Origin: an uncultured Gemmatimonadales bacterium
Lineage (GTDB): Bacteria; Gemmatimonadota; Gemmatimonadetes; Longimicrobiales; RSA9
Assembly (NCBI GenBank): GCA_963728445.1
Contig: CAVSJO010000003.1
Location: forward strand, 30,083 to 94,082
DNA length: 64,000 nucleotides
Direction of reading: 5' to 3'
Each line of letters begins with the position of its first letter. Within the stretch, counting starts at the first letter, position 1. The notes beneath the pieces are model-generated. The model saw only the letters and a program-made list of their open reading frames with translations, searched no databases and had not been told where the DNA came from. The position numbers were made by a program, and so were the translations under genes. Below are positions 1 through 64,000 of the stretch, in pieces.

Positions 1-2356
1 CCGCTCCGACGACGGCGGGACGACCTGGCGCCTGACGGATGACGAGGACCGGATCTGGCACCGGGGCTGGTACTTCGGCAGCGTGAGCGTGGACCCGAAA
101 GACCCTGACGTCGTCTACGTCATGAACACGTCGGCGTACCGCTCGACGGACGGGGGAAAGACGTTCGAGGCGTTCAAGGGCGCGCCCGGCGGGGACGACT
201 ACCACCAGCTCTGGATCAATCCCCGGGATCCGACGCGCATGATCCTGGCCGTCGACCAGGGCGTCATCGTGAGCGTGAACGGCGGCCGGAGCTGGAGCTC
301 GTGGAACAACCAGCCGACGGGCCAGTTCTACCACGTCATCACCGACGACCGCTTCCCCTACCACGTGTACGGCTCGGAGCAGGACAGCGGCGCCCGGGAG
401 ATCGTGAGCCGCAGCAGCGGCTTCGGCGGCATCAGCTTCCACGACTGGGGCAACGCGTGCGCAGGCGGCGAAAGCGGCTACGTGGCCGTCGACCCGTCGA
501 ACTGGGCGATCCTCTTCGGCACGTCGTACGACGGATCCGTCACCCGCTGCGACCAGCGCACCGGCGTGCGCCAGGACGTGTCGCCGACGCTCGCCTATCC
601 GGACAGCGACTTCCAGTCGAAGTGGACCATGCCCGTGGTCTTCTCCCACGCCCGCAGCGCGGGCACACACGCCCTCTTCTTCGGGGACGACTACGTATGG
701 CGCAGCACCGACAGCGGCCAGAGCTGGACCCGGGCGAGTCCGATCCTGACCCGGAAGGACCCGGGTGCGCCGCCCAACCTGGACCCGGCGACCGCCGCGG
801 ACCTGACCGCCCTCGAGCGCGCCGGCGACCACTGGGGCGTCGTCTTCACCATCGCGCCCTCTCCCGTCGACGGGAACGTCGTGTGGGCCGGCACCGACGA
901 CGGCCTGCTCTGGCGCACGAGCGACGGATCGACCTGGAAGAACGTGACACCGAAGGGCGTGACGCCGTGGAGCACCGTGTCCATGATCGAGGCGTCCCAC
1001 ACGCGGCCGGCGGAGGCGTATGCGGCCGTGGACCGGCACGCCCTCGACGACTTCGATCCGCACCTGTACCGGACGCGGGACGGCGGCGCGACGTGGCAGG
1101 AGCTGGACGCCGGGATCCCGAAGGGCGCCTACCTCCACGCGGTACGGGAGGACCCCGTGCGGCCGGGCCTCCTCTTCGCCGGCAGCGAGCTGGGGCCGTA
1201 CGTGTCCTTCGACGACGGCGACCACTGGCAGCCCCTGCGGCTGAACCTGCCCGTCACGTCCATCCGCGACTTCGACGTACGGGACAACGATCTCGTCGTC
1301 GCGACTCACGGCCGGGCGTTCTGGATCCTGGACGACCTCGCGCCGCTCCGGCAGGTCGACGCCCGCGTGGCCGCCGCGCCCGTCTGGCTGTTCCGACCCG
1401 ACACCGCCACGCTCGTGCGGAGCCGGAGCCGCGGCGCGCCGGACACGGCCGTCGCGCCGTACATGGACCCCGTCGAGCTCGCTGCCGGCGAGAACCCGCC
1501 CGGCGGCGCCGTGCTGGACTACGTCCTCGCGGCAGCGGCGGACTCCGTCAGCCTCGAGGTCGTTGACGCTGCAGGCGACGTCGTCCAGCGCTGGACCAGC
1601 ACCGAGAAGCCGCGCCGCCGGGATCCGCGCACGATGGACGTTCCCGCCGCCTGGGCCGGCATCCCCGACGTGCTGGCCGCCGGGGCGGGCATGCACCGGT
1701 GGAGCTGGGACCTCCACTACTCGCTGTCCGGCGGAGGCGGCGGTGGTGGCTTCTTCGGCGGCGGCGGGCCCTGGGCACCTCCGGGGGACTACACCGTCCG
1801 TCTGAGCGTGGACGGCCGGACGTACGAACAGCCCCTCACGGTGCGCCCGGACCCGAACGACGGCGTCCCCGCAGCGGCGCTGGCGGCCCAGCTCGGCATG
1901 GCCCGGCGCGTCCACGCCGCGTCGGAGCGCGCGGGAGACGCCATCCGGCAGGTCGGATCGCTCCGGGCAGCCATCGACTCCGCCCAGGAAAAAGCGAGCG
2001 CCGCCGGACACCCGGAGCTCGCCAAGGCCCTCGCCAGCCTCGACGAGCGCGCCCACGACCTTCTGGGCCGGGAGGCGAAGCCCAACCCCGACGCCGCCGG
2101 CGTCGGGGACGGCGGACCCGCGCCGGGCACGCTGCTCTACCTGCGGAGCTATCTGGCGGGACTGGAGCGGAGCGTCACCAGCGGAGACTTCCCGCCCAGC
2201 GCCCAGGCGCGGGAGGGATTCCGAAAGGCGAGCAGCTCCCTCGACGAGACGCTGGCGGACTGGGCGGCGCTCCGAAGCGGCGACGTCGCCCGTCTCGACG
2301 CACGGCTCCGGAGCGCAGGCCTCCCGCGCCTCGGCCCGTCGCGTCCGGAGCGGTAG
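1..2356 (+). CDS. Exported VPS10/sortilin-like (BNR/Asp-box) beta-propeller glycosyl-hydrolase-like protein, 5'-truncated by the window edge
   Basis: The frame is open from position 2 (RSDDGGTTWR...WYFGSV). It has repeated SxDxGxTW Asp-boxes (STDGGKTF, SVNGGRSW, STDSGQSW, TRDGGATW, SFDDGDHW), a PPGDYTVRL Ig-like segment and a helical C-terminus. Confidence 0.75.
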   Translation, partial: RSDDGGTTWRLTDDEDRIWHRGWYFGSVSVDPKDPDVVYVMNTSAYRSTDGGKTFEAFKGAPGGDDYHQLWINPRDPTRMILAVDQGVIVSVNGGRSWSSWNNQPTGQFYHVITDDRFPYHVYGSEQDSGAREIVSRSSGFGGISFHDWGNACAGGESGYVAVDPSNWAILFGTSYDGSVTRCDQRTGVRQDVSPTLAYPDSDFQSKWTMPVVFSHARSAGTHALFFGDDYVWRSTDSGQSWTRASPILTRKDPGAPPNLDPATAADLTALERAGDHWGVVFTIAPSPVDGNVVWAGTDDGLLWRTSDGSTWKNVTPKGVTPWSTVSMIEASHTRPAEAYAAVDRHALDDFDPHLYRTRDGGATWQELDAGIPKGAYLHAVREDPVRPGLLFAGSELGPYVSFDDGDHWQPLRLNLPVTSIRDFDVRDNDLVVATHGRAFWILDDLAPLRQVDARVAAAPVWLFRPDTATLVRSRSRGAPDTAVAPYMDPVELAAGENPPGGAVLDYVLAAAADSVSLEVVDAAGDVVQRWTSTEKPRRRDPRTMDVPAAWAGIPDVLAAGAGMHRWSWDLHYSLSGGGGGGGFFGGGGPWAPPGDYTVRLSVDGRTYEQPLTVRPDPNDGVPAAALAAQLGMARRVHAASERAGDAIRQVGSLRAAIDSAQEKASAAGHPELAKALASLDERAHDLLGREAKPNPDAAGVGDGGPAPGTLLYLRSYLAGLERSVTSGDFPPSAQAREGFRKASSSLDETLADWAALRSGDVARLDARLRSAGLPRLGPSRPER

Positions 2357-2413
2357 GCGAGTCCCTGTACCTCCCCTGCGCCGGCTCCCGGAGGAGCGCG
2401 GGCGCCGGAGAGC

Positions 2414-2827
2414 CTACACCGCCGCCGGCAGGTTTACCTGTATGTCCACCTCCGCGCCGTGGACCAGCGTGTTGTGCGCCGGGCAGCTCCGGGCGACGCG
2501 ATCCAGCATGTCCGCGTACGCCGGCGGCAGCGGCTCGGGCATGTGCACGCGAACGTCGAAGCGGCCGATGCGCCCCGGCGCGCGCTCGGTCCCGACCTCC
2601 ACGCGGAATCCCTCGTACGGGAGGCCCCGCGCATGGCAGAACTGCTGGACGTAGAGGGCGACGCACGTCCCGACCGACGCGCCGAGCAGCTCGAGGGGCA
2701 TCGGCGCCGCGTCATCGCCCACGCCCTCGGGCTGGTCAACCAGCACCCGGTGGCCCCGGATGTTCGCCGCGAACTGAAGGCCGCCCTCGTGTGTGACGAC
2801 CATCGGCGGCTGCGTGAAGTGGCCCAT
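2414..2827 (-). CDS. OsmC/Ohr family protein
   Basis: Contains PMPLELLGASVGTC and RSCPAHNTL (two conserved Cys). Start trimmed to the ATG at 2827, which has AGGAG upstream. Confidence 0.85.
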   Translation of the reverse strand: MGHFTQPPMVVTHEGGLQFAANIRGHRVLVDQPEGVGDDAAPMPLELLGASVGTCVALYVQQFCHARGLPYEGFRVEVGTERAPGRIGRFDVRVHMPEPLPPAYADMLDRVARSCPAHNTLVHGAEVDIQVNLPAAV

Positions 2828-2846
2828 CGGACTCCGCTCCTGTTCG

Positions 2847-2880
2847 GTTATATTACTACTGCGACATACAGTAGTATAAC
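2847..2880. promoter_or_regulatory. AT-rich inverted repeat (putative operator) over the osmC-family promoter
   Basis: TACTACTG-N7-CAGTAGTA (2854-2876) flanked by GTTA...TAAC. It overlaps a minus-strand TATACT -10-like hexamer (2878-2873). Confidence 0.6.
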
Positions 2881-3006
2881 GCAGCGGGCGCGCGTCTGGA
2901 CAGGGGGACGTGGACGGCCGGAAAGGGCGCCGGTGGGTCGATCGGCCGGGGACTTGCAACGGCTGCCGCAGAGCGCCGAAAATCCGTCACACATAGGGGT
3001 GAACCG

Positions 3007-3408
3007 ATGAGACCGACACGATCGGCAGGGCTCGTGCTACTGGTGGGCTGCGTGCTCTCGGGTGGCTGTGTGGCGGCCGCCGGAGCCGCAGCGGGGGCGG
3101 GTGCCGCGACGTACGTGCAGAACCAGAAGAAGGAGTCGGTTGCGAAGGTCGACCCGGCGACCGCCGCCGACTGGACGCGGTCGGCGTTCGAGCAGCTCGG
3201 CATCACGGTGACGAAGACCGAGGAAGAGAAGGACGGTGCCGAGCGGGAGATCCACGGCAAGAACGGCTCGACGGAGGTCTCGGTCCACCTGGACGGGCAG
3301 GCGGACGGGACCACGAAGGTCCAGGTGACGGCGAAGATCAACCCGGTCAACTACGACGGGGACTACGCGCAGAAAGTGCTCGACACGATCCTGAAGCAGG
3401 GCGGCTGA
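3007..3408 (+). CDS. DUF3568-like lipoprotein
   Basis: Lipobox LSGGC followed by VAAAGAAAGAGAATY, with a C-terminal 'YAQKVLDTI' helix typical of the family. Confidence 0.6.
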   Translation: MRPTRSAGLVLLVGCVLSGGCVAAAGAAAGAGAATYVQNQKKESVAKVDPATAADWTRSAFEQLGITVTKTEEEKDGAEREIHGKNGSTEVSVHLDGQADGTTKVQVTAKINPVNYDGDYAQKVLDTILKQGG

Positions 3409-3479
3409 CCCTGTCATCCCCGGAGGTCGATTCCGGCCTTGCGGCGCGGGCGGCATCGACGCTGCGATGGAGCCTGCGT

Positions 3480-5505
3480 ATGCGGCTCGCCGCGAAGATC
3501 CTCGCGGCAGGGTCTCTCGCCATCGGCGTCATCGTCCTCACGGTGGGCTGGGGGATGGACGTCGCCGCTGCACGGACGGTCCTCCCCGGGCTCATCCACA
3601 TGGCCCCGCTCACCGCGACCGGCCTGACGCTGGGGGCCACGTCGCTGCTGCTTCTCATCGCCCGGGGGCCGGAGAGCCGAACTGCCCGCTTCTTGTCGGC
3701 GCTGCTCCTCCTCCTTGGCCTCGTGATCCTGGCCGAGTACGTACTAGGGGTGGACGCCCGGATCGACAACGTGCTGTTCCCGGAGTCGCTGGGTCGCACG
3801 AGCGTGCGCTTCCCCGGGCGCCCGGCGCCGAACACGGCGTTCGGGCTCGTCCTGCTCGGGTTGTCTCTGCTGACATTTCGCTGGAACCGTCAGCGTTCCC
3901 GCAACGTCTCGCCGGCGCTGGCGCTGGTGGCCGGGCTCATCGCGCTCCAGGCGGTTATCGGATACGCCATCGGCGTGGCGCCGCTCTACCGCGTCTCGGT
4001 CTTCTCGCCCATCGCGGTCCATACGGGAGTCGGAATCCTTCTCCTGTCCGCTGCGACCCTCTGTGCACTGCCCGACCGCGGGCTGACGCGGCTCATGATC
4101 GACGAGGGCCCGAGCGGCTACATCGCGCGACGCCTCGTCCCAGTGGCAGTGCTCGCTCCCTTCCTCATCGAGTGGCTCGAGCTGCAGGGCGAGCGTCATC
4201 GGCTGTTCGGCAGCGACGTCGGAACCTCCCTCGTCATCGTGGCGGGACTCGTGGTCACGGGCGGGGCCGTCTGGGCGAGCGCCGTCGTATTGTCAGCGGC
4301 CGAGGAGCAGCGCCGTGGGGCGGAACGGGCGCTGCGAGAGAGCGAGGCACGCTTCCGCACCCTGGCCGACAACATTCCGCAGCTCGCGTGGATGGCCGAT
4401 CCGAGCGGTGCCATTTTCTGGTACAACCGGCGATGGTTCGAGTACACGGGGACCACGCTGGACGGCATGCGGGGTTGGGGATGGCAGGCCGTGCACCACC
4501 CGGACCGGGTCGACGGCGTGACGGCGCGGTTCCGGGCGGCGATCGAGGCGGGTCGGGAGTGGGAGGACACGTTTCCGCTGCGTGGTCGCGACGGTGAGTA
4601 CCGCTGGTTCCTGTCCCGCGCCCAGCCGATCCGGGACGAGGCTGGACGCGTGGTGCGGTGGTTCGGCACGAACACCGACGTGACGGAGGACCGCCTGGCC
4701 GCGGAGGAGCGGGAGCACCTGCTCCGGGAGGCCGACTCGGCCAATCGCGCCAAGGCCGACTTCCTTGCGACGATGAGTCACGAGCTCCGAACGCCCCTCA
4801 ACGCCATCATCGGCTACGCCGACCTCCTCGACCTCGGCACACCGGATGCCCTCCCCGAAAAGGCGAACTTCTACGTGGAGCGGATCCGCCTGGCCGCACG
4901 GCACCAGAAGCAGCTCATCGAGGACGTGCTGACGTTCAGCCGTCTCGAGGCCGGCGGCGAGCGGGCGGTCCTCGAGGACTGTCGACGTGGCGGACCTGCT
5001 CGGCGAGATCTTCGCGGTGGTGGCTCCTCTGGCCGACCGGAAGGGGCTGGAGCTGGTCCTCGACGACGAGGCAGCCCCGCCCTCGGTCCGAACCGACGCG
5101 CGAAAGCTGCGACAGATCCTGCTCAACCTCGTGGGCAACGCCATCAAGTTCACGGGCGAGGGGCGGGTCACCCTCCGGTTCGCCCAGCGGGAGGCGCGCC
5201 TTTCCATCGTCGTCGAGGACACGGGCATCGGCATCGAGCCCGAGCAGAGGGCTCACCTCTTCGACGCATTCTGGCAGGGTGACCACTCCCTGACCCGAAC
5301 CTCGGAGGGCAGTGGCCTGGGGCTGTCGATTTCGCGGCGCTTCGCGCGGCTCCTCGGCGGGGAGATCTACGTGGACAGCACGGTCGGATCGGGCAGCACG
5401 TTCACGCTGGAGCTTCCACTCGAGCCGGACGCTGCGGCCAGGGCGGAGGGCTCCGACAGCGACGGCGCCGAGGCCGGGGCTTTTCCGGATTCGTCCGCGC
5501 CGTAG
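3480..5505 (+). CDS. Membrane PAS/PAC sensor histidine kinase, interrupted by a +1 frameshift at about 4980
   Basis: Multi-TM N-terminus, PAS ([14 protein letters not shown]), H-box [13 protein letters not shown]-box [10 protein letters not shown] and G-boxes DTGIGI / GSGLGL lie in the next frame; removing T4980 (GAC-T-GTC-GAC) restores one ORF. Confidence 0.85.
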
Positions 5506-5518
5506 ATTTCAGGTCGTG

Positions 5519-6423
5519 ATGCCCGCCCTGACCGAGTCCGCCGACCCCCACGCCATCCGGCCCGTTCTCGACGTGCTGCGCGGCCGCCGCGTCGTCGTGC
5601 TGGCGGGCGCCGGGTGCAGCACGGAATCCGGCATCCCCGACTACCGGGGCCCCGACGGCAGCCTGCGCAACCGCAAGCCCATGCAGTACTCGGAGTTCGT
5701 GCGCAGCGCCGCGTCCCGCGCCCGCTACTGGGCCCGCAGCTCCGTCGGATGGACCCGCATCGCGACCGCCCGCCCCAACGCCGGACACCGCGCCCTCGCG
5801 GACCTCGAGGACGCGGGCGTGGTGCAGGGCGTCATCACCCAGAACGTGGACGGACTCCACCACGCGGCGGGCAGCCGGCGGGTGGTGGAGCTGCACGGCT
5901 CGCTGGCCCGGGTCCGCTGCCTCGACTGCGGCGCCGACGTCAACCGGGACGACTATCAGGACCGGCTTCTGCACGCGAACCCCACCTGGGCCCGGCGCCT
6001 GCGGAGCGGGAAGGGTCCCGACGCCGTCGCGCCCGGCGCCGAGATGGCGCCCGACGTCGAGATCGCGCCCGACGGCGACGCCGAGCTGCCCGCGGACGCC
6101 CACGCAGGCTTCGCCGTGCCCGGATGTGACGGCGTGCGGGGGGACCATGAAGCCGGACGTCGTCTTCTTCGGAGAGTCGGTTCCGCGGCCGCGCGTCGAG
6201 GAGGCGTGGCAGCTCTTCGAGGACGGGGACGCGCTGCTCGTCGTGGGTTCCTCGCTGACCGTCTACTCCGGCCGCCGGTTCACGGACCGGGCGCGCCGCG
6301 ACGGTGATCCCCATCGCCGTGGTGAATCTCGGCCCGACCCGGGCGGACGATGCCGCGGCGGCGAAGGTCGACGGCCCCCTGGGCTCGGTCCTGCCCCGCC
6401 TCGCCGGCGCGCTCCTGGCGTGA
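5519..6423 (+). CDS. NAD-dependent protein deacylase, sirtuin (class II / SIRT4-like), with two +1 frameshifts (about 6131 and 6306)
   Basis: Motifs [31 protein letters not shown]...C(D)AC zinc site, [14 protein letters not shown] and (after the second shift) [12 protein letters not shown]. Confidence 0.85.
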
Positions 6424-6451
6424 GGTCCGTCCGGCTCCGGGCCCAGCGCGC

Positions 6452-8182
6452 GTGACCCACGCTGCGGGCGAAGCGGGGCTCGGCCGTGCGCTGCGCGTCC
6501 TCGACACCGCCACCGCGCGCGCCCGGATCGGGCCCGGCGCCGCCCGACTGGGCCATCCGAACTGGACGCTGCCCGACGTCGACCCGGAGGGTGTCGGCTC
6601 TGCGGCCGACGAGGCGGCTGCGCTGCTGCGGGAGATCGAAACGATCCCGGCCGACCGCCTGCCCGACCCCGTCGCGGTCGCGCTGCGGCTGGCGCGGCAT
6701 CAGCTCGAAGCTCGCGTGCTCGCGGACGATCTGTACTGGCTCGCGTTCGACCCCGTGGGCATCGGCTTCTTCGGAATGTTCGCCGCCACTCCATACTGCG
6801 GTGGCCTGGCCGTCCAGACGCTGGCGGAGATGGCCCGCGCCCTGCCCTTCCGTCACTCCGGCGACCTCGACCGCTGCCTGGCCTTCGCCGCCGACTGCGC
6901 CCGCTTCATCGAGCAACTCGCGGCGCGAACGCGGGGGCAGGCGGAGCGCGGCATCCGCATGCCGCGACCACAGCTCGAGCAGGCCCGTACCCTCCTGCCC
7001 GGCCTGGCCGCCCTGCTGACGGACGCGTTTCGAGACTCGGCCCGGGCAGCGGGAGCCCGCGCCACGGAAGGCTTTCGTGCGACGCTGGCCGAGCGGCTGG
7101 ACGGGCCGCTCGCACGGGCGTTCGAGTCCCTCACCCGCTCCGTCGCCGAGGGCGGTGAGGGGCCGGAGTCGGTGGGACTGGGGCAGTACGGGAACGGCGA
7201 CGTCGCCTACGCGCGGCTCGTCCGTTTCCACACGACCCGGAAGCTGAGCCCGCGGGAGGTGCACGAGGCCGGACTGGAGCGGATGGAGCGGGTGCGCGCC
7301 GGCATGGCCGCGGCACGGGCGGAGGCAGGTGCGGACGGGGATGACCGGGCGTACGCCGCGGCGCTGGACGCCGATCCGACCTGGCGCCGGACGGACGCCG
7401 AAGGGATCGCGTCCCTCTTCGAGGAGTACGCCGAGCGCCTCGAGCCCGCGTACGACGAGGTCTTCGACGTGCGCCCCGCCCATCCGTCCGCCGCTACACC
7501 GCTGCCGCACGCCCTCGAAGGCTCGATGACGTTCGGCTACTACCGCTCGCCGACGCCGGCCCACCCGACGGGGGAGTACGTCTTCAACGCGGCCAACCTG
7601 TCACGGCGCGGGCTGTACCACGTAGGGGCCCTCGCGTACCACGAGCTGGTGCCGGGTCATCACCTGCACCTGTCCGTCCAGAGCGCCGACCGCGATTTCC
7701 ACCCCCTGCACGCGCTCGCGTTCGTGAACGCCTTCAACGAGGGCTGGGCCGAGTACGCCGCCACCCTCGCGGGGGAGCTGGGGCTGTACCGGACGCCCGC
7801 CGAGCGCTTCGGACGGCTTACCATGGACGCGTTCCTCACGTCCCGTCTCGTCGTCGACACCGGCATGAACGCCCTCGGCTGGTCGCTGGAGGAGGGCCGC
7901 GCGTACCTGCGGGAGAACGCCTTCCTCCCCGAGCGGGAGGTCCGCACGGAGTCGATCCGCTACTCCTGCGACCTGCCCGCACAGGCGCTCGCCTACAAGC
8001 TGGGCGACGACGCCATCGTCCGCCTGCGGGACGCGACCCGGCGACGACTCGGCGACCGCTTCGACCTGCGCGCCTTCCATCGCGCCGTGCTGCGCCCCGG
8101 CGCGCTGGCGCTCCCGGACCTCGAGTGGTGGGTCGAGCGCCGCACGGGGGCGACGAAGCTTTCCGGCCACGTCGCCTACTGA
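6452..8182 (+). CDS. DUF885 family protein (putative metallopeptidase); start uncertain
   Basis: Motifs YHELVPGHHLHL, AFNEGWAEYA, RLVVDTGMN and QALAYKLG...FDLRAFH. GTG at 6452 is the first in-frame start after the sirtuin stop. Confidence 0.8.
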   Translation: MTHAAGEAGLGRALRVLDTATARARIGPGAARLGHPNWTLPDVDPEGVGSAADEAAALLREIETIPADRLPDPVAVALRLARHQLEARVLADDLYWLAFDPVGIGFFGMFAATPYCGGLAVQTLAEMARALPFRHSGDLDRCLAFAADCARFIEQLAARTRGQAERGIRMPRPQLEQARTLLPGLAALLTDAFRDSARAAGARATEGFRATLAERLDGPLARAFESLTRSVAEGGEGPESVGLGQYGNGDVAYARLVRFHTTRKLSPREVHEAGLERMERVRAGMAAARAEAGADGDDRAYAAALDADPTWRRTDAEGIASLFEEYAERLEPAYDEVFDVRPAHPSAATPLPHALEGSMTFGYYRSPTPAHPTGEYVFNAANLSRRGLYHVGALAYHELVPGHHLHLSVQSADRDFHPLHALAFVNAFNEGWAEYAATLAGELGLYRTPAERFGRLTMDAFLTSRLVVDTGMNALGWSLEEGRAYLRENAFLPEREVRTESIRYSCDLPAQALAYKLGDDAIVRLRDATRRRLGDRFDLRAFHRAVLRPGALALPDLEWWVERRTGATKLSGHVAY

Positions 8183-9144
8183 ACGGTGAACGCCTGCACC
8201 ATTCCGTTCTCGGCGTTCTCCGAGATCCACGCGTAGCGCCCGGGCGTCAGGTCCACGGTGAAGTACGCCGTACCGGGCACGGGCACCTCCTGCACGCCGC
8301 CGATAAAGGTGGCTGGGGCCGGCGCGCGCAGCCCCGGCACGTTCATCCAGTCCATCCAGGGTGCGAGCTCCTGAGCGGACTGGCCCTCCTTCAGTCGGAC
8401 GACGTGGACGTCGTTGGCCAGGATGCCGCTCGCCGCCTTCTGGTAGTGGACCGCGACCGTGTGCCGTCCCGCCGGGACGGACGACGGCGCCTGCATGCCG
8501 CTGTCCCCGAACGTGATCTCGAGATCGGCCTGCGGCTCGGCGGCGCCGCTCTGCGCGGAGGTGACCGTGAGCTGCCGGGCCATGCCCAGGGACGTGTGGA
8601 AGGTGTTGTCCGGCGACTTCACGTAGCACTCGACGATGTACGTGCCGGGTTCGAGATGGACGGTCGCGACGGAGGTGTCGCCCGGCGCGGTGAGGCCGGC
8701 GCCGCCGTCCTGCGTCACCTGCCCGTACCACGCGGGGACCATTCTGCCCAGGAGCGCCGGCACGTCCGCCTTCTTCAGCGTACCGGCCTGGAGCCCGTTC
8801 CACGCGCTGTCGAAGGGCGCTCCCACCGCGGCGATGAAGTCCTGCAGGTTCTTGCCCTCCGGCAGGTGGTCCAGCACGAAGAAGTGGGTCTGCGCGCCGT
8901 TGTTCACGAACCGGAACGTCGTCCAGCCGGACGGGATGGAGTCGGGCGCGTCGAAGCCGAAGTCGTGTGCCGTCACGGACACGGCGTCGGGCGACGTCGC
9001 GGCATCGGCGCTCGCACTCGACGCGGCGGCGGCGCCGGCGCCGGCGCCGGCACCGGCGGCCGCGTCGCCGGAGTCCGGCGCTCCACAGGCCGCGAGGGAC
9101 GTGGCGAGGGCGATGCCGATGGGCGTGATGGTCCCGATCTTCAT
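8176..9144 (-). CDS. Lipoprotein with two cupredoxin-like domains
   Basis: Lipobox SLAAC and an Ala/Gly linker. Domain 1 has H...YIVEC-x9-H-x4-M (type-1 copper pattern); domain 2 repeats the fold but lacks Cys and His. ATG at 9144 with GGAG upstream. Confidence 0.65.
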   Translation of the reverse strand: MKIGTITPIGIALATSLAACGAPDSGDAAAGAGAGAGAAAASSASADAATSPDAVSVTAHDFGFDAPDSIPSGWTTFRFVNNGAQTHFFVLDHLPEGKNLQDFIAAVGAPFDSAWNGLQAGTLKKADVPALLGRMVPAWYGQVTQDGGAGLTAPGDTSVATVHLEPGTYIVECYVKSPDNTFHTSLGMARQLTVTSAQSGAAEPQADLEITFGDSGMQAPSSVPAGRHTVAVHYQKAASGILANDVHVVRLKEGQSAQELAPWMDWMNVPGLRAPAPATFIGGVQEVPVPGTAYFTVDLTPGRYAWISENAENGMVQAFTVQ

Positions 9145-9330
9145 GGCGCTCCTCCGTCGGAAGTCACGAATGCGGGTCGTGCTGCGGGTGTCCGCCGTCG
9201 GATCCGGCAGACGACTTACCGTAGGTCCGGAAGTGTCCGCGCGCAAATCGCCCGCGGGTGCGGAGCCCGGGGCTCCGCCGTACAATTCACGCAACCCCGC
9301 ATCCGACCCCGAGACCGGTGACACACGACG

Positions 9331-10671
9331 ATGGCCTCGACGAGAATCCTGTACTCCGCCCTGTTTGTGATGCTTGCGTTCGCAATCGGGGCGTGCGGGC
9401 CGTCGCCACGACCGACGGCGCCCGCCCCGAAGCAGGCGCAGGGCGCTGCGGCCACACCCAGGGCCCTCCGGGAGCGGCTCGAAGCCACGCGAACGCTCGT
9501 GCAGGCGACCCCGTCCGAGGTGGGCATGAGCCCGGCGCTGAACGCGACGCTCGACTCCATCATGCGCACCGGCATCGCCGAGGGCGCGGCGCCGGGCGCC
9601 GCCCTCGCCGTCGGGCGCTACGGCCGGCTCGTGCACCTGAAAGGGTACGGCCGCATCGACGTCGCGCCGGACGCGCCGCCGGTCACCGACTCGACGCTCT
9701 ACGACATGGCGTCCGTCACGAAGGTCGTGGCCACGACGACGTCGGCCATGATCCTGGAGGAGGAGGGCCTCCTGGACATCGACCGGCCCGTCGCCGACTA
9801 CCTGCCCGAGTTCGACGCGCCGGACAAGGCGGCCATCACCGTCCGCATGCTCCTCGAGCACCGGGGCGGCCTCGAAGCGTTCGCCGCACTCTGGAAGGAC
9901 ACGCGCGGGCGTGAGGACTACCTGCGGAAGATCAACGCACGTCCCCTGGCGTACACGCCCGGCGACAGCACCGTCTACAGCGACTGGGACTTCGTGCTCA
10001 CCGGGCTGATCGTCGAGCGGCTCTCCGGCGAGCCCCTCGACCGGTTCGTACGCGAGCACGTGTTCGGGCCCCTGGGGATGGACGACAGCGGCTTCAATCC
10101 CCTTGCGACGTCGCCGATCCTGGCGGACACCGACTGCACGGCGGCGTTCCACGCCGGCGACCCGCGGCTCGACGGCATCGCGTTCACCGAGGTGGACACC
10201 GTCTACCGTCACACGCACGTGCACGGAGTCGTGCACGACGAGAACGCGTGCGCGCTGGGCGGCGTCGCGGGGCACGCCGGGCTCTTCTCGAGTGCCCGGG
10301 ACATGGCCGTGTTCGCGCAGATGATGCTGAACGGCGGCCGCTACGGGGACGCCCGCATCCTCGAGCCGACGACCATCGCCCGCTGGACCGCTCGGCAGAA
10401 CCCCGACGCGAGCCGCGCGCTGGGGTGGGACACGCCGTCTCCGCCGTCCAGCGCCGGACGCTACTTCTCGCCCCGCTCCTTCGGGCACACGGGCTTCACG
10501 GGGACGAGCGTGTGGATGGATCCCGAGCGCGGGGTGTTCGTGGTGCTGCTCACGAACCGGGTCGACCCGACGCGGGCGAATTCCCGGCACGCGGCGCTCA
10601 GGCGCGACGTCGCCGACGCCGTCCAGAAGGCGATCCTGGACGCGCCGCTGATCGAGTGGCGGGAGCGGTAG
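9331..10671 (+). CDS. Serine hydrolase, beta-lactamase/AmpC fold (AmiE/EstA-like) lipoprotein
   Basis: Lipobox AIGAC, SxxK in MASVTK, YSD, HGVVHDENA, GHAGLFS, FGHTGFTG and LLTNR. Confidence 0.85.
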   Translation: MASTRILYSALFVMLAFAIGACGPSPRPTAPAPKQAQGAAATPRALRERLEATRTLVQATPSEVGMSPALNATLDSIMRTGIAEGAAPGAALAVGRYGRLVHLKGYGRIDVAPDAPPVTDSTLYDMASVTKVVATTTSAMILEEEGLLDIDRPVADYLPEFDAPDKAAITVRMLLEHRGGLEAFAALWKDTRGREDYLRKINARPLAYTPGDSTVYSDWDFVLTGLIVERLSGEPLDRFVREHVFGPLGMDDSGFNPLATSPILADTDCTAAFHAGDPRLDGIAFTEVDTVYRHTHVHGVVHDENACALGGVAGHAGLFSSARDMAVFAQMMLNGGRYGDARILEPTTIARWTARQNPDASRALGWDTPSPPSSAGRYFSPRSFGHTGFTGTSVWMDPERGVFVVLLTNRVDPTRANSRHAALRRDVADAVQKAILDAPLIEWRER

Positions 10672-10676
10672 CGCGA

Positions 10677-10710
10677 AAGCGGGCGACGGGCGGGGCCCCG
10701 TCGCCCGCTT
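10677..10710 (+). terminator. GC-rich hairpin after the serine hydrolase gene
   Basis: Perfect 14-bp inverted repeat AAGCGGGCGACGGG / CCCGTCGCCCGCTT with a 6-nt loop, 6 nt after the stop; weak U-tract. Confidence 0.55.
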
Positions 10711-10725
10711 CGGGCTACGGAACGG

Positions 10726-11027
10726 GCTTTCCGGCATCCCGGTGAGTTGCCCGGGACGACTGGCGTCGCTCATCCGTGGTGGCCGCCCGGCGATGTTGAA
10801 GTCCGGCTTGCCAGGGGGATTAGCCACGTGGTCGTGGCCGGGCACGGTCGCCGAGTCGGTGTGCCGTTGCGCCCGTCATGGAGGCAATAACGCGAGTCGG
10901 GTCTGCTGCGAGCGGGAGTCGGGTCTGCTGCGAGCGGGAGTCGGGTCTGCTGTGAGCGGGAGTCGGGGCCGCCGCGGACGGCGACCAGGGCCGGATCATC
11001 GCGGCGCCATCCGGGAGCTTTCCGGCA
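10726..11027. mobile_element. Possible MITE-like 280-bp insert bounded by 11-bp direct repeats
   Basis: GCTTTCCGGCA at 10726-10736 and 11017-11027. Immediately inside are TCCCGG (10737) and CCGGGA (11011), a 6-bp terminal inverted repeat. Confidence 0.3.
10894..10967. repeat. 22-bp tandem repeat x3.4
   Basis: GAGTCGGGTCTGCTG(C/T)GAGCGG at 10894, 10916 and 10938, plus a partial copy at 10960. Confidence 0.95.
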
Positions 11028-11033
11028 ACAGTG

Positions 11034-11063
11034 TTGACGCCGGTGATCCCGCCGCCATACGCT
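11034..11063 (+). promoter_or_regulatory. Possible sigma70-type promoter for the tandem NTF2 lipoprotein gene
   Basis: TTGACG-N18-TACGCT, about 45 nt upstream of the GGAGG ribosome-binding site and ATG 11110. Confidence 0.35.
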
Positions 11064-11109
11064 GGAGGGCTTCCCGCAGCGCAGATTCCTTCTTTCCGGA
11101 GGTGTGCGC

Positions 11110-12027
11110 ATGACCCGGTTCCCCCTCGTCCTGATGTGCGTCCTGGCGGCCGCGTGCGCGGAAAAGCCCGACCAGGAAGCCGCCCCGTCTGCGACCATGC
11201 AGACGTCCGACGCATCGGCCGACCAGGCTGCTCTCGACAAGGTCCGGGCCGACTACGAATCGAACTACAACAGCCACGACGCGACCCTCGTGGCCAACAT
11301 GTTCACCGACTCTGCGTACGCGCTCTGGGCCGACGGCCACATCAGCAGCTCGCGCGCCGCCGTCGAAGCCCAGATGAAGGAGACGATTAGCGCCGGCTCG
11401 CCGAACCTCTCCCTGAAGAATGGCGACACCATGGTCTTCGGGGACGACGCGGTCTCCCACGGGACGTACTCCGTCAGCGCGAAGGGTCCGGACGGCCAGG
11501 CCACGGCAGCGTCCGGTAGCTACCTTACCTACTTCCATCGCGTGAACGGGGAGTGGAAGATCAACGGCGTCATCACGAACTTCGACGCGCCGCCGCCGGC
11601 AGACATGCCGATGGCGAACGACATGGCGAACCCGCCGCCCGACGACGGGACCATGAAGGACGTCACCACGGCATGGACGAACGCCTTCTCGGCCGGCGAC
11701 TGGGCCACGCTGGCCGGCATGTACACGCAGGATGCCGCCGTCAGCTTCAGCAACGCCCCCGAGATCCGCGGCGGCCAGGCGATCCAGGCCCGCTTCGCCG
11801 ACCGGTACGGCGACTCGAAGCCACAGATCGAGATCCACGACGTCGGCACCGTCGATCTGGGCGACGACCACGCCCTCGACGGCGGCTGGTACGTCGTCCA
11901 CGCCACCACGCCGGACGGAACGATGCAGCAGGGCGGCACATACCTGAACGTCATGCAGAAGCAGGCGGACGGCAGCTGGAAGATCCAGTGGTCCGTCACG
12001 AACGGACAGCCGAAGACGGCGAAGTAG
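11110..12027 (+). CDS. Lipoprotein with two SnoaL/NTF2-like (DUF4440/YybH-like) domains
   Basis: Lipobox LAAAC. Two similar domains end in YFHRVNGEWKI and MQKQADGSWKI; GGAGG upstream of the start. Confidence 0.8.
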   Translation: MTRFPLVLMCVLAAACAEKPDQEAAPSATMQTSDASADQAALDKVRADYESNYNSHDATLVANMFTDSAYALWADGHISSSRAAVEAQMKETISAGSPNLSLKNGDTMVFGDDAVSHGTYSVSAKGPDGQATAASGSYLTYFHRVNGEWKINGVITNFDAPPPADMPMANDMANPPPDDGTMKDVTTAWTNAFSAGDWATLAGMYTQDAAVSFSNAPEIRGGQAIQARFADRYGDSKPQIEIHDVGTVDLGDDHALDGGWYVVHATTPDGTMQQGGTYLNVMQKQADGSWKIQWSVTNGQPKTAK

Positions 12028-12078
12028 CCAGGTACATCGGCGTCCCGCACTCCTCGGAGGCGCGGCGTTTCGATCGGT

Positions 12079-12112
12079 CCGGGGGCCCCGCGCGGGGCCC
12101 CCGGTTCGTTTT
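12079..12112 (+). terminator. Rho-independent terminator
   Basis: CCGGGGGCCCCG / CGGGGCCCCCGG stem followed by TTCGTTTT, about 50 nt after the stop at 12027. Confidence 0.7.
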
Positions 12113-12224
12113 CGTCAGAGCACGGAGGTGGTCCCGACCCATCGCGTCGACGCGCCTCGCCGGTCCCTTGCAACCATGGCAACGCCCCGGGGGGAGGGGT
12201 ATCGAGGGGGCACGCTCCTGCGGC

Positions 12225-12267
12225 GGGGTCGGGGTCGGGGGTCGGGGTCGGGGGTCGGGGTCGGGGG
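12225..12267 (+). repeat. (G4-5 TC)n microsatellite, G-quadruplex-competent
   Basis: Seven G-runs (4,4,5,4,5,4,5) each separated by TC. Confidence 0.85.
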
Positions 12268-12388
12268 CGGGCGACGGTGGGGGCGGCGGCGGGGTGCGGG
12301 GTCGCGAACGCGCCCGTTGGGGCGGCCAACCCGGCCCGGGCGATCGGAGGGCGGCCCCCGCCGTCCCCGCCGCCCCCGCCGCTCCCCC

Positions 12389-12564
12389 GAACGAAATCGG
12401 ACAACGAGCGAAGGGTTCACTCGCGGAATCCCGATTCGTCCCGGTTTTCGAATGAAATCGGCCACCGGGACCGCAGACAAAGACGGCCATTGGCCGATTT
12501 CGCCCGGAATCCGGACGATTTCGGGATCCGGCGAGTCGGAGGCCATCTCGATGGCCGATTTCGT
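12389..12564. repeat. Cluster of interleaved inverted repeats built on GAAATCGG / CCGATTTC
   Basis: ACGAAATCGG (12391), GAAATCGGCCA (12454), TGGCCGATTTC (12491 and 12552) and CGATTTCGG (about 12516). Confidence 0.8.
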
Positions 12565-12643
12565 CCGCCGCCGGACTTCCAGGACACGATCCGGCGACTC
12601 GTGACCCGGCCGGCAGGAGGCACATCCCCGATCCGGAGGAAAC

Positions 12644-13861
12644 GTGAGCACAGGACCCGCTGCCGCCGAGAACGACACGACGCCGGGGGCCGCTATGGGC
12701 GGTGCAGCTCGGCCTGTCCACCCGGACGATGGGTCCGGAAGCGAGGCCCGTCGGTCGCTGGCCGGACCGACGTCGTCGAACCGGGAGTCCGATGTCCGCA
12801 TTGCGGAAACGGCCGCCGTCCAGCACGGCGTGATAACGCGTGCGCAGCTCATCGACGTCGGGCTGTCCCCGTCCGCGGTGGGTCGCCGCCTCCGGTCGGG
12901 GCGACTGGTGCGTATCCACGGCGGCGTCTACCGGGTGGGTCCGATGCCGATGCCGCGGGCCGCCGAGGCGGCAGCGGTCCTCGCCTGCGGCCCCGATGCG
13001 CTGATCAGCCACGGGAGTGCTCTCACGATGCTGGGCCTCCGTCGAGGAGCTTCGGGATACTCCAGGTCCACGTCCGTCGATCCTACCGGCCGCGGCCCTA
13101 CCGGCCGCGGCAGCCGGGCGGGCTCCACCGTCAACGAACCCACCGGCCGCGCCCCCACCGGCCGCGGCCCCACTGTCCGCGGCCCCACCGTCCGCGGACC
13201 AACCGGCCCTGCCGCCCCCGTCGACGTCACGGTCGTCGGCAGCCACCGCGGCCGCCGCGCCGGCATCCGGATGCACCGGGTCCGAGAGATGGCAGGGGAG
13301 GACCGAAGTGACCGGGGCGGCATCCCGGTCACCTGCGCCGGACGTACGCTCGTGGACGTCGCCTCGTTCATGGGGACGTCGGACCTGGAGTGGGCCATCG
13401 CAAGGGCCGAGCGGGAGGGACTCGTCGAGCGGGAGGATCTCGTCGCACGGCTCGACCGGTGCAGCGGCCGCCCCGGGTCGCGGGCGCTACGGATGGTGCT
13501 CGGGCATCCCGCGGAACCCGCCATGACGCGGTCGGAAGCCGAGGCGGTATTCCTTCGGCTGATCCGGAATGCAGCCCTCCCGTCGCCGGAGGCGAACGTT
13601 CCGATGGGTGCCTACGAGGTCGACTTCTACTGGCGCGGAGTCGAACTGGCCGTGGAGGTGGACGGGTTCGAGCACCATCGGAGGCGGCCCCGATTCGAGG
13701 GCGACCGGCGGAAGGAGATGTGGCTGGCGAGCCGGGGGATAACGGTCGTGCGGACCTCCTGGCGGCAGGTCACGGAGGAGAGCCTCCCGACGGCCGTCAT
13801 GCTCGGGCAGGCGCTGGCGCTGGCGGAAGCCAGGCGACGCACCGACGACGCACGGGGATGA
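12644..13861 (+). CDS. AbiEi-like winged-helix + DUF559/Vsr-like (PD-(D/E)xK-type) endonuclease fusion, copy 1
   Basis: N-terminal QHGVITRAQL...LVRIHGGVY; middle PVTCAGRTLVD and TRSEAE; C-terminal VDFYW...AVEVDGFEHH...DRRK...RGITVVR. GGAGGA precedes GTG 12644. Confidence 0.85.
   Translation: MSTGPAAAENDTTPGAAMGGAARPVHPDDGSGSEARRSLAGPTSSNRESDVRIAETAAVQHGVITRAQLIDVGLSPSAVGRRLRSGRLVRIHGGVYRVGPMPMPRAAEAAAVLACGPDALISHGSALTMLGLRRGASGYSRSTSVDPTGRGPTGRGSRAGSTVNEPTGRAPTGRGPTVRGPTVRGPTGPAAPVDVTVVGSHRGRRAGIRMHRVREMAGEDRSDRGGIPVTCAGRTLVDVASFMGTSDLEWAIARAEREGLVEREDLVARLDRCSGRPGSRALRMVLGHPAEPAMTRSEAEAVFLRLIRNAALPSPEANVPMGAYEVDFYWRGVELAVEVDGFEHHRRRPRFEGDRRKEMWLASRGITVVRTSWRQVTEESLPTAVMLGQALALAEARRRTDDARG
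13082..13210 (+). repeat. In-frame 15-bp tandem repeats (PTGRG/PTVRG x7) inside the AbiEi-DUF559 gene
   Basis: CCYACYGKCCGCGSM-type units at 13082, 13097, 13139, 13154, 13169, 13184 and a partial unit at 13199. Confidence 0.9.
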
Positions 13862-13895
13862 GGTGCCGACTACGCACCAGGCACAATGACTCCGC

Positions 13896-15527
13896 CTACG
13901 CGGGCCCCGTCGCCCTTCGCACCACCTGCCCCGGGCGCGCCTCGGTGACGTTCCCGTCCTCATACACCACCCGGCCGTTCACCCAGACGCGTGCGATTCC
14001 GACGCTGGTTGCGTGGGGCTGGTCCGGCGTGGCGCGGTCGCGCACGGTGGCGGAGTCGAAGAGGACGAGGTCGGCGTAGGCGCCGGGGCGGATCGTGCCG
14101 CGGTCGCGGATGCCCACGTGGGCGGCCGAGAGTCCGGTCATCTTGTGGACGGCCTGCTCCAGCGTGAGCGTGCCGCTGCGGACGAAGGGGCCCAGCACGC
14201 GCGTGAAGGAGCCGAAGCCGCGGGGGTGCGCACCGTCGAGGGCGCCGTCGGAGCAGACGTTGGAATACGGCCACTGGAGCAGGAAGGCGACGTCGCGCAG
14301 ATCCATGCTCGTGGCGATGATGCTCTCGTCGCCGTCGCTCTTCACGACGCGCTGGACCAGCGCGAGGTACGTCGTGACGGGGTCCTCGCCCCGGTCCCGG
14401 GCGATGTCGGCGAGGGTTCGGCCCTCGTACTGGGGGACGGGCTCGTAGCGGGCGATGCGCATGCCCTCGGGCGGGACGAGCTCGTCGAGGGCGAACGCGG
14501 CGGCGGCGCTGTCCGTGAAGTCCCGCTCCGGGAAGAGCACCGTCATGGTCGACTGCCAGAATGTATATGGGTACACGTCGGCGGTGACCTCCACGCCGCT
14601 GGCCCGGGCGGAATCGAGCTTCGCCAGCAGCCGCGGCGCCTGACCCCACAGGGATTTCATCGCCAGCTTCATGTGCGAGACCTGCACGGGCAGCCCGGCC
14701 TCGCGGCCGACGCGGATCAGCTCGTCGACGGCCTCGAAGAGGTGGCGGTCCTCGCTCCGCATGTGGCTGATGTAGCGTCCGCCGGCGGCGCCCGCCTCCT
14801 TCGCCAGGGCGATCACCTCCTCCGTCGACGAGTAGATGCCGGGGTCGTACTCGAGACCCGTGGATAGCCCGAGGGCGCCGGCGGCCATCTCGCCGCGGAG
14901 CAGGACGCGCATCGAGTCGACCTCCGGCGGCGTCGCCTCGCGGCGGAAGTCGTCGCCCATGACGCGATCCCGGAGCGTGCCATGGCCGACGTACGAGGCC
15001 ACGTTCACCGCCACGCCGGCGCTGTCGACGCGCCGGAAGAATTCGGCAAGCGGGTAGCGGGAGGAGCCGTCCTGGCCGACGACGATGGTCGTCACGCCCT
15101 GGCTCACGTCCGCGAGGGCGTCGGGCATGCGCAGCAGGTCGCGGTCGGAGTGGCTGTGGGTGTCGATGAAGCCCGGCGCGAGGACGAGCCCGCGGCCGTC
15201 GATCACCTCTTCTCCGGGCTCCGCCCGCAGCCTGCCCACCTGCGCGATGCGGTCGCCGCGGACGCGCACGGAGACGCTGCGCGCCTTCCTGCCGGTGCCG
15301 TCCACGACCCGCGCGCCGGTGACGAGGAAGCCCGGCGCGGAGAAGTCGACGTCAGCGACGGAGCCGGCGCCGGGGGCGCCGAGGGCGCCAGGGGGTGCTC
15401 CGTTGGACGCCGCGCCGCCGGGGCCGCCATGGGCGCAGGCGCCGGCCTGGAGCCCGAGGCCGAGCCCGAGGCCGGCGATGACGGTCGCGAGGAACCGCTG
15501 CCGGTACCCGCCACGAACCCGTCGCAT
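13896..15527 (-). CDS. N-acyl-D-amino-acid deacylase (D-aminoacylase-like amidohydrolase), exported
   Basis: Motifs LAPGFIDTHSHSD, SQGVTT, GLSTGLEY, YISHMRSE, CSDG, HPRGFGSF and ADLVLFD; hydrophobic leader ending in GAC. Confidence 0.85.
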   Translation of the reverse strand: MRRVRGGYRQRFLATVIAGLGLGLGLQAGACAHGGPGGAASNGAPPGALGAPGAGSVADVDFSAPGFLVTGARVVDGTGRKARSVSVRVRGDRIAQVGRLRAEPGEEVIDGRGLVLAPGFIDTHSHSDRDLLRMPDALADVSQGVTTIVVGQDGSSRYPLAEFFRRVDSAGVAVNVASYVGHGTLRDRVMGDDFRREATPPEVDSMRVLLRGEMAAGALGLSTGLEYDPGIYSSTEEVIALAKEAGAAGGRYISHMRSEDRHLFEAVDELIRVGREAGLPVQVSHMKLAMKSLWGQAPRLLAKLDSARASGVEVTADVYPYTFWQSTMTVLFPERDFTDSAAAAFALDELVPPEGMRIARYEPVPQYEGRTLADIARDRGEDPVTTYLALVQRVVKSDGDESIIATSMDLRDVAFLLQWPYSNVCSDGALDGAHPRGFGSFTRVLGPFVRSGTLTLEQAVHKMTGLSAAHVGIRDRGTIRPGAYADLVLFDSATVRDRATPDQPHATSVGIARVWVNGRVVYEDGNVTEARPGQVVRRATGPA

Positions 15528-15539
15528 GTTCGACTCTCC

Positions 15540-16214
15540 TCAGGCCCGGAGGGTGAAGGGCGGGTACTCGTCCCGCATCAGCAGCGCGTATGCCTCCACC
15601 CGCAGGCTCCAGGCGAGGACCCCGATGGCGAAGCCGTAGAGGGACGCGGGGTATCGGCCGGTGATGAGGATCGCGGCCCACGCCACGGCCGTCGTGAACG
15701 CCCACACGAGGCTCAGGAGGCACAGCACGAAAGCGTGGGGCAGGACCAGCAGGACGCGGAAGAAGACAGTCAAGCGATCCCGTGGCCCCTCCGGCCGCGA
15801 CAGGTGGAGCTCGACGGGAAAGGCGCCGTCGCCGAAGGGCGGGTAGTCGTCCACGAGGAGCGTCGCGTACGCTATGGCTCGGGCCCGCCAGCGCAGATAG
15901 AAGGAGCACAGCTTCCAGAGCCCGTCCGGGTGTCTGCCCGCGAACACGATGGCGAACCACGCGATGCACGCACACAGCCCGGCGACGACGCCGAGCGCGC
16001 CGCCGGAGCCATAGCCCAGATGCCAGTGCCCCTCCGTGCTCCAGTCGATGGACCCGAAGATCGCTACAGGGCCCCCGACGAGCAGGAGATGGGGAATGGA
16101 CAGGAAGAAGCGGAAGGCCGCCGTGAGCCGGTTCCGTCCCTCCACCTGCGGCCGGATCCCCACGGTCACGGGATAGTCCACCGCGGGGACGTGCGCTTCG
16201 GCGTGTGCGTTCAT
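15540..16214 (-). CDS. DUF4389 domain membrane protein
   Basis: Two repeats ending in R..AY..LL.D.YPPF (RWRARAIAYATLLVDDYPPF; RVEAYALLMRDEYPPF). Confidence 0.85.
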   Translation of the reverse strand: MNAHAEAHVPAVDYPVTVGIRPQVEGRNRLTAAFRFFLSIPHLLLVGGPVAIFGSIDWSTEGHWHLGYGSGGALGVVAGLCACIAWFAIVFAGRHPDGLWKLCSFYLRWRARAIAYATLLVDDYPPFGDGAFPVELHLSRPEGPRDRLTVFFRVLLVLPHAFVLCLLSLVWAFTTAVAWAAILITGRYPASLYGFAIGVLAWSLRVEAYALLMRDEYPPFTLRA

Positions 16215-16342
16215 CGAGGGCTCCGGCTCGGTTGGGGGGCAGACGGCTACAGCATACGCGCCCGGCGCGGGAAACGCACCGGTGGTGTCCCGGTCCCTCT
16301 TGCTCCGTGCGCTCCGCGGACGAATCCTTCAGGGTCCCCATC

Positions 16343-18247
16343 ATGCCTGCGCCGTCCACTGGACCCGTCATGCCGAACGCGCCCACCCGCCGCATCGAAG
16401 CGTTCTTCCACGAGCTGAAGCGACGCCGCGTCTTCCGCGTCGCCGCGGCGTACGTCGTCCTGGCGTTCGCTGCGCTGCAGGGCGTGGACGTCCTGGTGCC
16501 GGCGCTGCACCTGCCCGGCTGGACGACGACGCTCGTCGCCGTGCTCGCGATCGCCGGTTTCATCGTCTCCGTCGGCCTCGCGTGGGCGTTCGACGTGACG
16601 CCGGAGGGGGTGCGCCACACGGAGCCGGCGTCGGAGGATGGCGGCGACACGGGTGCCCCGCGGCCGGACTCGCGGCCCGGCGTCGGGGGGGCTCCGCGGC
16701 CGGAAACGCCGCCCGGCGTCGGGGGGCCTCCGACGGTCCGGGGCCCCGGGGTTTCCGCAGCGCCCGCAGCCGGCGCGGCGCCCGCCGTCGGCGCCCCCAC
16801 GGCCGGCGCGTTCCCCGCGGCGCCGGGCGCGGCGTCGGCGGCGACGCCCACGCCCCCCTGCATCGCCGTGATGCCGTTCCTGAACCTCAGTCCCGACGCC
16901 GCGAACGAGTACTTCGCCGACGGGGTCACCGAGGACATCATCGCCGGTCTGTCCAAGATCCGCTCCCTGCGCGTGATCTCCCGCACGTCGGTGATGCCGT
17001 TCAAGCAGCGGAACGAGAGCCTGCAGAGCATCGCGGCGACGCTGGGCGCGACCACCGTCGTGGACGGCAGCGTGAGACGCGAGGGAGACCGCGTCCGCAT
17101 CGTGGCGGAGCTCATCGACGCGGCGACGGACCGGCACCTGTGGGCCGAGACGTACGACCGCCAGCTCACGGACATCTTCGCCATCCAGTCGGACGTCGCG
17201 GTACGCGTCGCCGCCGCTCTGAAGGCAGAGCTCTCCCTGGACGAGCGGACGCGGATCCGGCGCGAGCCCACACGAAGCGTCGAGGCGTACGAGCTCTACA
17301 ACGAGGCTCGCGCCGAGCTGATCCGGTTCACGCCAACGGGGATGGAGCGGGCGATCGCGCTGTTCGAGCGCGCCCTGGAGATCGATCCTTCCTTCGCTCT
17401 CGCCGAGGCGACGATCGCGATCGCGTACGCGGAGATGGGGGACGGCGGGATGTGGCCGGGCGACGTCGCCCGTGAGCGCGCGACGGCCGCCGCCGACCGC
17501 GCGCTGCGCCTCGATCCCGCGCTCAGCGAGGCGTACACCGCCCGGGGCTACGTCCGCTCACTCTGGGAACACGACCGGGAGGGCGCGGAACGGGACTTCA
17601 AGAAGGCCATCGAGCTGAGCCCCAGCAGCGCCGACGCGTACGACTTCTACGGCCGCCATTGCCGGGCCGTGGGGCGCATGGACGAAGCACTCGAGATGGT
17701 GCGCCGGGCCAAGGAGCTGGATCCGATGACGCACCGGACGGACCTCGCCAACGCGCTGATCCGCGCCGGCCGGTACGCGGAGGCCGCGGCCGAGGCGGAA
17801 GGCGCCGTCGCCTTCGACCCCCGTCATGATCGGGCGCACGCCACCCTCGCGTGGGCCTACCTGAAGCAGGGACAGACCACGGAAGGACTGGCCGAGCTCG
17901 AGAGAGCAGCGGCGCTTTCGCCGGACAGCACGCAGTGGCTGGCGCAGCTGGGGCAGGCGCGCGCCATGACGGGGGACGAAGCCGGGGCCCGGGAGGTCCT
18001 GCACCGGCTGGACGAACGGGCCCGCACGAAGTTCGTCTCCCCCTACCACCGGGCGTTCGTCCATACGGGCCTGGGCGAGCACGATCGCGCCATCGACCTG
18101 CTCGAGCAGTCCGTCCAGCAGGGGACCGGCTCGATCCACGGCATCCGCGGCTCGTTCCTGTTCGAGCCGCTGCGGACGCATCCTCGCTTCAAGGCCCTGG
18201 TGGAGCGCCTGAACGCGGTGGACGCGGAGGCGGCCCCGCCCGGCTGA
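16343..18247 (+). CDS. Membrane-anchored TolB-like-N / TPR protein (adenylate-cyclase regulatory-type module)
   Basis: ELKRRRVFRVAAAY 2-TM anchor, Pro/Ala linker, IAVMPFLNLS...EYFADGVTEDII...VISRTS, DGSVRREGDRVRIVAELID, then TPRs. Confidence 0.8.
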   Translation: MPAPSTGPVMPNAPTRRIEAFFHELKRRRVFRVAAAYVVLAFAALQGVDVLVPALHLPGWTTTLVAVLAIAGFIVSVGLAWAFDVTPEGVRHTEPASEDGGDTGAPRPDSRPGVGGAPRPETPPGVGGPPTVRGPGVSAAPAAGAAPAVGAPTAGAFPAAPGAASAATPTPPCIAVMPFLNLSPDAANEYFADGVTEDIIAGLSKIRSLRVISRTSVMPFKQRNESLQSIAATLGATTVVDGSVRREGDRVRIVAELIDAATDRHLWAETYDRQLTDIFAIQSDVAVRVAAALKAELSLDERTRIRREPTRSVEAYELYNEARAELIRFTPTGMERAIALFERALEIDPSFALAEATIAIAYAEMGDGGMWPGDVARERATAAADRALRLDPALSEAYTARGYVRSLWEHDREGAERDFKKAIELSPSSADAYDFYGRHCRAVGRMDEALEMVRRAKELDPMTHRTDLANALIRAGRYAEAAAEAEGAVAFDPRHDRAHATLAWAYLKQGQTTEGLAELERAAALSPDSTQWLAQLGQARAMTGDEAGAREVLHRLDERARTKFVSPYHRAFVHTGLGEHDRAIDLLEQSVQQGTGSIHGIRGSFLFEPLRTHPRFKALVERLNAVDAEAAPPG

Positions 18248-18294
18248 TCCGGTCGCGCCCCGCTCCGGACCAACGGGGTCAGGCGCCTCCCTCC

Positions 18295-18930
18295 TTACGC
18301 CTCTCCCCGGCGGGCGGCGTTCAGCGCCTCGGGCGTGTCCACGTCCCGGAGCACGGCGTCGTCGTCGAAGGCGACGTCGCACACGTCGTCCGCGTGCGTC
18401 TCCAGCAGCCGGCGTCCGCCGACGTCGCCGTCGAGCGTCTTCAGCTCCGGGAAGTAACGCGCGCTCCAGAGCACCGGGTTGCCGCGTCGTCCTCCCGAAA
18501 CGGGCACGCAGATTCCGCCGCCGCGGGCGGGGTCGAACGCGTTCGTGAGGCGGCGCAGGTCGCCGGCGGCGATCCACGGCATGTCGCCGAGCAGGATTGC
18601 CGCCCCGTCCACGGGCTCCACCAGCGCGCGGATCCCGGCGGCGATGGACGTGCCGATCCCCGCCGCGAATTGGGGATTGACGGTGAAGGCGAGGCCGAGT
18701 CCCTCCAGCTCCGCGCGAACGGCGCCGGCGTCGTGGCCGAGCACGACCACCACCGGTGCGAGCCCGGCCTCCAGCGCCGTCCTCGCCACGCGCCGCACCA
18801 GCGGCTCGCCGGCCAGCTCCGCCAGCAGCTTGTTGCCCGCCTCCATGCGCTGGGAGCGACCCGCGGCGAGGATCACAGCGGCGATCCGGCAGGCGGCATC
18901 CGAGGGCCCGCGCGCCGCGGCGGCGCTCAT
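18295..18930 (-). CDS. mocA: Molybdenum cofactor cytidylyltransferase-like nucleotidyltransferase
   Basis: Motifs ILAAGRSQRM..NKLL, LLGDMPWI, GRRGNPVLW, GDVGGR and DVDTPE; the start overlaps the xdhC stop (ATGA). Confidence 0.75.
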   Translation of the reverse strand: MSAAAARGPSDAACRIAAVILAAGRSQRMEAGNKLLAELAGEPLVRRVARTALEAGLAPVVVVLGHDAGAVRAELEGLGLAFTVNPQFAAGIGTSIAAGIRALVEPVDGAAILLGDMPWIAAGDLRRLTNAFDPARGGGICVPVSGGRRGNPVLWSARYFPELKTLDGDVGGRRLLETHADDVCDVAFDDDAVLRDVDTPEALNAARRGEA

Positions 18931-20021
18931 GCCGGAGAGGATTCCGGAGAGGATTCCGGAGATGATGCAGGCGGCGCCTGTCCGACGGTACCGCCCCGCA
19001 GCGTGGACACCACCTCCGCCAGGATCGCGACCGCGATCTCTGCGGGCGAGCGGGCACCGATGTCCAGTCCGATGGGCGCGTGGATGCGGCGCAGGTCCTC
19101 CTCCGGCACGCCCCGCTCCCGAAGGCGCAGGAGGCGTTTGCCGTGGGTCCGGCGGCTGCCCAGCGCACCGACGTAGAACGCCCGCGTGGCCAGGGCGGCC
19201 ACCAGCGCCGGGTCGTCGAGCTTGGCGTCGTGGGTGAGCGTGATCACGGCCGTCCGGTGGTCCGGCCGCAGCTCCTCGAAGGCGGGCCCCGGCCACGCGT
19301 GCACGAGGTGAAGGCCGGGAAAGCGCTCCTCCGAGGCGAACAGCGAGCGCGGATCGACGACGTGGACCTCGAAACCGGCGGCCGTCGCCATGCGGGCGAG
19401 GGGTGCGGTGACGTGGACGGCGCCGACGACGAGCAGCCGGACGGGCGGGTTGTACGGCCGCAGGAAGACGTCGCCCGCCTCGGCTTCGACGGTCGTGGCG
19501 CGGTCCTCGAGCAGGCTCTGCCGCGCGGCCTCGACCGGCCATCCGTCCGGCCCGCCCTCACGCGAAGGTGCGGCTCCGTCCGAGGGTCCGGAGACGTTTT
19601 CGAGGGGACGGAGCAGCGCCTGCTCTCCAGAGCGCATCCGCGTCGCGAGGACGACCGGGCGCTTCGCGTCGACGTCGCGCAGGAGCGCGTCCAGGAGCGC
19701 GCCCTCGACGGCGTCCACGCGGATCTCGACCTTCCCGCCGCACGCGAGTCCAACCTCCCACGCCATCTCGTCGGTCACGCCGAAGGCGAGCGTCCTGCCC
19801 TCTCCCGACGCGATCACCCCCGTCGACGCGTCGACGACGGCGGCCTCCACGCACCCGCCGGATACGGACCCGCAGAACGTGCCGCCGTCTGTCACGGCCA
19901 TGTGGCTGCCGGCGTCCCTGGGGGCGGAGCCCCACGTGCGCACGACAGTCGCCAGGGCCACTTCCCTGCCCTCGGCACGCCATGCCGCCGCCGTTCGAAG
20001 AACGTCCTCGTCGGTGTTCAC
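18927..20021 (-). CDS. xdhC: XdhC/CoxI family molybdoenzyme maturation factor
   Basis: Motifs LATVVRTWGSAPR, GSVSGGCVE, VGLACGG, LTHDAKLD, YVGALGSRR and IHAPIGLDIGA..PAEIA. Confidence 0.9.
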   Translation of the reverse strand: MNTDEDVLRTAAAWRAEGREVALATVVRTWGSAPRDAGSHMAVTDGGTFCGSVSGGCVEAAVVDASTGVIASGEGRTLAFGVTDEMAWEVGLACGGKVEIRVDAVEGALLDALLRDVDAKRPVVLATRMRSGEQALLRPLENVSGPSDGAAPSREGGPDGWPVEAARQSLLEDRATTVEAEAGDVFLRPYNPPVRLLVVGAVHVTAPLARMATAAGFEVHVVDPRSLFASEERFPGLHLVHAWPGPAFEELRPDHRTAVITLTHDAKLDDPALVAALATRAFYVGALGSRRTHGKRLLRLRERGVPEEDLRRIHAPIGLDIGARSPAEIAVAILAEVVSTLRGGTVGQAPPASSPESSPESSPA

Positions 20022-20028
20022 GCCGCCC

Positions 20029-20634
20029 CTAACGGCCTTCCTCGAACTGCCGGAGATCCGCCTCGACGACGGTCTCGATGCAGGTCGGGCAAATGCCGTG
20101 GCTGAAGCGGGTCCCGGCGTGCCGGGACAGGTAGCTCTCGACGCTTCCCCAGTAATCGTCGTCGTCGCGGACGCGACGGCAGTAGGAGCAGATCGGGATG
20201 ATGGACTTGAGCTCCTTCACTTCGGCCAGGGCGGCACGCAGCTCGCCGACCAGCATCTCGCGCTGCGCTTCCATGCGCTTGTTCTCGGTGACGTCCCGGG
20301 CCGCCGAGTAGATCACGGTGCCGGCATGCGCGGTGGCGTTCCACAACAGCCAACGGAAGGAGCCGTCCCTGCAGAGGTAGCGGTTCTCGAAGGCGATGGC
20401 CTGATCCCCGCTCCGGACCTTCCGGTTCTGCTCCAGCGTCCTCTCCCGATCATCCGGATGGACGAACTCGATGAACGGCCGGCTCATCAGCTCGTCCCTC
20501 GTGAACCCGAGCGCCCGCTCCCACGCCGGGTTCAGGCGCTTGAAATACCCGTCGTAGCCGAGATGGCACAGGAGGTCGATGGAGACCTCGAAGAACGGGT
20601 CCTGCTCCGCCGCCCCACTGTCGTTCACCTGCAT
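20029..20634 (-). CDS. Stand-alone PAS-domain protein with a C-terminal Cys-rich tail
   Basis: PAS/PAC (DLLCHLGYDGYFKRLNPAWE...FVHPDD...FENRY), coiled coil, then IPICSYC...FSHGICPTC. Confidence 0.8.
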   Translation of the reverse strand: MQVNDSGAAEQDPFFEVSIDLLCHLGYDGYFKRLNPAWERALGFTRDELMSRPFIEFVHPDDRERTLEQNRKVRSGDQAIAFENRYLCRDGSFRWLLWNATAHAGTVIYSAARDVTENKRMEAQREMLVGELRAALAEVKELKSIIPICSYCRRVRDDDDYWGSVESYLSRHAGTRFSHGICPTCIETVVEADLRQFEEGR

Positions 20635-20915
20635 GGCCCAATCAGTCGTCTGAGGCTCTCTGTTCCGGCACCGTCGCCGGCCGACCCCGTCCCGGGAAGT
20701 CGCCCTCCGTCCCGGAAACTTGGCCCCGCCCCGGGAACTTGGCTTCCGGGCGGCCGTTCGTACAGTCCCGGACGTCGGGTCCGCGGCGCAGGCCCCGGGC
20801 GGCTTCGCTTGATCAATCCACGCTTCCCCACCTACGTTGCCACGACACTCCGAGTCGAGATGCACCCCGGACGCGCGTGCCGGGGCACGTCCCATCCCAC
20901 AATCGGGAGGCAGCC

Positions 20916-21251
20916 GTGGCTGGCAAGTTCGAGATCTACAAGGACAAGAAGAGCGAATTCCGCTTCCGTCTGAAGTCCTCCAACGGCCAGACCGTCCTGA
21001 CGAGCGAGGGCTACAAGTCCAAGGCGAGCGCCCAGAACGGCGTGCGCTCGGTCCAGGAGAACGCCGGCAACGCCGATCGCTTCGAGAAGTCCACCACGCC
21101 ATCGGGCGCGTTCCGCTTCAGCATGACGGCGAAGAACCGCCAGGTCATCGGCCAGAGCCAGAATTACAAGAGCGCGGCGTCCCGCGACTCGGGCATCGAG
21201 GCCATCGCCCGCGCTGCGACGGGCGCAAAGGTGGAGGACCAGACCGCCTGA
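20916..21251 (+). CDS. yegP: YegP family protein (tandem DUF1508)
   Basis: GKFEIYKDK..EFRFRL...NGQTVLTSEGY and a second repeat FRF...NRQVIGQSQNY; GGGAGG precedes GTG 20916. Confidence 0.85.
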   Translation: MAGKFEIYKDKKSEFRFRLKSSNGQTVLTSEGYKSKASAQNGVRSVQENAGNADRFEKSTTPSGAFRFSMTAKNRQVIGQSQNYKSAASRDSGIEAIARAATGAKVEDQTA

Positions 21252-21259
21252 TCCTGCCG

Positions 21260-21303
21260 GAGCCGCCGGACCCGGACGCCCTGGCGGCCCGGTCCGGCGG
21301 CTC
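21260..21303. terminator. Hairpin between the convergent yegP and cyanophycinase-like genes
   Basis: Perfect 13-bp inverted repeat GAGCCGCCGGACC / GGTCCGGCGGCTC with an 18-nt loop; no U-tract. Confidence 0.45.
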
Positions 21304-21360
21304 ACCCCTGCTGCACGATTCCCCCGAAATCGGTCAACACGAGCTCCCCTTCTCCGGGCT

Positions 21361-23031
21361 TCACCGCCCCGCGAGCATCCGCGCGGCGATCGCTTCCGCC
21401 AGACTCCGCGCGTTCGCGTCGTCGTCGTTCGTGAGAACGATCACGACGGCGTGATGGTCCGGGATGCGCAGGAACGCGGCGCGTCGGCCGTCCGGCGTCC
21501 CGTACGCGGCGAGCCGGTTCGCGCCGGATCCCGAGGCGTGCCACCCCTGCGACCGGTCGGCTCCCGGCCAGATCTTCGGGTCCTCCAGCCCGAGGGCGAC
21601 GCGGTAGAGCTCGTCGACGTCCGACCGCACCGTCCCGTCGGGCTCCGCCTCCGTCCGGTGCAGTCCCACCGGCGGCGCGATCTCCCGCGCGAAGCAGCGC
21701 TGGAAGGGCGACATCGCGCGCCAGCGGTCGGCGGCGGCCCGAGCCCGGGCGGAGGCCGGCGTGCCGGAGGGCGGCGTACCGGCGGCCGGCGCGTCGCCAC
21801 CCACGCCCGGCGGCGGTTCCGGGGCCGGAATCTGGTCACACAGCCCGGTGAAGATCCCGGCGACGTCGCCCAGATCGAACTGCGGCAGCGTGGTCGTCGG
21901 CATGAAGCGCTCCTGGTCCGGCACGCCATACGACGCGTCGATGAACACCTCGCCGTCCTGCGCCGCGAGCACCGTCGCCGCGCGCCGCCCGCTCCCGGCG
22001 TACGGGGCGAACAGGCTGTCGACGAACGCCTTCGTCAGCGGCGAGTCGTCGATCGCCCGGTGCAGGACGCGGCGGGCGCCGAGGTCGTAGCGGTCGCCCG
22101 GGTAGAGCGTCAGGAACGGCTTGCCCGGGTCGGTCTCCTCGCCGCCGTAGACGAACGCCTTGTTGCGCCCGACGATCGCGGCCGTGTCGCCCCGGACGAC
22201 CCACGCCGTCCCCTCGTCCTCCGACATCCCGAGCATCTGCGGGTAGCGCGGCATGATGGAGTCGGCCAGGTCCGGCAGCCGCTCCCGCGCCACCACGTGC
22301 TGGTCGATGGCCGTTCCCCGCAGGAATGCGAAGGCGTGGTGGTAGCCGGGGTAGTCCATGATCCCGTTGTCGTTCGACGGCGCGCCGCGGACCAGGAAGT
22401 CACCGAGGATCGTCGCGCCCGCGGACGAGCCGCCCACCACGCCGCCGCGGGCGAGGACGTCGTGGAAGCCCTGCTCGGTCCGGGTCCCGCCGTACGCGTC
22501 CACCAGCCGGTACTGCCGGCCGCCGTCGAACCAGACGCCGCCCGCCGTCTGAAGCGCGGCGACGAACGTGTCCGAATCGGCGACGTCCCGGTCCGTCGTG
22601 AACAGCACCCGCACGTTCCTCGCGCCCGCCGCCCGCAGGCGCTGCGCGCCCGGAGCGTTCTGGTCGTACGCGTCGCCCCCGGCCGCGTTGGGCACGTCGA
22701 CGATCAGCGCGTCCGGTCCCCCGGCGGCCTCGATGAACGCGCCCCAGACCCGGGGGCCGATCTCTCCGCCGCCCACGACCACGACGGTGCCGTTCGGCGG
22801 CCCGACCTCGGGGGCGCCGGTGGCGGCGGCCGCAGTGGCGTCTGCATCCGTGCCGGCGCCGGTCGCGCCGGACTGGGCGGCCAGCGTCGTCGGTGCCGCG
22901 AACAGCGCCGCGGAAGCGAGCGTCCCGGCCAATGTCGCGGCGAGCGCCGCGGAAGCGACGCAGCGGGCAGCGAGGGCGAGCATCTTCGGGGCGACGTCGC
23001 CTGGAGACTTCGTCGGGAGCGCGAATCGCAT
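21361..23031 (-). CDS. Exported cyanophycinase-like peptidase (S51) fused to a degenerate beta-lactamase-like C-terminal domain
   Basis: Motifs VVVGGG, VWFDGGRQYRL, nucleophile elbow GGSSAGA, IDQH...RER and SEDEGTA. C-terminal ATVLAAQDGEVF..ASYG...FDLGDV...VIVLTN. Confidence 0.75.
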   Translation of the reverse strand: MRFALPTKSPGDVAPKMLALAARCVASAALAATLAGTLASAALFAAPTTLAAQSGATGAGTDADATAAAATGAPEVGPPNGTVVVVGGGEIGPRVWGAFIEAAGGPDALIVDVPNAAGGDAYDQNAPGAQRLRAAGARNVRVLFTTDRDVADSDTFVAALQTAGGVWFDGGRQYRLVDAYGGTRTEQGFHDVLARGGVVGGSSAGATILGDFLVRGAPSNDNGIMDYPGYHHAFAFLRGTAIDQHVVARERLPDLADSIMPRYPQMLGMSEDEGTAWVVRGDTAAIVGRNKAFVYGGEETDPGKPFLTLYPGDRYDLGARRVLHRAIDDSPLTKAFVDSLFAPYAGSGRRAATVLAAQDGEVFIDASYGVPDQERFMPTTTLPQFDLGDVAGIFTGLCDQIPAPEPPPGVGGDAPAAGTPPSGTPASARARAAADRWRAMSPFQRCFAREIAPPVGLHRTEAEPDGTVRSDVDELYRVALGLEDPKIWPGADRSQGWHASGSGANRLAAYGTPDGRRAAFLRIPDHHAVVIVLTNDDDANARSLAEAIAARMLAGR

Positions 23032-23172
23032 GGGCGGGACCTCCGGAGGATGGAGAATGGTCCCCGAAGAATGCGGGAGGGGCCGGCGGCGTGTCCAGAG
23101 CGGCCGGGGGTTGTCTCGCGCGGCGATGAATGGCTTCGTGGGTCAGGGATCTCCTCGAGCCGTGGAGGCAGC

Positions 23173-23550
23173 ATGGACGACAGTACGATCGTCTACGTCG
23201 ACCGGTCCCGAATCCGGGAAGGCAAAGGGGACGAGGTCGCGGCCGGCGTACGCCGGCTGAGCGACTTCATACGGGAGCGCAACCCCCGCATCCTCGCCTA
23301 CCGCTTCTACGTGGACGTCTCAGAGGGCACCATGACCGTGGTGTCCGTGCACCCGGACTCGGACGCCCTCGCGTTCCACATGGACGTCGGAGACGCCGAG
23401 TTCCGGAAGTTCGCGCCGCTCCTCGAGATCGTCTCCATCGACGTCTTCGGAGAGGTGACCGGAGACGCCCGCGAGCGGCTGGACCGGAAGGCCCGGGCGC
23501 TCGGCGGCGCGGTGCGGGTGCACCGGGCGACGGCGGGGTTCAGTCGCTGA
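23173..23550 (+). CDS. Dimeric alpha-beta barrel (antibiotic-biosynthesis-monooxygenase-like) hypothetical protein
   Basis: GGAGG precedes ATG 23173. Pattern LAYRFYV...VVSVHPDSDALAFHM resembles ABM-like proteins. Confidence 0.55.
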   Translation: MDDSTIVYVDRSRIREGKGDEVAAGVRRLSDFIRERNPRILAYRFYVDVSEGTMTVVSVHPDSDALAFHMDVGDAEFRKFAPLLEIVSIDVFGEVTGDARERLDRKARALGGAVRVHRATAGFSR

Positions 23551-24061
23551 CCGCCCGGCCGGCCAGCAGCCGGTCAAGCGCCGCGTAGCTCTCGTTCATG
23601 CCGCCTTCCATCCCGGCCTTCAGCATTCCGTCCCGCTCTTCGGGCGTGAAGAAGAGCGTCGTGCTCACCATGCGGGTGCGGCCGTCGCCCAGGTCCTCGA
23701 AATGCGCCGAGGAACGGGACGGGTGCGCGGGCATGCCGTCCCACTCGAACGTCTGCACCAGCTGCTCAGGCGCGCGCACGTCGCCGAACCGACCTTCGAA
23801 TCCGTCGCTCCGGCCTCCGTGGTGCTCGACGAACCGCCAGTGACCGCCGGGCCGAACCTCCAGCGCTTCCACGTCCAGGCGATTGCCGCGACCCCACCAT
23901 TGCGCGAGCAGAGCCGCCTCCGTGAACGCCTGCCAGACCCGCTCCCGATCCGCGTGGAAGACACGCTCGACCCGCATCGCCCGGTCGCCTTCCAGCGTGA
24001 GCTTCGCAGGCGCCGGCCCGGGGGCGTTCGAGGCCGCCGCAGAATTCGTCATCTCGGTCAT
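23540..24061 (-). CDS. SRPBCC/AHSA1-like ligand-binding protein
   Basis: Motifs VERVFHADRERVWQAFT...QWWG, EVRPGGHWRF, QTFEW and GMEGGMNESYAALD. Confidence 0.9.
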   Translation of the reverse strand: MTEMTNSAAASNAPGPAPAKLTLEGDRAMRVERVFHADRERVWQAFTEAALLAQWWGRGNRLDVEALEVRPGGHWRFVEHHGGRSDGFEGRFGDVRAPEQLVQTFEWDGMPAHPSRSSAHFEDLGDGRTRMVSTTLFFTPEERDGMLKAGMEGGMNESYAALDRLLAGRAVSD

Positions 24062-24420
24062 GGGTTCTCCTCCGGGTTTCGCTCGAGCAGCGCGTCGAGC
24101 CGTTGAAAGCGGCCCTCCAGCATCCGCTGGTAGCCCGCGATCCACTCCGCCTCCTCCTCCAGCCGCGCCGGCCCCAGCCGGCACGTACGTACTCGGCCCA
24201 CCTTCTCCGTCGCCACCAGCCGTGCATCCTCCAGCACCGCCACGTGCTTGCGGATCCCTGTCAGCGTCATGTCGAACGCCGCGGCGAGGTCGCTGATGGA
24301 AGCATTCCCCGCGGCGAGCCGCTCGAGGATGCCACGCCGCGTCGGGTCGGCAATGGCGGCGAAGCCGAAGTCGGATTGGGCGGGAGTGTTCCCGGGCCCG
24401 GCGGCGGTAAAGTGAACCAT
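24058..24420 (-). CDS. ArsR/SmtB family transcriptional regulator
   Basis: Motifs FAAIADPTRRGILERL, IRKHVAVLE and EKVGRVRTCRL; the stop overlaps the SRPBCC start (ATGA). Confidence 0.9.
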   Translation of the reverse strand: MVHFTAAGPGNTPAQSDFGFAAIADPTRRGILERLAAGNASISDLAAAFDMTLTGIRKHVAVLEDARLVATEKVGRVRTCRLGPARLEEEAEWIAGYQRMLEGRFQRLDALLERNPEENP

Positions 24421-24428
24421 ATGGTTCA
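24413..24428. promoter_or_regulatory. Perfect 16-bp palindrome, probable ArsR autoregulatory operator
   Basis: TGAACCATATGGTTCA, centred on the ArsR start codon. Confidence 0.75.
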
Positions 24429-24473
24429 GTATTGCGTCAGCGGGTGCCGCTGTCAAGAGGCCTGGTGCCGGGG

Positions 24474-24623
24474 GCGGCCATGGGGGTCGCCGCCGTGCGG
24501 GCGCGTACCGGCGGGGCCGGTGCGGCCATGGGAGGCGGACCGCCGTGGCGGGTTCCGCCACGGGCTTGGCGCGCGGGAGCGGCGTGGCCGGTCCCGCCAT
24601 GGGCCTGGCGCGCGGGAGCGGCG
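24474..24623. repeat. GC-rich imperfect direct repeats upstream of AbiEi-DUF559 copy 2
   Basis: A 30-mer CCGCCA(C/T)GGGC(T/C)TGGCGCGCGGGAGCGGCG at 24555 and 24594; GCGGCCATGGG at about 24474 and 24522. Confidence 0.8.
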
Positions 24624-24816
24624 ATCGTAGAGGTGCGGGGTGGGAGCGCCCGGACGCAATCGACCAGATGCGCCGCCGGATCCGCGACCGTGAACGAAAT
24701 CATCCGCCGGTCGGCGCCAACGTGACTTGCAGGTCATGAGCCGCGCAGCCCGCTGACACGTTCGATGCGCGCTGCGCTTGATCCGTGGCAGCGATACCAA
24801 TCACCCTTGGATATGG

Positions 24817-24830
24817 TCGGTTCGAACCGA
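24817..24830. promoter_or_regulatory. Perfect 14-bp palindrome abutting the start of AbiEi-DUF559 copy 2
   Basis: TCGGTTCGAACCGA; its last base is the A of ATG 24830. Confidence 0.5.
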
Positions 24831-25816
24831 TGCGAGTCGAGCGGAGGACGGAAGCGGGATCGGGTGCACCGCCCGAACGGGAAAGGCTGTCCCGAAGGCG
24901 AGAGCGGGAAGACCGCATCGCAGCGATCGGTGAGGCCCAGCACGGCGTGGTGACCCGGGGACAGCTCGAAGCAGCCGGGCTGACCGCGTCCGCCATCCAG
25001 CGGCGCATGCGGACCGGGTGGCTTCGTCCTCTCCATCGCGGCGTGTATCGGATTGGTCCGATCGCCTCGCCTCTCTTCCGCGAGATGGCGGCCGTTCTCG
25101 CGGTCGGCGACGAGTCGGTCCTGAGCCACGTCAGCGCGGCGCTCGTTCAGATTCCCGAGCCGCCCGCCAGGCTTGCGGCAGTGCGCTCCGGGGCGGTGGA
25201 CGTCATCGCGATCGGAGCAAACCGAAGGCAACGCCCCGGCGTTCGCGTGCATCGGTTCGCAAATCTGCCGCCCGACGAGCGCGGAATACACGAAGGCGTC
25301 CCGATCACGATCCCGGCGCGGACGCTGCTCGACGCCGCGGGGATGGTGGGGTCCCGGGAGATCGAAGCACTGGTCGCCCGCGCCGAACGGGAGGGCCTCG
25401 TAAGCCGCGAGGACCTGATCCGGCTGATGCAGCGTCATCCCCGACGGCCCGGCACCGCGGCCCTCCGAGCCCTCCTGATGCCGGGAACGGAGCTGGCCAT
25501 GACCCGCTCCAACGCCGAGGAGGTGTTCCTTACGCTGATCCGGGAAGCGCGCCTCGACGGCTTCGAAACCAATGTGCCGTTCGGGCGGTACGAGCTGGAC
25601 TTCCTGTGGCGGAAGGAAAGGATCGCAGTGGAAATCGACGGTCGGCGATACCACTCCTCGCGTCCCCGATCGGAAGGGGACCGGCGCAAGGACGCATGGC
25701 TCCTCGGTCAAGGAATCACGGTCCTGCGCCTGTCGTGGGACCAGATCACTCGCGACCGGACGGCTACCGCCGTCGCGATCGGCCGCGCACTCGCGCTTGC
25801 CGGCGAGAGGGGCTGA
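24830..25816 (+). CDS. AbiEi-like winged-helix + DUF559/Vsr-like endonuclease fusion, copy 2
   Basis: Motifs QHGVVTRGQL...LRPLHRGVY, PITIPARTLLD, AMTRSNAE and LDFLW...AVEIDGRRYH...EGDRRKD...QGITVLR. Confidence 0.85.
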   Translation: MRVERRTEAGSGAPPERERLSRRREREDRIAAIGEAQHGVVTRGQLEAAGLTASAIQRRMRTGWLRPLHRGVYRIGPIASPLFREMAAVLAVGDESVLSHVSAALVQIPEPPARLAAVRSGAVDVIAIGANRRQRPGVRVHRFANLPPDERGIHEGVPITIPARTLLDAAGMVGSREIEALVARAEREGLVSREDLIRLMQRHPRRPGTAALRALLMPGTELAMTRSNAEEVFLTLIREARLDGFETNVPFGRYELDFLWRKERIAVEIDGRRYHSSRPRSEGDRRKDAWLLGQGITVLRLSWDQITRDRTATAVAIGRALALAGERG

Positions 25817-26063
25817 GCCAGGGAGTCGCCGGCCGAGCCGCGAGAGCCGACGCCCGGGCGCGTGCCGGTCCCGGGCGCGTGCCGGTCTGACTCCGACCTC
25901 GCGGATGCAATCGACCATCCGTCACCGGTACACGGACGCACGTCACCTAGCGTGCTCGGAGCGACCGATTCGTGACGACGTACGACCGCAGCGCTCCATC
26001 GCTCGAAACATTTTCGGTGATGTGCGGAGGTTTCGTGACGTTCGCCGGTGGCAGTTCACCGCG

Positions 26064-26163
26064 GGGGACTTTCCACCCGCGAGACACCGGGGCATTCCAT
26101 TCGCCCAACTCCCAGGGCCGTTCCAATCGCAACTCCCCGGGGCGTTCCACTCGCGCGTCCCAG
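26064..26163. repeat. Four degenerate 24-26-nt tandem units, consensus GGG-N3-4-TTCCA-N-(T/C)CGC-N-CCC
   Basis: Units start at about 26064, 26089, 26115 and 26139. Confidence 0.65.
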
Positions 26164-26169
26164 GAGCCC

Positions 26170-27690
26170 TCAGCCCCCGACGCGCACGAACCGGATGTGC
26201 TTCGCCCGGCCGGCCTCGACGGTGAACGCCGCGGGCCGGCCGGCGGCGTTCCGCTCGAACCGGAACGTGAGACCGCGGGCGCGGAACGTGTCCCTGCCGT
26301 GCGGGCGCAGCGGATGCGCCGGCGTCGCGCGCCAGGAGACGCGCAGCGAGTCGCCGTCCAGGCGGATGGCGTACGTGACGCCCAGCTCCTCGCTGCGCCA
26401 GTCGCCGGCGAACGCGGCGAGGGCGGCGGCGTCCGGCGTCCACGCGCGGGCGACGGAGTCGGCGGCCGCGGCGTCGCCTGAAGCGCTGGCGGCCCGCGGC
26501 CCGAGCACGTCCGCCAGGTAGACGTCCGCGACCTTCCGGGCCAGCGCGCCCGGGTCGATCGACCCGAGGTTGCACGTCTCGATCACGCTGAAATGCTGCT
26601 TCGGGAAGCGGAGGAAGTGCGCCTTGTAGCCCATCATCGCGCCGCCGTGCTCCTCGATGGGCAGGCCGCGATACGTGGAGACCTCGTTACCGAACGCGTA
26701 GACGAGGGTGTCGCCTTCGTCCAGGACGGCGCGGCGGTGGATGACGTCCTGCAGCGCGTCCCCACCGACCTGATGCGTGTAGTAGTTCTCGTCCCACTTC
26801 TGCAGGTCCTCGACCGTCGAGTAGAGCCCGCCCGCGCCGATCTTGTCGAAGTTCTGGAGGTAGCTGATGCGGAAGCCGCCCTCTCCGTCCCGCTCGTAGC
26901 TCATGGCGCGCCACGGCATGACGTGCCCGGGCTCATCGTGGAAGTGGCTGCGGGTCATGCCGAGGGGGCGGAAGATCGCGCTGTCGGCGTACTCCCGCAG
27001 CGACTCGCCCGTGACCCGCTCGACGATCTGCGCCAGCAGCCAGTACCCCGAGTTGCTGTAGGACCAGTCCGTGTTCGGCTCGAAATCCAGCTCCTTCTGC
27101 CGGGCGATGAGGGCGAGGGACGCGGAGTCGGGGAAGACGTCCTCCAGACGCAGCCCCGCCAGCTCCATGAGCGTGTATATATCCCGCACGCCGCTCGTGT
27201 GGTGGACGAGCTCGGAGATCGTGACCGGCTTGCCATAATCGGGCATCTCCGGCACGTACTTCCGGACGTCGTCGTCCAGGCCGATCCGTCCCCGCAGCGA
27301 CAGCAGGGCGATGCTCGCCGCCGTGAACTGCTTCGAGTCCGAGCCGATGTAGTAGACCATCCGCGGCGAGTTCGGGATGCCGTAGTCGAGGTTCGCCATC
27401 CCGTAGCCCCGCTCGTAGACGAAGCGGCCGTCGCGGACCACGCCGAGGGCGCAGCCGGGCGACGTGGGGTGGTCCCACTCGCGGAAGATCGTGTCGATGG
27501 CGGGGTTCGCCGGGTACGCGGGCGAGGCGGGGTAGCCGGCCGCCGGCGTGCGCGGGGTCTGGGCACGGGCCGGCGCGGGGGCGGCGGGCGTCTGCCCTCT
27601 CGACGGAGTGGGCACGAAACCCACGGCCGATATCAGCAACGGTGCGACGAACGCGGTCCGGCACCGTCGCGGGATCTGTCTCGACGACAT
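26170..27690 (-). CDS. Exported serine hydrolase, beta-lactamase fold (D-aminopeptidase/PBP-like) with a C-terminal beta domain
   Basis: SxxK in IGSDSKQF, LVHHTSG, YSNSGY, GAGGLYST and HGGAMMG; signal peptide from ATG 27690. Confidence 0.85.
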   Translation of the reverse strand: MSSRQIPRRCRTAFVAPLLISAVGFVPTPSRGQTPAAPAPARAQTPRTPAAGYPASPAYPANPAIDTIFREWDHPTSPGCALGVVRDGRFVYERGYGMANLDYGIPNSPRMVYYIGSDSKQFTAASIALLSLRGRIGLDDDVRKYVPEMPDYGKPVTISELVHHTSGVRDIYTLMELAGLRLEDVFPDSASLALIARQKELDFEPNTDWSYSNSGYWLLAQIVERVTGESLREYADSAIFRPLGMTRSHFHDEPGHVMPWRAMSYERDGEGGFRISYLQNFDKIGAGGLYSTVEDLQKWDENYYTHQVGGDALQDVIHRRAVLDEGDTLVYAFGNEVSTYRGLPIEEHGGAMMGYKAHFLRFPKQHFSVIETCNLGSIDPGALARKVADVYLADVLGPRAASASGDAAAADSVARAWTPDAAALAAFAGDWRSEELGVTYAIRLDGDSLRVSWRATPAHPLRPHGRDTFRARGLTFRFERNAAGRPAAFTVEAGRAKHIRFVRVGG

Positions 27691-27886
27691 CGTGGCGGCC
27701 TTGCAGGCGGGGTCACTCGGGAACGAGAGAATGGGTGTAGAATGCCACGCAGGACGCGGGTCCGACAAGCGCGCCGGCGCGGTGGGCGGGTTGGCGGGTG
27801 GGCGGCTGGCGGGCCGGTGGGCGGCGGGACGGGCCGGTGGGCGGCGGGCGGCGGCTCGATGAGACGCGCGCGGCCAGCCTGCGCCA

Positions 27887-28028
27887 TCCGTGGCGCATCG
27901 AGCCGCAAGAGCCGGCAGGATTCGCCGCGCGCAACCGGCCGACGGGCTCCCGCGGTGAGTCCTGCCGGTTTGCGCGGCTCGATTCGCCACGGAGCGTTCG
28001 CGCGTCGCGTGCGCGTCGAATCCTGCCG
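27887..28028. repeat. Nested long imperfect inverted repeats (REPIN-like)
   Basis: 27887-27920 pairs with 27960-27993 (29/34). 27913-27930 pairs with 28011-28028 (17/18). Confidence 0.85.
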
Positions 28029-28100
28029 CGCCCGGGGCGGGCCGCCGCGCCCGGGGCGGGCCGCCGCGCCCAGGGTAGGCCGCCGCGCCCGGGGTGGGCC
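28025..28100. repeat. 19-bp tandem repeat x4
   Basis: GCCGCGCCC(G/A)GGG(C/T)(G/A)GGCC at 28025, 28044, 28063 and 28082. Confidence 0.95.
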
Positions 28101-28121
28101 CGCACGGCGTGGTGCCAGACT

Positions 28122-29876
28122 TCAGTTCTCCGACGGCAGCGGCAGCCCCATCCGGTCGAACAGCGCCTTCATCCTCGGGTCCTTGCGGTAGGGGGCGAAG
28201 ACGGGATCCCGGCCGCCGTCGATCACGACGGAGCTGCGCTGGTCGACGGCGGCGGCGAGGTACGCGAAGACGCTGTCCGGCTCGCCGAGCCCCGCCCAGA
28301 CGGCCGCGAACATCGACGGATCCATTCCGGGCACCCGGTGCATTCGCTGAACCACGGCGAGTGCGTCGTCGCGCCGCCCGGCGCGGGCGTAGGCGTACGC
28401 CGCCGACGCGAGCACGAATCCGCTCCCGGGCTCGCCCTGCATGGCCTTCTCTGCCGCCCTCACGGCGTTCGCCGGCTGCCCGTCCGCCGCATACGCGAAG
28501 GCGAGGTTCGCCTCGACGAGCGGGCTCTCCGGCGCGTAGACGAGGGCCTGCCGGTACGCATCGATCGCCTTGGGCGCCAGTCCGGCAGAGCTGTACATCC
28601 CGCCCAGGTTGTTGTGCGCGCCGGCGGACACGGGGTCCAGCTCCGTCGCGCGCTCGGCCTCCGCCACGGCCTCCTCCGGATGCCCCAGCCGCATGAGCAG
28701 CCACCCGAGCATGCTGTGGGCGTTCGCGTGCCCGGGATTCAGCTCGATCGCCCGGCGGAAGCTCGCCTCCGCGGCCTTGAAGTCCCAGTCGAGGTCGCTC
28801 GCGAGAAGCCCCTTCACGTAGTGGGCGCTCTCGAGCTCCGGGTCGAGCCGGAGCGCCCGATCGACGGCCGCTCGGGCCTTCGGGGCCAGATCGGCGCGCG
28901 ACCCGTAGCCGAGATAGATCTCGCTGTCGTAGAGGGTCCCGAGCGCCGCCCACGCGCGTGCATAGGTCGAGTCCCGGGCGATGGCGTGGCGGATCAGGCT
29001 GTCGGCGCGCAGCACCCCCTCGCGCGTCTGCTGGTGGGCGAAATACTGCGCCTCGAGCAGCAGGTTGTGGGCTTGCGGATCGCTCGTCTCCTCCTTGGCC
29101 AGCCGCTTCCCCGCCCGCGCGCTGTCCAGCGTTACCTGGAGCTGGTCAACGATGGCCCGGGAGATCTCGTCCTGGACCGCGAACACGTCCTCGAGGTCCC
29201 GGTCGTACGTCTCGCTCCACCGGTGGTAGCCCGTGTGCGCGTCGATGAGCTGCGCCGTGATGCGCACGCGGTCCCCCGCCTTGCGGACGCTCCCCTCCAG
29301 CACGTTCGCCACGTGCAGCTCCCGGGCGATGGAGTCGATGGGCGCCTTGCTCCCCTTGAAGCTGAACGCGCTCGTCCGGGACGCCACCCGCAGCTCCGGG
29401 AGCTGCGCCAGCACGTTCAGGATCTCCTCCGTGATGCCGTCCGAGAAGTACTCCTGGTCGTGCTGCGGGCTCATGTCCATGAACGGCAGCACCGCGATCG
29501 AGCCCTGCTCCGCCGCGGACGTGAGGACGGCGTCCGTCGAGTCGGGCGACGTCGCCCCGCCTGCTCCGCGCGGCTCCGAACCGCCGCGGCCGACGAACGC
29601 CACCGCGGCCCCGGCCAGCACGAGGATGCCCGTCATCATCACCAGCTCCGGCCCGCTCACCCGCTGCGCCCCCTTCTCGCCGTGGTACCACGCGAGCACG
29701 AGCGCGCCCAGGAAGCCGATCCCCAGCACGACGGGCAGGAGCCTCATCACGGGCGTGGGCCAGCCGTACGTCTCGCTGAGCAGGTCGGCGACCTGGAGGA
29801 CGGCCCACGAGCCGGCCACGTAGGCCACGGCCCATTGCGCGAGCTTGCGCTCCTTCAGCTTCTTGAAGGCGCTCAT
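28122..29876 (-). CDS. Membrane-anchored TolB-like-N / TPR protein (paralog of 16343-18247)
   Basis: LKERKLAQWAVAY anchor, SIAVLPFMDMS...QEYFSDGITEEIL...VASRTSAF, EGSVRKAGDRVRITAQLI, then TPRs. Confidence 0.8.
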   Translation of the reverse strand: MSAFKKLKERKLAQWAVAYVAGSWAVLQVADLLSETYGWPTPVMRLLPVVLGIGFLGALVLAWYHGEKGAQRVSGPELVMMTGILVLAGAAVAFVGRGGSEPRGAGGATSPDSTDAVLTSAAEQGSIAVLPFMDMSPQHDQEYFSDGITEEILNVLAQLPELRVASRTSAFSFKGSKAPIDSIARELHVANVLEGSVRKAGDRVRITAQLIDAHTGYHRWSETYDRDLEDVFAVQDEISRAIVDQLQVTLDSARAGKRLAKEETSDPQAHNLLLEAQYFAHQQTREGVLRADSLIRHAIARDSTYARAWAALGTLYDSEIYLGYGSRADLAPKARAAVDRALRLDPELESAHYVKGLLASDLDWDFKAAEASFRRAIELNPGHANAHSMLGWLLMRLGHPEEAVAEAERATELDPVSAGAHNNLGGMYSSAGLAPKAIDAYRQALVYAPESPLVEANLAFAYAADGQPANAVRAAEKAMQGEPGSGFVLASAAYAYARAGRRDDALAVVQRMHRVPGMDPSMFAAVWAGLGEPDSVFAYLAAAVDQRSSVVIDGGRDPVFAPYRKDPRMKALFDRMGLPLPSEN

Positions 29877-29962
29877 AGCGTGAACCGGTGATGCGGAAAG
29901 GGGTTACGCCGGGGACAGGCGTTCAGGATAGTATGTTTCCGCGTTTTCTACCAGAGACCCCT

Positions 29963-30060
29963 GAATTTCGCCGCCCCGCGGCCGAACGCCCGCCGCCCCG
30001 CGAGCGAATTCTGCCACCCCGCGGCCGAACGCCGGCCGAACGCCGGCCGCCGCCGGCCGC
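29963..30060. repeat. Imperfect 28-bp direct repeat plus GGCCG(A/C) short repeats in a divergent intergenic region
   Basis: GAATT(TC/CT)GCC(G/A)CCCCGCGGCCGAACGCC at 29963 and 30006 (25/28), then GGCCGAACGCC and GGCCGCCGCC. Confidence 0.75.
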
Positions 30061-30151
30061 CGCCCTGCCGCCGCCTCGACACCGTCCGCACGCCCGTCGT
30101 ACATTCCGGCCTTCGTCCGTCTGTCGATACCCTCCCCCGACGAGGTACCGC

Positions 30152-33100
30152 ATGCCTTTCGGCGGCCGCCTGCATGGACCCGGCGCCACGCGCGAACCGG
30201 GCCGCACTTCGGCGCACGTCCTTTCACTGATCGCCTTCGGAGTGGCTCTGATCGGCGCCGGTCCAGCCGCCGCGCAGGGCACGCGCCTGCTGCGCTCGCC
30301 GACCGTGTCCTCGAAGCAGGTCGCCTTCGAGTACGGCGGCGACGTCTGGGTGGTCGGTCGCGACGGAGGGGACGCGCGACGGCTGACGGCGACGCCCGCG
30401 ATCGAGACCGGGCCCCACTTCTCGCCCGACGGCTCGACGATCGCGTTCACGTCGGATCGCTCGGGGTCCGACGCGGTGTGGGTCGTGCCGGCGGCCGGCG
30501 GCGAGCCGCGTCGTCTGACGTGGTACCCGGGCGGTGCCGAGGCGCTGGGGTGGACACCCGACGGGACGGAAGTCCTCTTCGCGTCCGGGCGCACGTCGGC
30601 GCCTGTGCCGTACACGCGACTCTGGCTCGTGCCCGTGGACGGCGGCCCGCCGCACGAGGTGCCGGAAGAGATGGGCGCGCGCGGCTCCTTCGCGCCGGAC
30701 GGCAAGCGCCTCGTGGTCGACCGCGTTCCGCGCTGGGACGTCGAGTTCCGCAACTACCGCGGCGGCCAGAACACGCCGCTCACGATCCTGAACCTCGACG
30801 ACCTGTCGGAGACGAAGCTGCCGAACGACCGGACCACGGACACGCATCCGGTGTGGCTCGGCAGCACGATCTGGTTCCTGTCGGACCGGGACTACGCTAC
30901 CAACGTATGGCGCTACGACGTCGGCTCCGGGCAGATGGCGCAGGTCACGCACTTCAAGGACGCGGACGTGAAGACGCTGGGTGGCGGAGCCGGCGACGCG
31001 CTGGTGTTCGAGGAGGACGGCTGGCTGTGGCTGCTCGACCCGGCGACCGGACAGTCGCACAAGCTGGACGTCACGGTGAAGGGCGATTTCCCGTGGGCAG
31101 CGCCGCACTGGGAGGCGGTGGGCGACCAGATCGCGTCGGCGTCACTGTCGCCGACCGGCAAGCGGGCTCTGTTCGAAGCGCGCGGCGACATCTTCACCGT
31201 GCCGGCCGAGAACGGCGATCCGCGCGACCTCACGCGCTCGTCGGGGGCGGCCGACCGCTCGCCGGTCTGGTCGCCCGACGGCGACCGGATCGCGTGGGTC
31301 TCCGATTCCGGGGAAGGCTACCGCCTGATGATCGGAGACCAGGACGGGCTCGAGAAGCCGCGCGTCGTCGATCTGGGAGACGATACGAAATACGTGTGGT
31401 CCATGACCTGGTCGCCGGACGGCACACACCTCGCCTGGGTCGATCAGCGCGCACGCATCCACGTCATGGACGTCGCGAGCGCGCACTTCCGCACCGCGGA
31501 CGTCGACGGCTCGATCCAGAACCGGGGCGGCATCGGCCTCACCTGGTCGCCCGACTCGAAATGGCTGGCCTACGCGAAGGAGTACCCGAACCACTTCCGC
31601 CGCATCGTCGTGTGGTCGCTCGATTCGGGGAAGGCGACGCCGCTCACCGACCCGCTCGCGGACGCCGCCTCACCGGCGTGGGACCCCAGCGGCCGCTGGC
31701 TCTACTTCCTCGCCAGCACCGATCTCGGCCTCGCCAGCGGCTGGGCCAACCTGAGCAACGCGCAGGCGTCTCCCACTTACGCTGCGTACGTGGCGGTCCT
31801 CCGCAAGGAGGATCCAACGCCGTTTCCGCCGCGGAGCGATGACGAGCCCGCCGCCGGCGAGCCCGGCGCGAAGGAAAAAAGCGGCGCGAACGCGAAGGGC
31901 GCGAACGGCAAAGGGTGCGGCGGCGAAGGGCGCGGCGGCAAAGGGCGCGGCGGACTCCGCCGTCTCCGTGCGCATCGACGCCGACGGGATCGCGCGACGC
32001 ATCATCCCGCTGCCGGTGCCGGTGCGCAGCTACGAGGGCCTCGCGGCCGGCGCGCACGGCGTCGTTTTCCTGGCCGAGCGCGTGGAGCACGGGCCCGGCG
32101 TGACGCTGCACCGCTTCGACGTGGAGAAGCGCAAGGATCAGCCCTTCCTGGAGGGCGTCAGCCGCGTGAGTCTCTCGCGCGACGGCTCGAAGCTGCTGTT
32201 CCGCCAGGGCCCGTCATGGCACATCGTCGGCACCGAGGCTTCGCCCAAGCCCGGTGATGGTGCCATCGACGTCGCCCTGCGCATGCGGATCGACCCGGCT
32301 GCGGAGTGGAACCAGGTCTTCGAGGAGGCGTGGCGGATCGAGCGGGACTTCTTCTACGACCCCGGGCTGCACGGCGCCGACTGGCCCGCCGTGCACGCGC
32401 GCTACGCGCCGCTCGTGCCGTACGTGCGCAGCCGCGAAGACCTGCGCTACATCCTCGATCAGGTCGGCGGCGAGCTGAGCGTCGGGCACAGCTTCACGGG
32501 CGGCGGCGATTACCCGGCCGTCGACACCGTGCGAACCGGCGTGCTCGGCGCGGATCTGGTCGCGGATCACGGGCGCTGGCGGATCCAGCGGATCTTCAGC
32601 ACCGAGAGCTGGAACCCGGGGCTGTCCGCGCCACTCGCCGCGCCAGGCGTGAGGGCCGAGGAGGGCGACTACCTGCTGGCCGTGAACGGCCGCGAGCTCA
32701 CCGCGGACGACAACCCGTACCAGTGGCTCGACGGCACCGCCGATCAGCAGACGGTGCTGCGCCTCAACAGCCGCCCGACGCTCGACGGGGCGTGGAACGT
32801 GACGGTCGTGCCCATTCGCAGCGAAGTGGCGCTGCGCCAGCGCGCGTGGGTGGAGGACAATCGGCGCATGGTCGATTCGCTGTCGGACGGACGGCTCGCC
32901 TACGTGTGGGTGCCGAACACGGGTGGCCCCGGATTCGTGTCCTTCAACCGCTACTACTTCGCCCAGCAGGATCGCCAGGGCGCGGTCATCGACGAGCGCT
33001 TCAACGGGGGCGGACTGCTCGACGACTACATGGTCGACCTGATGGGCCGCAAGCTCATCGGCGGGGTCACGAACGACGCCGCGAACGGCGTCGATTACCG

Positions 33101-33521
33101 GCTTCCCATGGCGGGCGTCCTCGGACCCAAGGTGCTGCTCGTGAACGAGCTCGCGGGATCCGGCGGCGACTACTTCCCGTGGGCGTTCCGCCAGCACGGG
33201 ATCGGTCCGCTGATCGGCCAGCGCACATGGGGCGGGCTCGTGGCCGCCTGCGTTCCGTACCCGCTCGTCGACGGCGGCTACATCACGTCGCCGTGCAGCG
33301 GCGTGTTCTCCGGCGACCACTGGGTGGCCGAGAACGAGGGGGTGCCGCCCGATGTCCCCGTCTACTTCGACGCGAAGTCCTTCGCCGCAGGACGTGACCC
33401 GCAGCTCGAGACGGCCGTTCAGGAAGCGCTGAAGCTGCTGAAGACCGAGGGCGTGAAGGCGCCGTCGCACCCGCCGTTCGTGAAGAAGGCGCGGCGACCG
33501 GGCTCGGGGGGCGGGGAGTAG
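30152..33521 (+). CDS. Tricorn-like S41 protease (PD40 propellers, PDZ, catalytic domain), +1 frameshift at about 31904
   Basis: Motifs LLRSPTVS..QVAFEYGGDVW, PD40 repeats, SVGHS (His), VIDERFNGGG and catalytic AGSGGD, GQRTWGG. Removing A31904 in the AAAKG linker joins the two ORFs. Confidence 0.9.
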
Positions 33522-33604
33522 CGCTCCCGGCCCCTCACCGATTGCCCAACGGACCGTCACCCTCCATCTTTCGACCCTCGTATCCCCCGTACGGACAATC
33601 AGCC

Positions 33605-35716
33605 ATGACTCATCGAGATGCCGCCCTCGCGGCCGCCATCGGCGCGGCGGTCTGCCTGACCGCCCCCCTCGCCGCCCAGCAGCTGCCAGGCTATACCCCC
33701 GCCGGGTCGGCGGCCGAGCGCGCCCTCGAGGCCGACGCCGTCGGACGTCCCGATACCGCGGACGCGCGGACGCACTCCGTCGCCCTCAGCAGCGAGACCC
33801 ACGTGGCGGGCACGCAGGCGCAGGCCCGCACGCGGGACTACGTCATCGGGCAGATGAAGGCGTGGGGGCTGCCGACGCAGGTGCGGACGTACAGCGTCTA
33901 CCTGCCCCACGCGACGGGCGTGCACGTGTGGCGGGTGAGTCCCGATCCGGAGGAGCTCAGCCTGGCCGAGCCGGCGGTGCCGGGCGACGCCGTGAGCGGC
34001 AAGCCGGCGTACCCGACGGTGAACGGGAGCAGCGCGCCCGGGGACGTGACGGCGCCCGTCGTCTACGTCAACTACGGGCTCATCGAGGACTACGCGAAGC
34101 TGGACTCGCTGGGCGTGTCGGTGAAGGGCGCCATCGCGGTGGCCCGATACGGGCGCTCGTTCCGGGGCATCAAGGCCCGGGAGGCGGAGAAGAACGGGGC
34201 GGCGGCGCTGCTCATCTACAGCGACCCGGAGGACGACGGCTACGTGCGCGGCGACGTGTACCCGGACGGGCCGATGCGCCCGCGGGCGGGCGTGCAGCGG
34301 GGCAGCGTCGAGAACGAGGACGGAGACCCGACCACGCCGGGCTACCCGAGCACGGAAGGCGCGAAGCGGGTGGACCCGGACCCCGTGATCCCCCACATCC
34401 CCGTCGCACCGATCTCCTATGGCAACGCGGCCAAGCTGCTGGAAGGGCTGGAGGGCACGGACATCCCCCAGGCGTGGCAGGGCGGGCTGCCCTTCCGCTA
34501 CCACGTGGGGCCGGGCCCGGTGCGCGCGCGCGTGCAGGTCACGACGGACGTGGAGACGAAGCCGTACAAGGACATCTGGGACACGTTCGGGATGGTGCGC
34601 GGGAGCGAGTTCCCCGACGAGGTAGTGGTGGTCGGCGGGCACCGGGACGCGTGGGGCCCCGGTACGGACGACAACGTGAGCGGGTCGGTCAGCGTGATGG
34701 AGATCGCCCGGGCCGTCGCCGAGCAGGTGAAAGCCGGCAAGCGCCCCAAGCGGACGATGCTCTTCGCCACGTGGGACGCCGAGGAGTGGGGGCTCGTCGG
34801 CTCCACGGAGTACGTGGAGGACGACTCGCTGCGGCTGAAGAAGGGCGGCGTCGCCTACCTGAACCAGGACATGATCGCGTCGGGTCCGTCCTTCGGCGGC
34901 GGCGGCTCGCCGTCGCTGCGGGCGGTGCTTCGCTCGGCGGCGGAGGAAGTGCCGGCCCCTGACACGGCCGGCAGCCTATGGGACCAGTGGCTCGCGCAGT
35001 CGCATACGGCCGCCGGGAAGTCGCCGCGCATGGGAGATCCGGGCGGCGGCTCGGACTACGCCGGCTTCTACAATCACCTGGGGATGCCCATCCTCGAGTG
35101 GGGCTTCGGCGGCGGCCAGGGCATCTACCATTCCATGTACGACGACCCGGCGTGGATGCAGCGCTTCGGCGACCCGGGCTACCGCCACCACGTCGCGGCG
35201 GCACAGCTCGGCGCCGCCACGGCCCTGCGCATCGCCAACGCCGACGTGCTGCCGTACGACTACGCCGAGTACGCGGCGACGATGCGGGACTACCTGCCGG
35301 CCATGGACTCCGCGTTCGCGAAGCACGGCTGGAAACTGGACACGGGGAAGCTGGCCGCGGCCATCGGCCGCATGGAAACGCAGGCGAAGTCCTTCGCGTC
35401 GGCCCGGGACGCCGCCCTGGCGAGTTCCGCCCCGTCGAAGAAGACGCTGCAGCGCACGAACTCCGCGCTGCTGCGGGTCGAGCGGGCGCTGACGCGGCCC
35501 GAGGGCCTCGTGGGCCGGCCCTGGTTCCGCAACCTCATCTACGTCGCCGACGCGGACAACGGTTACGCGAACATGGTCTTCCCGTCCGTGAACGAGGCCG
35601 TTCGCGCGGGCGACGCCGCCCGCACCGCCCGCGAGCTCGACGACCTCGCCGGTCGCTTCGATGCCGCGACGGCGGCGCTGCGGGACGCGCAGCAGGCGGT
35701 GGGGGGAGCCGGCTGA
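33605..35716 (+). CDS. M28 family glutamate-carboxypeptidase-II-like peptidase (PA domain + TfR dimerisation domain), exported
   Basis: Motifs VYVNYG, RYGRSFRGIK, VQRGSV, GGHRDAW, DDNVSG, WDAEEWG, YHSMYD and PWFRNLIY. Confidence 0.9.
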   Translation: MTHRDAALAAAIGAAVCLTAPLAAQQLPGYTPAGSAAERALEADAVGRPDTADARTHSVALSSETHVAGTQAQARTRDYVIGQMKAWGLPTQVRTYSVYLPHATGVHVWRVSPDPEELSLAEPAVPGDAVSGKPAYPTVNGSSAPGDVTAPVVYVNYGLIEDYAKLDSLGVSVKGAIAVARYGRSFRGIKAREAEKNGAAALLIYSDPEDDGYVRGDVYPDGPMRPRAGVQRGSVENEDGDPTTPGYPSTEGAKRVDPDPVIPHIPVAPISYGNAAKLLEGLEGTDIPQAWQGGLPFRYHVGPGPVRARVQVTTDVETKPYKDIWDTFGMVRGSEFPDEVVVVGGHRDAWGPGTDDNVSGSVSVMEIARAVAEQVKAGKRPKRTMLFATWDAEEWGLVGSTEYVEDDSLRLKKGGVAYLNQDMIASGPSFGGGGSPSLRAVLRSAAEEVPAPDTAGSLWDQWLAQSHTAAGKSPRMGDPGGGSDYAGFYNHLGMPILEWGFGGGQGIYHSMYDDPAWMQRFGDPGYRHHVAAAQLGAATALRIANADVLPYDYAEYAATMRDYLPAMDSAFAKHGWKLDTGKLAAAIGRMETQAKSFASARDAALASSAPSKKTLQRTNSALLRVERALTRPEGLVGRPWFRNLIYVADADNGYANMVFPSVNEAVRAGDAARTARELDDLAGRFDAATAALRDAQQAVGGAG

Positions 35717-35753
35717 TCCGGCGGATACCCGTCGACGTCGGATCCCGCCGCGG

Positions 35754-36095
35754 TCACTGCATCGCCGGATTCCTCGACAGCCGGTAGCCCACCAGGCCGC
35801 CGAGGAGGCCGGTGATGGCCGACGAGGCGGTGCCGAACGCCAGGATCACGGCCGTGACGTCGCCCAGGAGCCACGAGATGAGGATGCCGATGAAGGCGCA
35901 CACGCCCCCCACCACGGCGCCGCCGACCGCGGCGTTCCCGTACCCGCTCGCAGCCTGACGCGCCCACAGAAGCCCGACGACGAGGGAGATCGTCACACCG
36001 AGGATGCCGAAGAGGTTGGCCACCGCAGCGACCTGGTGCCCGAGCAGGACCATCGCAGTCTGCAGCACCGTTCCGATCCCGATCCACTTGATCAT
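35754..36095 (-). CDS. Small glycine-rich multi-TM membrane protein
   Basis: 113 aa, about four hydrophobic segments; starts 4 nt after the TetR stop. Confidence 0.65.
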   Translation of the reverse strand: MIKWIGIGTVLQTAMVLLGHQVAAVANLFGILGVTISLVVGLLWARQAASGYGNAAVGGAVVGGVCAFIGILISWLLGDVTAVILAFGTASSAITGLLGGLVGYRLSRNPAMQ

Positions 36096-36099
36096 CGTT

Positions 36100-36729
36100 T
36101 CACTCCTCCGGCGAAGGGTTGGCCTCGTCCGACCCGCTGGGTCCGATGGTTTCCTGCAACGCCTGCACGTATCGCCTGAGCTGACGGACCGAGGCGTCGA
36201 ACGTCTCGATGGACCGGTGCGTCCGGGCCTGCATGACGCCGCCTTCCATCGTCGTCAGGATGAACTGCGACAGCTCCTTCCGGTCCAGATCCGCGGGAAA
36301 CCGCGACGCGCCCGCGTCCAGGCACGCCTCCACCGCCTGACACCACTGCGTGAAGTTGCGGGACAGGAGCTCCCGCACGGGTGGATCGGGCTCCTTGAAC
36401 TCCAGCGCCAGACTGCCGATGGGGCAGCCGTACGCGAGATCCGTGACGACCAGAGCCTCTCGGTAGCGGTCGAGGATCCCGAACACGCGCTCCACCGGAT
36501 CTTCCACGTCTTGCGTGGCCGGCCCGATGACCTGCGCCTGCAGGTTCGCCTCGTACCACTCCAGTACCGCGAGCAGGAGATCCTGCTTCGTCGGGAAGTA
36601 ATGGTAGAGGCTCCCGCTGTTCGCATCGGCCCGGTCCAGGATCTCCGCCACGCTCGTCCCCTGATAGCCCTTCTGCCCGAAGAGCTCGCGTGCGGCCAGG
36701 ATCAGGCGCTCTCTCGTGTCGTGCTGCAC
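36100..36729 (-). CDS. TetR/AcrR family regulator (LmrA/YxaF-like C-terminus)
   Basis: TRERLILAARELF...SLYHYFPTKQDLL HTH, GCPIGSLALE and MEGGVMQAR; GTG at 36729. Confidence 0.9.
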   Translation of the reverse strand: MQHDTRERLILAARELFGQKGYQGTSVAEILDRADANSGSLYHYFPTKQDLLLAVLEWYEANLQAQVIGPATQDVEDPVERVFGILDRYREALVVTDLAYGCPIGSLALEFKEPDPPVRELLSRNFTQWCQAVEACLDAGASRFPADLDRKELSQFILTTMEGGVMQARTHRSIETFDASVRQLRRYVQALQETIGPSGSDEANPSPEE

Positions 36730-36740
36730 CGGCGGTCTGG

Positions 36741-36756
36741 TTGAATGATCAATCAA
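36741..36756. promoter_or_regulatory. Near-perfect 16-bp palindrome, probable TetR operator
   Basis: TTGAATGATCAATCAA, 11 nt upstream of the TetR start. Confidence 0.7.
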
Positions 36757-36832
36757 GTTGCCGCCGACTGCCCGTTCACGCAAGGAAGTCGCGGCGGCGA
36801 GCGTCGCTGCCTCGCTCAGCCTGCGGCAACCG

Positions 36833-37645
36833 TCACGGGATCATTCCCGATGTCGTCGGCGGTCCGTAGACGACCAGCGCAAGAGCCGTAATCGCGACGA
36901 CGTAGGCAAAACGATAGCCGGCGCGCTGCTCCACGGTTACGGCCCGGGAATGCGCCAGAGGGGAGAACTTTCCGGCGATGTCGAAGACCAGCACGTTGGT
37001 CAGGTCGATGACGAAGTGGAGAACGATCGGCACCCAGATGGTGCCCGTCACGAGATAGATGACCTCCAGCATCGCGCCGGTCACCGCCCAGCTGGCAACT
37101 TGCGGCGGGCTCACGCGGTTCGTCAGGAAGTGGATGACGGTGAAGAGGCCGGTGCTCGCGATCAGCACCCCGACGACCCCGAGGCTCCGCAGATTCACCG
37201 TCACGTATCCCCGGTAGAGGACTTCCTCCTGCGCCGCCACGACGACGAGCACGGCGCCTACGCCCAGAAGCTGCCGCACCGTCCCCTCAAGCGACTCGCG
37301 GCCCTGCTCCGGCGCCGGCTGCGTCCGCTCGAGGATCCGGACGAATACGGCCGCACTCGCGAAGGTGACCACGACGGCCACGACCGTGAACAGCGCATCG
37401 CGTCTGGAAAGTCCCACGCCGAGAGCGGCGATCGGCCGCCCATCGACAAATGTGAGGAAGAGCAGGGTGGCAAGGAGCACCACCAGGTTGGCGACGACGC
37501 CGATGGCCAGCACCGGAGCCGACGTGCGCGCCTCCATCTCGCGGAGGTCCGCACCGGTGCGCCGTACGAGCACCGACGCCGAAACCGCCGCCACGAGATA
37601 GACGGCGGTCAGGGCGAGGACGCGCAGCCACGCCGCGGTTTCCAT
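36833..37645 (-). CDS. CPBP family (CAAX protease II / Abi) intramembrane glutamic endopeptidase
   Basis: Motifs EEVLYRG, FTVIH and HFVIDLTN in a multi-TM protein. Confidence 0.85.
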   Translation of the reverse strand: METAAWLRVLALTAVYLVAAVSASVLVRRTGADLREMEARTSAPVLAIGVVANLVVLLATLLFLTFVDGRPIAALGVGLSRRDALFTVVAVVVTFASAAVFVRILERTQPAPEQGRESLEGTVRQLLGVGAVLVVVAAQEEVLYRGYVTVNLRSLGVVGVLIASTGLFTVIHFLTNRVSPPQVASWAVTGAMLEVIYLVTGTIWVPIVLHFVIDLTNVLVFDIAGKFSPLAHSRAVTVEQRAGYRFAYVVAITALALVVYGPPTTSGMIP

Positions 37646-37826
37646 GGCTCCCCCCGCGCACGCGGGCCGGCAGAAGAGGGTAGGATGCGAACGCCGAAGG
37701 CCCACACCGATGGTCGTCGTTCAATCCTTCCCAACATACGGCCGACAGCTCCGCCGACAACCCGACCGGCCGCGCAGCAGCGGTCACAGAAAGACGCCGA
37801 CCGTCACGACCAGCCCGAGGAAGAGC

Positions 37827-38387
37827 CTACGCACGGGCCGCTTCACGCGCTTCCGCACCCCGGAACAGCGCCCCCGAGGCCGCGAACAGCACCAGGAAGA
37901 AGCCGTTCACTCCGACGATCTCCACCGGCCCGCTCGCCCGGCCGCCGAGCCCGAAGGCGAGGGCGATCACGGCGACGAGCCCAAGCGCGGCCGCCGTCGC
38001 GAACATCGCCCACGCCATTCCCAGCGGCCGAAGCCGCGCGAGGGCGGTGCCGACCGCCAGCACCGCGAGCACCCCGAGGTACAGGAGATTCGCCGGGTCG
38101 GCCTCGCTGCCGATGAGCCCCACGGCCAGGTTGCTCCAGATCAGGAACAACCCTGCGCCCGCCGCGAGTCCGGCCGCGAGCCGGTAGGTGGTGTTCCCCG
38201 CCCTGCTCGCCACCCACTGGTAGACGAAGCCCGTGCCTAGGAGCAGGGTCCCGGCAACGACGAAGTCGGCGACGGTCCAGTTCACGTCGCTGGTGAACTG
38301 CATCGCAACGACCGGGATCATCAGCAGCACCGCCACGCCGGCCACGAGGCGGCCGGCGGATCGGTATCCAGAGATCTCCGGTGTCAT
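37827..38387 (-). CDS. Conserved-looking multi-TM hypothetical membrane protein
   Basis: LLMIPVVAMQFTSDVNWTVADFVVAG...W.NLAVGLIGSE.DPAN; six hydrophobic segments. Confidence 0.7.
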   Translation of the reverse strand: MTPEISGYRSAGRLVAGVAVLLMIPVVAMQFTSDVNWTVADFVVAGTLLLGTGFVYQWVASRAGNTTYRLAAGLAAGAGLFLIWSNLAVGLIGSEADPANLLYLGVLAVLAVGTALARLRPLGMAWAMFATAAALGLVAVIALAFGLGGRASGPVEIVGVNGFFLVLFAASGALFRGAEAREAARA

Positions 38388-38452
38388 GGCTCTCATCCGG
38401 TCGAAAGGTGGATCGTGCCCCCAGCGGGCGGGTTGCGTCCGTCGTGACAAGT

Positions 38453-38469
38453 ACTTTACTTTACAAAGT
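38453..38469. promoter_or_regulatory. AT-rich operator-like palindrome ACTTT-N7-AAAGT
   Basis: ACTTTACTTTACAAAGT, about 65 nt upstream of the membrane-protein gene. Confidence 0.5.
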
Positions 38470-38493
38470 CCGCGAAGGCAAGGGCGACGGAGG

Positions 38494-38625
38494 TTCGATC
38501 GCTGGCGGAAATTCCAGGAGAGCGAGCGCGCCGCGGACCCCGTCGCGCCGTTCATCGACCGGGAGGGCTACCTGCGCTACGTCGCCGCGGCGGAGAGGCG
38601 GCTGAAGGAGAGCCGGGGGAAGTGA
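38494..38625 (+). pseudogene. Start-less 3' gene remnant resembling the C-terminus of subclass B3 metallo-beta-lactamase-like proteins
   Basis: FDRWRKFQESERAADPVAPFIDREGYLRYVAAAERRLKESRGK* with coding-like G/C third positions; no plausible start. The family assignment is from memory of the PF(I/V)DxxGY..Y...AE tail. Confidence 0.4.
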
Positions 38626-38659
38626 CGCTGCCGGGCTCGGAAGGGACGCCCGATGACGA

Positions 38660-39073
38660 TCATGGGAGCACCGGCGTGTTGTGGCACGCCACGAGGGTCC
38701 AGGTGCCCCCGCGCAGCTCGAAGACCTCGAGTAGTCGCGTCCGCAGCACGCCGTCCGCGTGGGCGGCAACGCCGGGTGGCATCGCCCGGGCGCCCGTAAG
38801 GCGAAGCGAGAGCTCCGCGATCGCCACGCCCGTTCCGGGGAACATGATCCGCTCCACGTCCGCCTCGAGCACCGTGCCGGCGTAGATCCCACCGAAGATC
38901 CGTCGGTGGACGGCCACGAAGGCCGCCCGCCCGACCCAGCGCTGGCCCCGGATGTTCGTGAAGCCGAGGTCCTCGCCCGCGGTCGAGGCGTATCCGTCCG
39001 CGTCGCCACGTCCCCAGGCGGCCGTCTGCTCCGCCACCAGCCGCCGGACCTCCGTCTCACGCGCCTCCGACAT
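38660..39073 (-). CDS. SnoaL/NTF2-like protein (SgcJ/EcaC, DUF4440)
   Basis: Motifs AAWGRGDADGYA...FTNIRG...VGRAAF..VH and WTLVACHNT. Confidence 0.8.
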   Translation of the reverse strand: MSEARETEVRRLVAEQTAAWGRGDADGYASTAGEDLGFTNIRGQRWVGRAAFVAVHRRIFGGIYAGTVLEADVERIMFPGTGVAIAELSLRLTGARAMPPGVAAHADGVLRTRLLEVFELRGGTWTLVACHNTPVLP

Positions 39074-39091
39074 GCCGCCTCCGGGTGCGGG

Positions 39092-39781
39092 TCATCCCGC
39101 GTCCACCTTCCTGCGCGACGCCCCCGCGCCGGCCGCGTCGGCCACGCTCTCCTGGACCATCGCCCTCGCCATCCACTGCGTGACCCGCTCGGCCTCCTCG
39201 GCCGACAGTCCCCTCAGGTCCATCAGAAGGAACTGGGAGTCGAAGCCTACACAGGCCGTGAGCCCCGACACCAGCCGATCGAATCGTTCGCGGCCCAGAC
39301 GTCTCCGAAGAGGATCCACCGCCGCGATGATCCAGTCGATGCGGCGAGATCCGCGGGGCTGGACGCCGGGCACCGCCGGCCCGCCGGCGGTAAGTCGCCA
39401 GATGGTTCGCAGCAGCGCCTCGTGCTCCAGCGTGAGACGGTGCATGACCCGCACGGTGGCGTCGAGCCGGGCGAGGGCCCGGGAGACGTCGGACGCGGCG
39501 TCGTCGCCCTCGCGACCCTCGCTCACGCCGCCCTCCGCGACCGCTTCCACGGCCGCAATCGCCGCTTCCACCTCCGGGCGCAGCCGCTCGAGAGACGCCT
39601 CCACCAGCAGCTGGTCCTGTGTCGGGAAGTAGCGGTAGGCGGTCCGCCGGGAGACGCCCGCCTCGTCCGCGACCTCCGTGGTCGTCGGCGTCTGCCCCGT
39701 CGCGATGAGCCGCGCGGCGGCCGCCAGCAGCGCCCGCCGCGTCCGCCCTCGCTGCCTCTCCCTTCCTCTTGACGGATTCAC
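39092..39781 (-). CDS. TetR/AcrR family regulator
   Basis: RTRRALLAAAARL...TTTEVADEAGVSRRTAYRYFPTQDQLL. Confidence 0.9.
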   Translation of the reverse strand: MNPSRGRERQRGRTRRALLAAAARLIATGQTPTTTEVADEAGVSRRTAYRYFPTQDQLLVEASLERLRPEVEAAIAAVEAVAEGGVSEGREGDDAASDVSRALARLDATVRVMHRLTLEHEALLRTIWRLTAGGPAVPGVQPRGSRRIDWIIAAVDPLRRRLGRERFDRLVSGLTACVGFDSQFLLMDLRGLSAEEAERVTQWMARAMVQESVADAAGAGASRRKVDAG

Positions 39782-39798
39782 GGGCCAAAGGTACTATC

Positions 39799-39845
39799 GA
39801 GTGTCATGACACTCAAGTGCCATTACGGCACATTAGTGTCATGAC
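39799..39845. promoter_or_regulatory. Two operator copies between the TetR and haloperoxidase-like genes
   Basis: Perfect palindrome GAGTGTCATGACACTC (39799-39814) and a second AGTGTCATGAC (39835-39845). Confidence 0.8.
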
Positions 39846-39887
39846 GGGCCCCTGGGGCCCGATCACCCTCCTTCGGAGCGTGCCACC

Positions 39888-41171
39888 ATGCGTACCTCCA
39901 TTCCCCCCTTCCGTGCGGGGGCCCACCGCGCCAGCACGGGAACCGAGCGACAGAGACGGCCTGGAATCCTCCCCATCGCGCTGGCGCTGACGATGGGCGG
40001 CGGTGTACTGGCGGCGTGCGGGCCCGACGCCGAGCGGTCGAACCCTGTGGGGCCGGCCATCGCCGCGCAGATGAGCGGTCCGGCAAGCGCGCGGGAGACG
40101 GCGAGCGCGCGCTGGGTGTCCCTAACGCGAAACCTCTTGGCCGGAGCGGAGCCGAGCCCCCTCGGCACCGCGCGTTCCGACGCCCTGGTGAGCGTGGCCA
40201 TGTACGACGCGGTCGTCGCCACCGACGGTCCCTCGTCGGGGCCGATGCATCCCCGCCAGGCGGGCGCCGCGGCCGGCGCCGCGGCAGCGGTGCTGCGCAC
40301 GCTGTACCCGTCGGTGCAGGCGGCCGTCGACGCGCAGCTTGCGGCCGACCAGAGCTACTTCTCCGGGCCTTCCGGCCGCGTCGACGAGTTCCTGGACGGT
40401 GTCGCCACCGGCGAACAGGTTGCCGCGCAGGTCGTGGCCCACGCGTCGTCGGACGGGAGCAGCGCGGTCTGGTCCGGCACGGCTCCCGTTGGCCCGGGCT
40501 ACTGGACGAGCGCGCCGATGGTGCCGCCGATCGGGGCGGCGTGGGGGCAGGTGCGGCCGTGGTACATGACGTCGGGCGACGAGTTCCGGCCGCCCGCGCC
40601 GCCCGCGTACGGCTCCGGCGCGTTCCTCTCGGCCCTCGCCGAAGTGCAGGACCTGAGCAGGAACGCGACCCCGGAGCAGCTCCAGATCGCCGTGTTCTGG
40701 GCGTACGGCAGCGGTCCCGGCGGGCCCATGGGCTACTTCGGCTCCGTCGCCTCGGACCTGGCCACGAAGCGCCACATGGACGAGCTCGCGATGAGCCGCC
40801 TCTTCGCGGTGCTGTACACGGGAATGATGGACGCCTCCGTCGGCTGCTGGGACGGGAAGTACGCGTACTGGTACGTCCGGCCGTACCAGGTCGACCCCAC
40901 GATTCCGACGCCGGTGGGTCGCCCCAACTTCCCGTCGTACCCGTCGGCGCATTCCTGCTTCACCGGCGCGGCGGTCGAGATCCTGAGCAGCTACTTCCCG
41001 GCGGAGGAATCGTGGCTGCGGGCGATGGTGCCGGAAGCCGGCGTGGCGCGAATCTACGGCGGCCTGCACTACCGTTTCGACGTGGATGCCGGTCGGGACC
41101 TGGGCTACGCCGTGGGGCGGCTGGCCCTGCAGCACGCGCCGCGGGGGAAGCAGCCGATTCCGCTGGACTGA
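39888..41171 (+). CDS. Vanadium-dependent haloperoxidase / PAP2 superfamily lipoprotein
   Basis: The three PAP2/VHPO motifs: KYAYWYVRP, PSYPSAH and ARIYGGLHYRFD. Lipobox LAAC; start uncertain. Confidence 0.8.
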   Translation: MRTSIPPFRAGAHRASTGTERQRRPGILPIALALTMGGGVLAACGPDAERSNPVGPAIAAQMSGPASARETASARWVSLTRNLLAGAEPSPLGTARSDALVSVAMYDAVVATDGPSSGPMHPRQAGAAAGAAAAVLRTLYPSVQAAVDAQLAADQSYFSGPSGRVDEFLDGVATGEQVAAQVVAHASSDGSSAVWSGTAPVGPGYWTSAPMVPPIGAAWGQVRPWYMTSGDEFRPPAPPAYGSGAFLSALAEVQDLSRNATPEQLQIAVFWAYGSGPGGPMGYFGSVASDLATKRHMDELAMSRLFAVLYTGMMDASVGCWDGKYAYWYVRPYQVDPTIPTPVGRPNFPSYPSAHSCFTGAAVEILSSYFPAEESWLRAMVPEAGVARIYGGLHYRFDVDAGRDLGYAVGRLALQHAPRGKQPIPLD

Positions 41172-41216
41172 CCGCACCCGCAGGTCATGGCGGAGGACCG
41201 CTCACGCGGCCGACGA

Positions 41217-41252
41217 CCGGGCGCCACGTCCTCGTGGCGCCCGGTTCCTTTT
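41217..41252 (+). terminator. Rho-independent terminator
   Basis: 12-bp stem CCGGGCGCCACG / CGTGGCGCCCGG, loop TCCT, followed by TTCCTTTT. Confidence 0.7.
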
Positions 41253-41284
41253 GAATCGAACCCTCATGCTGCGATTTCCGCGAG

Positions 41285-41638
41285 TCAATCGTTCACGACG
41301 CGGAAGCGCTGTCGCATGTCGTCGGCGAGTGCGTTCACGCGGACGTCCAGGCTCCGCACCGCGCGCTCCAGGCCGGTCACGCGATCCTCGATCCGATCCA
41401 TCCGCTCGTCGATCGAACGGAGCCGCTCGTCGAGCGAGATGAACCGGTCGGTGAACTCCACGTGCATGGCCTCGAGTCGGCGCTCGAGGCCGTCCATGCG
41501 CGCATCGAGTCCCCCCATGCGCTGCTCGAGGGCGTCGAAGCGTTGGTGAAACGCTTCGAAGTGCTTCGAGATCAGATGGGTGAGCTTCTCGAACTCCCCG
41601 CCCATACGCTCGAACTCGGCCCGGGTTTCGGCGTCCAT
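41285..41638 (-). CDS. Small heptad-repeat coiled-coil protein
   Basis: RFDALEQ-RMGGLDA-RMDGLER-RLEAM...RLRSIDE-RMDRIED-RVTGLER heptads. Confidence 0.7.
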   Translation of the reverse strand: MDAETRAEFERMGGEFEKLTHLISKHFEAFHQRFDALEQRMGGLDARMDGLERRLEAMHVEFTDRFISLDERLRSIDERMDRIEDRVTGLERAVRSLDVRVNALADDMRQRFRVVND

Positions 41639-41807
41639 GCCCCCACGATAGCCTCGCCTGCGCCAAGGTGTCCATGGCCGTTCGGGACGTCCGGCTCACC
41701 GCCTGGGACGCGTGCGGGGCTGCGCCGGCGAGGGGGCCTTCTGGCGACGTCGCCCTCCTCCCCACATCTTCTCCGAGGCCCCTTATCCTCTCGCCCGCGA
41801 GCTCGCC

Positions 41808-43847
41808 ATGATGCCAACCTCGCCGACGCGCGTACTCGTCGCTGCAGCCCTTCTCGCCTTCTCCCCCCTCGCCGCCCGCGCGCAGCAGCCCGAGCAGAGC
41901 CGTCCCGCGCAGCCGCGCCAGGCGGAGGATCCGCGCACGGCGCAGACGGAGAAGCCGCCACTGCACGGCACCCACTGGGTCGCCATCACGGGCAAGCCGC
42001 TGTCGGCCACGGCCGGCGCGCTCACGTTCGCGAAGGGCGGCAACGCGGTGGACGCGGCGGCGGCCATGCTCGCGGCCGGCTGCACGATGTGGGACACGCT
42101 CTCGTGCGGCGGCGAGACGCAGGCGCTGATCTACGACCCGCACACGCACAAGGTCATCGGCATCGACGCGCTCGGCGTCGCGCCCACCGGCGCAACCGCG
42201 AAGTTCTACCATGACAAGGGCTACGAATTCCCGCCCCAGTACGGACCCCTGGCGGCCGTCACGCCGGGCACGGTCGGGGGGCTGCTCACCATGCTGGCCG
42301 AGTACGGGACGCTGTCACTGAAGGACGTGCTCGCGCCGGCGATCGAGATGGCGGACGGCTACCCCATCGAGGCGCAGCTCACCCGCACGATCGACCACTA
42401 CAGTGACTGGCTCGAGAAGTGGAAGTACTCGCGGCAGGTCATGCTGCCGAACGCTGGGAAGCCGCCGGAGCCGGGGCAGGTCTTCGTTCAGAAGGACCTG
42501 GCGGACACGTGGCGCAAGCTGGTGGACGCGGAGCAGCAGGCGCTGAAGGCCGGCAAGTCGCGCAAGGAGGCCATCTACGCGGCGTACGACCGGTTCTACA
42601 AGGGGGACGTCGCTCAGGAGCTCGTCCGCGGGGTGCAGGAGGAGGGCGGGCTCATCACGATGAAGGACCTGGCCGACTGGAAGGTCCGCATCGAGGAGCC
42701 GCTGCGCACGAGTTACAAGGGCATCGACGTCTACAAGCTCCCGATCTGGCAGCAGGGCCCCGTCATGCTCCAGTCTCTGAACCTGCTGGAGAACGTGGAC
42801 GACCTGAAAGGCATGGGCTACAACTCCGCGCCCTACATACACACCCTCTACCAGGTCATGAACCTGGCCTACGCGGACCGGGACTTCTACTACGGAGACC
42901 CGTACTTCCCGCCCGAGGAGCCCGTGAAGGGCCTGCTCTCGAAGGACTACGCGAAGAAGCGCTTCGCCACCATCGACTGGCGCCGCAACGACCCGGACGT
43001 GAAGCCGGGCGACCCGTACGCGTTTCAGGACGGCACGAACCCGTTCCCGAAGCTCCTGGCCGCGTGGGACCCGCAGAAGTTCGTGCCGAAGCCCGCGGCG
43101 CCGGCGAGCGGGCAGCAGGACCGCGCGCCGGGCGCGGCGAAGGATACGAGCGCGGCGACGAGCGGGAGCCGGGCGACGTCGCCCGTCGAACGCCGCTCCG
43201 GCGCCGCCGAGTTCGTCCCCGAAGACGCGACGGCCGCCGATTCCGCCTTCGATGAGGACTTCTACGCGGGCACGACGTCCATCGTGTCCGCGGACGCGGA
43301 CGGGTGGGTCGTCTCCATCACGCCCAGCGGCGGCTGGGTCCCGGCCGTGATCGCGGGCCACACGGGCATCGGGCTGAGCGAGCGGGCGCAGAGCTTCGTG
43401 ACGCGGCCGGAGGACGGGCCCTACAACGTCATCGAGCCGGGCAAGCGGCCTCGGGTCACGCTGACGCCGACCATCGCCCTCAAGGACGGCGCCCCCTACC
43501 TCGCCTTCGCCGTGCAGGGCGGCGACACGCAGGACCAGAACCTCCTGCAGTTCTTCCTGAACGTCGTCGAGTTCGGCATGACCGTGCAGGAGGCGGTGGA
43601 GGCGCCCAACATCAACAGCGAACAGATGCGCTCTTCGTTCGGGATGCACGAGATGCGGCCCGGGTACATGACGGCGGCGACGTCGCTCCCGGACAGCACG
43701 CGCGCCGCGCTGCGCGCCATGGGCTACACCCTGCACTTCACGCCGCGCACGTCCGGTCCGATCAACGCCATCCTGTTCGACGCCGCGCACCACACGATGT
43801 GGGGCGGGTCGAGCAACCACGGGGAGGACTACGGGATCGCTTGGTGA
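41808..43847 (+). CDS. ggt: Gamma-glutamyltransferase family (Ntn hydrolase / acylase), exported
   Basis: GGNAVDAAAA, AVTPGTVGG, LAYADRDFYYGDP, autoproteolytic GT/TSIVSAD, PGKRPRVTLTP and QGGDTQ; signal peptide. Confidence 0.85.
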   Translation: MMPTSPTRVLVAAALLAFSPLAARAQQPEQSRPAQPRQAEDPRTAQTEKPPLHGTHWVAITGKPLSATAGALTFAKGGNAVDAAAAMLAAGCTMWDTLSCGGETQALIYDPHTHKVIGIDALGVAPTGATAKFYHDKGYEFPPQYGPLAAVTPGTVGGLLTMLAEYGTLSLKDVLAPAIEMADGYPIEAQLTRTIDHYSDWLEKWKYSRQVMLPNAGKPPEPGQVFVQKDLADTWRKLVDAEQQALKAGKSRKEAIYAAYDRFYKGDVAQELVRGVQEEGGLITMKDLADWKVRIEEPLRTSYKGIDVYKLPIWQQGPVMLQSLNLLENVDDLKGMGYNSAPYIHTLYQVMNLAYADRDFYYGDPYFPPEEPVKGLLSKDYAKKRFATIDWRRNDPDVKPGDPYAFQDGTNPFPKLLAAWDPQKFVPKPAAPASGQQDRAPGAAKDTSAATSGSRATSPVERRSGAAEFVPEDATAADSAFDEDFYAGTTSIVSADADGWVVSITPSGGWVPAVIAGHTGIGLSERAQSFVTRPEDGPYNVIEPGKRPRVTLTPTIALKDGAPYLAFAVQGGDTQDQNLLQFFLNVVEFGMTVQEAVEAPNINSEQMRSSFGMHEMRPGYMTAATSLPDSTRAALRAMGYTLHFTPRTSGPINAILFDAAHHTMWGGSSNHGEDYGIAW

Positions 43848-43864
43848 GCGCCGGCACCCCCGAG

Positions 43865-44560
43865 ATGGACGAAACCCGACGCTACACACGCGAGGAGATC
43901 GAGCGGATCTTCGAGCGCGCCGCACACGACGACGCGGCGCGTCGCACCGATCTCGAGCGGGAGGGCATGTCCCTCGCCGAGCTGCGCGAGATCGCCGACG
44001 AGGTCGGCATCCCGGCCGACCGCATCGAGGCCGCCGCCCGCGAGCTCGAGCCGCCGGCGAGCCTCGCCCCCGCGGGCACGCCCCTGGCCGTCTCGCGGCG
44101 CCGGGGCGGCCTGCTCGACCGCGTGCTCGGCTCGCGCGTCTTCCCCCTGCGCGTGCGAGTCGAGGTGCCGCTGCCGCGCCGCCCCACCGACGCCGAGTGG
44201 GAGCGCATGGTCGACGACCTGCGCGGCGTGTTCCGTGCCCGCGGCCACGACTACAGCGTCGGCGACGTGCGGGAATGGACGCACTCGCGCCTCTACGCGC
44301 TGATCGAGCGGCAGGGCGACGACTGGCGCCTCACGATGGGCAGCACGAAGGGCGACACGGCCGGCCTGGTGATCGCCGGCGGCAGCGCGCTCGTCGCGGG
44401 TGCCGCCGCCGCAGTGGCGCCGGTGCTGGTCGGCGGCGTCGCCGTGCTCGGCTACGCCGTCGCACGCCTCCCCCGCTGGGCCCACCGCCGCCGCACGCAG
44501 ATGGCCACCCTCGCCGAGCACTGGGTCGAGATGCTCCAGGAGCCGCCGCAGGACGCGTGA
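43865..44560 (+). CDS. Hypothetical protein with an N-terminal helical domain and C-terminal TM hairpin
   Basis: YTREEIERIFERAA...MSLAELREIADEVGIP; coupled to the ggt stop (alternative GTG at 43844). Confidence 0.7.
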   Translation: MDETRRYTREEIERIFERAAHDDAARRTDLEREGMSLAELREIADEVGIPADRIEAAARELEPPASLAPAGTPLAVSRRRGGLLDRVLGSRVFPLRVRVEVPLPRRPTDAEWERMVDDLRGVFRARGHDYSVGDVREWTHSRLYALIERQGDDWRLTMGSTKGDTAGLVIAGGSALVAGAAAAVAPVLVGGVAVLGYAVARLPRWAHRRRTQMATLAEHWVEMLQEPPQDA

Positions 44561-44612
44561 GGACATGCCGCCGTCCCGACCGTCACGGCGGCCGCCCGTT
44601 CCGACCGCGGCC

Positions 44613-45521
44613 TCACAGGCCGACGTGGAGTCCGACGCCGAAGTAGCGGATCCCCGAGCGGTAGAACTGCCCGTACGGCGCGGGGCCGTTGTAGAACTCG
44701 CCGAGGAGGCGCACCGGGCGAGGAGGCTGCCCGGGCAGCGGCGCCCGCGCGATCTCGACGCCGGCGCGGGCGCTCCACGCCGGCGTCCACTTCCGCTCCT
44801 CGGACGACTTCACGTCCAGCGCCGCGACCAGGCCCACGGCGCGCACCTGCCGCGACCGCAGCTCGACGCCGGCATGGGCCACCATGGGCTCCAGCTCCTG
44901 GGGCTCGCGGCGCAGGAGTCGCTCTCCCCCGGCGTACAGTCGGACCGGCCCTACGTCGCCGGAGATCACCGCCTCCAGCGCCTCGAAGGAGACGTTCACC
45001 CGGTCCGGAGCGTTGTCGAGGATGAACTCGTCGCCCAGGTGAGAGCTCTGGTGATAGAGGCCCACCCGCGCTGACAAGGCGCGCCGACGCAGCGTGAGCG
45101 GGAGACCGACGACGTAGTCGGCGTTGATCAGGTCGAACGAGGGCGTGTCGAGGTTGAACTGCGCGAAGATGGCGCCGACGACCCCGAGCTGCGCACCGTC
45201 TCCGGCGCGGGCGCCGTTCCAGCGCACCAGCCCGAAGCTGTCGCCCAGTCCGACGGCCGCGATGTCGGTACGGCCTCCCGCCGCCGGATCCGCCACGGTC
45301 GAGAAGCTTCCGCGCAGGTAGCTCGCGAACGAGTGGGGCTCCTTGGGGTCCGCCACCAGCGGGCAGAACAGCTCGCCCTGCGGCAGCCCGACGACCGCGC
45401 GGGACCCCACGCCCGTGCGCAGATCAGAGCCGCAGCGCTGCGCCTCCGCGCTGCTCGGGAGCCCGCACAGCAGCACGAGTGCGAGCGCGGCGCCGGCTCC
45501 ATAACGTATTCCTCGAGCCAC
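44613..45521 (-). CDS. DUF1207-like exported / outer-membrane protein
   Basis: Signal peptide, PLVADPKEP, FDLINADY, YHQSSHLGDE and C-terminal GVGLHVGL; GGAGG precedes GTG 45521. Confidence 0.7.
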   Translation of the reverse strand: MARGIRYGAGAALALVLLCGLPSSAEAQRCGSDLRTGVGSRAVVGLPQGELFCPLVADPKEPHSFASYLRGSFSTVADPAAGGRTDIAAVGLGDSFGLVRWNGARAGDGAQLGVVGAIFAQFNLDTPSFDLINADYVVGLPLTLRRRALSARVGLYHQSSHLGDEFILDNAPDRVNVSFEALEAVISGDVGPVRLYAGGERLLRREPQELEPMVAHAGVELRSRQVRAVGLVAALDVKSSEERKWTPAWSARAGVEIARAPLPGQPPRPVRLLGEFYNGPAPYGQFYRSGIRYFGVGLHVGL

Positions 45522-45544
45522 TGAGCCTCCTCCCTGCCCGGCGC

Positions 45545-47152
45545 TCACTCCGTGCGCGGCAGTTTCAGCGTGAACGTGCTGCCGACGCCGACCTCGCTCT
45601 CGGCCGTGAGGTCGCCGCCCATGCCGCGGGCCAGGTCGCGGCTGATGGACAGGCCGAGCCCCACCCCTCCCTCCGCGCGGGCGTATCGGCTGTCGGCCTG
45701 CACGAACGGGTCGAATACGGACTCCAGCTGCTCCGGCGCGATGCCGCACCCGGAGTCGCTCACGGACAGGTGGACCCACTCGGCTTCGGCGCGGCAGGTG
45801 AGCTCGATTCGACCGCCCACGTCCGTGAACTTGATGGCGTTGCCCAGAAGGTTGAGCACGATCTGCTGGAGCTTGTCCGGGTCGGCCCGCACCAGCACGC
45901 CGTCGGGACAGCCGGCCACCTCGTATTCCAGCTCCTTCGACCTCCGCTGCGGCGCGGTCAGCGCGTCGCACGTTGCCATCACCTCTGCGAGCGGGATGTC
46001 CGACGGGTGGTAGCTCGCCTTGCCCGCATCCACGCGGGCGAAGTGCAGCACGCCGTTGATGAGCCGCAGCAGGTGACGCTCGCTGGTGCGGATCCGACCC
46101 ACCGCCTGCCGCTGCTCGTCCGTCAGGGCGCCGTGCACCTCGAGCTCCAGCAGCTCCGCGTACCCGTCGATGGCGTTCAGCGGGGTTCTCAGCTCGTGGC
46201 TCATGACCGCCAGGAACTCGCTCTTCGCACGGTTGGCCGCTTCCGCCGCCGCTTGCGCACGGATGCTCTCCGTCACGTCGACACCCTGCACGAACACGCC
46301 CGACCGCGAGCCGTCGGCCTCCGTGATCGCCTGATAGACGAAGTTCAGGCGACGCTCCACAGGCGGCGCGTCCGGCGACCTCTGGATCGTCACGGGCACC
46401 GCCTCTCCCACGTACGGCTCCCCCGTCTCCAGCACACGGTCCAGCAGTTCGGAGAAGCCCTGGCCCTCGACCTCCGGAAGCGCCTCACGAAGCGGCTTGC
46501 CGACCACGTCCCGGAAGCCAATCAGCTGCTGGTAGTTCTCGTTCGTCAATTCGAACACGTGGTCGGAACCCCGCAGCACGCACATGAAAGCGGGCGCGTG
46601 GCGGAAGAGGTCCGTCAGCCGCGACCGTTCGAACTCGAGCGCCCTGCGCGCCTTTACGGCGGACGTGGTCTCGAGACACACCACCAGCGTGCCGTTGATC
46701 TCGCCGTCGTCGTCCCGCACCGGGCTGTAGCTGTACGTCCACCATGCGTCGTCCAGCTCCCCGCCGCCCCGTTCGATCGGCAGGTAGAGATCCTCGAACC
46801 AGACCGACTCGCCCCGGTCCATCACCGCTTCGACCTGCGGCCCCACCACGTCCCATACGTCCGTCCAGAACTCCGCCGCCGGCATGCCCAGCGCCCGCGG
46901 GTGTCGCGGCGACGCTCCCGTCGACGGGCCGAGGCTGGGGCGGAACGCGTCGTTGTAGACCTGGATCAGCCGGGGCCCCCAGAACAGCAGCATCGGGTTG
47001 CGTGAGGCCAGTACCGCCGCCGTCATCGTGCGCAGGCTCTGCGACCATCCCTCTACCGGTCCCAGCGGCGACGTCGCCCAGTCGAAGGCGCGACAGCGCT
47101 CGACCATTTCGCCGGATCCGGCGAAGACTGTATCGGCAGTCTGATGAGTCAT
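45545..47152 (-). CDS. Cytoplasmic double-PAS sensor histidine kinase
   Basis: AFDWATSPLGP N-terminal module, two PAS domains, [28 protein letters not shown] and GVGLGL. Confidence 0.9.
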   Translation of the reverse strand: MTHQTADTVFAGSGEMVERCRAFDWATSPLGPVEGWSQSLRTMTAAVLASRNPMLLFWGPRLIQVYNDAFRPSLGPSTGASPRHPRALGMPAAEFWTDVWDVVGPQVEAVMDRGESVWFEDLYLPIERGGGELDDAWWTYSYSPVRDDDGEINGTLVVCLETTSAVKARRALEFERSRLTDLFRHAPAFMCVLRGSDHVFELTNENYQQLIGFRDVVGKPLREALPEVEGQGFSELLDRVLETGEPYVGEAVPVTIQRSPDAPPVERRLNFVYQAITEADGSRSGVFVQGVDVTESIRAQAAAEAANRAKSEFLAVMSHELRTPLNAIDGYAELLELEVHGALTDEQRQAVGRIRTSERHLLRLINGVLHFARVDAGKASYHPSDIPLAEVMATCDALTAPQRRSKELEYEVAGCPDGVLVRADPDKLQQIVLNLLGNAIKFTDVGGRIELTCRAEAEWVHLSVSDSGCGIAPEQLESVFDPFVQADSRYARAEGGVGLGLSISRDLARGMGGDLTAESEVGVGSTFTLKLPRTE

Positions 47153-47284
47153 GATGTCACAAGAATGCAAAGTCGTCGGCGGCGAGTCGAGAGCGCAATG
47201 AACGGTCCTTGTATGACGATGGCTTCCCGGCGTACTCTTCAATCCTCATGCAAACCGTTGCGGCGCCTGCCGCCCCCCGTTGAC

Positions 47285-49942
47285 GTGATCCCCGACCGCC
47301 TGTCCGCCGCCCTTGCGGACCGCTACCGCATCGAGCGCGAGCTCGGCGCCGGCGGAATGGCCACGGTCTACCTGGCCGAGGACCTGAAGCACCACCGCCA
47401 GGTCGCGATCAAGGTGCTCAAGCCGGAGCTGGCAGCCGTGCTCGGCGCCGACCGCTTCGTCCAGGAGATCACGACCACCGCGCAGCTCCAGCACCCGCAC
47501 ATCCTGCCCCTCTTCGACTCGGGCACCGCCGACGGCTTCCTCTTCTACGTCATGCCGTACGTCGAGGGCGAGACGCTGCGCGACAGGCTGAGCCGGGAGA
47601 CACAGCTCGGCGTGGGCGAGGCGGTGAGGATCACCCGGGAGGTGGCGGACGCGCTGGACTACGCGCACCGCCACGGCGTGGTCCACCGCGACATCAAGCC
47701 CGAGAACATCCTGCTGCACGACGGCCGTCCGATGGTTGCGGACTTCGGGATCGCGCTTGCCGTTTCGGCCGCGGCCGGCGGCAGAATGACCGAGACGGGG
47801 CTCAGCCTCGGCACGCCGCACTACATGAGCCCGGAGCAGGCGACGGCGGAGAAGGACCTCACCGGGCGCAGCGACGTCTACTCGCTGGCGAGCGTCCTCT
47901 ACGAGATGCTCACCGGCGACCCGCCGCACACCGGGTCTTCGGCCCAGCAGATCATCATGAAGATCGTGACGGAGGAGGCGGCGCCGGTCACGAAGCTCAG
48001 GAAATCGGTGCCGCCGAACGTGGCGGCGGCCGTGGCGAAGGCGCTGGAGAAGCTGCCAGCCGACCGGTTCGACAGCGCGAAGGCGTTCGCGGATGCGCTG
48101 GCGGATCCCGGGTTCTCGGCCGGCCGCGGAGTGGCGGCCGCCGCGGCCGCCGATTCGCCGCGGGCGGGTCGTGCCCGCACCCGGGACCCCGTCTTCCTGG
48201 GCCTTGGCGCCGTCGCTCTGATACTGCTGATCGCCGCCACGTGGGGATGGTTCCGCCCCGTTTCCCGTGACACGCAGCAGGGCGTCTTCGAAATCTCTGT
48301 ACCCGGCTCGAGCCAGCACGCAGGCCTGACGATCACCGGGTTCGCCGCCGCCCCGGACGGCAGCTCCATCATCTATCAGGATTGGGCAGGGCAGCTCATG
48401 CTGCGCGGACGGAGCGAGGCTGAGGCCAAACCCGTGGCGGGCGGCGTGAGCGGGTGGATGCCCTTCTATTCGCCCGACGGCAGGTCCGTCGCCTGGGAGA
48501 CCGGATTTCCGGGTTCCCTCGCCACCGTTGCCGTGGGCGGCAGTGCGCCCCGCGTCCTGGTGCGTGATTCCGTGGTCGCCTACGGCGGTGCGTGGGGAGA
48601 CGACGGGATGCTGTATTTCACGTCGAACCATGGCGATCTGATGCGCGTTTCTGCCGGCGGCGGTGAGCCGACGGTGGTGGCCCGACCGGACAGGAACGGG
48701 GGTCAGCTCCAGCTGGTCGCTCCGAGCCTGCTTCCCGGTGGCAAGGCGGCCCTCGTCATCGTCATCAGCGATCAACCGCCCGAAGTCGCGGTCGTGGAGC
48801 TCGCCACCGGTGCGGTGCGAAGCGTTGCCGCCGGGTCGACCGTCGCTTTCGCCCCTCCCGACTACCTCGTCGTCGGCCGGGATGACGGAACCATCGTGGC
48901 GATCCCGTTCGACCCGCGCCGACGGGAGGTGACCGGGCCGGAGGTGGTCCTCGCCACCGACTACCACCGCCCGTTCCAGGGCTCGACGGCCCCTCTGGCC
49001 GTCACCCTCACGGGGGAACTCTACTACGTCCCGGAAGACGGGGGCGTCGGCACCATCGTCCGGGTGGATCGGCAGGGTCGGGCGGAACCCCTCGACCCCG
49101 GCTGGCACGAAGCGCCCTCCGGGCTCGCGGTCTCCCCTGACGGAAAGCGCCTCGCGTTCAGCAAGCACACGCAGGGCCGGGACGAGATCTGGGTGAAGGA
49201 GCTCGACCGCGGGCCTCTCAGCCGCCTCGCCTTCGGCGGACTCATCAGCTACCGACCCGCGTGGTCATCTGATGGCCGCTGGATCTATTTCGTCTCCGAT
49301 CGCGACCCGGCCCTTCCGCAGAGTGTCTACCGCGTCGCCGCCACCGGCGGCGGCAGGGCCCAGCTCGTATACCGAACGGACCAGTCGATCGACGAAGTCA
49401 GCATCTCTCGCGACGGGGCCTGGCTGCTGTATCGCGAGGGCTCGGGCGGCGGGCGAGACGTGTTCGCCGTGCGAGTCGGAGAGCGGAACCCTACCGTTCG
49501 CATCGCCACCAGCGACGCCGAGGAGACCACGCCAGTGCTCTCTCCGGATGGACGGCTCGTGGCGTACACGTCCGATGAGTCGGGTCGGCGCGAGGTGTAC
49601 GTGCGGCCGTTCCCCGATCCCGGGACAAGCCGCTGGGCCGTGTCCGCCGGCGGCGGCAGCGAGCCGCGCTGGTCGAACAGTGGACGGGAGCTGTTCTACC
49701 GGAGCGCCGACAACCAGCTCATGGACGTACGCCTGGCCCCGGGCCCCGGCTTCGCCATCGCCGACCAGCGCGCGTTGTTCTCCGTCACCGACTACGATTC
49801 CGATGACAAGCACGGCCTCTTCGACGTCCTCCCCGATGACGAACACTTCGTCTTCGTGCGCCACGAGGGTAGAGACGGGCCCGTCACTATCCGGGTGCTC
49901 ATGAACTGGCAGAAGGCGCTGGCCCGGGGCGACTCACGATGA
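47285..49942 (+). CDS. Hanks-type Ser/Thr kinase + TM + TolB-like (PD40) beta-propeller
   Basis: GAGGMATVY, VAIK, HRDIKPEN, DFG, GTPHYMSPE and DVYSL; TM segment; SPDG repeats. GTG at 47285. Confidence 0.9.
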   Translation: MIPDRLSAALADRYRIERELGAGGMATVYLAEDLKHHRQVAIKVLKPELAAVLGADRFVQEITTTAQLQHPHILPLFDSGTADGFLFYVMPYVEGETLRDRLSRETQLGVGEAVRITREVADALDYAHRHGVVHRDIKPENILLHDGRPMVADFGIALAVSAAAGGRMTETGLSLGTPHYMSPEQATAEKDLTGRSDVYSLASVLYEMLTGDPPHTGSSAQQIIMKIVTEEAAPVTKLRKSVPPNVAAAVAKALEKLPADRFDSAKAFADALADPGFSAGRGVAAAAAADSPRAGRARTRDPVFLGLGAVALILLIAATWGWFRPVSRDTQQGVFEISVPGSSQHAGLTITGFAAAPDGSSIIYQDWAGQLMLRGRSEAEAKPVAGGVSGWMPFYSPDGRSVAWETGFPGSLATVAVGGSAPRVLVRDSVVAYGGAWGDDGMLYFTSNHGDLMRVSAGGGEPTVVARPDRNGGQLQLVAPSLLPGGKAALVIVISDQPPEVAVVELATGAVRSVAAGSTVAFAPPDYLVVGRDDGTIVAIPFDPRRREVTGPEVVLATDYHRPFQGSTAPLAVTLTGELYYVPEDGGVGTIVRVDRQGRAEPLDPGWHEAPSGLAVSPDGKRLAFSKHTQGRDEIWVKELDRGPLSRLAFGGLISYRPAWSSDGRWIYFVSDRDPALPQSVYRVAATGGGRAQLVYRTDQSIDEVSISRDGAWLLYREGSGGGRDVFAVRVGERNPTVRIATSDAEETTPVLSPDGRLVAYTSDESGRREVYVRPFPDPGTSRWAVSAGGGSEPRWSNSGRELFYRSADNQLMDVRLAPGPGFAIADQRALFSVTDYDSDDKHGLFDVLPDDEHFVFVRHEGRDGPVTIRVLMNWQKALARGDSR

Positions 49943-50292
49943 GAGTGGCCACTGGTGTTCTGCTGCTTCTCTGCAGCCTCTGCGCCGCCTGCGGCCTTAC
50001 GCATTCCCGGACGTATCCGGCCGCGGGACCGACCCGTCCGGCGACCGACGTTCCGGTGCGGTTCCAGCCGACGGATCCGTCACTGCGACTGGCCCTGGCG
50101 GACACGCTCGCCGGCGGCGGCTGTCTCAATCCGATGATCGACCCGAGGGATGGGACCGAGCTGCGCCTGGAGCGCTCCGGGGTGGACCGCGGCGATTATG
50201 CGGTGCCGGATGGGCGCTATGGGGTTGGCGACCGGGAGCTGCTCCAGCTCTCGTGCAACACGGGCCGGCCGCTCGGAATCGTGCCTCGGTGA
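49939..50292 (+). CDS. Small hypothetical lipoprotein
   Basis: Lipobox CAACG; two further Cys (GGCLNP, LSCNTG); the start overlaps the kinase stop (ATGA). Confidence 0.65.
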   Translation: MRVATGVLLLLCSLCAACGLTHSRTYPAAGPTRPATDVPVRFQPTDPSLRLALADTLAGGGCLNPMIDPRDGTELRLERSGVDRGDYAVPDGRYGVGDRELLQLSCNTGRPLGIVPR

Positions 50293-50349
50293 GGACGGAC
50301 CGCGCCCGCTCCATCGAGGTCCTCGCCCAGCACGGCGACGCCGTCAGGG

Positions 50350-51387
50350 TCACCGCTGCACGCGGCCGCTTCCGTGGCCTGCCACGAGCGCTTCGACTTC
50401 GGCGGCACTGACGCGGTTGAAATCCCCTGGGATGGAGTGCTTCAGACAGCCGGCGGCGGTAGCGAACTCCAGGGCATGCCCGTCGTCGCCGTACGCCAGA
50501 GCTCCGTAGATGAACCCCGCCGCGAATGCATCCCCGCTTCCCACCCGGTCCACGATGTCGGGAATGTCGTAGGTCCGCGCCTCCATGAACTCCTGTCCGT
50601 TGTGGAGGCACGCGCTCCAGGTGTTGTGGTCGGCGCTCAGGCTCTCGCGCAGCGTGATGACCTGCTTCTGCAGATTGGGAAACGCCTCCATCACCTTCTC
50701 GGCCAGGGCTCGGTATCGATCGCGCTCGAGCGACCCTTTCTCCACGTCCACGTCGGCCTGGATGCCGAGCGAGCGCTGGCAGTCCTCCTCGTTCGCGATG
50801 CCGACCGACACGTGCCTGAGGATCTTCCTCATGACCTCCGGCGCCGTCTTTCCGTACTTCCAGAGGTTCTTCCGGAAGTTGTAGTCGCAGGAGACGGTCA
50901 CGCCCTTCGCCCGGGCCTGCTTCACGGCTTCGAGAGACATCTCCGCGGCGGCCGCGCTGAGAGCCGGCGTGATGCCGCTGATGTGGAACCAGTCGGCGCC
51001 GCGGAAGATCGAGTCCCAGTCCATTTCGTCGAGCCGTGCGGTGGCGATGGACGATCCGGCCCGATCGTACACGACGCGGCTCGGCCGCTGATTCGCTCCG
51101 GCTTCCAGGAAGTAGATGCCGAGGCGGCCGCCTCCGCGCCGAACCAGCGCCGTGTCGACGCCAAGACGGCGCAGCTCGGCGATGGCGTGATCGCCGATGG
51201 GGTTGTCGGGCACGACGGTGCAGAACGCCGCGTCCATCCCGTAGTTGGCGAGGGAGACCGCCACGTTGCTCTCGGCACCTCCGAAGGTGGCCTCGAGGGT
51301 CGGGCTCTGCAGCAGCCTCTCCCGCCCCGGCGCCTTGAGGCGGAGCATGATCTCACCGAGCGTGACGACGCGCGGACGGCCGCTCAT
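50350..51387 (-). CDS. kdgK: 2-keto-3-deoxygluconate kinase (PfkB family)
   Basis: Motifs [35 protein letters not shown] and DRVGSGDAF. Confidence 0.85.
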
Positions 51388-52058
51388 CGAGCCCGCCCGG
51401 CGAGGGCCGAGCCGGTCGGGCCCCCATCGAGACGCCGAACCACCGTCATCGCGCGCTCCGCCTCTTTCCGAATGGACGAAAACGCTCCCGCTTCGATTGC
51501 CGGCGCTGGCACGAGCCACGACCCACCGCATGCGAGCACTCGATCGCTGGCCAGGTAGGACGGAAGGTGCTGGAGGCCGATGCCCCCGGTGGGGATGAAT
51601 CGAACCCCGGGAAACGGGGCCGAAATCGCCTTCAGAAACGCCACTCCTCCCATGGGCTCCGCGGGAAAGAACTTCAATACGTCGAGCCCCATGGCCAGAG
51701 CCGCCTGGATCTCGCTCGGCGTGCAGACCCCCGGATAGACCGCGAGCTCGTTGTCCTGACAGAACTCCACGACGTCCCGGTCGAAACCCGGTGAGACGAT
51801 GAAGTGAGCTCCCGCGTCCCTCGCGAGGGCGGCCTGCTCGCGGGTCAACACCGTTCCGGCTCCCAGCAGAACGTCCGGCACCTCTGCGGCGATGCGCCGC
51901 AGCGCCTCCGCGGCCGCAGACGTGCGGAACGTGATCTCCGCGCACGGAATTCCGCCGTCCCGAAGCGCCTTCGCCAGCGGAACGGCTCGCTCGGCATTCC
52001 GGATCACGACCACCGGAACGACCTTGAGCCTCCCCACCCTATCGATCGTCGGCTCCAT
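51384..52058 (-). CDS. eda: KDPG/KHG aldolase
   Basis: Motifs [39 protein letters not shown] and FIPTGGI. Confidence 0.95.
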
Positions 52059-53154
52059 CCCGTCCCTCCCCGCCCTCGCGTCCGTCGCGACCCGGCTGGT
52101 CTCCGCCTCTGCGGCGAGAACCGTCGCGGCCTCCGATGCCTTCCCACAGCCCCTGCAGATACGCCGCGCCGAGGGCTCGATCGTGCAGTCCGTACCCGGG
52201 CTGACCGGTTTCACCCCAGATCATGCGACCGTGGTCGGGCCGCACGGGCCCGTCGAAGCCGACGTCGCGCAGGGCGCGAAAAACCTCGAGCAAGTCCACG
52301 CCGCCGAAGCGCGAAGGGTGGGGCGTCTCGTGGAAGCACTTCGGCCCCGTGACCTTCACGTTCCGGCAGTGTGCGAAGTGGATCCGCGTGCCGAGGCCGC
52401 GGATCATTCCAGGGAGGTCGTTCGCGGGATCCGCTCCGAGGGATCCGGTGCAGAACGTGATGCCGTTCGCGGGCCTGTCCACGAGCCGGAGCACGCGTTC
52501 GAGCGCCGCCCCGTCCGTGACGATCCGCGGCAGTCCGAAGACCGACCAGGGGGGGTCGTCCGGATGCAGGGCCATCTTCACGCCCGACTCCTCTGCCACG
52601 GGCACGACCGCGGACAGGAAATACTCCAGGTTCTCCCAGAGCGCCTCGTCGTCCATGCGGCGAAAGTCCGCCAGAAGCCCGGGGAGCGCCGACGGGTCCG
52701 GCGGGAACCACGCCGGCAGGGCCGCCGGTCCCCTCACCGGATCGAGCGACGCGAGAAGGACGGGATCGTAGGACAGCGTGGTCGAGCCGTCTCCGAGGGG
52801 CATGTCCACGCGGGTCCGCGTCCAGTCGAGGACCGGCATGAAGTTGTAGCAGACGACGGGCACCCCCACCCGCCCGACGACGCGGAGGCTCTCGCAGAAC
52901 CGCTCGATGAGCCCGTCCCGGGAGGGGCGGCCGAGCTTGATGTCGTCGTGGATCGGGATGCTCTCGACCACCGCGAAGCGGAAGCCGGCCGCGTCGATGG
53001 CCTCCGCCAGGCCACTCATCGCGTCCATCGACCAGGCCTCGCCCGCGGGCACGCCATGCAGCGCGCTCACGATGCCCTCGACGCCGGGGACCTGTCGTAT
53101 GGTGGACAGCGATACGGGGTCGCGCGCCCCGAACCACCGGAAGCTCATCTGCAT
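52039..53154 (-). CDS. uxuA: Mannonate dehydratase
   Basis: Motifs MSFRWFG, VVESIPIHDDIK, CYNFMPVLDWTRT, ALHPDDPPW, FAHCRN, RPDHGRMIW and PGYGLHDRALG. Confidence 0.95.
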   Translation of the reverse strand: MQMSFRWFGARDPVSLSTIRQVPGVEGIVSALHGVPAGEAWSMDAMSGLAEAIDAAGFRFAVVESIPIHDDIKLGRPSRDGLIERFCESLRVVGRVGVPVVCYNFMPVLDWTRTRVDMPLGDGSTTLSYDPVLLASLDPVRGPAALPAWFPPDPSALPGLLADFRRMDDEALWENLEYFLSAVVPVAEESGVKMALHPDDPPWSVFGLPRIVTDGAALERVLRLVDRPANGITFCTGSLGADPANDLPGMIRGLGTRIHFAHCRNVKVTGPKCFHETPHPSRFGGVDLLEVFRALRDVGFDGPVRPDHGRMIWGETGQPGYGLHDRALGAAYLQGLWEGIGGRDGSRRRGGDQPGRDGREGGEGRDGADDR

Positions 53155-53180
53155 GAAGCACCGCCCGGGCCGGACACGGC

Positions 53181-54113
53181 TCAGACCCCGCTGAACGCGC
53201 TGAATCCGCCATCCACGGGGATGATGGCGCCGTTCACGAAGGAGGCCGCGTCGCTGCAGAGCCATCGGACGGCGCCGGCGACCTCCTTCGGATCTCCCAG
53301 CCGTCCCATCGGCGTATGCCGGATGATCTCCCGGGCCCGTTCGGTGAAGCTTCCGTCCGGATTCAGCAGGGCGCTCCGGTTCTGATCGGCGAGAAAGAAG
53401 CCGGGGGCGACGGCGTTCACCCGCAGCCGGTCGCCGTAGCGGCGCGTCAGCTCCACCGCCAGCCACCGCGTGAAGTTGTCGATTGCGGCCTTGGCCGCGG
53501 AGTAGGCCATGACCCCGCTCAGCACGCGGACGGCCGCCATGGAGGAGAGGTTGACGATGCATCCGGAGCCCTGCTCCGCCATCGAACGGCCGAAGCACAT
53601 CGCGGGAAGGATCGAGCCGTGCAGGTTCAGCCGCAGCGCCTCGTCGAACGCGGGCATCGGGACCGTGAACACGCTCGATTCGTCGTTGCGTGCGGCAGCG
53701 AGATTTCCCCCCGCGGCATTCACGAGGATGTCGACGGCGCCCCAGGCGTCCAGGAGCCGAGCGCGCGCCTTCCCGAGCGCCGACTCGTCGAGGACGTCCG
53801 CGGTCAGGGCCATCGATCTGCCGCCAGCCGCACAGATCGACTGTGCCTTGTGTTCTGCGGCGGCACTGCGTCGGCCCAGGATGGCCACACGCGCGCCCGC
53901 CCGGCCGAGCTCGTCGGCGATGGCCCCGCCGAGTACGCCGTACCCGCCGCAGACCAGCGCGACCCTGCCCGTCAGGTCGAACGGGTCCACGCCGTGCGCG
54001 TGCGTCGAAACGGTCGTCGGTCTCGCCGGCGCTGCGCGACGCTCCGTGGCGACGAGGCCTGGCGCCTCCAGCCCGCCGGTGCGGACGGGTCCGTCCCCTC
54101 GCGGGCGTGTCAC
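53181..54113 (-). CDS. uxuB: D-mannonate oxidoreductase / fructuronate reductase, SDR type
   Basis: Motifs GGYGVLG, NAAGGN, YSAAK and RVNAVAPGFFLADQNR; adjacent to uxuA. Start uncertain. Confidence 0.75.
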   Translation of the reverse strand: MTRPRGDGPVRTGGLEAPGLVATERRAAPARPTTVSTHAHGVDPFDLTGRVALVCGGYGVLGGAIADELGRAGARVAILGRRSAAAEHKAQSICAAGGRSMALTADVLDESALGKARARLLDAWGAVDILVNAAGGNLAAARNDESSVFTVPMPAFDEALRLNLHGSILPAMCFGRSMAEQGSGCIVNLSSMAAVRVLSGVMAYSAAKAAIDNFTRWLAVELTRRYGDRLRVNAVAPGFFLADQNRSALLNPDGSFTERAREIIRHTPMGRLGDPKEVAGAVRWLCSDAASFVNGAIIPVDGGFSAFSGV

Positions 54114-55430
54114 CTAGTGCTCACGCGCGGCGATCTGCCGTTCGATGGACGCCTGGAGAGACGGGAGATAGCGCAGTGCGTTCTCGTAGTAGACCTTCTT
54201 CAGCACCTCGTCGGGCAGCCCGATCCCGGAGATGTTGTAGCGGCCGTGGCCGGGAGAACCGCCGGGCGTGCGGATCTGCGCCGGGTGGTAGAAGTGCTCG
54301 TCGAAGGTCTCCAGGAACCGCCAGTGGGGGATCCAGAACTCGTCGACTCCCCGGCCCGGATTGCCATCGGAGCCGAAGAGGATCTGGTCCTGGTACTTGA
54401 TGAAGAACTCACGCCAGAGCCTGGGCGCCCGGCCGAGATCCTGCACCGCTGCGGACATGTCGACCGACGCGTTCGGAAACTCGTCCAGGAATGCGGCGAG
54501 CTTCTGAGGGTCGTAGTAGAGCATGGCCATGTGGCACCAGATGAAACGAGTGTTCGGGTGCCGCCGCATCAGCCTCACCCGAGCCTTCTCGATCTCCTCG
54601 CGGGGAGGCCCGTCCGTGTAGAGGTTGGTCTCACCCTCGTGGTGCCAGAGTCCCGCTTCGTAGCGCTCGTTCAGCGGACCGATGGGATAGAACCGCCCGA
54701 CCGAATCGCTCGTGTGGATGACCACGGGGATGTTGTATCGGGCCGCCATCTCCCAGATCGGGTCGAGGCGAGGATCGTCCGCCTGGATGAAGGAACCGTC
54801 GGGGTTCTTCCATTCCTGCCCGATCGCCTTGCTCACCTCCCCCATGCAGGGCGCCCCGGCCTTGAACGCTCTCTCCATCTCCGCGGCCACCCGCTCCGGC
54901 CAGCCGGGGACACGGATGCTGTCGTCCCCTCCCCTGCCGATGTTGAAGCAGTTGACGACCCGGTCGCGGTACGGCTTGCCCGCGGCGAGCACGCTGTCGA
55001 GGTGCGCTCCGCTGCCGGCGCTCATGTTCCAGATCACGCCGACGCCGGTGGAATCCATTCTCGCGATCAGCGCCTCGTACGCCGCGTGCGTCGTGAGCCC
55101 TCCGGCATGAACGTGCACGTCGATCGCCGGATACTTAGCCCGGTAGATGTTCGTCCGGGGAAGGCGAAGCAGGATGTACGGCATGGGCGGCGTCTCGATG
55201 CCGTCCCGGTGCCATCCCGGGGGCGGGGCCGTGGCCTGCAGTGGCGGCATGGGCGGAACCCACGTCGCGCCTTCCGCCACGCTGTCCGGAGCTCTCGGGA
55301 GAACCGGGATCACGGTGCCATCCCGGGACCGCAGGACTCCATCGTCCTGCTGCGCCTCGACGGCTCCGGCGGACAGGACCGTGCCCCACGCGATCCCCGA
55401 GACGATCAGTAGTGACGCAACAGTGCGCAT
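54114..55430 (-). CDS. Exported amidohydrolase-2 family metallohydrolase
   Basis: Signal peptide (AVEA/QQ) and Pro-rich linker; IDVHVH, IHTSD, CHMA and FGSDG metal-binding pattern. Confidence 0.8.
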   Translation of the reverse strand: MRTVASLLIVSGIAWGTVLSAGAVEAQQDDGVLRSRDGTVIPVLPRAPDSVAEGATWVPPMPPLQATAPPPGWHRDGIETPPMPYILLRLPRTNIYRAKYPAIDVHVHAGGLTTHAAYEALIARMDSTGVGVIWNMSAGSGAHLDSVLAAGKPYRDRVVNCFNIGRGGDDSIRVPGWPERVAAEMERAFKAGAPCMGEVSKAIGQEWKNPDGSFIQADDPRLDPIWEMAARYNIPVVIHTSDSVGRFYPIGPLNERYEAGLWHHEGETNLYTDGPPREEIEKARVRLMRRHPNTRFIWCHMAMLYYDPQKLAAFLDEFPNASVDMSAAVQDLGRAPRLWREFFIKYQDQILFGSDGNPGRGVDEFWIPHWRFLETFDEHFYHPAQIRTPGGSPGHGRYNISGIGLPDEVLKKVYYENALRYLPSLQASIERQIAAREH

Positions 55431-55539
55431 CGATTCATGCCTCCAGTTCCAGGGATCGGCGTCCGGAATACCTGTCCGGATCCGCGAAAAGGCCTTCGGT
55501 TCTGTCCGACCGCGCAGCGGGTCCTCGACTTCCGGACAG

Positions 55540-57675
55540 CTAGCCGCGGCCGAGCGCCCGCACCAGGTAGTCGACGATTGCGTTCTGCTGCGCCGGCGTG
55601 GTCGTATCCAGGAAGCCGCGTCGGTTGAAATCCTCGACCAGGAGCCGCCACTCCTGCTCCGTTCTGCGCGTCGATACGATCCGGTCGGCCGAGTGGCAGC
55701 TGGTGCAGGCCTCCTGCACCAGCTCACGGCCCGGCAGCTCCGGCAGCTGCGCTCCCTCCATGCCGCCGAGATACCCGTCTGGCGGAGGCTCCACGGGCGG
55801 CGGCGACAGCGGCTTCCGGGGCTCCATCGACGGGACCGGTGCGTCCGCGTTCAGCGCGAACGTGTACAGGCGTCCCGGAGCGTGGCTGCCGCCTCGCCCG
55901 GTCATGACCGAGACGTACTGGCGGCCGTCGATCCTGTAGGTGACCGGATTCGCGAATCCCGGCGCGAGAGGAAACTCCCAGACCTTCTCGCCCGTGTCCG
56001 CGCGATAGGCGTCGAACGTTCCGCTGCCGTTGCCGTGGAACACCAGGTTGCCCGCCGTGGTGAGCGTGCCCCCGCTCACCCCCGGCCTGTCGAATCGGAT
56101 GCGCCAGCGTTCCTTCTGTGTGACGGGATCCCAGGCAACCAGGAACGCCCCGGAGCCGCCCAGGCCCACCACCTGCGGATCCATCTCCCGATCCCGGCCG
56201 CCCTGGAATGCCGCAGTGCTACGGGCGCCGGGTCCGCCGGAGGCGGCGGCGCCTCCCGATCCCCCATCGGGGGAGGGCCGCCGTCGCCCCATTCCGAGGC
56301 CCATCCGCCCCGGCTGGACCGAGAAGTCGGGGTCCACGGAATACCAGCGCGACGTCTCCTGCCCCGGCACGTAGACGAGGCCGGTGGCCGGATTCCACGA
56401 CATCGCATGCCAGTTGTGCGCTCCGTCGGAACCCGGCGAGACCTCGGCGCCCTGGATCCCGTAGCGGGCGACGTCGGTCTCGATGGGGCGACCGGCCGAA
56501 TCGTATCCGCTTGCCCACGTGACCTTCGTGAACGGCTTTGCCGACAGGAACTCGCCCGTCACGCGGTCGAGGACGAAGAAGAACCCGTTCTTCGGAGCCT
56601 GCATGATGGCGTGGCGCTTCCGGCCGTCCAGGACGAGATCGGCGAGAATGAGCGGCTGCGTCGCGGCGTAGTCCCAGTCGTCGCCCGGCGTCGTCTGATA
56701 GTGCCAAACGTATTCGCCCGTCCGCGGACGAACCGCCATGATCGAGGCCAGATACAGGTTGTCGCCGCCTCCGGGGCTGCGGATGTCGCGGGGCCACGGC
56801 CCCCCATTGCCGACCCCGACGTACAGGAGGTCGAGCTCCGGGTCGTAGGCCATCCCGTCCCACACCGTCCCGCCGCCTCCGTACCTCCACCACGCCCCGC
56901 TCCACGTCTTCGCGGCACGGGCGAGCGCTTCGCTCTCGAACGGCTTCGTGGGGTCGCCGGGAACGGTGTAGAAGCGCCAGACGAGCTCTCCCGTCTCGGC
57001 ATCGTACGCGGACACGTATCCCCGGATCCCGAACTCGGCGCCGCTGTTGCCGACGATCACCATTCCGTCGATGATCCGGGGCGCACCCGTGATGCTGTAG
57101 TCGTCCTCGGGGCTCGTGACCGCCGCGGTCCAGACCTCCGTGCCCGTCTTCGCGTCGAGGGCGACCAGTCGGCCGTCCAGCGTTCCGACGTAGACCCTGC
57201 CTTCGTACAGGGCGACGCCGCGATTCACGGGACCGCAGCACAGCGCGGGACCGCGGCGGTATCGGACTCCCAGCGAATCCGTGACCCACTCCTGATGGGG
57301 GATCTGCGGGTCCCAGCGCCACTTCTCCTCCCCCGTCCTTGCGTCCACCGCGAAGACGACGCTCCAGGTCAGGGTGCCGTATAGCGTGCCGCCGGCCTCG
57401 ATCGGGGTGCCTTCGATCTGACCCGCGTAGGACGCCGGCTGGTACGACCACGCGAGGCCGAGCTGGCCTGCGTTGCCGGCGTCGATCTGGTCCAGCGGAC
57501 TGAAGTGGGTCTCGGAATAGTCCCGGCCATAGCCGAGCCAGTCGTCGGCCGGCGCAGCAAGCAGTTCCCGATCGCCGGGATACCGTCCGGTGTCCGTTCC
57601 GTCGATCGCCGCGCACGCTCCCGCCGTGAGCAGCAATAGCGCCGGAAGCAACCACCGTCGTGTCATGCCCATCAT
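55540..57675 (-). CDS. PQQ-dependent dehydrogenase (methanol/ethanol family) with a C-terminal c-type cytochrome
   Basis: Lipobox-like TAGAC, vicinal LCCGPVNRG, NSGAEFG, WDGMAYD, PGDDWDYAATQ, APKNGFF, GGTLTTAGNLVF and CxxCH (ACTSCH). Confidence 0.9.
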   Translation of the reverse strand: MMGMTRRWLLPALLLLTAGACAAIDGTDTGRYPGDRELLAAPADDWLGYGRDYSETHFSPLDQIDAGNAGQLGLAWSYQPASYAGQIEGTPIEAGGTLYGTLTWSVVFAVDARTGEEKWRWDPQIPHQEWVTDSLGVRYRRGPALCCGPVNRGVALYEGRVYVGTLDGRLVALDAKTGTEVWTAAVTSPEDDYSITGAPRIIDGMVIVGNSGAEFGIRGYVSAYDAETGELVWRFYTVPGDPTKPFESEALARAAKTWSGAWWRYGGGGTVWDGMAYDPELDLLYVGVGNGGPWPRDIRSPGGGDNLYLASIMAVRPRTGEYVWHYQTTPGDDWDYAATQPLILADLVLDGRKRHAIMQAPKNGFFFVLDRVTGEFLSAKPFTKVTWASGYDSAGRPIETDVARYGIQGAEVSPGSDGAHNWHAMSWNPATGLVYVPGQETSRWYSVDPDFSVQPGRMGLGMGRRRPSPDGGSGGAAASGGPGARSTAAFQGGRDREMDPQVVGLGGSGAFLVAWDPVTQKERWRIRFDRPGVSGGTLTTAGNLVFHGNGSGTFDAYRADTGEKVWEFPLAPGFANPVTYRIDGRQYVSVMTGRGGSHAPGRLYTFALNADAPVPSMEPRKPLSPPPVEPPPDGYLGGMEGAQLPELPGRELVQEACTSCHSADRIVSTRRTEQEWRLLVEDFNRRGFLDTTTPAQQNAIVDYLVRALGRG

Positions 57676-57875
57676 CGCAGCGACCTCGCCCCCTCTGGTC
57701 GACATTGCCCGCCGGGCAACAGCACGAGTATCCGAAGGGGGAATCCTTGAAGCGGCGGATCTTACCAACTCCGGACGCAGGAACGGAGCAAGCTCGATGT
57801 CGGCCGGAACTGGTCGCGGTTCGGGCGACGGCGCATATTCTGCCGGGCCCACGTGCTTCCGATCGCGAAAGCGAC

Positions 57876-59350
57876 GTGCGGCGGACGACCATCCTGGATC
57901 GCCACGACAGCCCGGAGGAGCGGATTCCCGACAGCGGCCCTCTCCACGTAGATCGATTCTTCGACCCCGACCGGGGCGTACGACGCGTTGCGCGGAGTCT
58001 CTGGGAGGAGGCGAAGTCGCTTCCGCTCGTCTGCCCCCACGGACACGTGGATCCCGCCAGTCCTCGCCGAGGACCGCCCCTTCCTGGAGCCGATGAGTGC
58101 GTTGATCCATCCGGACCACTACCTCGTCCGGATGCTCTACTCGCGTGGCGTTCGCCTCGAATCGCTCGGGCTTCCGAGCCGCGACGGGACACCGGGCGAG
58201 CCTGACCCGCGTCGTGGCTGGCAGGCGTTCGCGGACCACGTTCATCTTTTCCGGGCAACGCCTTCGGGCGCGTGGCTGAACTTCGTGCTCCACGAGGTCT
58301 TCGGCGTGGACAGGACGCTGACGGCCGGGACGGCACCGTCGATATACGACGAGATCCGCGAGAAGCTGGCGGCTCCGGAGTTCCGCCCTCGGGCACTCTT
58401 CGAGCGCTTCGGCATCGAGGTTCTCGCCACCACGGATGCGGCGGAGGATCCGCTGGAGGCGCATCGACGGCTCGCGGAGTCGGGCTGGGCGGGCCGCGTG
58501 ATTCCCACGTTCCGACCGGACGCACTCTTCCACATCGCGGATCCCGGGTGGCCCGCCCGCCTGGAGGACCTCGAAGGGGCGTGCGGCTACGGGATCAGGG
58601 ACTACGACGCGTTCGTCCGAGCGCTGGAGGACCGGCGGACCTTCTTTCGTTCGATGGGAGCCACGGCCACGGACCACGCCGTCGTTCAGCCTCGCGTGAC
58701 GGGAACGTCACGAGAAGCCGCGGCCCGAGCTTTCGCGGCCGCGCTCGAGGGGCGGGCGGACGCGGAAGACCAGCGTCGCTTCGAAGGCTGGATGCTGATG
58801 GAGATGGCGCGCATGTCGGCCGACGACGGGATGGTGATGCAGCTCCGTGCGGGCGCCCTCCGCAATCACGATCGAGCGCTGTTCGACCGCTATGGTCCCG
58901 ATCGGGGCGGGGACATCCCCGTCGCCGTGGAATTCACACGGAGCCTGCAGCCGTTGCTCAACGAGTACGGAAACGAGCCACGGCTCACCCTCGTGCTCTT
59001 CACGCTGGACGAGTCGACCTATGCGCGGGAGCTGGCCCCCCTCGCCGGACACTACCCGGCCCTCCGCCTGGGGCCACCGTGGTGGTTCCACGACTCCGTC
59101 GAGGGCATTCGCCGGTACCTCGACAGGACGGTGGAAACGGCAGGATTCTACAACCTCGTCGGCTTCAACGACGACGCCCGCGTGCTCTTCTCGATCCCGG
59201 CTCGCCATGACATGGCTCGCAGAGTCAGCGCGAACTGGCTCGCAGCGCGGGTCGGCCGAGCACGTCCTGGACCTGCAGGACGCTCGGGAGCTGATCCGCG
59301 CCCTCGCCTACGACCTGCCGAAGGAGGCGTACCGGCTCGTGCCTGGATGA
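57876..59350 (+). CDS. uxaC: Uronate isomerase, with two +1 frameshifts (about 58059 and 59254)
   Basis: Motifs PLVCPHGHVDP, PDHYLVRMLYS, PTFRPD, GATATDH, GGDIP, LGPPWWFHDS, GFNDD and SIPARHDMARR; start uncertain. Confidence 0.9.
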
Positions 59351-59395
59351 GCTCGCGGCCTCGGCGGCCGGCAGACGCCCGTTGGAATCACACCG

Positions 59396-60613
59396 TCAGG
59401 CGATCTGGGGAGCAGCGAGATCCCGCGCCAGCACGAGCGCCGCGGCCCCGCGGAGGCGCGGGTAGGGCTCGTGGTCCGGGACGACGGGAGTCTCGGCGGC
59501 TGCCGGCGTGAGCGCCCGGGCCCGGAGCACGACTCGCAGGGGGGGTTCGATGATGTCCCAGGCCGCAGCGATGTCGCCGGCGATGTAGATCCGCGCCGGA
59601 TTCAATGCGTGAACCGCTACAGAAACACCGTGACCCAGGAACCGACCCGTTTCTTCCAGGGCGGCGCGTGCTCTCCCGTCGCCGTCGCGGGCGCGCGCGA
59701 TCAATTCGGCGATCGTGAGCTCGATGTCCGTCAGTCGCGGCGCAATCGCCTCCGAACCCGCTCCATCCCCAGGTAGCGCGCGAGCGTGGCGAGGTTCGAC
59801 GTGTGGGCCTCCAGGCACCCGCGGGACCCGCACATGCACGGGGGCCCGGCCGGGTCGATGACCACGTGACCCAGCTCGCCGGCCAGGTGGCCGTGTCCCC
59901 GGACGACCTGCCCGTTCACGGCGACGCCGGCGCCGACACCTTCGAAGATGCTGATGTAGACGAAGTCGCCGCCCTGGTGCTCCGTCTCACCACCGAGCCA
60001 CAGCTGAGCCAGTGCAGTGGCCCGGGCTGCATTCTCGATGAACACCGGGTGTCCCGTCGCCTCCTGGAGCGCATCACGGATGTTCACGTCGCGCCACCCG
60101 AGCTGGGGCGCGTTCAGCACGCGTCCGGTTTCCTGCTCCACCATGCCCGGTACCACCAGTCCGATGCCCTCGCAGCTTCCACGCTTGCGGTGGGTGCCCA
60201 GACTCGCGTCGATTCGCGACGCCACCTCGGCTACTACCCTCGTCCGGATCGGTGAGCGTCCGGAAGGACTCCAGGTGGATCGGGGTCCCGCCGAAGTCGC
60301 TCAGCATCAGCTGCGTGTGACCGAACCGGATGTCCACGGCCACCACGAGGCGGTCTTCGGTGCGGATCCTCAGGAGCTTCGGTTTCCGTCCGCGCGGGAT
60401 GTCGACGGTATCGCCCTCGACGATCTTGCCCTCGTCCAGGAGCTCCGAGACGAGCGCGGTGATCGTCCCCCGGCTCATCTTCAGGTGGCGCGCCAGATCC
60501 GCGCGGGAGAGGGCGTCGTGCTCGTGGAGCAGGTTGAGCAGAATCCGTCGGTTGACGTCCCGGGCCGTGCCGCGGGTCGCACGGCGGAAGTCGTTGACGT
60601 TGATCTTTCTCAG
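59396..60613 (-). CDS. ROK family transcriptional repressor (NagC/XylR-like), with two frameshifts (about 60238 and 59760)
   Basis: HTH NRRILLNLL...LSRADLARHLKMSRGTITALV, GRKP, GIGLVVPG, IENAA, GVGAG and GELGH...CMCGSRGCLE. Start appears to be CTG 60613 after GGGAGG. Confidence 0.85.
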
Positions 60614-60674
60614 GGGGTCCTCCCCTCGGGAATGCTTGCGTCCCGGGAGGCCGGGTGGTATTCTGTTCAGCGAT

Positions 60675-60695
60675 TTAGTTCTCGCATCAAACAAA
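60675..60695. promoter_or_regulatory. ROK (NagC/XylR-type) operator 1
   Basis: TTAGTT-N9-AACAAA, upstream of the ROK gene. Confidence 0.65.
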
Positions 60696-60800
60696 GTCGC
60701 TGATCACCCGACATCCTGGCAAGCCTTACGACTTCCGGAGCGGGGTCTGGCCCTTGTCCCTCCCTTGCGGCAGACCCCCTTGACATAAAAATCCGCCTTA

Positions 60801-60819
60801 TTGTTTGGAGTACGAACAA
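60801..60819. promoter_or_regulatory. ROK (NagC/XylR-type) operator 2
   Basis: TTGTT-N9-AACAA, just upstream of the ECF sigma RBS; a consensus TTGACA lies at 60780-60785. Confidence 0.65.
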
Positions 60820-60836
60820 ACTGTCGGGAGGTGCGT

Positions 60837-61433
60837 ATGGCCCGTCCGCTGCCGCTGCCTGAAACACAACTGCGTGACTCCCAATCGCCCGGCGCCGCCG
60901 GAGCCCAGCTCATGCCCCGCATCCGCGCCGGCGAGGCCGGTGCGCTCGATGGCCTGGTCCGACAGCACTGGTCGTGCCTGGTCCGGTACGCGCACCGGAT
61001 GCTGGGCTCGGACGACGAAGCCAAGGACGTCGCCCAGGAGGTCTTCATCCGCGCGTGGGAGACGCGGGAACGGTGGCAGCCGGGCGGTTCCGAAAAGGCC
61101 TTCCTGATCCACGTAGCCCGCAACCTCTGCCTTCAGCGCCTCCGCCGCGCCAGGGTCCGTCAACGCTCCAAGCCGAAGGTCGGGCCAGGGTCGAAGGCGC
61201 GCCCTCGCACCCCGATGGACGAGGTGTATCACGGGGAGCTCAGACAGGCCCTGCTCAGAGCCCTCGGATGCCTCCCCGACCGGCGCCGGGAGGCGTTCGT
61301 CCTGGTGCGTGTGGACGGCCTGAGCCTCGGAGCAGCCGCCGAACGAATGGGGGTGACCAAGCGGACGGTGGCCAACCACGTCGACATGGCCCGCTGCGAC
61401 CTCAGACAGACGCTCCAGGCGTTCGCGAACTGA
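60837..61433 (+). CDS. ECF sigma-70 factor
   Basis: Region 2 AKDVAQEVFIRAW...VARNLCL; region 4 LPDRRREAFVL...GLSLGAAAERMGVTKRTVANH; GGGAGG upstream. Confidence 0.9.
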   Translation: MARPLPLPETQLRDSQSPGAAGAQLMPRIRAGEAGALDGLVRQHWSCLVRYAHRMLGSDDEAKDVAQEVFIRAWETRERWQPGGSEKAFLIHVARNLCLQRLRRARVRQRSKPKVGPGSKARPRTPMDEVYHGELRQALLRALGCLPDRRREAFVLVRVDGLSLGAAAERMGVTKRTVANHVDMARCDLRQTLQAFAN

Positions 61434-61467
61434 GCGGCGAGGGCACATCCACACCTGGAGGACCGCG

Positions 61468-62251
61468 ATGGAAGTCGATCATCCAGCAGGACTACGAGCA
61501 GATGAGCAGGCTCGCGGCGCAGTTCGTCGTCGAGGTCATCAACGCCAAGCCCAGCGCCGTGCTGGGCATGGCGACCGGGTCCACCCCGCTGGGGCTCTAT
61601 CAGGAACTGGTGCGGCTGCACAGGGAAGAACAACTCGATTTCTCCCGCGTCACGACCTTCAACCTCGACGAATACGTGGGTCTGGGAGCGAATCATCCGC
61701 AGAGCTACTATTACTTCATGCACGAGAATTTCTTCAAGCACGTAAACATACCACCCCATAATATCAATATCCCATCCGGGACCACCAGTAACTACCCGGC
61801 CTTCTGCGAATGGTACGAACAGCGCATCGCGGATTCTGGCGGAATCGACCTGCAGATCCTGGGCATCGGCTCGGATGGCCACATCGCGTTCAACGAGCCG
61901 ACCAGCTCACTCAGCTCACGCACGCGACTCAAGACGCTGTCGAGGCAGACGATCGGCGACAACGCGCGATTCTTCGAGCGCCGGGAGGACGTGCCGATCT
62001 ACGCGATCACGATGGGCGTCGGAACCATTCTGGACGCACGAAAGCTGATCCTTGTGGCAAGCGGATCGGGCAAGGCCGACGCCATTTCGAAGGCCGTCGA
62101 AGGCCCCGTCACGAGCATGATCACCGCGAGTGCCCTTCAGATGCACCGCGATGCGACGGTGATCGTCGACAGGGAGGCGGCCGCTGCACTCACGATGCGT
62201 GACTACTACGACTTCATCTACGCCGCGAAGCCGGCGGCGCCACGGTTCTGA
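61468..62251 (+). CDS. nagB: Glucosamine-6-phosphate deaminase, +1 frameshift at 61477
   Basis: GGAGG + ATG GAA GTC [G] ATC ATC (MEV-II); LGMATGSTP, FNLDEYVGL, GIGSDGHIAFNEP and ITMGVGTIL. Confidence 0.95.
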
Positions 62252-62283
62252 ACGGTCGGTGCGCCTCCTCCGGTGAGGTTTCC

Positions 62284-63564
62284 ATGACAGCACTACCCGG
62301 GCGGTGGGCAGCGGTGATCCTGCCTGCTCTGCTGGTGGCCATCAGTCTGCCGGCGCGCGCCCAGACTCCCGCTCCGGGCGACCCGTTGCCGCCGTGGACG
62401 CCCGGTACGCTGGACATCCACCACATTGCCACCGGCGAAGGGAACGCGACCTTCTTCGTCCTGCCCGATGGAACGACCATGCTCGTCGACGCCGGGGCAG
62501 CGGTGGCCGGACGCGCGCCGATCGCGCCTCCGGTCCCGGACGACGGCCGCCGCGCCGGTGAGCACATCGCCGCCTATGTCCGTGGCATGATGCCGGCGGG
62601 TCGAGAGCCGGCCATCGACTATGCCGTCATCACGCACTTCCACGGCGACCACATGGGCTTCGTGAGCGACGCGTCCCCCCGCTCGCGTCGCGGCGATTAC
62701 CGCCTGGCCGGCATCACCGACGTGGCCGAGGCCGTGCCCGTCCACAAGCTGATCGACCGGGGGTGGCCCGACTACGACTATCCGGCTCCGGTCCCGAACA
62801 TCGGGAACTACCGCCGTTTCATCGCCGCGCACACGCAGGCGGGCGACCTGACCGTCGCCCGCTTCGAGCCTGGCCGGAACGACCAGCTGCGCCTGCTCCG
62901 CAGCGCCGCGAAGTACCCGACGTTCGAGATCCGCAACCTGGCCGCGAACGGCGAGGTCTGGACGGGATCGGGCGACGCGACCCGCAGCGTGTTTCCACCG
63001 CTCGGCACGCTTGCGAAGGACGACTGGCCGAACGAAAACATCTGCTCGGTCGCCTTCCTGCTTCGCTATGGGGCGTTCTCGTACTTCACCGGCGGTGACC
63101 AGGAGGGCGTGCCGCCCGACGGCTTCCCGGCATGGCAGAACGTGGAGACGCCCATCGCCGAGGCGATCGGCCATCCGGTGGACGTAGTCGTCGTCGATCA
63201 CCATGGCTCGATCGAGCCCGCGAACGCGTTCTTTCTGAAGACGCTGCGCCCGCGCGTGGACGTGGTTCCCGCGTGGTCGACGACGCATCCGGCGCCGGTG
63301 GTGCTCAAGCGCCTGTTGAACGAACGGATCTACCCGGAGCCTCGGGACATCTTCATCCTGGAATTTCGCGACGCGACGAAGGCCGCCATCGGGCCGCGGG
63401 CGACGCAGGTCGCCAGCGATCACGGCCACGTCGTGGTGCGTGTAGCGCCCGGCGGCGCGTCCTACATGGTGTACGTGCTCGACGACAGGTCGGACGCCCA
63501 TGCGATACTGTCCGTCCACGGCCCCTACACCTCGGGCGCCCGGAGCGAGACGCCGTCCCACTAG
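62284..63564 (+). CDS. Exported ComEC/Rec2-like metallo-beta-lactamase-fold hydrolase
   Basis: Signal peptide, TLDIHHI..GEG.ATF, TMLVDAG, THFHGDH, NENICSV, YFTGGD and DHHGS. Confidence 0.8.
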   Translation: MTALPGRWAAVILPALLVAISLPARAQTPAPGDPLPPWTPGTLDIHHIATGEGNATFFVLPDGTTMLVDAGAAVAGRAPIAPPVPDDGRRAGEHIAAYVRGMMPAGREPAIDYAVITHFHGDHMGFVSDASPRSRRGDYRLAGITDVAEAVPVHKLIDRGWPDYDYPAPVPNIGNYRRFIAAHTQAGDLTVARFEPGRNDQLRLLRSAAKYPTFEIRNLAANGEVWTGSGDATRSVFPPLGTLAKDDWPNENICSVAFLLRYGAFSYFTGGDQEGVPPDGFPAWQNVETPIAEAIGHPVDVVVVDHHGSIEPANAFFLKTLRPRVDVVPAWSTTHPAPVVLKRLLNERIYPEPRDIFILEFRDATKAAIGPRATQVASDHGHVVVRVAPGGASYMVYVLDDRSDAHAILSVHGPYTSGARSETPSH

Positions 63565-63566
63565 CG

Positions 63567-64000
63567 TCAGCGCGCCGCCGGCCTCCAGCCCAGCAGCAGC
63601 CCCACCACCAGCACGGTCACCGAACCCACCACGTTGAGCCAGAGGTAGGCGACTTCCGGCGCGCCGAAGGTCACGGCGGCTACCGCGCACATGCCGGCGA
63701 TCAGCCCCCAGAAGGCGCCCCGGCCGCGCGTGCCCGGGATCATGGCCAGGACGAAGACGCCCAGGATCGATCCATAGAAGAACGATCCGAACCGGTTGAC
63801 CACCTCGATGAGGGAGCCCAGCGTGGCCGCATAGGTGGCCACGACGCAGGCGAAGAGGCCCCAGAAGCCCGTCGTGATCTTGGACACGCGCAGCAGGTGG
63901 GAGTCCGAGCCGTCGGGGCGTACCCAGCGCCGGTAGAAGTCCACGACGGTGGCCGTGGAGAGCGAGTTCAGCTCGGCGGCGATGCTGGACATGGCGGCCG
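63567..64000 (-). CDS. Sodium:solute symporter, C-terminal part (gene runs off the window)
   Basis: [25 protein letters not shown] and [17 protein letters not shown]. Confidence 0.85.

What the first reader, a model, noticed from the sequence alone, without database searches (positions are those of the whole stretch)
12644..25917. Two toxin-less AbiEi-DUF559 nuclease genes in repeat-rich DNA: a candidate REP/REPIN-like selfish system
Seen: two paralogs (12644-13861 and 24830-25816) share QHGV(I/V)TR.QL, RTL.D, AMTRS.AE, AVE(V/I)DG..(H/Y)H and EGDRRK. Each sits alone between unrelated genes with no AbiEii nucleotidyltransferase partner, and each is preceded by unusually long non-coding DNA made of GC tandem repeats plus an A/T-richer palindromic block. 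Both upstream regions contain GAACGAAATC (12389 and 24692). Similar gene-less blocks occur at 21252-21338, 27780-28100 and 29963-30060. Known: AbiEi N-termini bind inverted repeats; DUF559 is a Vsr/PD-(D/E)xK-like endonuclease fold; RAYT transposases maintain REP/REPIN palindromes. Inference: these fusions may be sequence-specific nucleases that spread or maintain palindromic intergenic elements rather than act as antitoxins.
Basis: partly seen in the sequence, partly recalled or inferred. Interest (0 to 1): 0.72.

Follow-up and report, generated by a model that had tools for sequence, protein, structure and literature searches.

The report
Lone DNA-cutting genes embedded in repeats
Two fast-evolving genes that fuse an AbiEi-type DNA-binding module to a homing-endonuclease-like nuclease sit alone, without any toxin partner, directly beside copies of dispersed palindromic repeats, and relatives in two phyla are also unusually rich in flanking repeats, which points to a repeat-associated selfish or defence nuclease whose action is still untested.

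Summary
Genes at 12644-13861 and 24830-25816 are 43% identical. Each encodes a complete AbiEi module (wHTH plus C-terminal domain) fused to a DUF559/Vsr-fold nuclease. The E, D, ExD, H, D catalytic set is invariant in 30 homologues. The genome has no AbiEii toxin and no RAYT.

The A/T-richer blocks are copies of two dispersed, roughly 180-nt palindromic elements:
- E1 has 16 loci here and about 27 in a related genome, where two E1 copies bracket a paralogue.
- E2 has about 16 loci, with a strong copy ending at the copy 2 start codon and a weak one downstream.

Across 80 homologous loci in Gemmatimonadota and Actinomycetota, non-coding DNA next to the gene holds 3.5-4.7 times more tandem repeats than other intergenic DNA. 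Nine of 60 genes are bracketed by homologous flanks, against 0 of 180 shuffled pairs.

Several results argue against active mobility. Most element copies are far from any family gene. The elements are diverged, averaging 67% column identity. The genes occupy stable syntenic positions, and no clean empty site was found.

The REP/RAYT analogy is therefore partly supported in logic but not in enzymology. The best reading is a self-regulated, repeat-targeting nuclease that is selfish or homing-like. A defence role is a close rival.

The parts
12079..12104 (+). Perfect 13+13 GC hairpin followed by a T-rich run. It is probably the intrinsic terminator of the upstream DUF4440/SnoaL gene and not part of the system.
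   Evidence: (I21), sequence
12224..12387 (.). G-rich tandem repeats of (GGGGTC)n type at 12224-12304, then a partly complementary C-rich repeat (CCCCGCCGT)n at 12356-12387.
12383..12582 (.). Element E1, one of 16 dispersed copies. It is about 185 nt long, made of three ~61-nt sub-units with six ~18-nt boxes (consensus CGAACGAAATCGGACAAC) in alternating orientation, separated by variable ~22-nt spacers. It ends 62 nt before the copy 1 start codon.
   Evidence: Long-hairpin fold -57.9 kcal/mol, z = -5.0. No copy-specific covariation.
12644..13861 (+). AbiEi-DUF559 copy 1 (405 aa), with a GGAGGA Shine-Dalgarno 5 nt upstream of the GTG start.
13085..13226 (+). In-frame 15-nt tandem repeat that adds a ~47-aa PTGRG-type insert between the wHTH and the AbiEi C-terminal domain of copy 1.
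21316..21338 (+). Solo E1-like box (CCCCCGAAATCGGTCAACACGAG) after a terminator-like hairpin.
24537..24623 (.). 39-nt x2.2 GC-rich tandem repeat just upstream of element E2.
24650..24828 (+). Element E2, the strong copy (117 bits). Its layout is GCAATCGACCA .. CGAAATC .. AACGTGAC .. GTCACGTTCGA .. GGCAGCGATACC. It includes a 31-nt block (24750-24780) that is identical or 97% identical in two paralogous remnants. It ends at the copy 2 ATG.
24830..25816 (+). AbiEi-DUF559 copy 2 (328 aa from ATG 24830; the longest ORF starts at GTG 24785).
25853..25886 (.). Perfect 17-nt x2 tandem repeat 37 nt after the copy 2 stop codon.
25901..26048 (+). Weak, degenerate E2 copy in direct orientation (nhmmer E 7e-4). 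Its first box, GGATGCAATCGACCA, matches 24652-24666 at 14 of 15 positions (24651-24666 at 15 of 16).
   Evidence: (D5)
26071..26155 (.). 24-nt x3.5 tandem repeat downstream of copy 2.
27840..28052 (.). Gene-less block (E3), 73% identical over 220 nt to the upstream region of the family copy on contig C4. The same query stretch also matches at least five other loci (C6:998865, C6:1669002, C6:2003620, C6:1474634 and C1:409426).
   Evidence: tandem repeats

Best explanation
Each gene encodes a solitary, sequence-specific DNA-binding nuclease. A complete AbiEi module (winged helix plus C-terminal domain) is fused to an active Vsr/EDxHD-type endonuclease domain.

Shown:
- The architecture, the intact catalytic set and the lack of any toxin or other conserved partner.
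- Rapid sequence divergence at stable chromosomal positions, with multi-copy, patchy and decaying paralogues.
- A statistically supported association with flanking repeats: dispersed box arrays E1/E2 in this lineage and long-period tandem arrays family-wide, sometimes as direct or inverted copies bracketing the gene.

Inferred:
- The AbiEi module binds the iterated ~18-nt boxes beside its own gene. This would repress its own promoter, as AbiEi does, and mark those repeats as the nuclease's preferred substrate.
- Nicks or breaks made there are repaired by recombination or slippage. That would explain why the arrays expand and turn over quickly while the gene stays in place.
- It would also explain why E-gene-E cassettes with nearly identical direct repeats arise, for example by recombination between dispersed copies.

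On this reading the gene behaves as a low-activity selfish, free-standing homing-endonuclease-like element tied to its cognate repeats. It is analogous in logic to REP-RAYT but uses a different enzyme. It is not an antitoxin.
For: Architecture:
- Pfam AbiEi_4 plus DUF559.
- PADLOC AbiEi model covered at positions 3-178 of 184 by residues 40-220.
- AlphaFold2 model with pLDDT 89.
- Foldseek matches the N-terminus to AbiEi 6y8q and the C-terminus to the I-Bth0305I homing endonuclease catalytic domain 3r3p (TM 0.83, rmsd 2.7), then 3hrl and Vsr.
- Invariant E245, D272, E283, D285, H290 and D299 in 30 homologues.

Solitary gene:
- No AbiEii in the genome.
- No neighbour family recurs in more than 8 of 80 loci.

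Dynamics:
- 0-7 copies per genome in 15 of 31 relatives, with fragments and in-frame stops.
- Copy 2 and its positional orthologue in G031 are 57% identical, while the nearby S51 peptidase is 81% identical.
- In Solirubrobacterales the protein is 46-70% identical where neighbours are 82-85%.
- GC3 is 0.78-0.83 against 0.90-0.95 for neighbours.
- Occupied slots have lower GC.

Repeats:
- E1 lies 62 nt upstream of copy 1 and at 15 other loci.
- E2 lies on both sides of copy 2 and upstream of two paralogous remnants.
- Two 89%-identical E1-type copies bracket a paralogue in G031, which has about 27 E1 loci.
- Inverted 61-nt arrays bracket P0004, and the same array family occurs at three further loci.
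- Tandem-repeat coverage of flanking non-coding DNA is 9.8% and 13.3% against 2.8%. The difference is significant in both phyla, p = 6e-4 and 1.5e-3.
- Own upstream and downstream flanks are similar in 9 of 60 loci against 0 of 180 shuffled pairs.
- Boxes are conserved but spacers are not, and there is no hairpin covariation, as expected for protein-binding sites.
- No RAYT is present.

Literature:
- AbiEi represses its promoter through inverted repeats (PMC3985639).
- I-Bth0305I is a Vsr-fold homing endonuclease with a ~60-bp footprint (PMC3239194).
Against: - No binding, nicking or mobility has been shown.
- Only 1 of 16 E1 loci and 3-4 of about 16 E2 loci adjoin a family gene. The three E2-linked genes are one duplicated lineage.
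- The E1 box is not above background upstream of the other paralogues.
- Eleven of the 15 relatives that carry the family show no E1 match.
- Many actinobacterial loci are tightly packed with no repeats.
- One tested flanking array, in L045, is not dispersed.
- Element copies are old (67% mean column identity), so there is no sign of recent spread.
- Genes are vertically inherited at fixed positions.
- No empty site was found. The slot is filled by an epimerase gene in other genomes.
- This genome is generally repeat-rich, with 1080 tandem arrays. Part of the association could reflect residence in low-constraint DNA.
- The gene calls used for the intergenic statistics are crude, being based on GC3.
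Confidence: 0.4

Rival explanations
1. Single-protein defence or abortive-infection-type nuclease, in effect a cis-fused toxin-regulator. The AbiEi module autoregulates and restrains a nuclease effector that is released on phage attack. The flanking repeats would be incidental, because such fast-turnover accessory genes sit in recombination-prone, weakly constrained DNA.
For: - AbiEi homology over both domains.
- Intact nuclease active site.
- Patchy, multi-copy, rapidly diverging and often pseudogenised.
- Lower GC than the host.
- Stable chromosomal residence.
- Upstream inverted boxes could simply be operators (PMC3985639).
Against: - The genes are not in defence islands. Neighbours are ordinary metabolic or regulatory genes.
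- It does not explain arrays downstream of the gene, gene-bracketing direct or inverted repeats (9/60 vs 0/180), or dispersal of the same repeats to gene-less loci.
- PADLOC has no such system.
Confidence: 0.3
2. A true REP/REPIN-RAYT-like symbiosis. Each paralogue would be the domesticated enzyme that replicates and maintains its own family of dispersed palindromic elements (E1, E2, 61-nt arrays).
For: - Elements are dispersed, intergenic and palindromic, and sit next to or around the gene.
- Different paralogues adjoin different repeat families.
- No RAYT in the genome.
- E1 is predicted to fold as a long hairpin, z = -5.
Against: - A PD-(D/E)xK nuclease has no known strand-transfer chemistry, and the HUH motif and Y1 domain are absent.
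- Copy numbers are low (about 16-27) and copies are diverged, with no near-identical master copies.
- There is no hairpin covariation.
- Most relatives with the gene lack the elements.
- One tested array is not dispersed.
Confidence: 0.12
3. A housekeeping Vsr-like mismatch or damage repair nuclease directed by a winged helix, or a pure transcription factor whose nuclease domain is vestigial. The repeats would be coincidental.
For: - Vsr-fold similarity.
- JGI annotation as very-short-patch-repair endonuclease.
- Syntenic conservation in some clades.
Against: - 0-7 divergent copies, absence from many relatives and frequent decay.
- No linked cytosine methyltransferase.
- Evolution about three times faster than neighbours.
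- An invariant catalytic set argues against a vestigial domain.
Confidence: 0.08

Closest known systems
AbiEi antitoxin of the type IV AbiE toxin-antitoxin / abortive infection system (S. agalactiae AbiEi, PDB 6y8q; M. tuberculosis Rv2827c)
   Same: The N-terminal ~200 residues match in sequence (Pfam, PADLOC) and in fold, covering both the wHTH and the C-terminal domain. Inverted repeated boxes lie upstream of the gene, where AbiEi operators lie.
   Different: There is no AbiEii/DUF1814 toxin next to the gene or anywhere in the genome. A nuclease domain is fused at the C-terminus. Repeats also lie downstream and are dispersed in the genome.
EDxHD homing endonucleases (I-Bth0305I, PDB 3r3p) and DUF559 proteins (NGO0050, PDB 3hrl)
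   Same: These are the best structural matches for the C-terminal domain (TM 0.83 and 0.80). The same E, D, ExD, H, D residues are conserved. The architecture is multi-domain, with a separate DNA-binding part. The I-Bth0305I footprint of ~60 bp resembles the ~61-nt repeat period seen here, but that link is only a lead.
   Different: The gene is not inside an intron or intein and not in a phage. It resides in the chromosome at stable positions. No HEG-minus target allele has been identified.
REP/REPIN-RAYT systems
   Same: A gene flanked by palindromic repeats that are also dispersed in intergenic DNA. Different paralogues sit beside different repeat families. The gene is vertically inherited.
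   Different: The enzyme class differs (PD-(D/E)xK nuclease, not an HUH Y1 transposase). There are tens rather than hundreds of copies, and they are diverged. No GTAG-type REP signature is present, and there is no evidence of replication of the repeats.
Vsr very-short-patch repair endonuclease
   Same: The same fold superfamily and catalytic residues.
   Different: Weaker structural match (TM 0.46). There is no Dcm partner. The genes are multi-copy, patchy and fast-evolving, and carry an extra AbiEi module.
M. tuberculosis MtbAg1073 (283-aa conserved hypothetical with COG5340 plus COG2852 regions; PMC13366182)
   Same: The same two-part architecture is reported, and the function is unknown.
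   Different: It was studied only as an antigen. No repeat context has been described, and it was not compared here by sequence.

Membership tests
AbiE type IV toxin-antitoxin system (AbiEi antitoxin) | AbiEi fold: N-terminal winged helix plus C-terminal domain | tested here: met
   PF13338 at 40-43 bits. PADLOC AbiEi positions 3-178 of 184. Foldseek 6y8q, E 3.8e-5, about 205 aligned columns.
AbiE type IV toxin-antitoxin system (AbiEi antitoxin) | Bicistronic partner AbiEii (DUF1814/COG2253 nucleotidyltransferase toxin) | tested here: not met
   No PF08843 match in the whole genome, with positive controls ringing. Neighbours are unrelated. No recurrent neighbour in 80 loci.
AbiE type IV toxin-antitoxin system (AbiEi antitoxin) | Negative autoregulation through inverted repeats in its own promoter | not testable with these tools
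   Inverted boxes are present upstream, but binding has not been tested.
DUF559 / Vsr-like PD-(D/E)xK nucleases (PF04480) | Profile match above the gathering score, with conserved acidic and His catalytic residues | tested here: met
   32.7 and 49.3 bits against a cut-off of 20.6. Invariant E245, D272, E283, D285, H290, D299. 3hrl alignment.
EDxHD homing endonucleases (I-Bth0305I) | Vsr-like catalytic domain fold with the EDxHD residues | tested here: met
   3r3p TM 0.83, rmsd 2.7 A over 98 residues. Residues.
EDxHD homing endonucleases (I-Bth0305I) | Gene lies in an intron or intein, or is free-standing, and cleaves the allele that lacks it (presence/absence at one site) | tested here: inconclusive
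   No intron context. In Solirubrobacterales the slot holds the family gene in 6 genomes and an epimerase gene in at least 7 others, which is replacement rather than a clean empty site. One homologue lies between rpoC and rpsL.
REP/REPIN-RAYT | Y1 (HUH) transposase-like enzyme, PF01797 | tested here: not met
   The proteins have no such domain. No PF01797 in the genome.
REP/REPIN-RAYT | Gene flanked by its cognate palindromic repeats | tested here: met
   E1 upstream of copy 1. E2 upstream (strong) and downstream (weak) of copy 2. E1 on both sides of a G031 paralogue.
REP/REPIN-RAYT | The same repeats are dispersed in many intergenic copies, with near-identical master sequences | tested here: inconclusive
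   The repeats are dispersed (16, about 16 and about 27 loci), but mean column identity is only 67% and no identical copies exist.
Vsr mismatch repair | Linked or overlapping C5-cytosine methyltransferase and a single housekeeping copy | tested here: not met
   No methyltransferase among neighbours. 0-7 copies per genome.

The most novel reading that the evidence does not exclude
AbiEi-EDxHD fusion nucleases are a previously unrecognised class of repeat-associated selfish enzymes in RAYT-less, high-GC bacteria (Gemmatimonadota, Solirubrobacterales). Each paralogue would recognise its own iterated box array, nick it, and thereby create, expand and disperse ~60-nt-period repeat arrays and ~180-nt palindromic elements. 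The gene itself would hop between repeat copies by recombination, giving E-gene-E cassettes.
Probability: 0.15. Interest if true: 0.85.

Novelty: new variant of a known kind. Interest (0 to 1): 0.6.

Why it matters
AbiEi_4-DUF559 fusions are widespread in soil Actinomycetota and Gemmatimonadota. A mycobacterial protein with the same two-part architecture has also been reported. The family is annotated either as an antitoxin or as a Vsr repair enzyme. No paper in the searchable library holds both 'AbiEi' and 'DUF559', and the one paper found with both COG numbers treats a mycobacterial protein only as an antigen.

This work gives the family a concrete, testable substrate hypothesis. It shows that the genes are toxin-less, keep an intact homing-endonuclease-like active site, and are statistically tied to flanking and dispersed repeats.

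If the link is causal, it would explain the origin of the abundant long-period intergenic repeats in these high-GC genomes. It would also add a non-HUH counterpart to the REP-RAYT paradigm. If it is not causal, the family is still mis-annotated, and is better described as a solitary DNA-binding nuclease.

Tried and rejected
- **Rfam:** the scan of 10-31 kb found nothing relevant.
- **Structured RNA or DNA reading of E1:** RNAalifold found only weak local hairpins. The long hairpin shows no copy-specific covariation (51/500 and 48/500 shuffles), so a selected hairpin is not supported.
- **E1 box upstream of other paralogues:** a PWM scan was not above background, apart from a good box downstream of copy 2.
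- **Recurrent gene next to E1:** none was found.
- **Co-occurrence in 30 relatives:** family in 15 genomes, E1 model in 4. This is not informative, because the held relatives are all different genera.
- **Synteny and empty-site search for this genome among the held relatives:** it failed because the flanking genes are accessory or paralogous.
- **Public reads:** only low-coverage soil-metagenome contigs were available, and no usable joints were found.
- **nhmmer with E1/E2 profiles on the 80 loci:** no hits. Infernal found only L049 clearly, plus weak matches near genes in L075, L082, L081 and L101.
- **L045 66-nt array:** it is not dispersed.
- **Actinobacterial origin:** this initial assumption was dropped. 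Homologue titles and synteny indicate Gemmatimonadales.

Full report
**Setting.** The window is C3:30083-94082 of a 4.30-Mb, 70.7% GC assembly in 8 contigs. The closest homologue loci are Gemmatimonadales MAGs. A run holding the sequence is a soil metagenome. A complete Gemmatimonadales MAG, OY970192.1 (handle G031), shares local synteny with the window. The organism is therefore most likely an uncultured soil member of the Gemmatimonadota, not an actinobacterium as I first assumed.

**The genes.** ORF 12644-13861 (P0001, 405 aa) and ORF 24785-25816 (P0002) are 43% identical. The likely true start of the second is ATG 24830, judged from paralogue alignment.
- Both pass the Pfam thresholds for AbiEi_4 and DUF559.
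- PADLOC AbiEi models cover P0002 residues 40-220 almost end to end.
- An AlphaFold2 model (pLDDT 89) matches the S. agalactiae AbiEi antitoxin (6y8q) over about 205 residues.
- The last ~100 residues match the catalytic domain of the homing endonuclease I-Bth0305I (3r3p, TM 0.83), then the DUF559 protein 3hrl, and more weakly Vsr.
- In an alignment of 30 homologues, E245, D272, E283, D285, H290 and D299 are invariant. The nuclease is therefore under purifying selection.
- Copy 1 carries a 47-aa PTGRG insert encoded by in-frame 15-nt repeats.

**Toxin-less and solitary.** The neighbours are a beta-lactamase-family gene, DUF4440/SnoaL, an amidohydrolase, DUF4389, TPR proteins, MobA/XdhC, a PAS protein, peptidase S51, AHSA1 and ArsR.
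- PF08843 (AbiEii) is absent from the whole genome.
- Among 80 homologous loci, no neighbour family recurs in more than 8.
- Three loci inspected with precomputed Pfam hits are also solitary. One homologue lies between rpoC and rpsL.

**Family dynamics.**
- The genome has the two window genes, one more full copy (C6:683502), a copy on C4, an N-terminal fragment (C6:1630244) and a leader-only remnant (C6:699708).
- Relatives carry 0-7 copies. Fifteen of 31 genomes have a match, and fragments and in-frame stops are common.
- Homologues span Gemmatimonadota, Solirubrobacterales/Thermoleophilia and one Vicinamibacterales MAG.
- Copy 2 and P0004 of G031 are positional orthologues beside an S51 peptidase. 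They are 57% identical, against 81% for the peptidase.
- In Solirubrobacterales the gene occupies one syntenic slot in six genomes. There it is 46-70% identical while flanking genes are 82-85% identical.
- GC3 is 0.78-0.83 against 0.90-0.95 for neighbours.
- These are fast-evolving but vertically retained genes.

**What the upstream blocks are.** The A/T-richer block before copy 1 (12383-12582) is one of 16 copies of an element I call E1.
- E1 is about 185 nt long, made of three ~61-nt sub-units.
- It has six ~18-nt boxes (CGAACGAAATCGGACAAC) in alternating orientation, separated by unconserved ~22-nt spacers.
- It can fold as one long hairpin, z = -5.0. However, the pairing is a property of the box consensus, not of copy-specific covariation. 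That fits protein-binding sites better than a selected structure.
- GAACGAAATC is the box core, which explains 11 genomic copies against 1.3 expected.

The ~180 nt before copy 2 (24650-24828, ending at the ATG) belong to a second dispersed family, E2, with about 16 loci.
- A weak E2 copy lies downstream at 25901-26048. This explains the 15/16 direct repeat that brackets the gene.
- The two decayed paralogues carry E2 as well.

The upstream region of the C4 copy shares a third dispersed repeat with the gene-less block at 27840-28052. No Rfam family matches, and the genome has no RAYT.

**Is the association more than chance?** This genome is repeat-rich. It has 1080 tandem arrays, and about 20% of long intergenic regions carry one. 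Between 8 and 10% of 300-1500-nt intergenic regions match three or more distant loci.
- Against that background, 3 of 4 independent family lineages have a dispersed repeat directly upstream (about p = 0.003). All 4 of 4 have a tandem array upstream.
- G031 has about 27 E1-type loci. Two 89%-identical copies bracket one of its seven family genes within 250 nt.
- P0004 is bracketed by inverted 61-nt arrays whose family also occurs at three gene-less loci.
- Across 80 loci, tandem repeats cover 9.8% (upstream) and 13.3% (downstream) of non-coding DNA next to the gene, against 2.8% of other intergenic DNA in the same loci.
- For regions of at least 200 nt the contrast is 24/32 vs 11/34 in Gemmatimonadota and 12/41 vs 5/79 in Actinomycetota (p = 6e-4 and 1.5e-3). 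Periods of 45-80 nt are over-represented.
- A gene's own upstream and downstream flanks are similar in 9 of 60 loci, against 0 of 180 shuffled pairs. The similar flanks are direct in most cases and inverted in L043 and L077.
- Orthologues and paralogues keep the gene but not the arrays, so the repeats turn over quickly around a stable gene.

**Limits.**
- Most E1 and E2 copies are far from any family gene, in all kinds of intergenic context.
- The E1 box is not enriched upstream of the other paralogues.
- Eleven relatives have the gene without detectable E1.
- Many actinobacterial loci are compact and repeat-free.
- The L045 array is local only.
- No clean empty site was found. In Solirubrobacterales the same slot holds a YfcH-like epimerase gene instead.
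- My intergenic statistics rest on a crude GC3-based gene caller.

**Interpretation.** Three things are shown: the domain architecture, the intact active site and the absence of a toxin partner. The statistical link to repeats is also shown.

The mechanism is inferred. On this reading the AbiEi module binds the iterated boxes, as AbiEi binds inverted repeats in its promoter (PMC3985639). The Vsr/EDxHD domain then nicks or cuts there. Repair would produce array turnover and occasional E-gene-E cassettes. I give this selfish, homing-endonuclease-like reading 0.4.

A single-protein defence nuclease with incidental repeats gets 0.3. A true REP-RAYT-like maintenance system gets 0.12. Repair enzyme or pure regulator gets 0.08.

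Membership in AbiE toxin-antitoxin systems, RAYT and Vsr repair each fails on a defining feature. Only DUF559/EDxHD-fold membership holds.

No paper in the searchable library holds both 'AbiEi' and 'DUF559'. A mycobacterial protein with the same two regions has been studied only as an antigen.

Noticed in passing
window 24413-24428: Perfect 16-bp palindrome TGAACCATATGGTTCA, unique in the genome, lies just upstream of the minus-strand ArsR/HTH_20 gene (24058-~24400) and its AHSA1/SRPBCC partner (23540-24184). It is probably that repressor's operator and is unrelated to the AbiEi-DUF559 gene.
   Followed up: partly
window 13085-13226: An in-frame 15-nt tandem repeat inserts about 47 residues of PTGRG-type low-complexity sequence between the wHTH and the AbiEi C-terminal domain of copy 1. 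No homologue in the alignment has it.
   Followed up: partly
G000 C6:1630089-1630741 and C6:699708-699900: Two decayed relatives of copy 2. One is an N-terminal 167-aa fragment (66% identical). The other keeps only the E2 leader and about 10 codons, joined to what reads like a truncated monooxygenase-like sequence. A 31-nt leader block is 97-100% identical among the three copies, far above the coding identity.
   Followed up: partly
L042 (ena:ERZ25039532 contig_33656), gene 5001-5927: A homologue (P0064) sits alone between rpoC and rpsL, inside one of the most conserved gene strings in bacteria. A 53-nt-arm inverted repeat lies at its start and a 33-nt x3 array lies after its stop.
   Followed up: partly
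L076/L088/L091/L105/L133 versus L138/L139/L170/L169/L152: In Solirubrobacterales the slot between a ~490-aa gene and a 95-aa/235-aa gene pair holds either the AbiEi-DUF559 gene or a YfcH-like NAD-epimerase gene of similar size and orientation. This is a gene-for-gene replacement rather than an insertion.
   Followed up: yes
whole genome G000; window 12224-12304 and 27776-27854: The genome has 1080 tandem-repeat arrays (1.9% of bases, one per 4 kb). Many are G-rich and G-quadruplex-prone, such as (GGGGTC)n. About 60% overlap regions that my crude caller takes as coding.
   Followed up: partly
G031:C1:3109419-3109903, 190427-190569, 5158804-5159072: The complete Gemmatimonadales MAG carries a dispersed family of 61-nt-period arrays (up to 8 units) in long intergenic regions, next to other long-period arrays of 49, 100 and 154 nt. 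The 61-nt period equals the E1 sub-unit length.
   Followed up: partly
window 27840-28052: A gene-less block between a beta-lactamase-family gene and a TPR gene is 73% identical over 220 nt to the region upstream of the C4 family copy. The same query stretch also matches at least five other loci, making a third dispersed repeat family (E3).
   Followed up: partly
fold search, model of P0002: Several Toxoplasma and Tetrahymena mitoribosomal proteins appear among weak Foldseek matches (E about 4e-3 to 2e-2). From my own knowledge, unchecked here, this probably reflects the Vsr-like RAP/FASTK-type domain known in organellar RNA-binding proteins. It has no bearing on this locus.
   Followed up: no
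window 20837-21251 (+): A short + strand reading frame ends at the stop codon TGA at 21249-21251, just before the hairpin and solo E1 box. Its last residues read QSQNYKSAASRDSGIEAIARAATGAKVEDQTA. Pfam found no family for ORF 20837-21454, which lies in another reading frame, and the frame that ends at 21251 (listed as ORF 20739-21251) was not scanned. Its identity is open.
   Followed up: no

Follow-up and report, generated by a model that had tools for sequence, protein, structure and literature searches.

An exported PQQ dehydrogenase and amidohydrolase within a Gemmatimonadota SusC/SusD locus that probably feed a mannonate pathway without glucuronate isomerase

What two exported enzymes, a PQQ-dependent dehydrogenase (PQQ-DH) and an amidohydrolase, contribute at the head of a hexuronate operon was addressed in a 64,000-nucleotide stretch of a soil Gemmatimonadota genome (the window; Table 1). 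Every gene named there in a preliminary description was found with Pfam and NCBIfam models. Position 64000 is not the limit of the locus, as further genes of it continue past the window end. Positions 50350 to 64000 are the downstream half of a ∼31-kb SusC/SusD polysaccharide-utilisation locus that the window edge cuts in half. The apparent lack of any glycoside hydrolase or lyase in the first description is an artefact of this edge: a PcRGLX-like (PL26-like) gene and a DUF8034 gene lie 6 to 13 kb past it, beside SusD and SusC, and candidate glycan-cleaving enzymes therefore exist.

Table 1. Features of the locus. Off-window positions are given in window-equivalent coordinates.
Feature	Position	Strand	Evidence or remark
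kdgK-like PfkB sugar kinase	50350..51387	-	PF00294 E = 5e-34; final operon gene
eda, KDPG/KHG aldolase	51384..52058	-	PF01081 E = 1e-69; TIGR01182 252 bits, cut-off 156
uxuA, D-mannonate dehydratase	52039..53154	-	PF03786 E = 2e-129; TIGR00695 340 bits, cut-off 200
SDR-type D-mannonate oxidoreductase (UxuB-like fructuronate reductase)	53181..54113	-	NF006132 338 bits, cut-off 281
Exported amidohydrolase, uncharacterised PF04909 (Amidohydro_2) subfamily	54114..55430	-	PF04909 E = 8e-23
PQQ-DH/amidohydrolase spacer, 109 nt	55431..55539	-	
Type II quinohaemoprotein-like PQQ-DH, methanol/ethanol family	55540..57675	-	TIGR03075 551 bits, cut-off 480
uxaC, glucuronate isomerase	∼57900..59350	+	NF002794 438 bits, cut-off 387 (middle frame); divergent from PQQ-DH; predicted start unplaced
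ROK-family regulator, N-terminal winged HTH (NagC/Mlc type)	59396..60694	-	Pfam ROK and HTH
ECF sigma factor	60801..61433	+	Sigma70_r2 and r4_2; TIGR02937 89 bits, cut-off 43
Canonical nagB, glucosamine-6-phosphate deaminase	61468..62251	+	TIGR00502 332 bits, cut-off 237
Exported MBL-fold protein	62284..63564	+	Weak Lactamase_B, 22.6 bits (cut-off 22.7)
SSS-family transporter, C-terminal part	63567..64000	-	PF00474; continues to 65240
ArgH-like lyase, off-window	65407-66993		
PIG-L/NPCBM_assoc, off-window	66870-69887		PIG-L deacetylase
PcRGLX-like (PL26-like), off-window	69758-72591		
NagB-like, off-window	72528-73283		
Nramp-like transporter, off-window	73310-74704		
DUF8034, off-window	74664-76622		
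SusD, off-window	76629-78050		
SusC, off-window	78125-81465		

Downstream of the exported pair, the junctions are as first described: uxuB starts with a GTG immediately after the TAG stop of the amidohydrolase gene, 26 nt separate uxuB from uxuA, uxuA runs 20 nt into eda, and eda joins kdgK through an ATGA overlap. The uxuB product is of the SDR type and not of the long-chain mannitol-dehydrogenase type. For kdgK, the top NCBIfam matches are KDG-kinase models, all under their cut-offs, and orthologues 73% to 77% identical close the operon in relatives.

The PQQ-DH begins with MMGMTRRWLLPALLLLTAGAC; it has a signal peptide or lipobox and ends in a short domain with CxxCH. Comparison with ADH IIB (1kv9) gave 588 bits, with the Cys-Cys pair and the DNLYL and GDxWD motifs aligned and ∼60% identity across the propeller core. 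The amidohydrolase, which has GGAGG 9 nt upstream of its ATG, matched no NCBIfam model and had no relative among PDB sequences; of 114 homologues, 97% have an N-terminus that resembles a signal peptide. Residues H106-x-H108, K201, H239, H300 and D355 are invariant in the homologue comparison, and this ligand set (HxH, K, H, H, D) is that of binuclear hydrolases. AlphaFold2 models the protein as a TIM barrel whose likeness to known amidohydrolases is remote, with fold matches at 10% to 15% identity that include LigI-like hydrolases.

Of 80 species-representative loci from Gemmatimonadota and Acidobacteriota, 43 have PQQ-DH and an amidohydrolase orthologue as immediate neighbours on one strand (45 of 84 when all loci are counted), and the pairing persists where PQQ-DH is only 35% to 39% identical. 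It is upstream of the amidohydrolase in 14 of 15 Gemmatimonadota species loci and mostly downstream in Acidobacteriota (upstream in four). Judged by gene order and predicted export signals, the two form a conserved two-gene periplasmic module. Nothing resembling a terminator or promoter was found in the spacer between them (46 to 150 nt in relatives), and shuffled sequence folds equally well (z = 0.79). GTGA or TAG-GTG coupling of the amidohydrolase stop to the uxuB start is kept in 12 of 13 relatives' loci, and the two genes are predicted to be translationally coupled. The full Gemmatimonadota array comprises SusC, SusD, DUF8034, Nramp-like, NagB-like, PcRGLX-like, PQQ-DH, amidohydrolase, SDR-UxuB, UxuA, Eda and KdgK, on a single strand in L002 and G153, and synteny of the homologues with uxuB and uxuA extends to at least 14 Gemmatimonadota species. 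Synteny, coupling and a module that runs into uxuB with no intervening terminator or promoter all uphold the earlier proposal of a functional tie between the exported enzymes and the uxu genes. PQQ-DH and the amidohydrolase do each have some homologues that stand by themselves elsewhere (L003, L007), as would be expected if the pair merely sat beside an ordinary hexuronate operon. That reading is disfavoured by the synteny survey and we regard it as very improbable, given the gene order kept across species, the coupling to uxuB and the perfect co-occurrence of the module with NagB-like and UxuA in the phylum sample.

A complete Ashwell route, as originally described, does not hold as the conserved logic of these loci. 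UxaC is missing from 11 of 13 operon-bearing genomes and present in the other two, in a search that gave positive matches in 7 control genomes. Among 151 Gemmatimonadota genomes, 19 carry UxuA and 16 carry UxaC, and those with UxuA but no UxaC are only the three other module carriers (Fisher p = 0.004). The amidohydrolase orthologue and a close NagB-like orthologue occur in the same four of these 151 genomes, 5 to 6 kb apart. On gene content, UxaC is outside the conserved design. Because most array genomes lack it, the array must make D-fructuronate or D-mannonate without glucuronate isomerase; most likely, one of the two is supplied by the module through a non-UxaC route. Note that the UxaC-loss pattern was not replicated in Acidobacteriota, where carriers lack canonical UxuA and often have UxaC, and this counts against the explanation preferred below.

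The uxaC of the present genome belongs to a lineage-specific insertion between PcRGLX and PQQ-DH, which also holds PIG-L, the ArgH-like lyase, SSS, MBL, canonical nagB, the ECF sigma factor and ROK. The association first drawn with nagB, ROK, ECF and MBL is thus shared with only the nearest relative, L009, which alone has a nagB orthologue (90% identical) and also has a 90% orthologue of the MBL-fold protein, itself with a signal-like N-terminus. The conserved partner is the off-window NagB-like paralogue. The insertion adds ordinary GlcN-6-P and glucuronate branches in this lineage.

In the explanation that we prefer, oligosaccharides would be imported by SusC/SusD and trimmed by DUF8034 and the PcRGLX-like enzyme. 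PQQ-DH would oxidise a hexosamine or N-acetylhexosamine unit at its C6 primary alcohol, giving a uronic acid, with electrons passing through the haem domain to the respiratory chain, and the binuclear-type amidohydrolase would remove the N-acetyl group or open a urono-lactone. Import of the resulting sugar amino acid would fall to the Nramp-like transporter, with the SSS transporter as an extra candidate in the present genome. NagB-like would then run the NagB reaction with the C6 carboxylate replacing the 6-phosphate, releasing ammonia and D-fructuronate, the latter being converted by UxuB, UxuA, KdgK and Eda to pyruvate and glyceraldehyde-3-phosphate. We hold the module and its UxaC-independent feed with good confidence, the C6-oxidation and deamination chemistry only tentatively, and the whole statement, SusC/SusD locus included, as an even bet. 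If true, the mannonate-to-pyruvate pathway is fed by a PQQ/haem dehydrogenase together with an exported metal hydrolase of a new kind and a NagB-like enzyme, in an undescribed route of sugar breakdown.

The ADH IIB class oxidises primary alcohols. We know of no PQQ enzyme that makes hexosaminuronates, which counts against C6 oxidation, and pqqC was not found in the 13 operon-bearing genomes in a search run without a positive control, so that PQQ would need to be scavenged. PQQ-DH resembles ADH IIB and qhEDH very closely, which would also suit an ordinary alcohol dehydrogenase that is in the locus solely to deal with a side product, namely methanol, ethanol or another alcohol freed from an esterified or methylated acidic glycan, with the amidohydrolase trimming independently. 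Also in favour of this reading, DUF8034 in Caulobacter segnis has a gene for a CE8 pectinesterase-domain protein nearby, and on a Brevundimonas-like contig it lies close to GH28 and to esterases (acetyl or glucuronoyl esterase-like). Its model is an (alpha/alpha)6 barrel plus beta-sandwich with weak fold matches to glycoside hydrolases. Together with the PL26-like PcRGLX, these Alphaproteobacteria neighbours favour an acidic plant-type glycan over an amino-sugar polymer and so weigh against the hexosamine reading. Simple alcohol oxidation is nevertheless quite improbable, since it explains neither the tight pairing in two phyla nor the loss of UxaC in carriers, and the conserved operon contains no esterase. 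The amino-sugar connection drawn at the outset stays plausible, with NagB-like in the conserved operon, PIG-L and canonical nagB/ROK inserted, and an aminotransferase in one variant.

To our knowledge, PF04909 members of known function are lactonases, decarboxylases and hydratases and none is a de-N-acetylase, which counts against N-acetyl removal. An alternative is that PQQ-DH oxidises C1 of a hexose such as D-mannose to the aldonolactone in the periplasm, with the amidohydrolase as lactonase and D-mannonate imported to enter at UxuA directly, as in the pseudomonad conversion of glucose through gluconolactone to gluconate. Such a dehydrogenase/hydrolase pair is the classic oxidase/lactonase arrangement, sugar and pyrone lactonases and LigI-like hydrolases figure among the family and fold relatives respectively, and UxuA is present while UxaC would be unneeded; the Acidobacteriota versions, which carry a ConA-like lectin/glucanase-type domain, an outer-membrane barrel and MFS genes, also suit it. 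We consider it unlikely, due to SDR-UxuB and NagB-like, both fixed in the operon, having no role in it. Moreover, we know of no PF04909 lactonase with the binuclear ligand set found here, nor of a type II quinohaemoprotein alcohol dehydrogenase that acts as an aldose 1-dehydrogenase. For the preferred explanation, the module is likened to a precedent in which a de-N-acetylase of the amidohydrolase fold has an oxidised amino sugar acid as its substrate en route to KDG and KdgK (PMC9537276, PMC12017989).

NagB-like keeps the NagB catalytic motifs (LDEY and NGH(I/V)AFN), whereas the phosphate-binding ATGSTP of the superfamily is replaced by A(T/S)(G/A)xSQ and FNEP by FNDPP. It occurs in 22 of 27 amidohydrolase-bearing Acidobacteriota genomes and adjoins the amidohydrolase in four Acidobacteriota loci. 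It directly precedes UxaC in the nearest relative G010 and lies near UxaC in G178, and could be a plain uronate isomerase instead of a deaminase. In the latter genome, an acidobacterium, NagB-like, UxaC and GFO/MocA are clustered with a cytochrome c, a PQQ-DH of 35% identity, a 3-keto-disaccharide hydrolase and a xylose-isomerase-like TIM barrel, families that we take to be those of the 3-keto-glycoside pathway. By analogy, a periplasmic glycoside or oligosaccharide might be oxidised by PQQ-DH at a secondary hydroxyl (e.g. C3), the amidohydrolase hydrolysing or hydrating the keto-glycoside and a uronate-type product passing to NagB-like, UxuB and UxuA. The Gemmatimonadota operon, which has no classical glycoside hydrolase family, is in keeping with this, but it also lacks both the 3-keto-disaccharide hydrolase and the xylose-isomerase-like lyase; the G178 PQQ-DH is a distant paralogue, and the amidohydrolase orthologue of that genome is on a different contig. 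Oxidative cleavage of this kind is about as doubtful as the aldonate route.

In variant G001, whose genome has no NagB-like gene, a GFO/MocA oxidoreductase and a class-III aminotransferase lie directly upstream of PQQ-DH; this pair would be a chemically equivalent way from a 2-amino-uronate to fructuronate. The arrangement was seen in one lineage only.

Three genes of the inserted block have broken frames in the assembly. The uxaC frame is broken twice (∼58059 and ∼59254), ROK has frameshifts at ∼60237 and ∼59750, with three frame pieces matching HTH_24, ROK 53-188 and ROK 194-292, and nagB (GGAGG 7 nt upstream of the ATG at 61468) has an extra G at ∼61477, probably 1 nt inserted behind codon 3. 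Long-read assembly indels, as opposed to pseudogenes, are the probable explanation, since short-read data contradict one of the breaks: an independent soil-metagenome contig, otherwise identical over 225 nt, has one base fewer at 58057, which restores the uxaC frame.

The window covers C3:30083-94082 of a source genome that comprises 4.3 Mb in 8 contigs with 70.6% G+C. Matches to Pfam and NCBIfam models bore out the gene content given in the preliminary description: a six-gene run on the minus strand (kdgK-like, eda, uxuA, an SDR oxidoreductase, Amidohydro_2 and PQQ-DH) and, beyond it, a divergent uxaC, a ROK regulator, an ECF sigma factor, nagB, a weak MBL-fold protein and an SSS transporter. 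Gene limits in the run were refined by start codons and ribosome-binding sites. The junctions are also as first described: eda and kdgK overlap at ATGA, uxuB and uxuA are separated by 26 nt, and the TAG stop of the amidohydrolase gene abuts the GTG start of uxuB. The overlap of uxuA and eda is 20 nt. In the 109-nt spacer between the PQQ-DH and amidohydrolase genes, neither a terminator-like site nor a structured RNA was found, and folding was no better than that of shuffled sequence.

Window coordinates of the six-gene run and its neighbors, with the profile matches that identify them
Feature	Coordinates	Strand	Profile match
kdgK-like PfkB	50350-51387	-	PfkB and KDG-kinase models, matches below their cut-offs
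eda, KDPG aldolase	51384-52058	-	TIGR01182 252 bits, cut-off 156
uxuA, mannonate dehydratase	52039-53154	-	TIGR00695 340 bits, cut-off 200
uxuB, SDR-type D-mannonate oxidoreductase / fructuronate reductase	53181-54113	-	NF006132 338 bits, cut-off 281
amidohydrolase, Amidohydro_2	54114-55430	-	PF04909 82 bits, cut-off 26
PQQ-DH, methanol/ethanol family, C-terminal CxxCH	55540-57675	-	TIGR03075 551 bits, cut-off 480
uxaC		divergent from the six-gene run	NF002794 438 bits, cut-off 387
canonical nagB	in window		TIGR00502 332 bits, cut-off 237; motif GMATGSTP kept

The uxaC, ROK and nagB genes are each split between reading frames, with at least five breaks, two of them in uxaC, clustered in 57900-61480; the 7.3 kb run from kdgK to PQQ-DH carries none. 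Past the window end, on the continuation of the contig designated L004, the genes for a PcRGLX-like protein (L004 6241-9074) and for SusC (L004 14608-17948) are broken as well. Public runs were available as low-depth contigs and covered one of five in-window sites. At that site, 58057, a 225-nt contig assembled from short reads of a soil metagenome is identical to the window except for one missing base, which restores the uxaC frame. The breaks were therefore read as indel errors of long reads, proven for this one site only. Pseudogenization of uxaC, ROK and nagB was rejected as the default reading, because the only checkable indel is absent in short reads and the PcRGLX and SusC genes are also broken. 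The uneven spread of the breaks could be due to local coverage or strain mixture.

The locus runs on beyond base 64000 without a change of contig or strand. The remainder of the SSS transporter, an ArgH-like Lyase_1 protein, a 1005-aa PIG-L/NPCBM_assoc protein and the PcRGLX-like protein are followed by a NagB-like protein, a very divergent Nramp-family transporter, DUF8034, SusD and SusC, with SusD_RagB, SusD-like_3 and TonB_dep_Rec barrel matches 12-17 kb past the window end. What was first noticed is therefore half of a ∼31-kb SusC/SusD polysaccharide utilization locus (PUL). The earlier statement that no glycoside hydrolase or lyase is visible proved to be an effect of the window edge, since the PcRGLX-like and DUF8034 proteins, both candidates, lie beyond it. 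The layout resembles that of PULs of the Bacteroidota type: after the paired SusC and SusD come candidates for glycan cleavage and genes for monosaccharide catabolism, and an ECF sigma factor and a ROK regulator are encoded close by. The locus differs from those PULs in that its host belongs to the Gemmatimonadota, classified GH families are absent, and the sole conserved inner-membrane transporter is the divergent Nramp-family protein.

The PcRGLX-like protein has three domains with weak Pfam matches and aligns to 5xq3 over residues 31-582 (E = 9e-14); by sequence it appears distantly related to the PL26 exo-rhamnogalacturonan lyase. DUF8034 is highly conserved, with 56-65% identity across phyla. 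Its predicted structure (pLDDT 80) combines an (alpha/alpha)6 barrel with a beta-sandwich and bears only a remote fold likeness to GH76, GH127 and GH146; the fold search was set aside as a pointer to the glycan, the modeled similarity to (alpha/alpha)6 glycoside hydrolases not being diagnostic. Homologs with ∼59% identity occur in cultured Caulobacter segnis (L092 10001-11809), divergent from a gene for a 790-aa pectinesterase-domain (CE8) protein, and in a Brevundimonas-like contig (L093 10001-11872), near GH28, AXE1/GCE-like esterases and TonB receptors. These two homologs give a genetically tractable handle on the family. On the basis of the DUF8034 neighbors and the pectin-lyase-related PcRGLX, an acidic plant glycan is as likely a substrate as a microbial amino-sugar polymer.

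The Nramp-like protein (L004 9793-11187, equivalent to window positions 73310-74704) scored 64 bits against the MntH model, for which the cut-off is 430. No other inner-membrane transporter is encoded in the conserved operon, and the cargo of this one may be a sugar acid, a sugar amino acid or a metal chelate rather than free Mn or Fe. The complete Longimicrobiales genome G153 encodes Amidohydro_1/3 and M20/M28 peptidase-family proteins upstream of SusC (L091 8906-12998), and these are candidates for further deacylases.

The order PcRGLX, PQQ-DH, amidohydrolase, SDR, UxuA, Eda, KdgK was found in 14 of 15 Gemmatimonadota species loci, where the contig allowed, with SusC, SusD, DUF8034, Nramp and NagB-like genes upstream of PcRGLX. 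In the present genome an insertion (PIG-L, ArgH-like, SSS, MBL, nagB, ECF sigma, ROK and uxaC) splits this ancestral array between PcRGLX and PQQ-DH. In 12 of 13 loci the stop codon of the amidohydrolase gene shares bases with the uxuB start (GTGA) or directly adjoins it (TAG-GTG), and a PQQ-DH gene is the immediate same-strand neighbor of the amidohydrolase gene in 43 of 80 species-representative loci. One variant lineage, G001, has the same gene set in rearranged form, with the amidohydrolase gene at the far end of the locus and a GFO/MocA oxidoreductase and a class-III aminotransferase in front of PQQ-DH. In Acidobacteriota the PQQ-DH/amidohydrolase pair occurs without uxu genes, often together with a separate dihaem cytochrome c, a ConA-like protein, an outer-membrane barrel and an MFS or amino-acid permease. 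None of the three refuting conditions named in the preliminary description thus overturned the proposed tie of the two exported enzymes to the uxu genes in the Gemmatimonadota, given the synteny, the terminator-free spacer and the coupling to uxuB. Purely chance adjacency of the module and the uxu genes is, together with an ordinary alcohol-dehydrogenase role for PQQ-DH, the explanation least consistent with the data.

UxaC was detected in two of the 13 operon-bearing genomes, namely this one and its nearest relative, and in 7 control genomes. In most of its hosts the operon must therefore be supplied with fructuronate or mannonate by some other route. For a phylum profile, an even sample of 151 Gemmatimonadota genomes was used. 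Orthologs of the amidohydrolase (at least 67% identity) are present in four of these (G000, which is this genome, G091, G136 and G153), and the same four encode close orthologs of the NagB-like protein (at least 75% identity) 5-6 kb from the amidohydrolase. UxuA is found in 19 genomes and UxaC in 16; those positive for UxuA and negative for UxaC are exactly the three other module carriers (Fisher p = 0.004). In Gemmatimonadota, then, UxuA is accompanied by either UxaC or the module. The same complementarity was sought in Acidobacteriota and was not reproduced, the carriers there being without canonical UxuA and UxaC being present in 16 of 27. The argument for substitution of UxaC therefore holds only for Gemmatimonadota.

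The preliminary description had also presented the locus as a complete Ashwell pathway. The part downstream of fructuronate stood, with UxuB (SDR type), UxuA and Eda above their cut-offs, a KdgK-like protein present, and all four genes contiguous. UxaC, encoded next door in this genome, does not belong to the conserved design (absent from 11 of 13 genomes); where the Ashwell pathway has its isomerase step, the locus has a periplasmic PQQ-DH, an exported amidohydrolase and the NagB-like enzyme.

PQQ-DH, for which a signal-peptide-like N-terminus predicts export, was recognized above the family cut-off as an eight-bladed PQQ propeller, and its CC, DNLYL and GDDWDY motifs align to 1kv9 and 1kb0. 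Over the propeller core it is ∼60% identical to ADH IIB and retains the Cys-Cys, Asn and Asp motifs. Like the type II quinohaemoprotein alcohol dehydrogenases (ADH IIB, ADH IIG and qhEDH), it belongs to this propeller family and has a fused c-type haem domain. It differs from them in insertions in loops near residues 120-135 and 443-499, in a shorter haem domain and in its SusC/SusD locus context. The haem domain (55540-55740) is unusually short, consisting of CTSCH followed by 50 residues without Met, His or Cys. The downstream Met ligand of class-I cytochromes c is absent from PQQ-DH, and the sixth haem ligand is not at the class-I position. At the C-terminus, alignment to ADH IIB is confined to the CxxCH region, and QHNDH and SorB-type haem domains are matched weakly. 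Degradation of polyvinyl alcohol (PVA) combines a quinohaemoprotein of the periplasm with a hydrolase for the oxidized product, the oxidized-PVA hydrolase. The pairing of PQQ-DH with the amidohydrolase would be of the same kind, except that the partner here is a TIM-barrel amidohydrolase and not an alpha/beta hydrolase. No match to pqqC (TIGR02111) was obtained in 13 PQQ-DH-encoding genomes (this one and 12 related) or in any control genome, and PQQ-DH genes are often numerous in Gemmatimonadota genomes, up to 8 or more (PF01011 scan, 8 candidates scored per genome). Together these observations may point to PQQ scavenging.

The amidohydrolase belongs to a large and well conserved family (423 confirmed loci), with 57-84% identity across Gemmatimonadota and Acidobacteriota and a signal-peptide-like N-terminus in 97% of 114 full-length homologs. 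Paralogs with ∼40% identity also occur in Gemmatimonadota. H106, H108, H239, H300, D355 and K201 are invariant in 33 sequences and follow the ligand pattern of a TIM barrel, with HxH on strand 1, Lys after strand 4, His on strands 5 and 6, and Asp on strand 8; this is the ligand set of binuclear hydrolases. No NCBIfam match placed it in a characterized subfamily (lactonase, decarboxylase, hydratase or deacetylase), and the best PDB sequence match had E = 0.56. When an AlphaFold2 model was searched with Foldseek, all fold matches were to generic amidohydrolase barrels, the best of them with 10-15% identity and TM-scores of 0.4-0.6. Residues 45-95 (55150-55300) form a conserved Pro-rich N-terminal extension with many invariant Pro, Trp and Gly and very low model confidence; it may serve for docking, for instance to PQQ-DH.

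The NagB-like protein aligns to NagB of B. subtilis and S. mutans and keeps the LDEY and NGH(I/V)AFN catalytic motifs. ATGSTP is replaced by A(T/S)(G/A)xSQ and FNEP by FNDPP, so that the GSTP phosphate-binding motif common to NagB and 6-phosphogluconolactonases is lost, and there is a conserved insertion, LDxACRxQQVxxGWF. The TIGR00502 score is 132 bits (cut-off 237), and the protein falls below every NagB cut-off. In the nearest relative its gene immediately precedes that of UxaC; in the Acidobacteriota genome G178 it is two genes away from UxaC, and in four Acidobacteriota loci it neighbors the amidohydrolase gene. No NagB-like gene was found in the G001 genome, which has the aminotransferase and oxidoreductase instead. 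The NagB-like protein is the best candidate for the replacement of UxaC. As in the NagA/NagB pathway, an enzyme of the amidohydrolase superfamily is accompanied by a deaminase/isomerase of the Glucosamine_iso fold with NagB catalytic motifs. The differences are that the hydrolase here is unrelated to NagA and predicted to be periplasmic, that the deaminase-like protein has lost GSTP, and that the conserved operon encodes no sugar kinase or PTS.

These features were assembled into a route. PQQ-DH would turn the primary alcohol at C6 of a hexosamine or N-acetylhexosamine unit into an acid by oxidation, and the amidohydrolase would then remove the acetyl group or open a urono-lactone. After import into the cytoplasm, the product would be converted to fructuronate by the NagB-like enzyme; a NagB reaction on a 2-amino-2-deoxy-hexuronate would give D-fructuronate, the substrate of UxuB, and ammonia. 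Breakdown would be completed by UxuB, UxuA, KdgK and Eda. In the G001 variant, transamination to a 2-keto aldehyde and reduction at C1 would achieve the same net conversion, and the insertion in the present genome would add conventional GlcN-6-P and glucuronate branches. We infer this scheme as the only one found that gives each conserved cytoplasmic enzyme a role with no step missing.

The PF04909 enzymes characterized so far act as lactonases, decarboxylases or hydratases. A serious rival is that the amidohydrolase is a lactonase in a conversion of an aldose to an aldonate, such as mannose to mannonate; UxuB and the NagB-like enzyme would then be left unexplained. Some PQQ-DHs of this kind may also act in oxidative glycoside cleavage, as suggested by the G178 context, which holds a 3-keto-disaccharide hydrolase, xylose-isomerase-like barrels and GFO/MocA. 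The Acidobacteriota operon concerned (L089, G178:C1:2608001-2628000) encodes cytochrome c, PQQ-DH, a xylose-isomerase-like barrel, a glucuronoyl-esterase-like protein, a NagB-like protein, the 3-keto-disaccharide hydrolase and UxaC, with GFO/MocA and MFS nearby. By gene content it resembles a 3-keto-glycoside pathway driven by PQQ.

The route through C6 oxidation and NagB-like deamination can be stated, tentatively and as a whole as less likely than not, as an undescribed oxidative amino-sugar pathway in which oxidation at C6 by a PQQ enzyme would replace phosphorylation. HexNAc would become HexNAc-uronate, be de-N-acetylated by an exported amidohydrolase of a new family and be passed by a carboxylate-reading NagB-like enzyme to D-fructuronate and thence to UxuB, UxuA, KdgK and Eda. 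Soil Gemmatimonadota, and in part Acidobacteriota, would in this way consume polymers of amino sugars or hexosaminuronates, such as microbial cell-wall necromass. The closest documented logic is that of the oxidative chitin (ong) pathway of Pseudoalteromonas prydzensis, in which GlcNAc1A is converted to GlcN1A by OngB and then to KDG by OngC, followed by KdgK (PMC9537276, PMC12017989). Oxidation there is at C1 by an LPMO, OngB is a cytoplasmic, mononuclear, D-aminoacylase-like enzyme, and deamination gives KDG directly (PMC9537276, PMC12017989). Shared with the proposed route would be an oxidized amino sugar acid, de-N-acetylation by an amidohydrolase fold, deamination, the sequence KDG/KdgK/KDPG aldolase and a TonB-dependent outer-membrane importer. 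The proposed chemistry, all of it predicted, would differ in having a PQQ quinohaemoprotein as the oxidant, an exported hydrolase of the PF04909 type, and passage via UxuB and UxuA.

Searches of the literature on quinohaemoproteins with an amidohydrolase or lactonase, on Gemmatimonadota PULs and PQQ, and on PQQ, PULs and lactonase returned no description of the module; the literature searched made no mention of PcRGLX and held no paper joining glucosaminuronic with fructuronate. For the amidohydrolase family and its pairing with PQQ-DH, neither an NCBIfam model nor a solved structure was found, nor a description in that literature. The entry segment is probably new; the locus is otherwise of known kinds, a PUL and hexuronate catabolism.

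For Gemmatimonadota and Acidobacteriota, abundant and poorly cultured soil phyla, carbon sources have for the most part been deduced. Four families without an assigned function (the exported amidohydrolase, the NagB-like subfamily, DUF8034 and the Nramp-like protein) here share a conserved operon whose metabolic outlet is defined, leading from mannonate via KDG to pyruvate and glyceraldehyde-3-phosphate, and what these families do becomes directly testable. If fructuronate is indeed made without UxaC, this would be a new entry into hexuronate catabolism, and a new role for quinohaemoproteins in glycan use, with energy conserved by periplasmic electron transfer to cytochrome c. Note that annotation of these lineages as glucuronate-utilizing from uxuAB alone would mislead. 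Just upstream of the locus, positions 47144-49942 encode a 932-aa protein in which a Ser/Thr kinase, named from its sequence motifs, is fused to a TolB-like beta-propeller.
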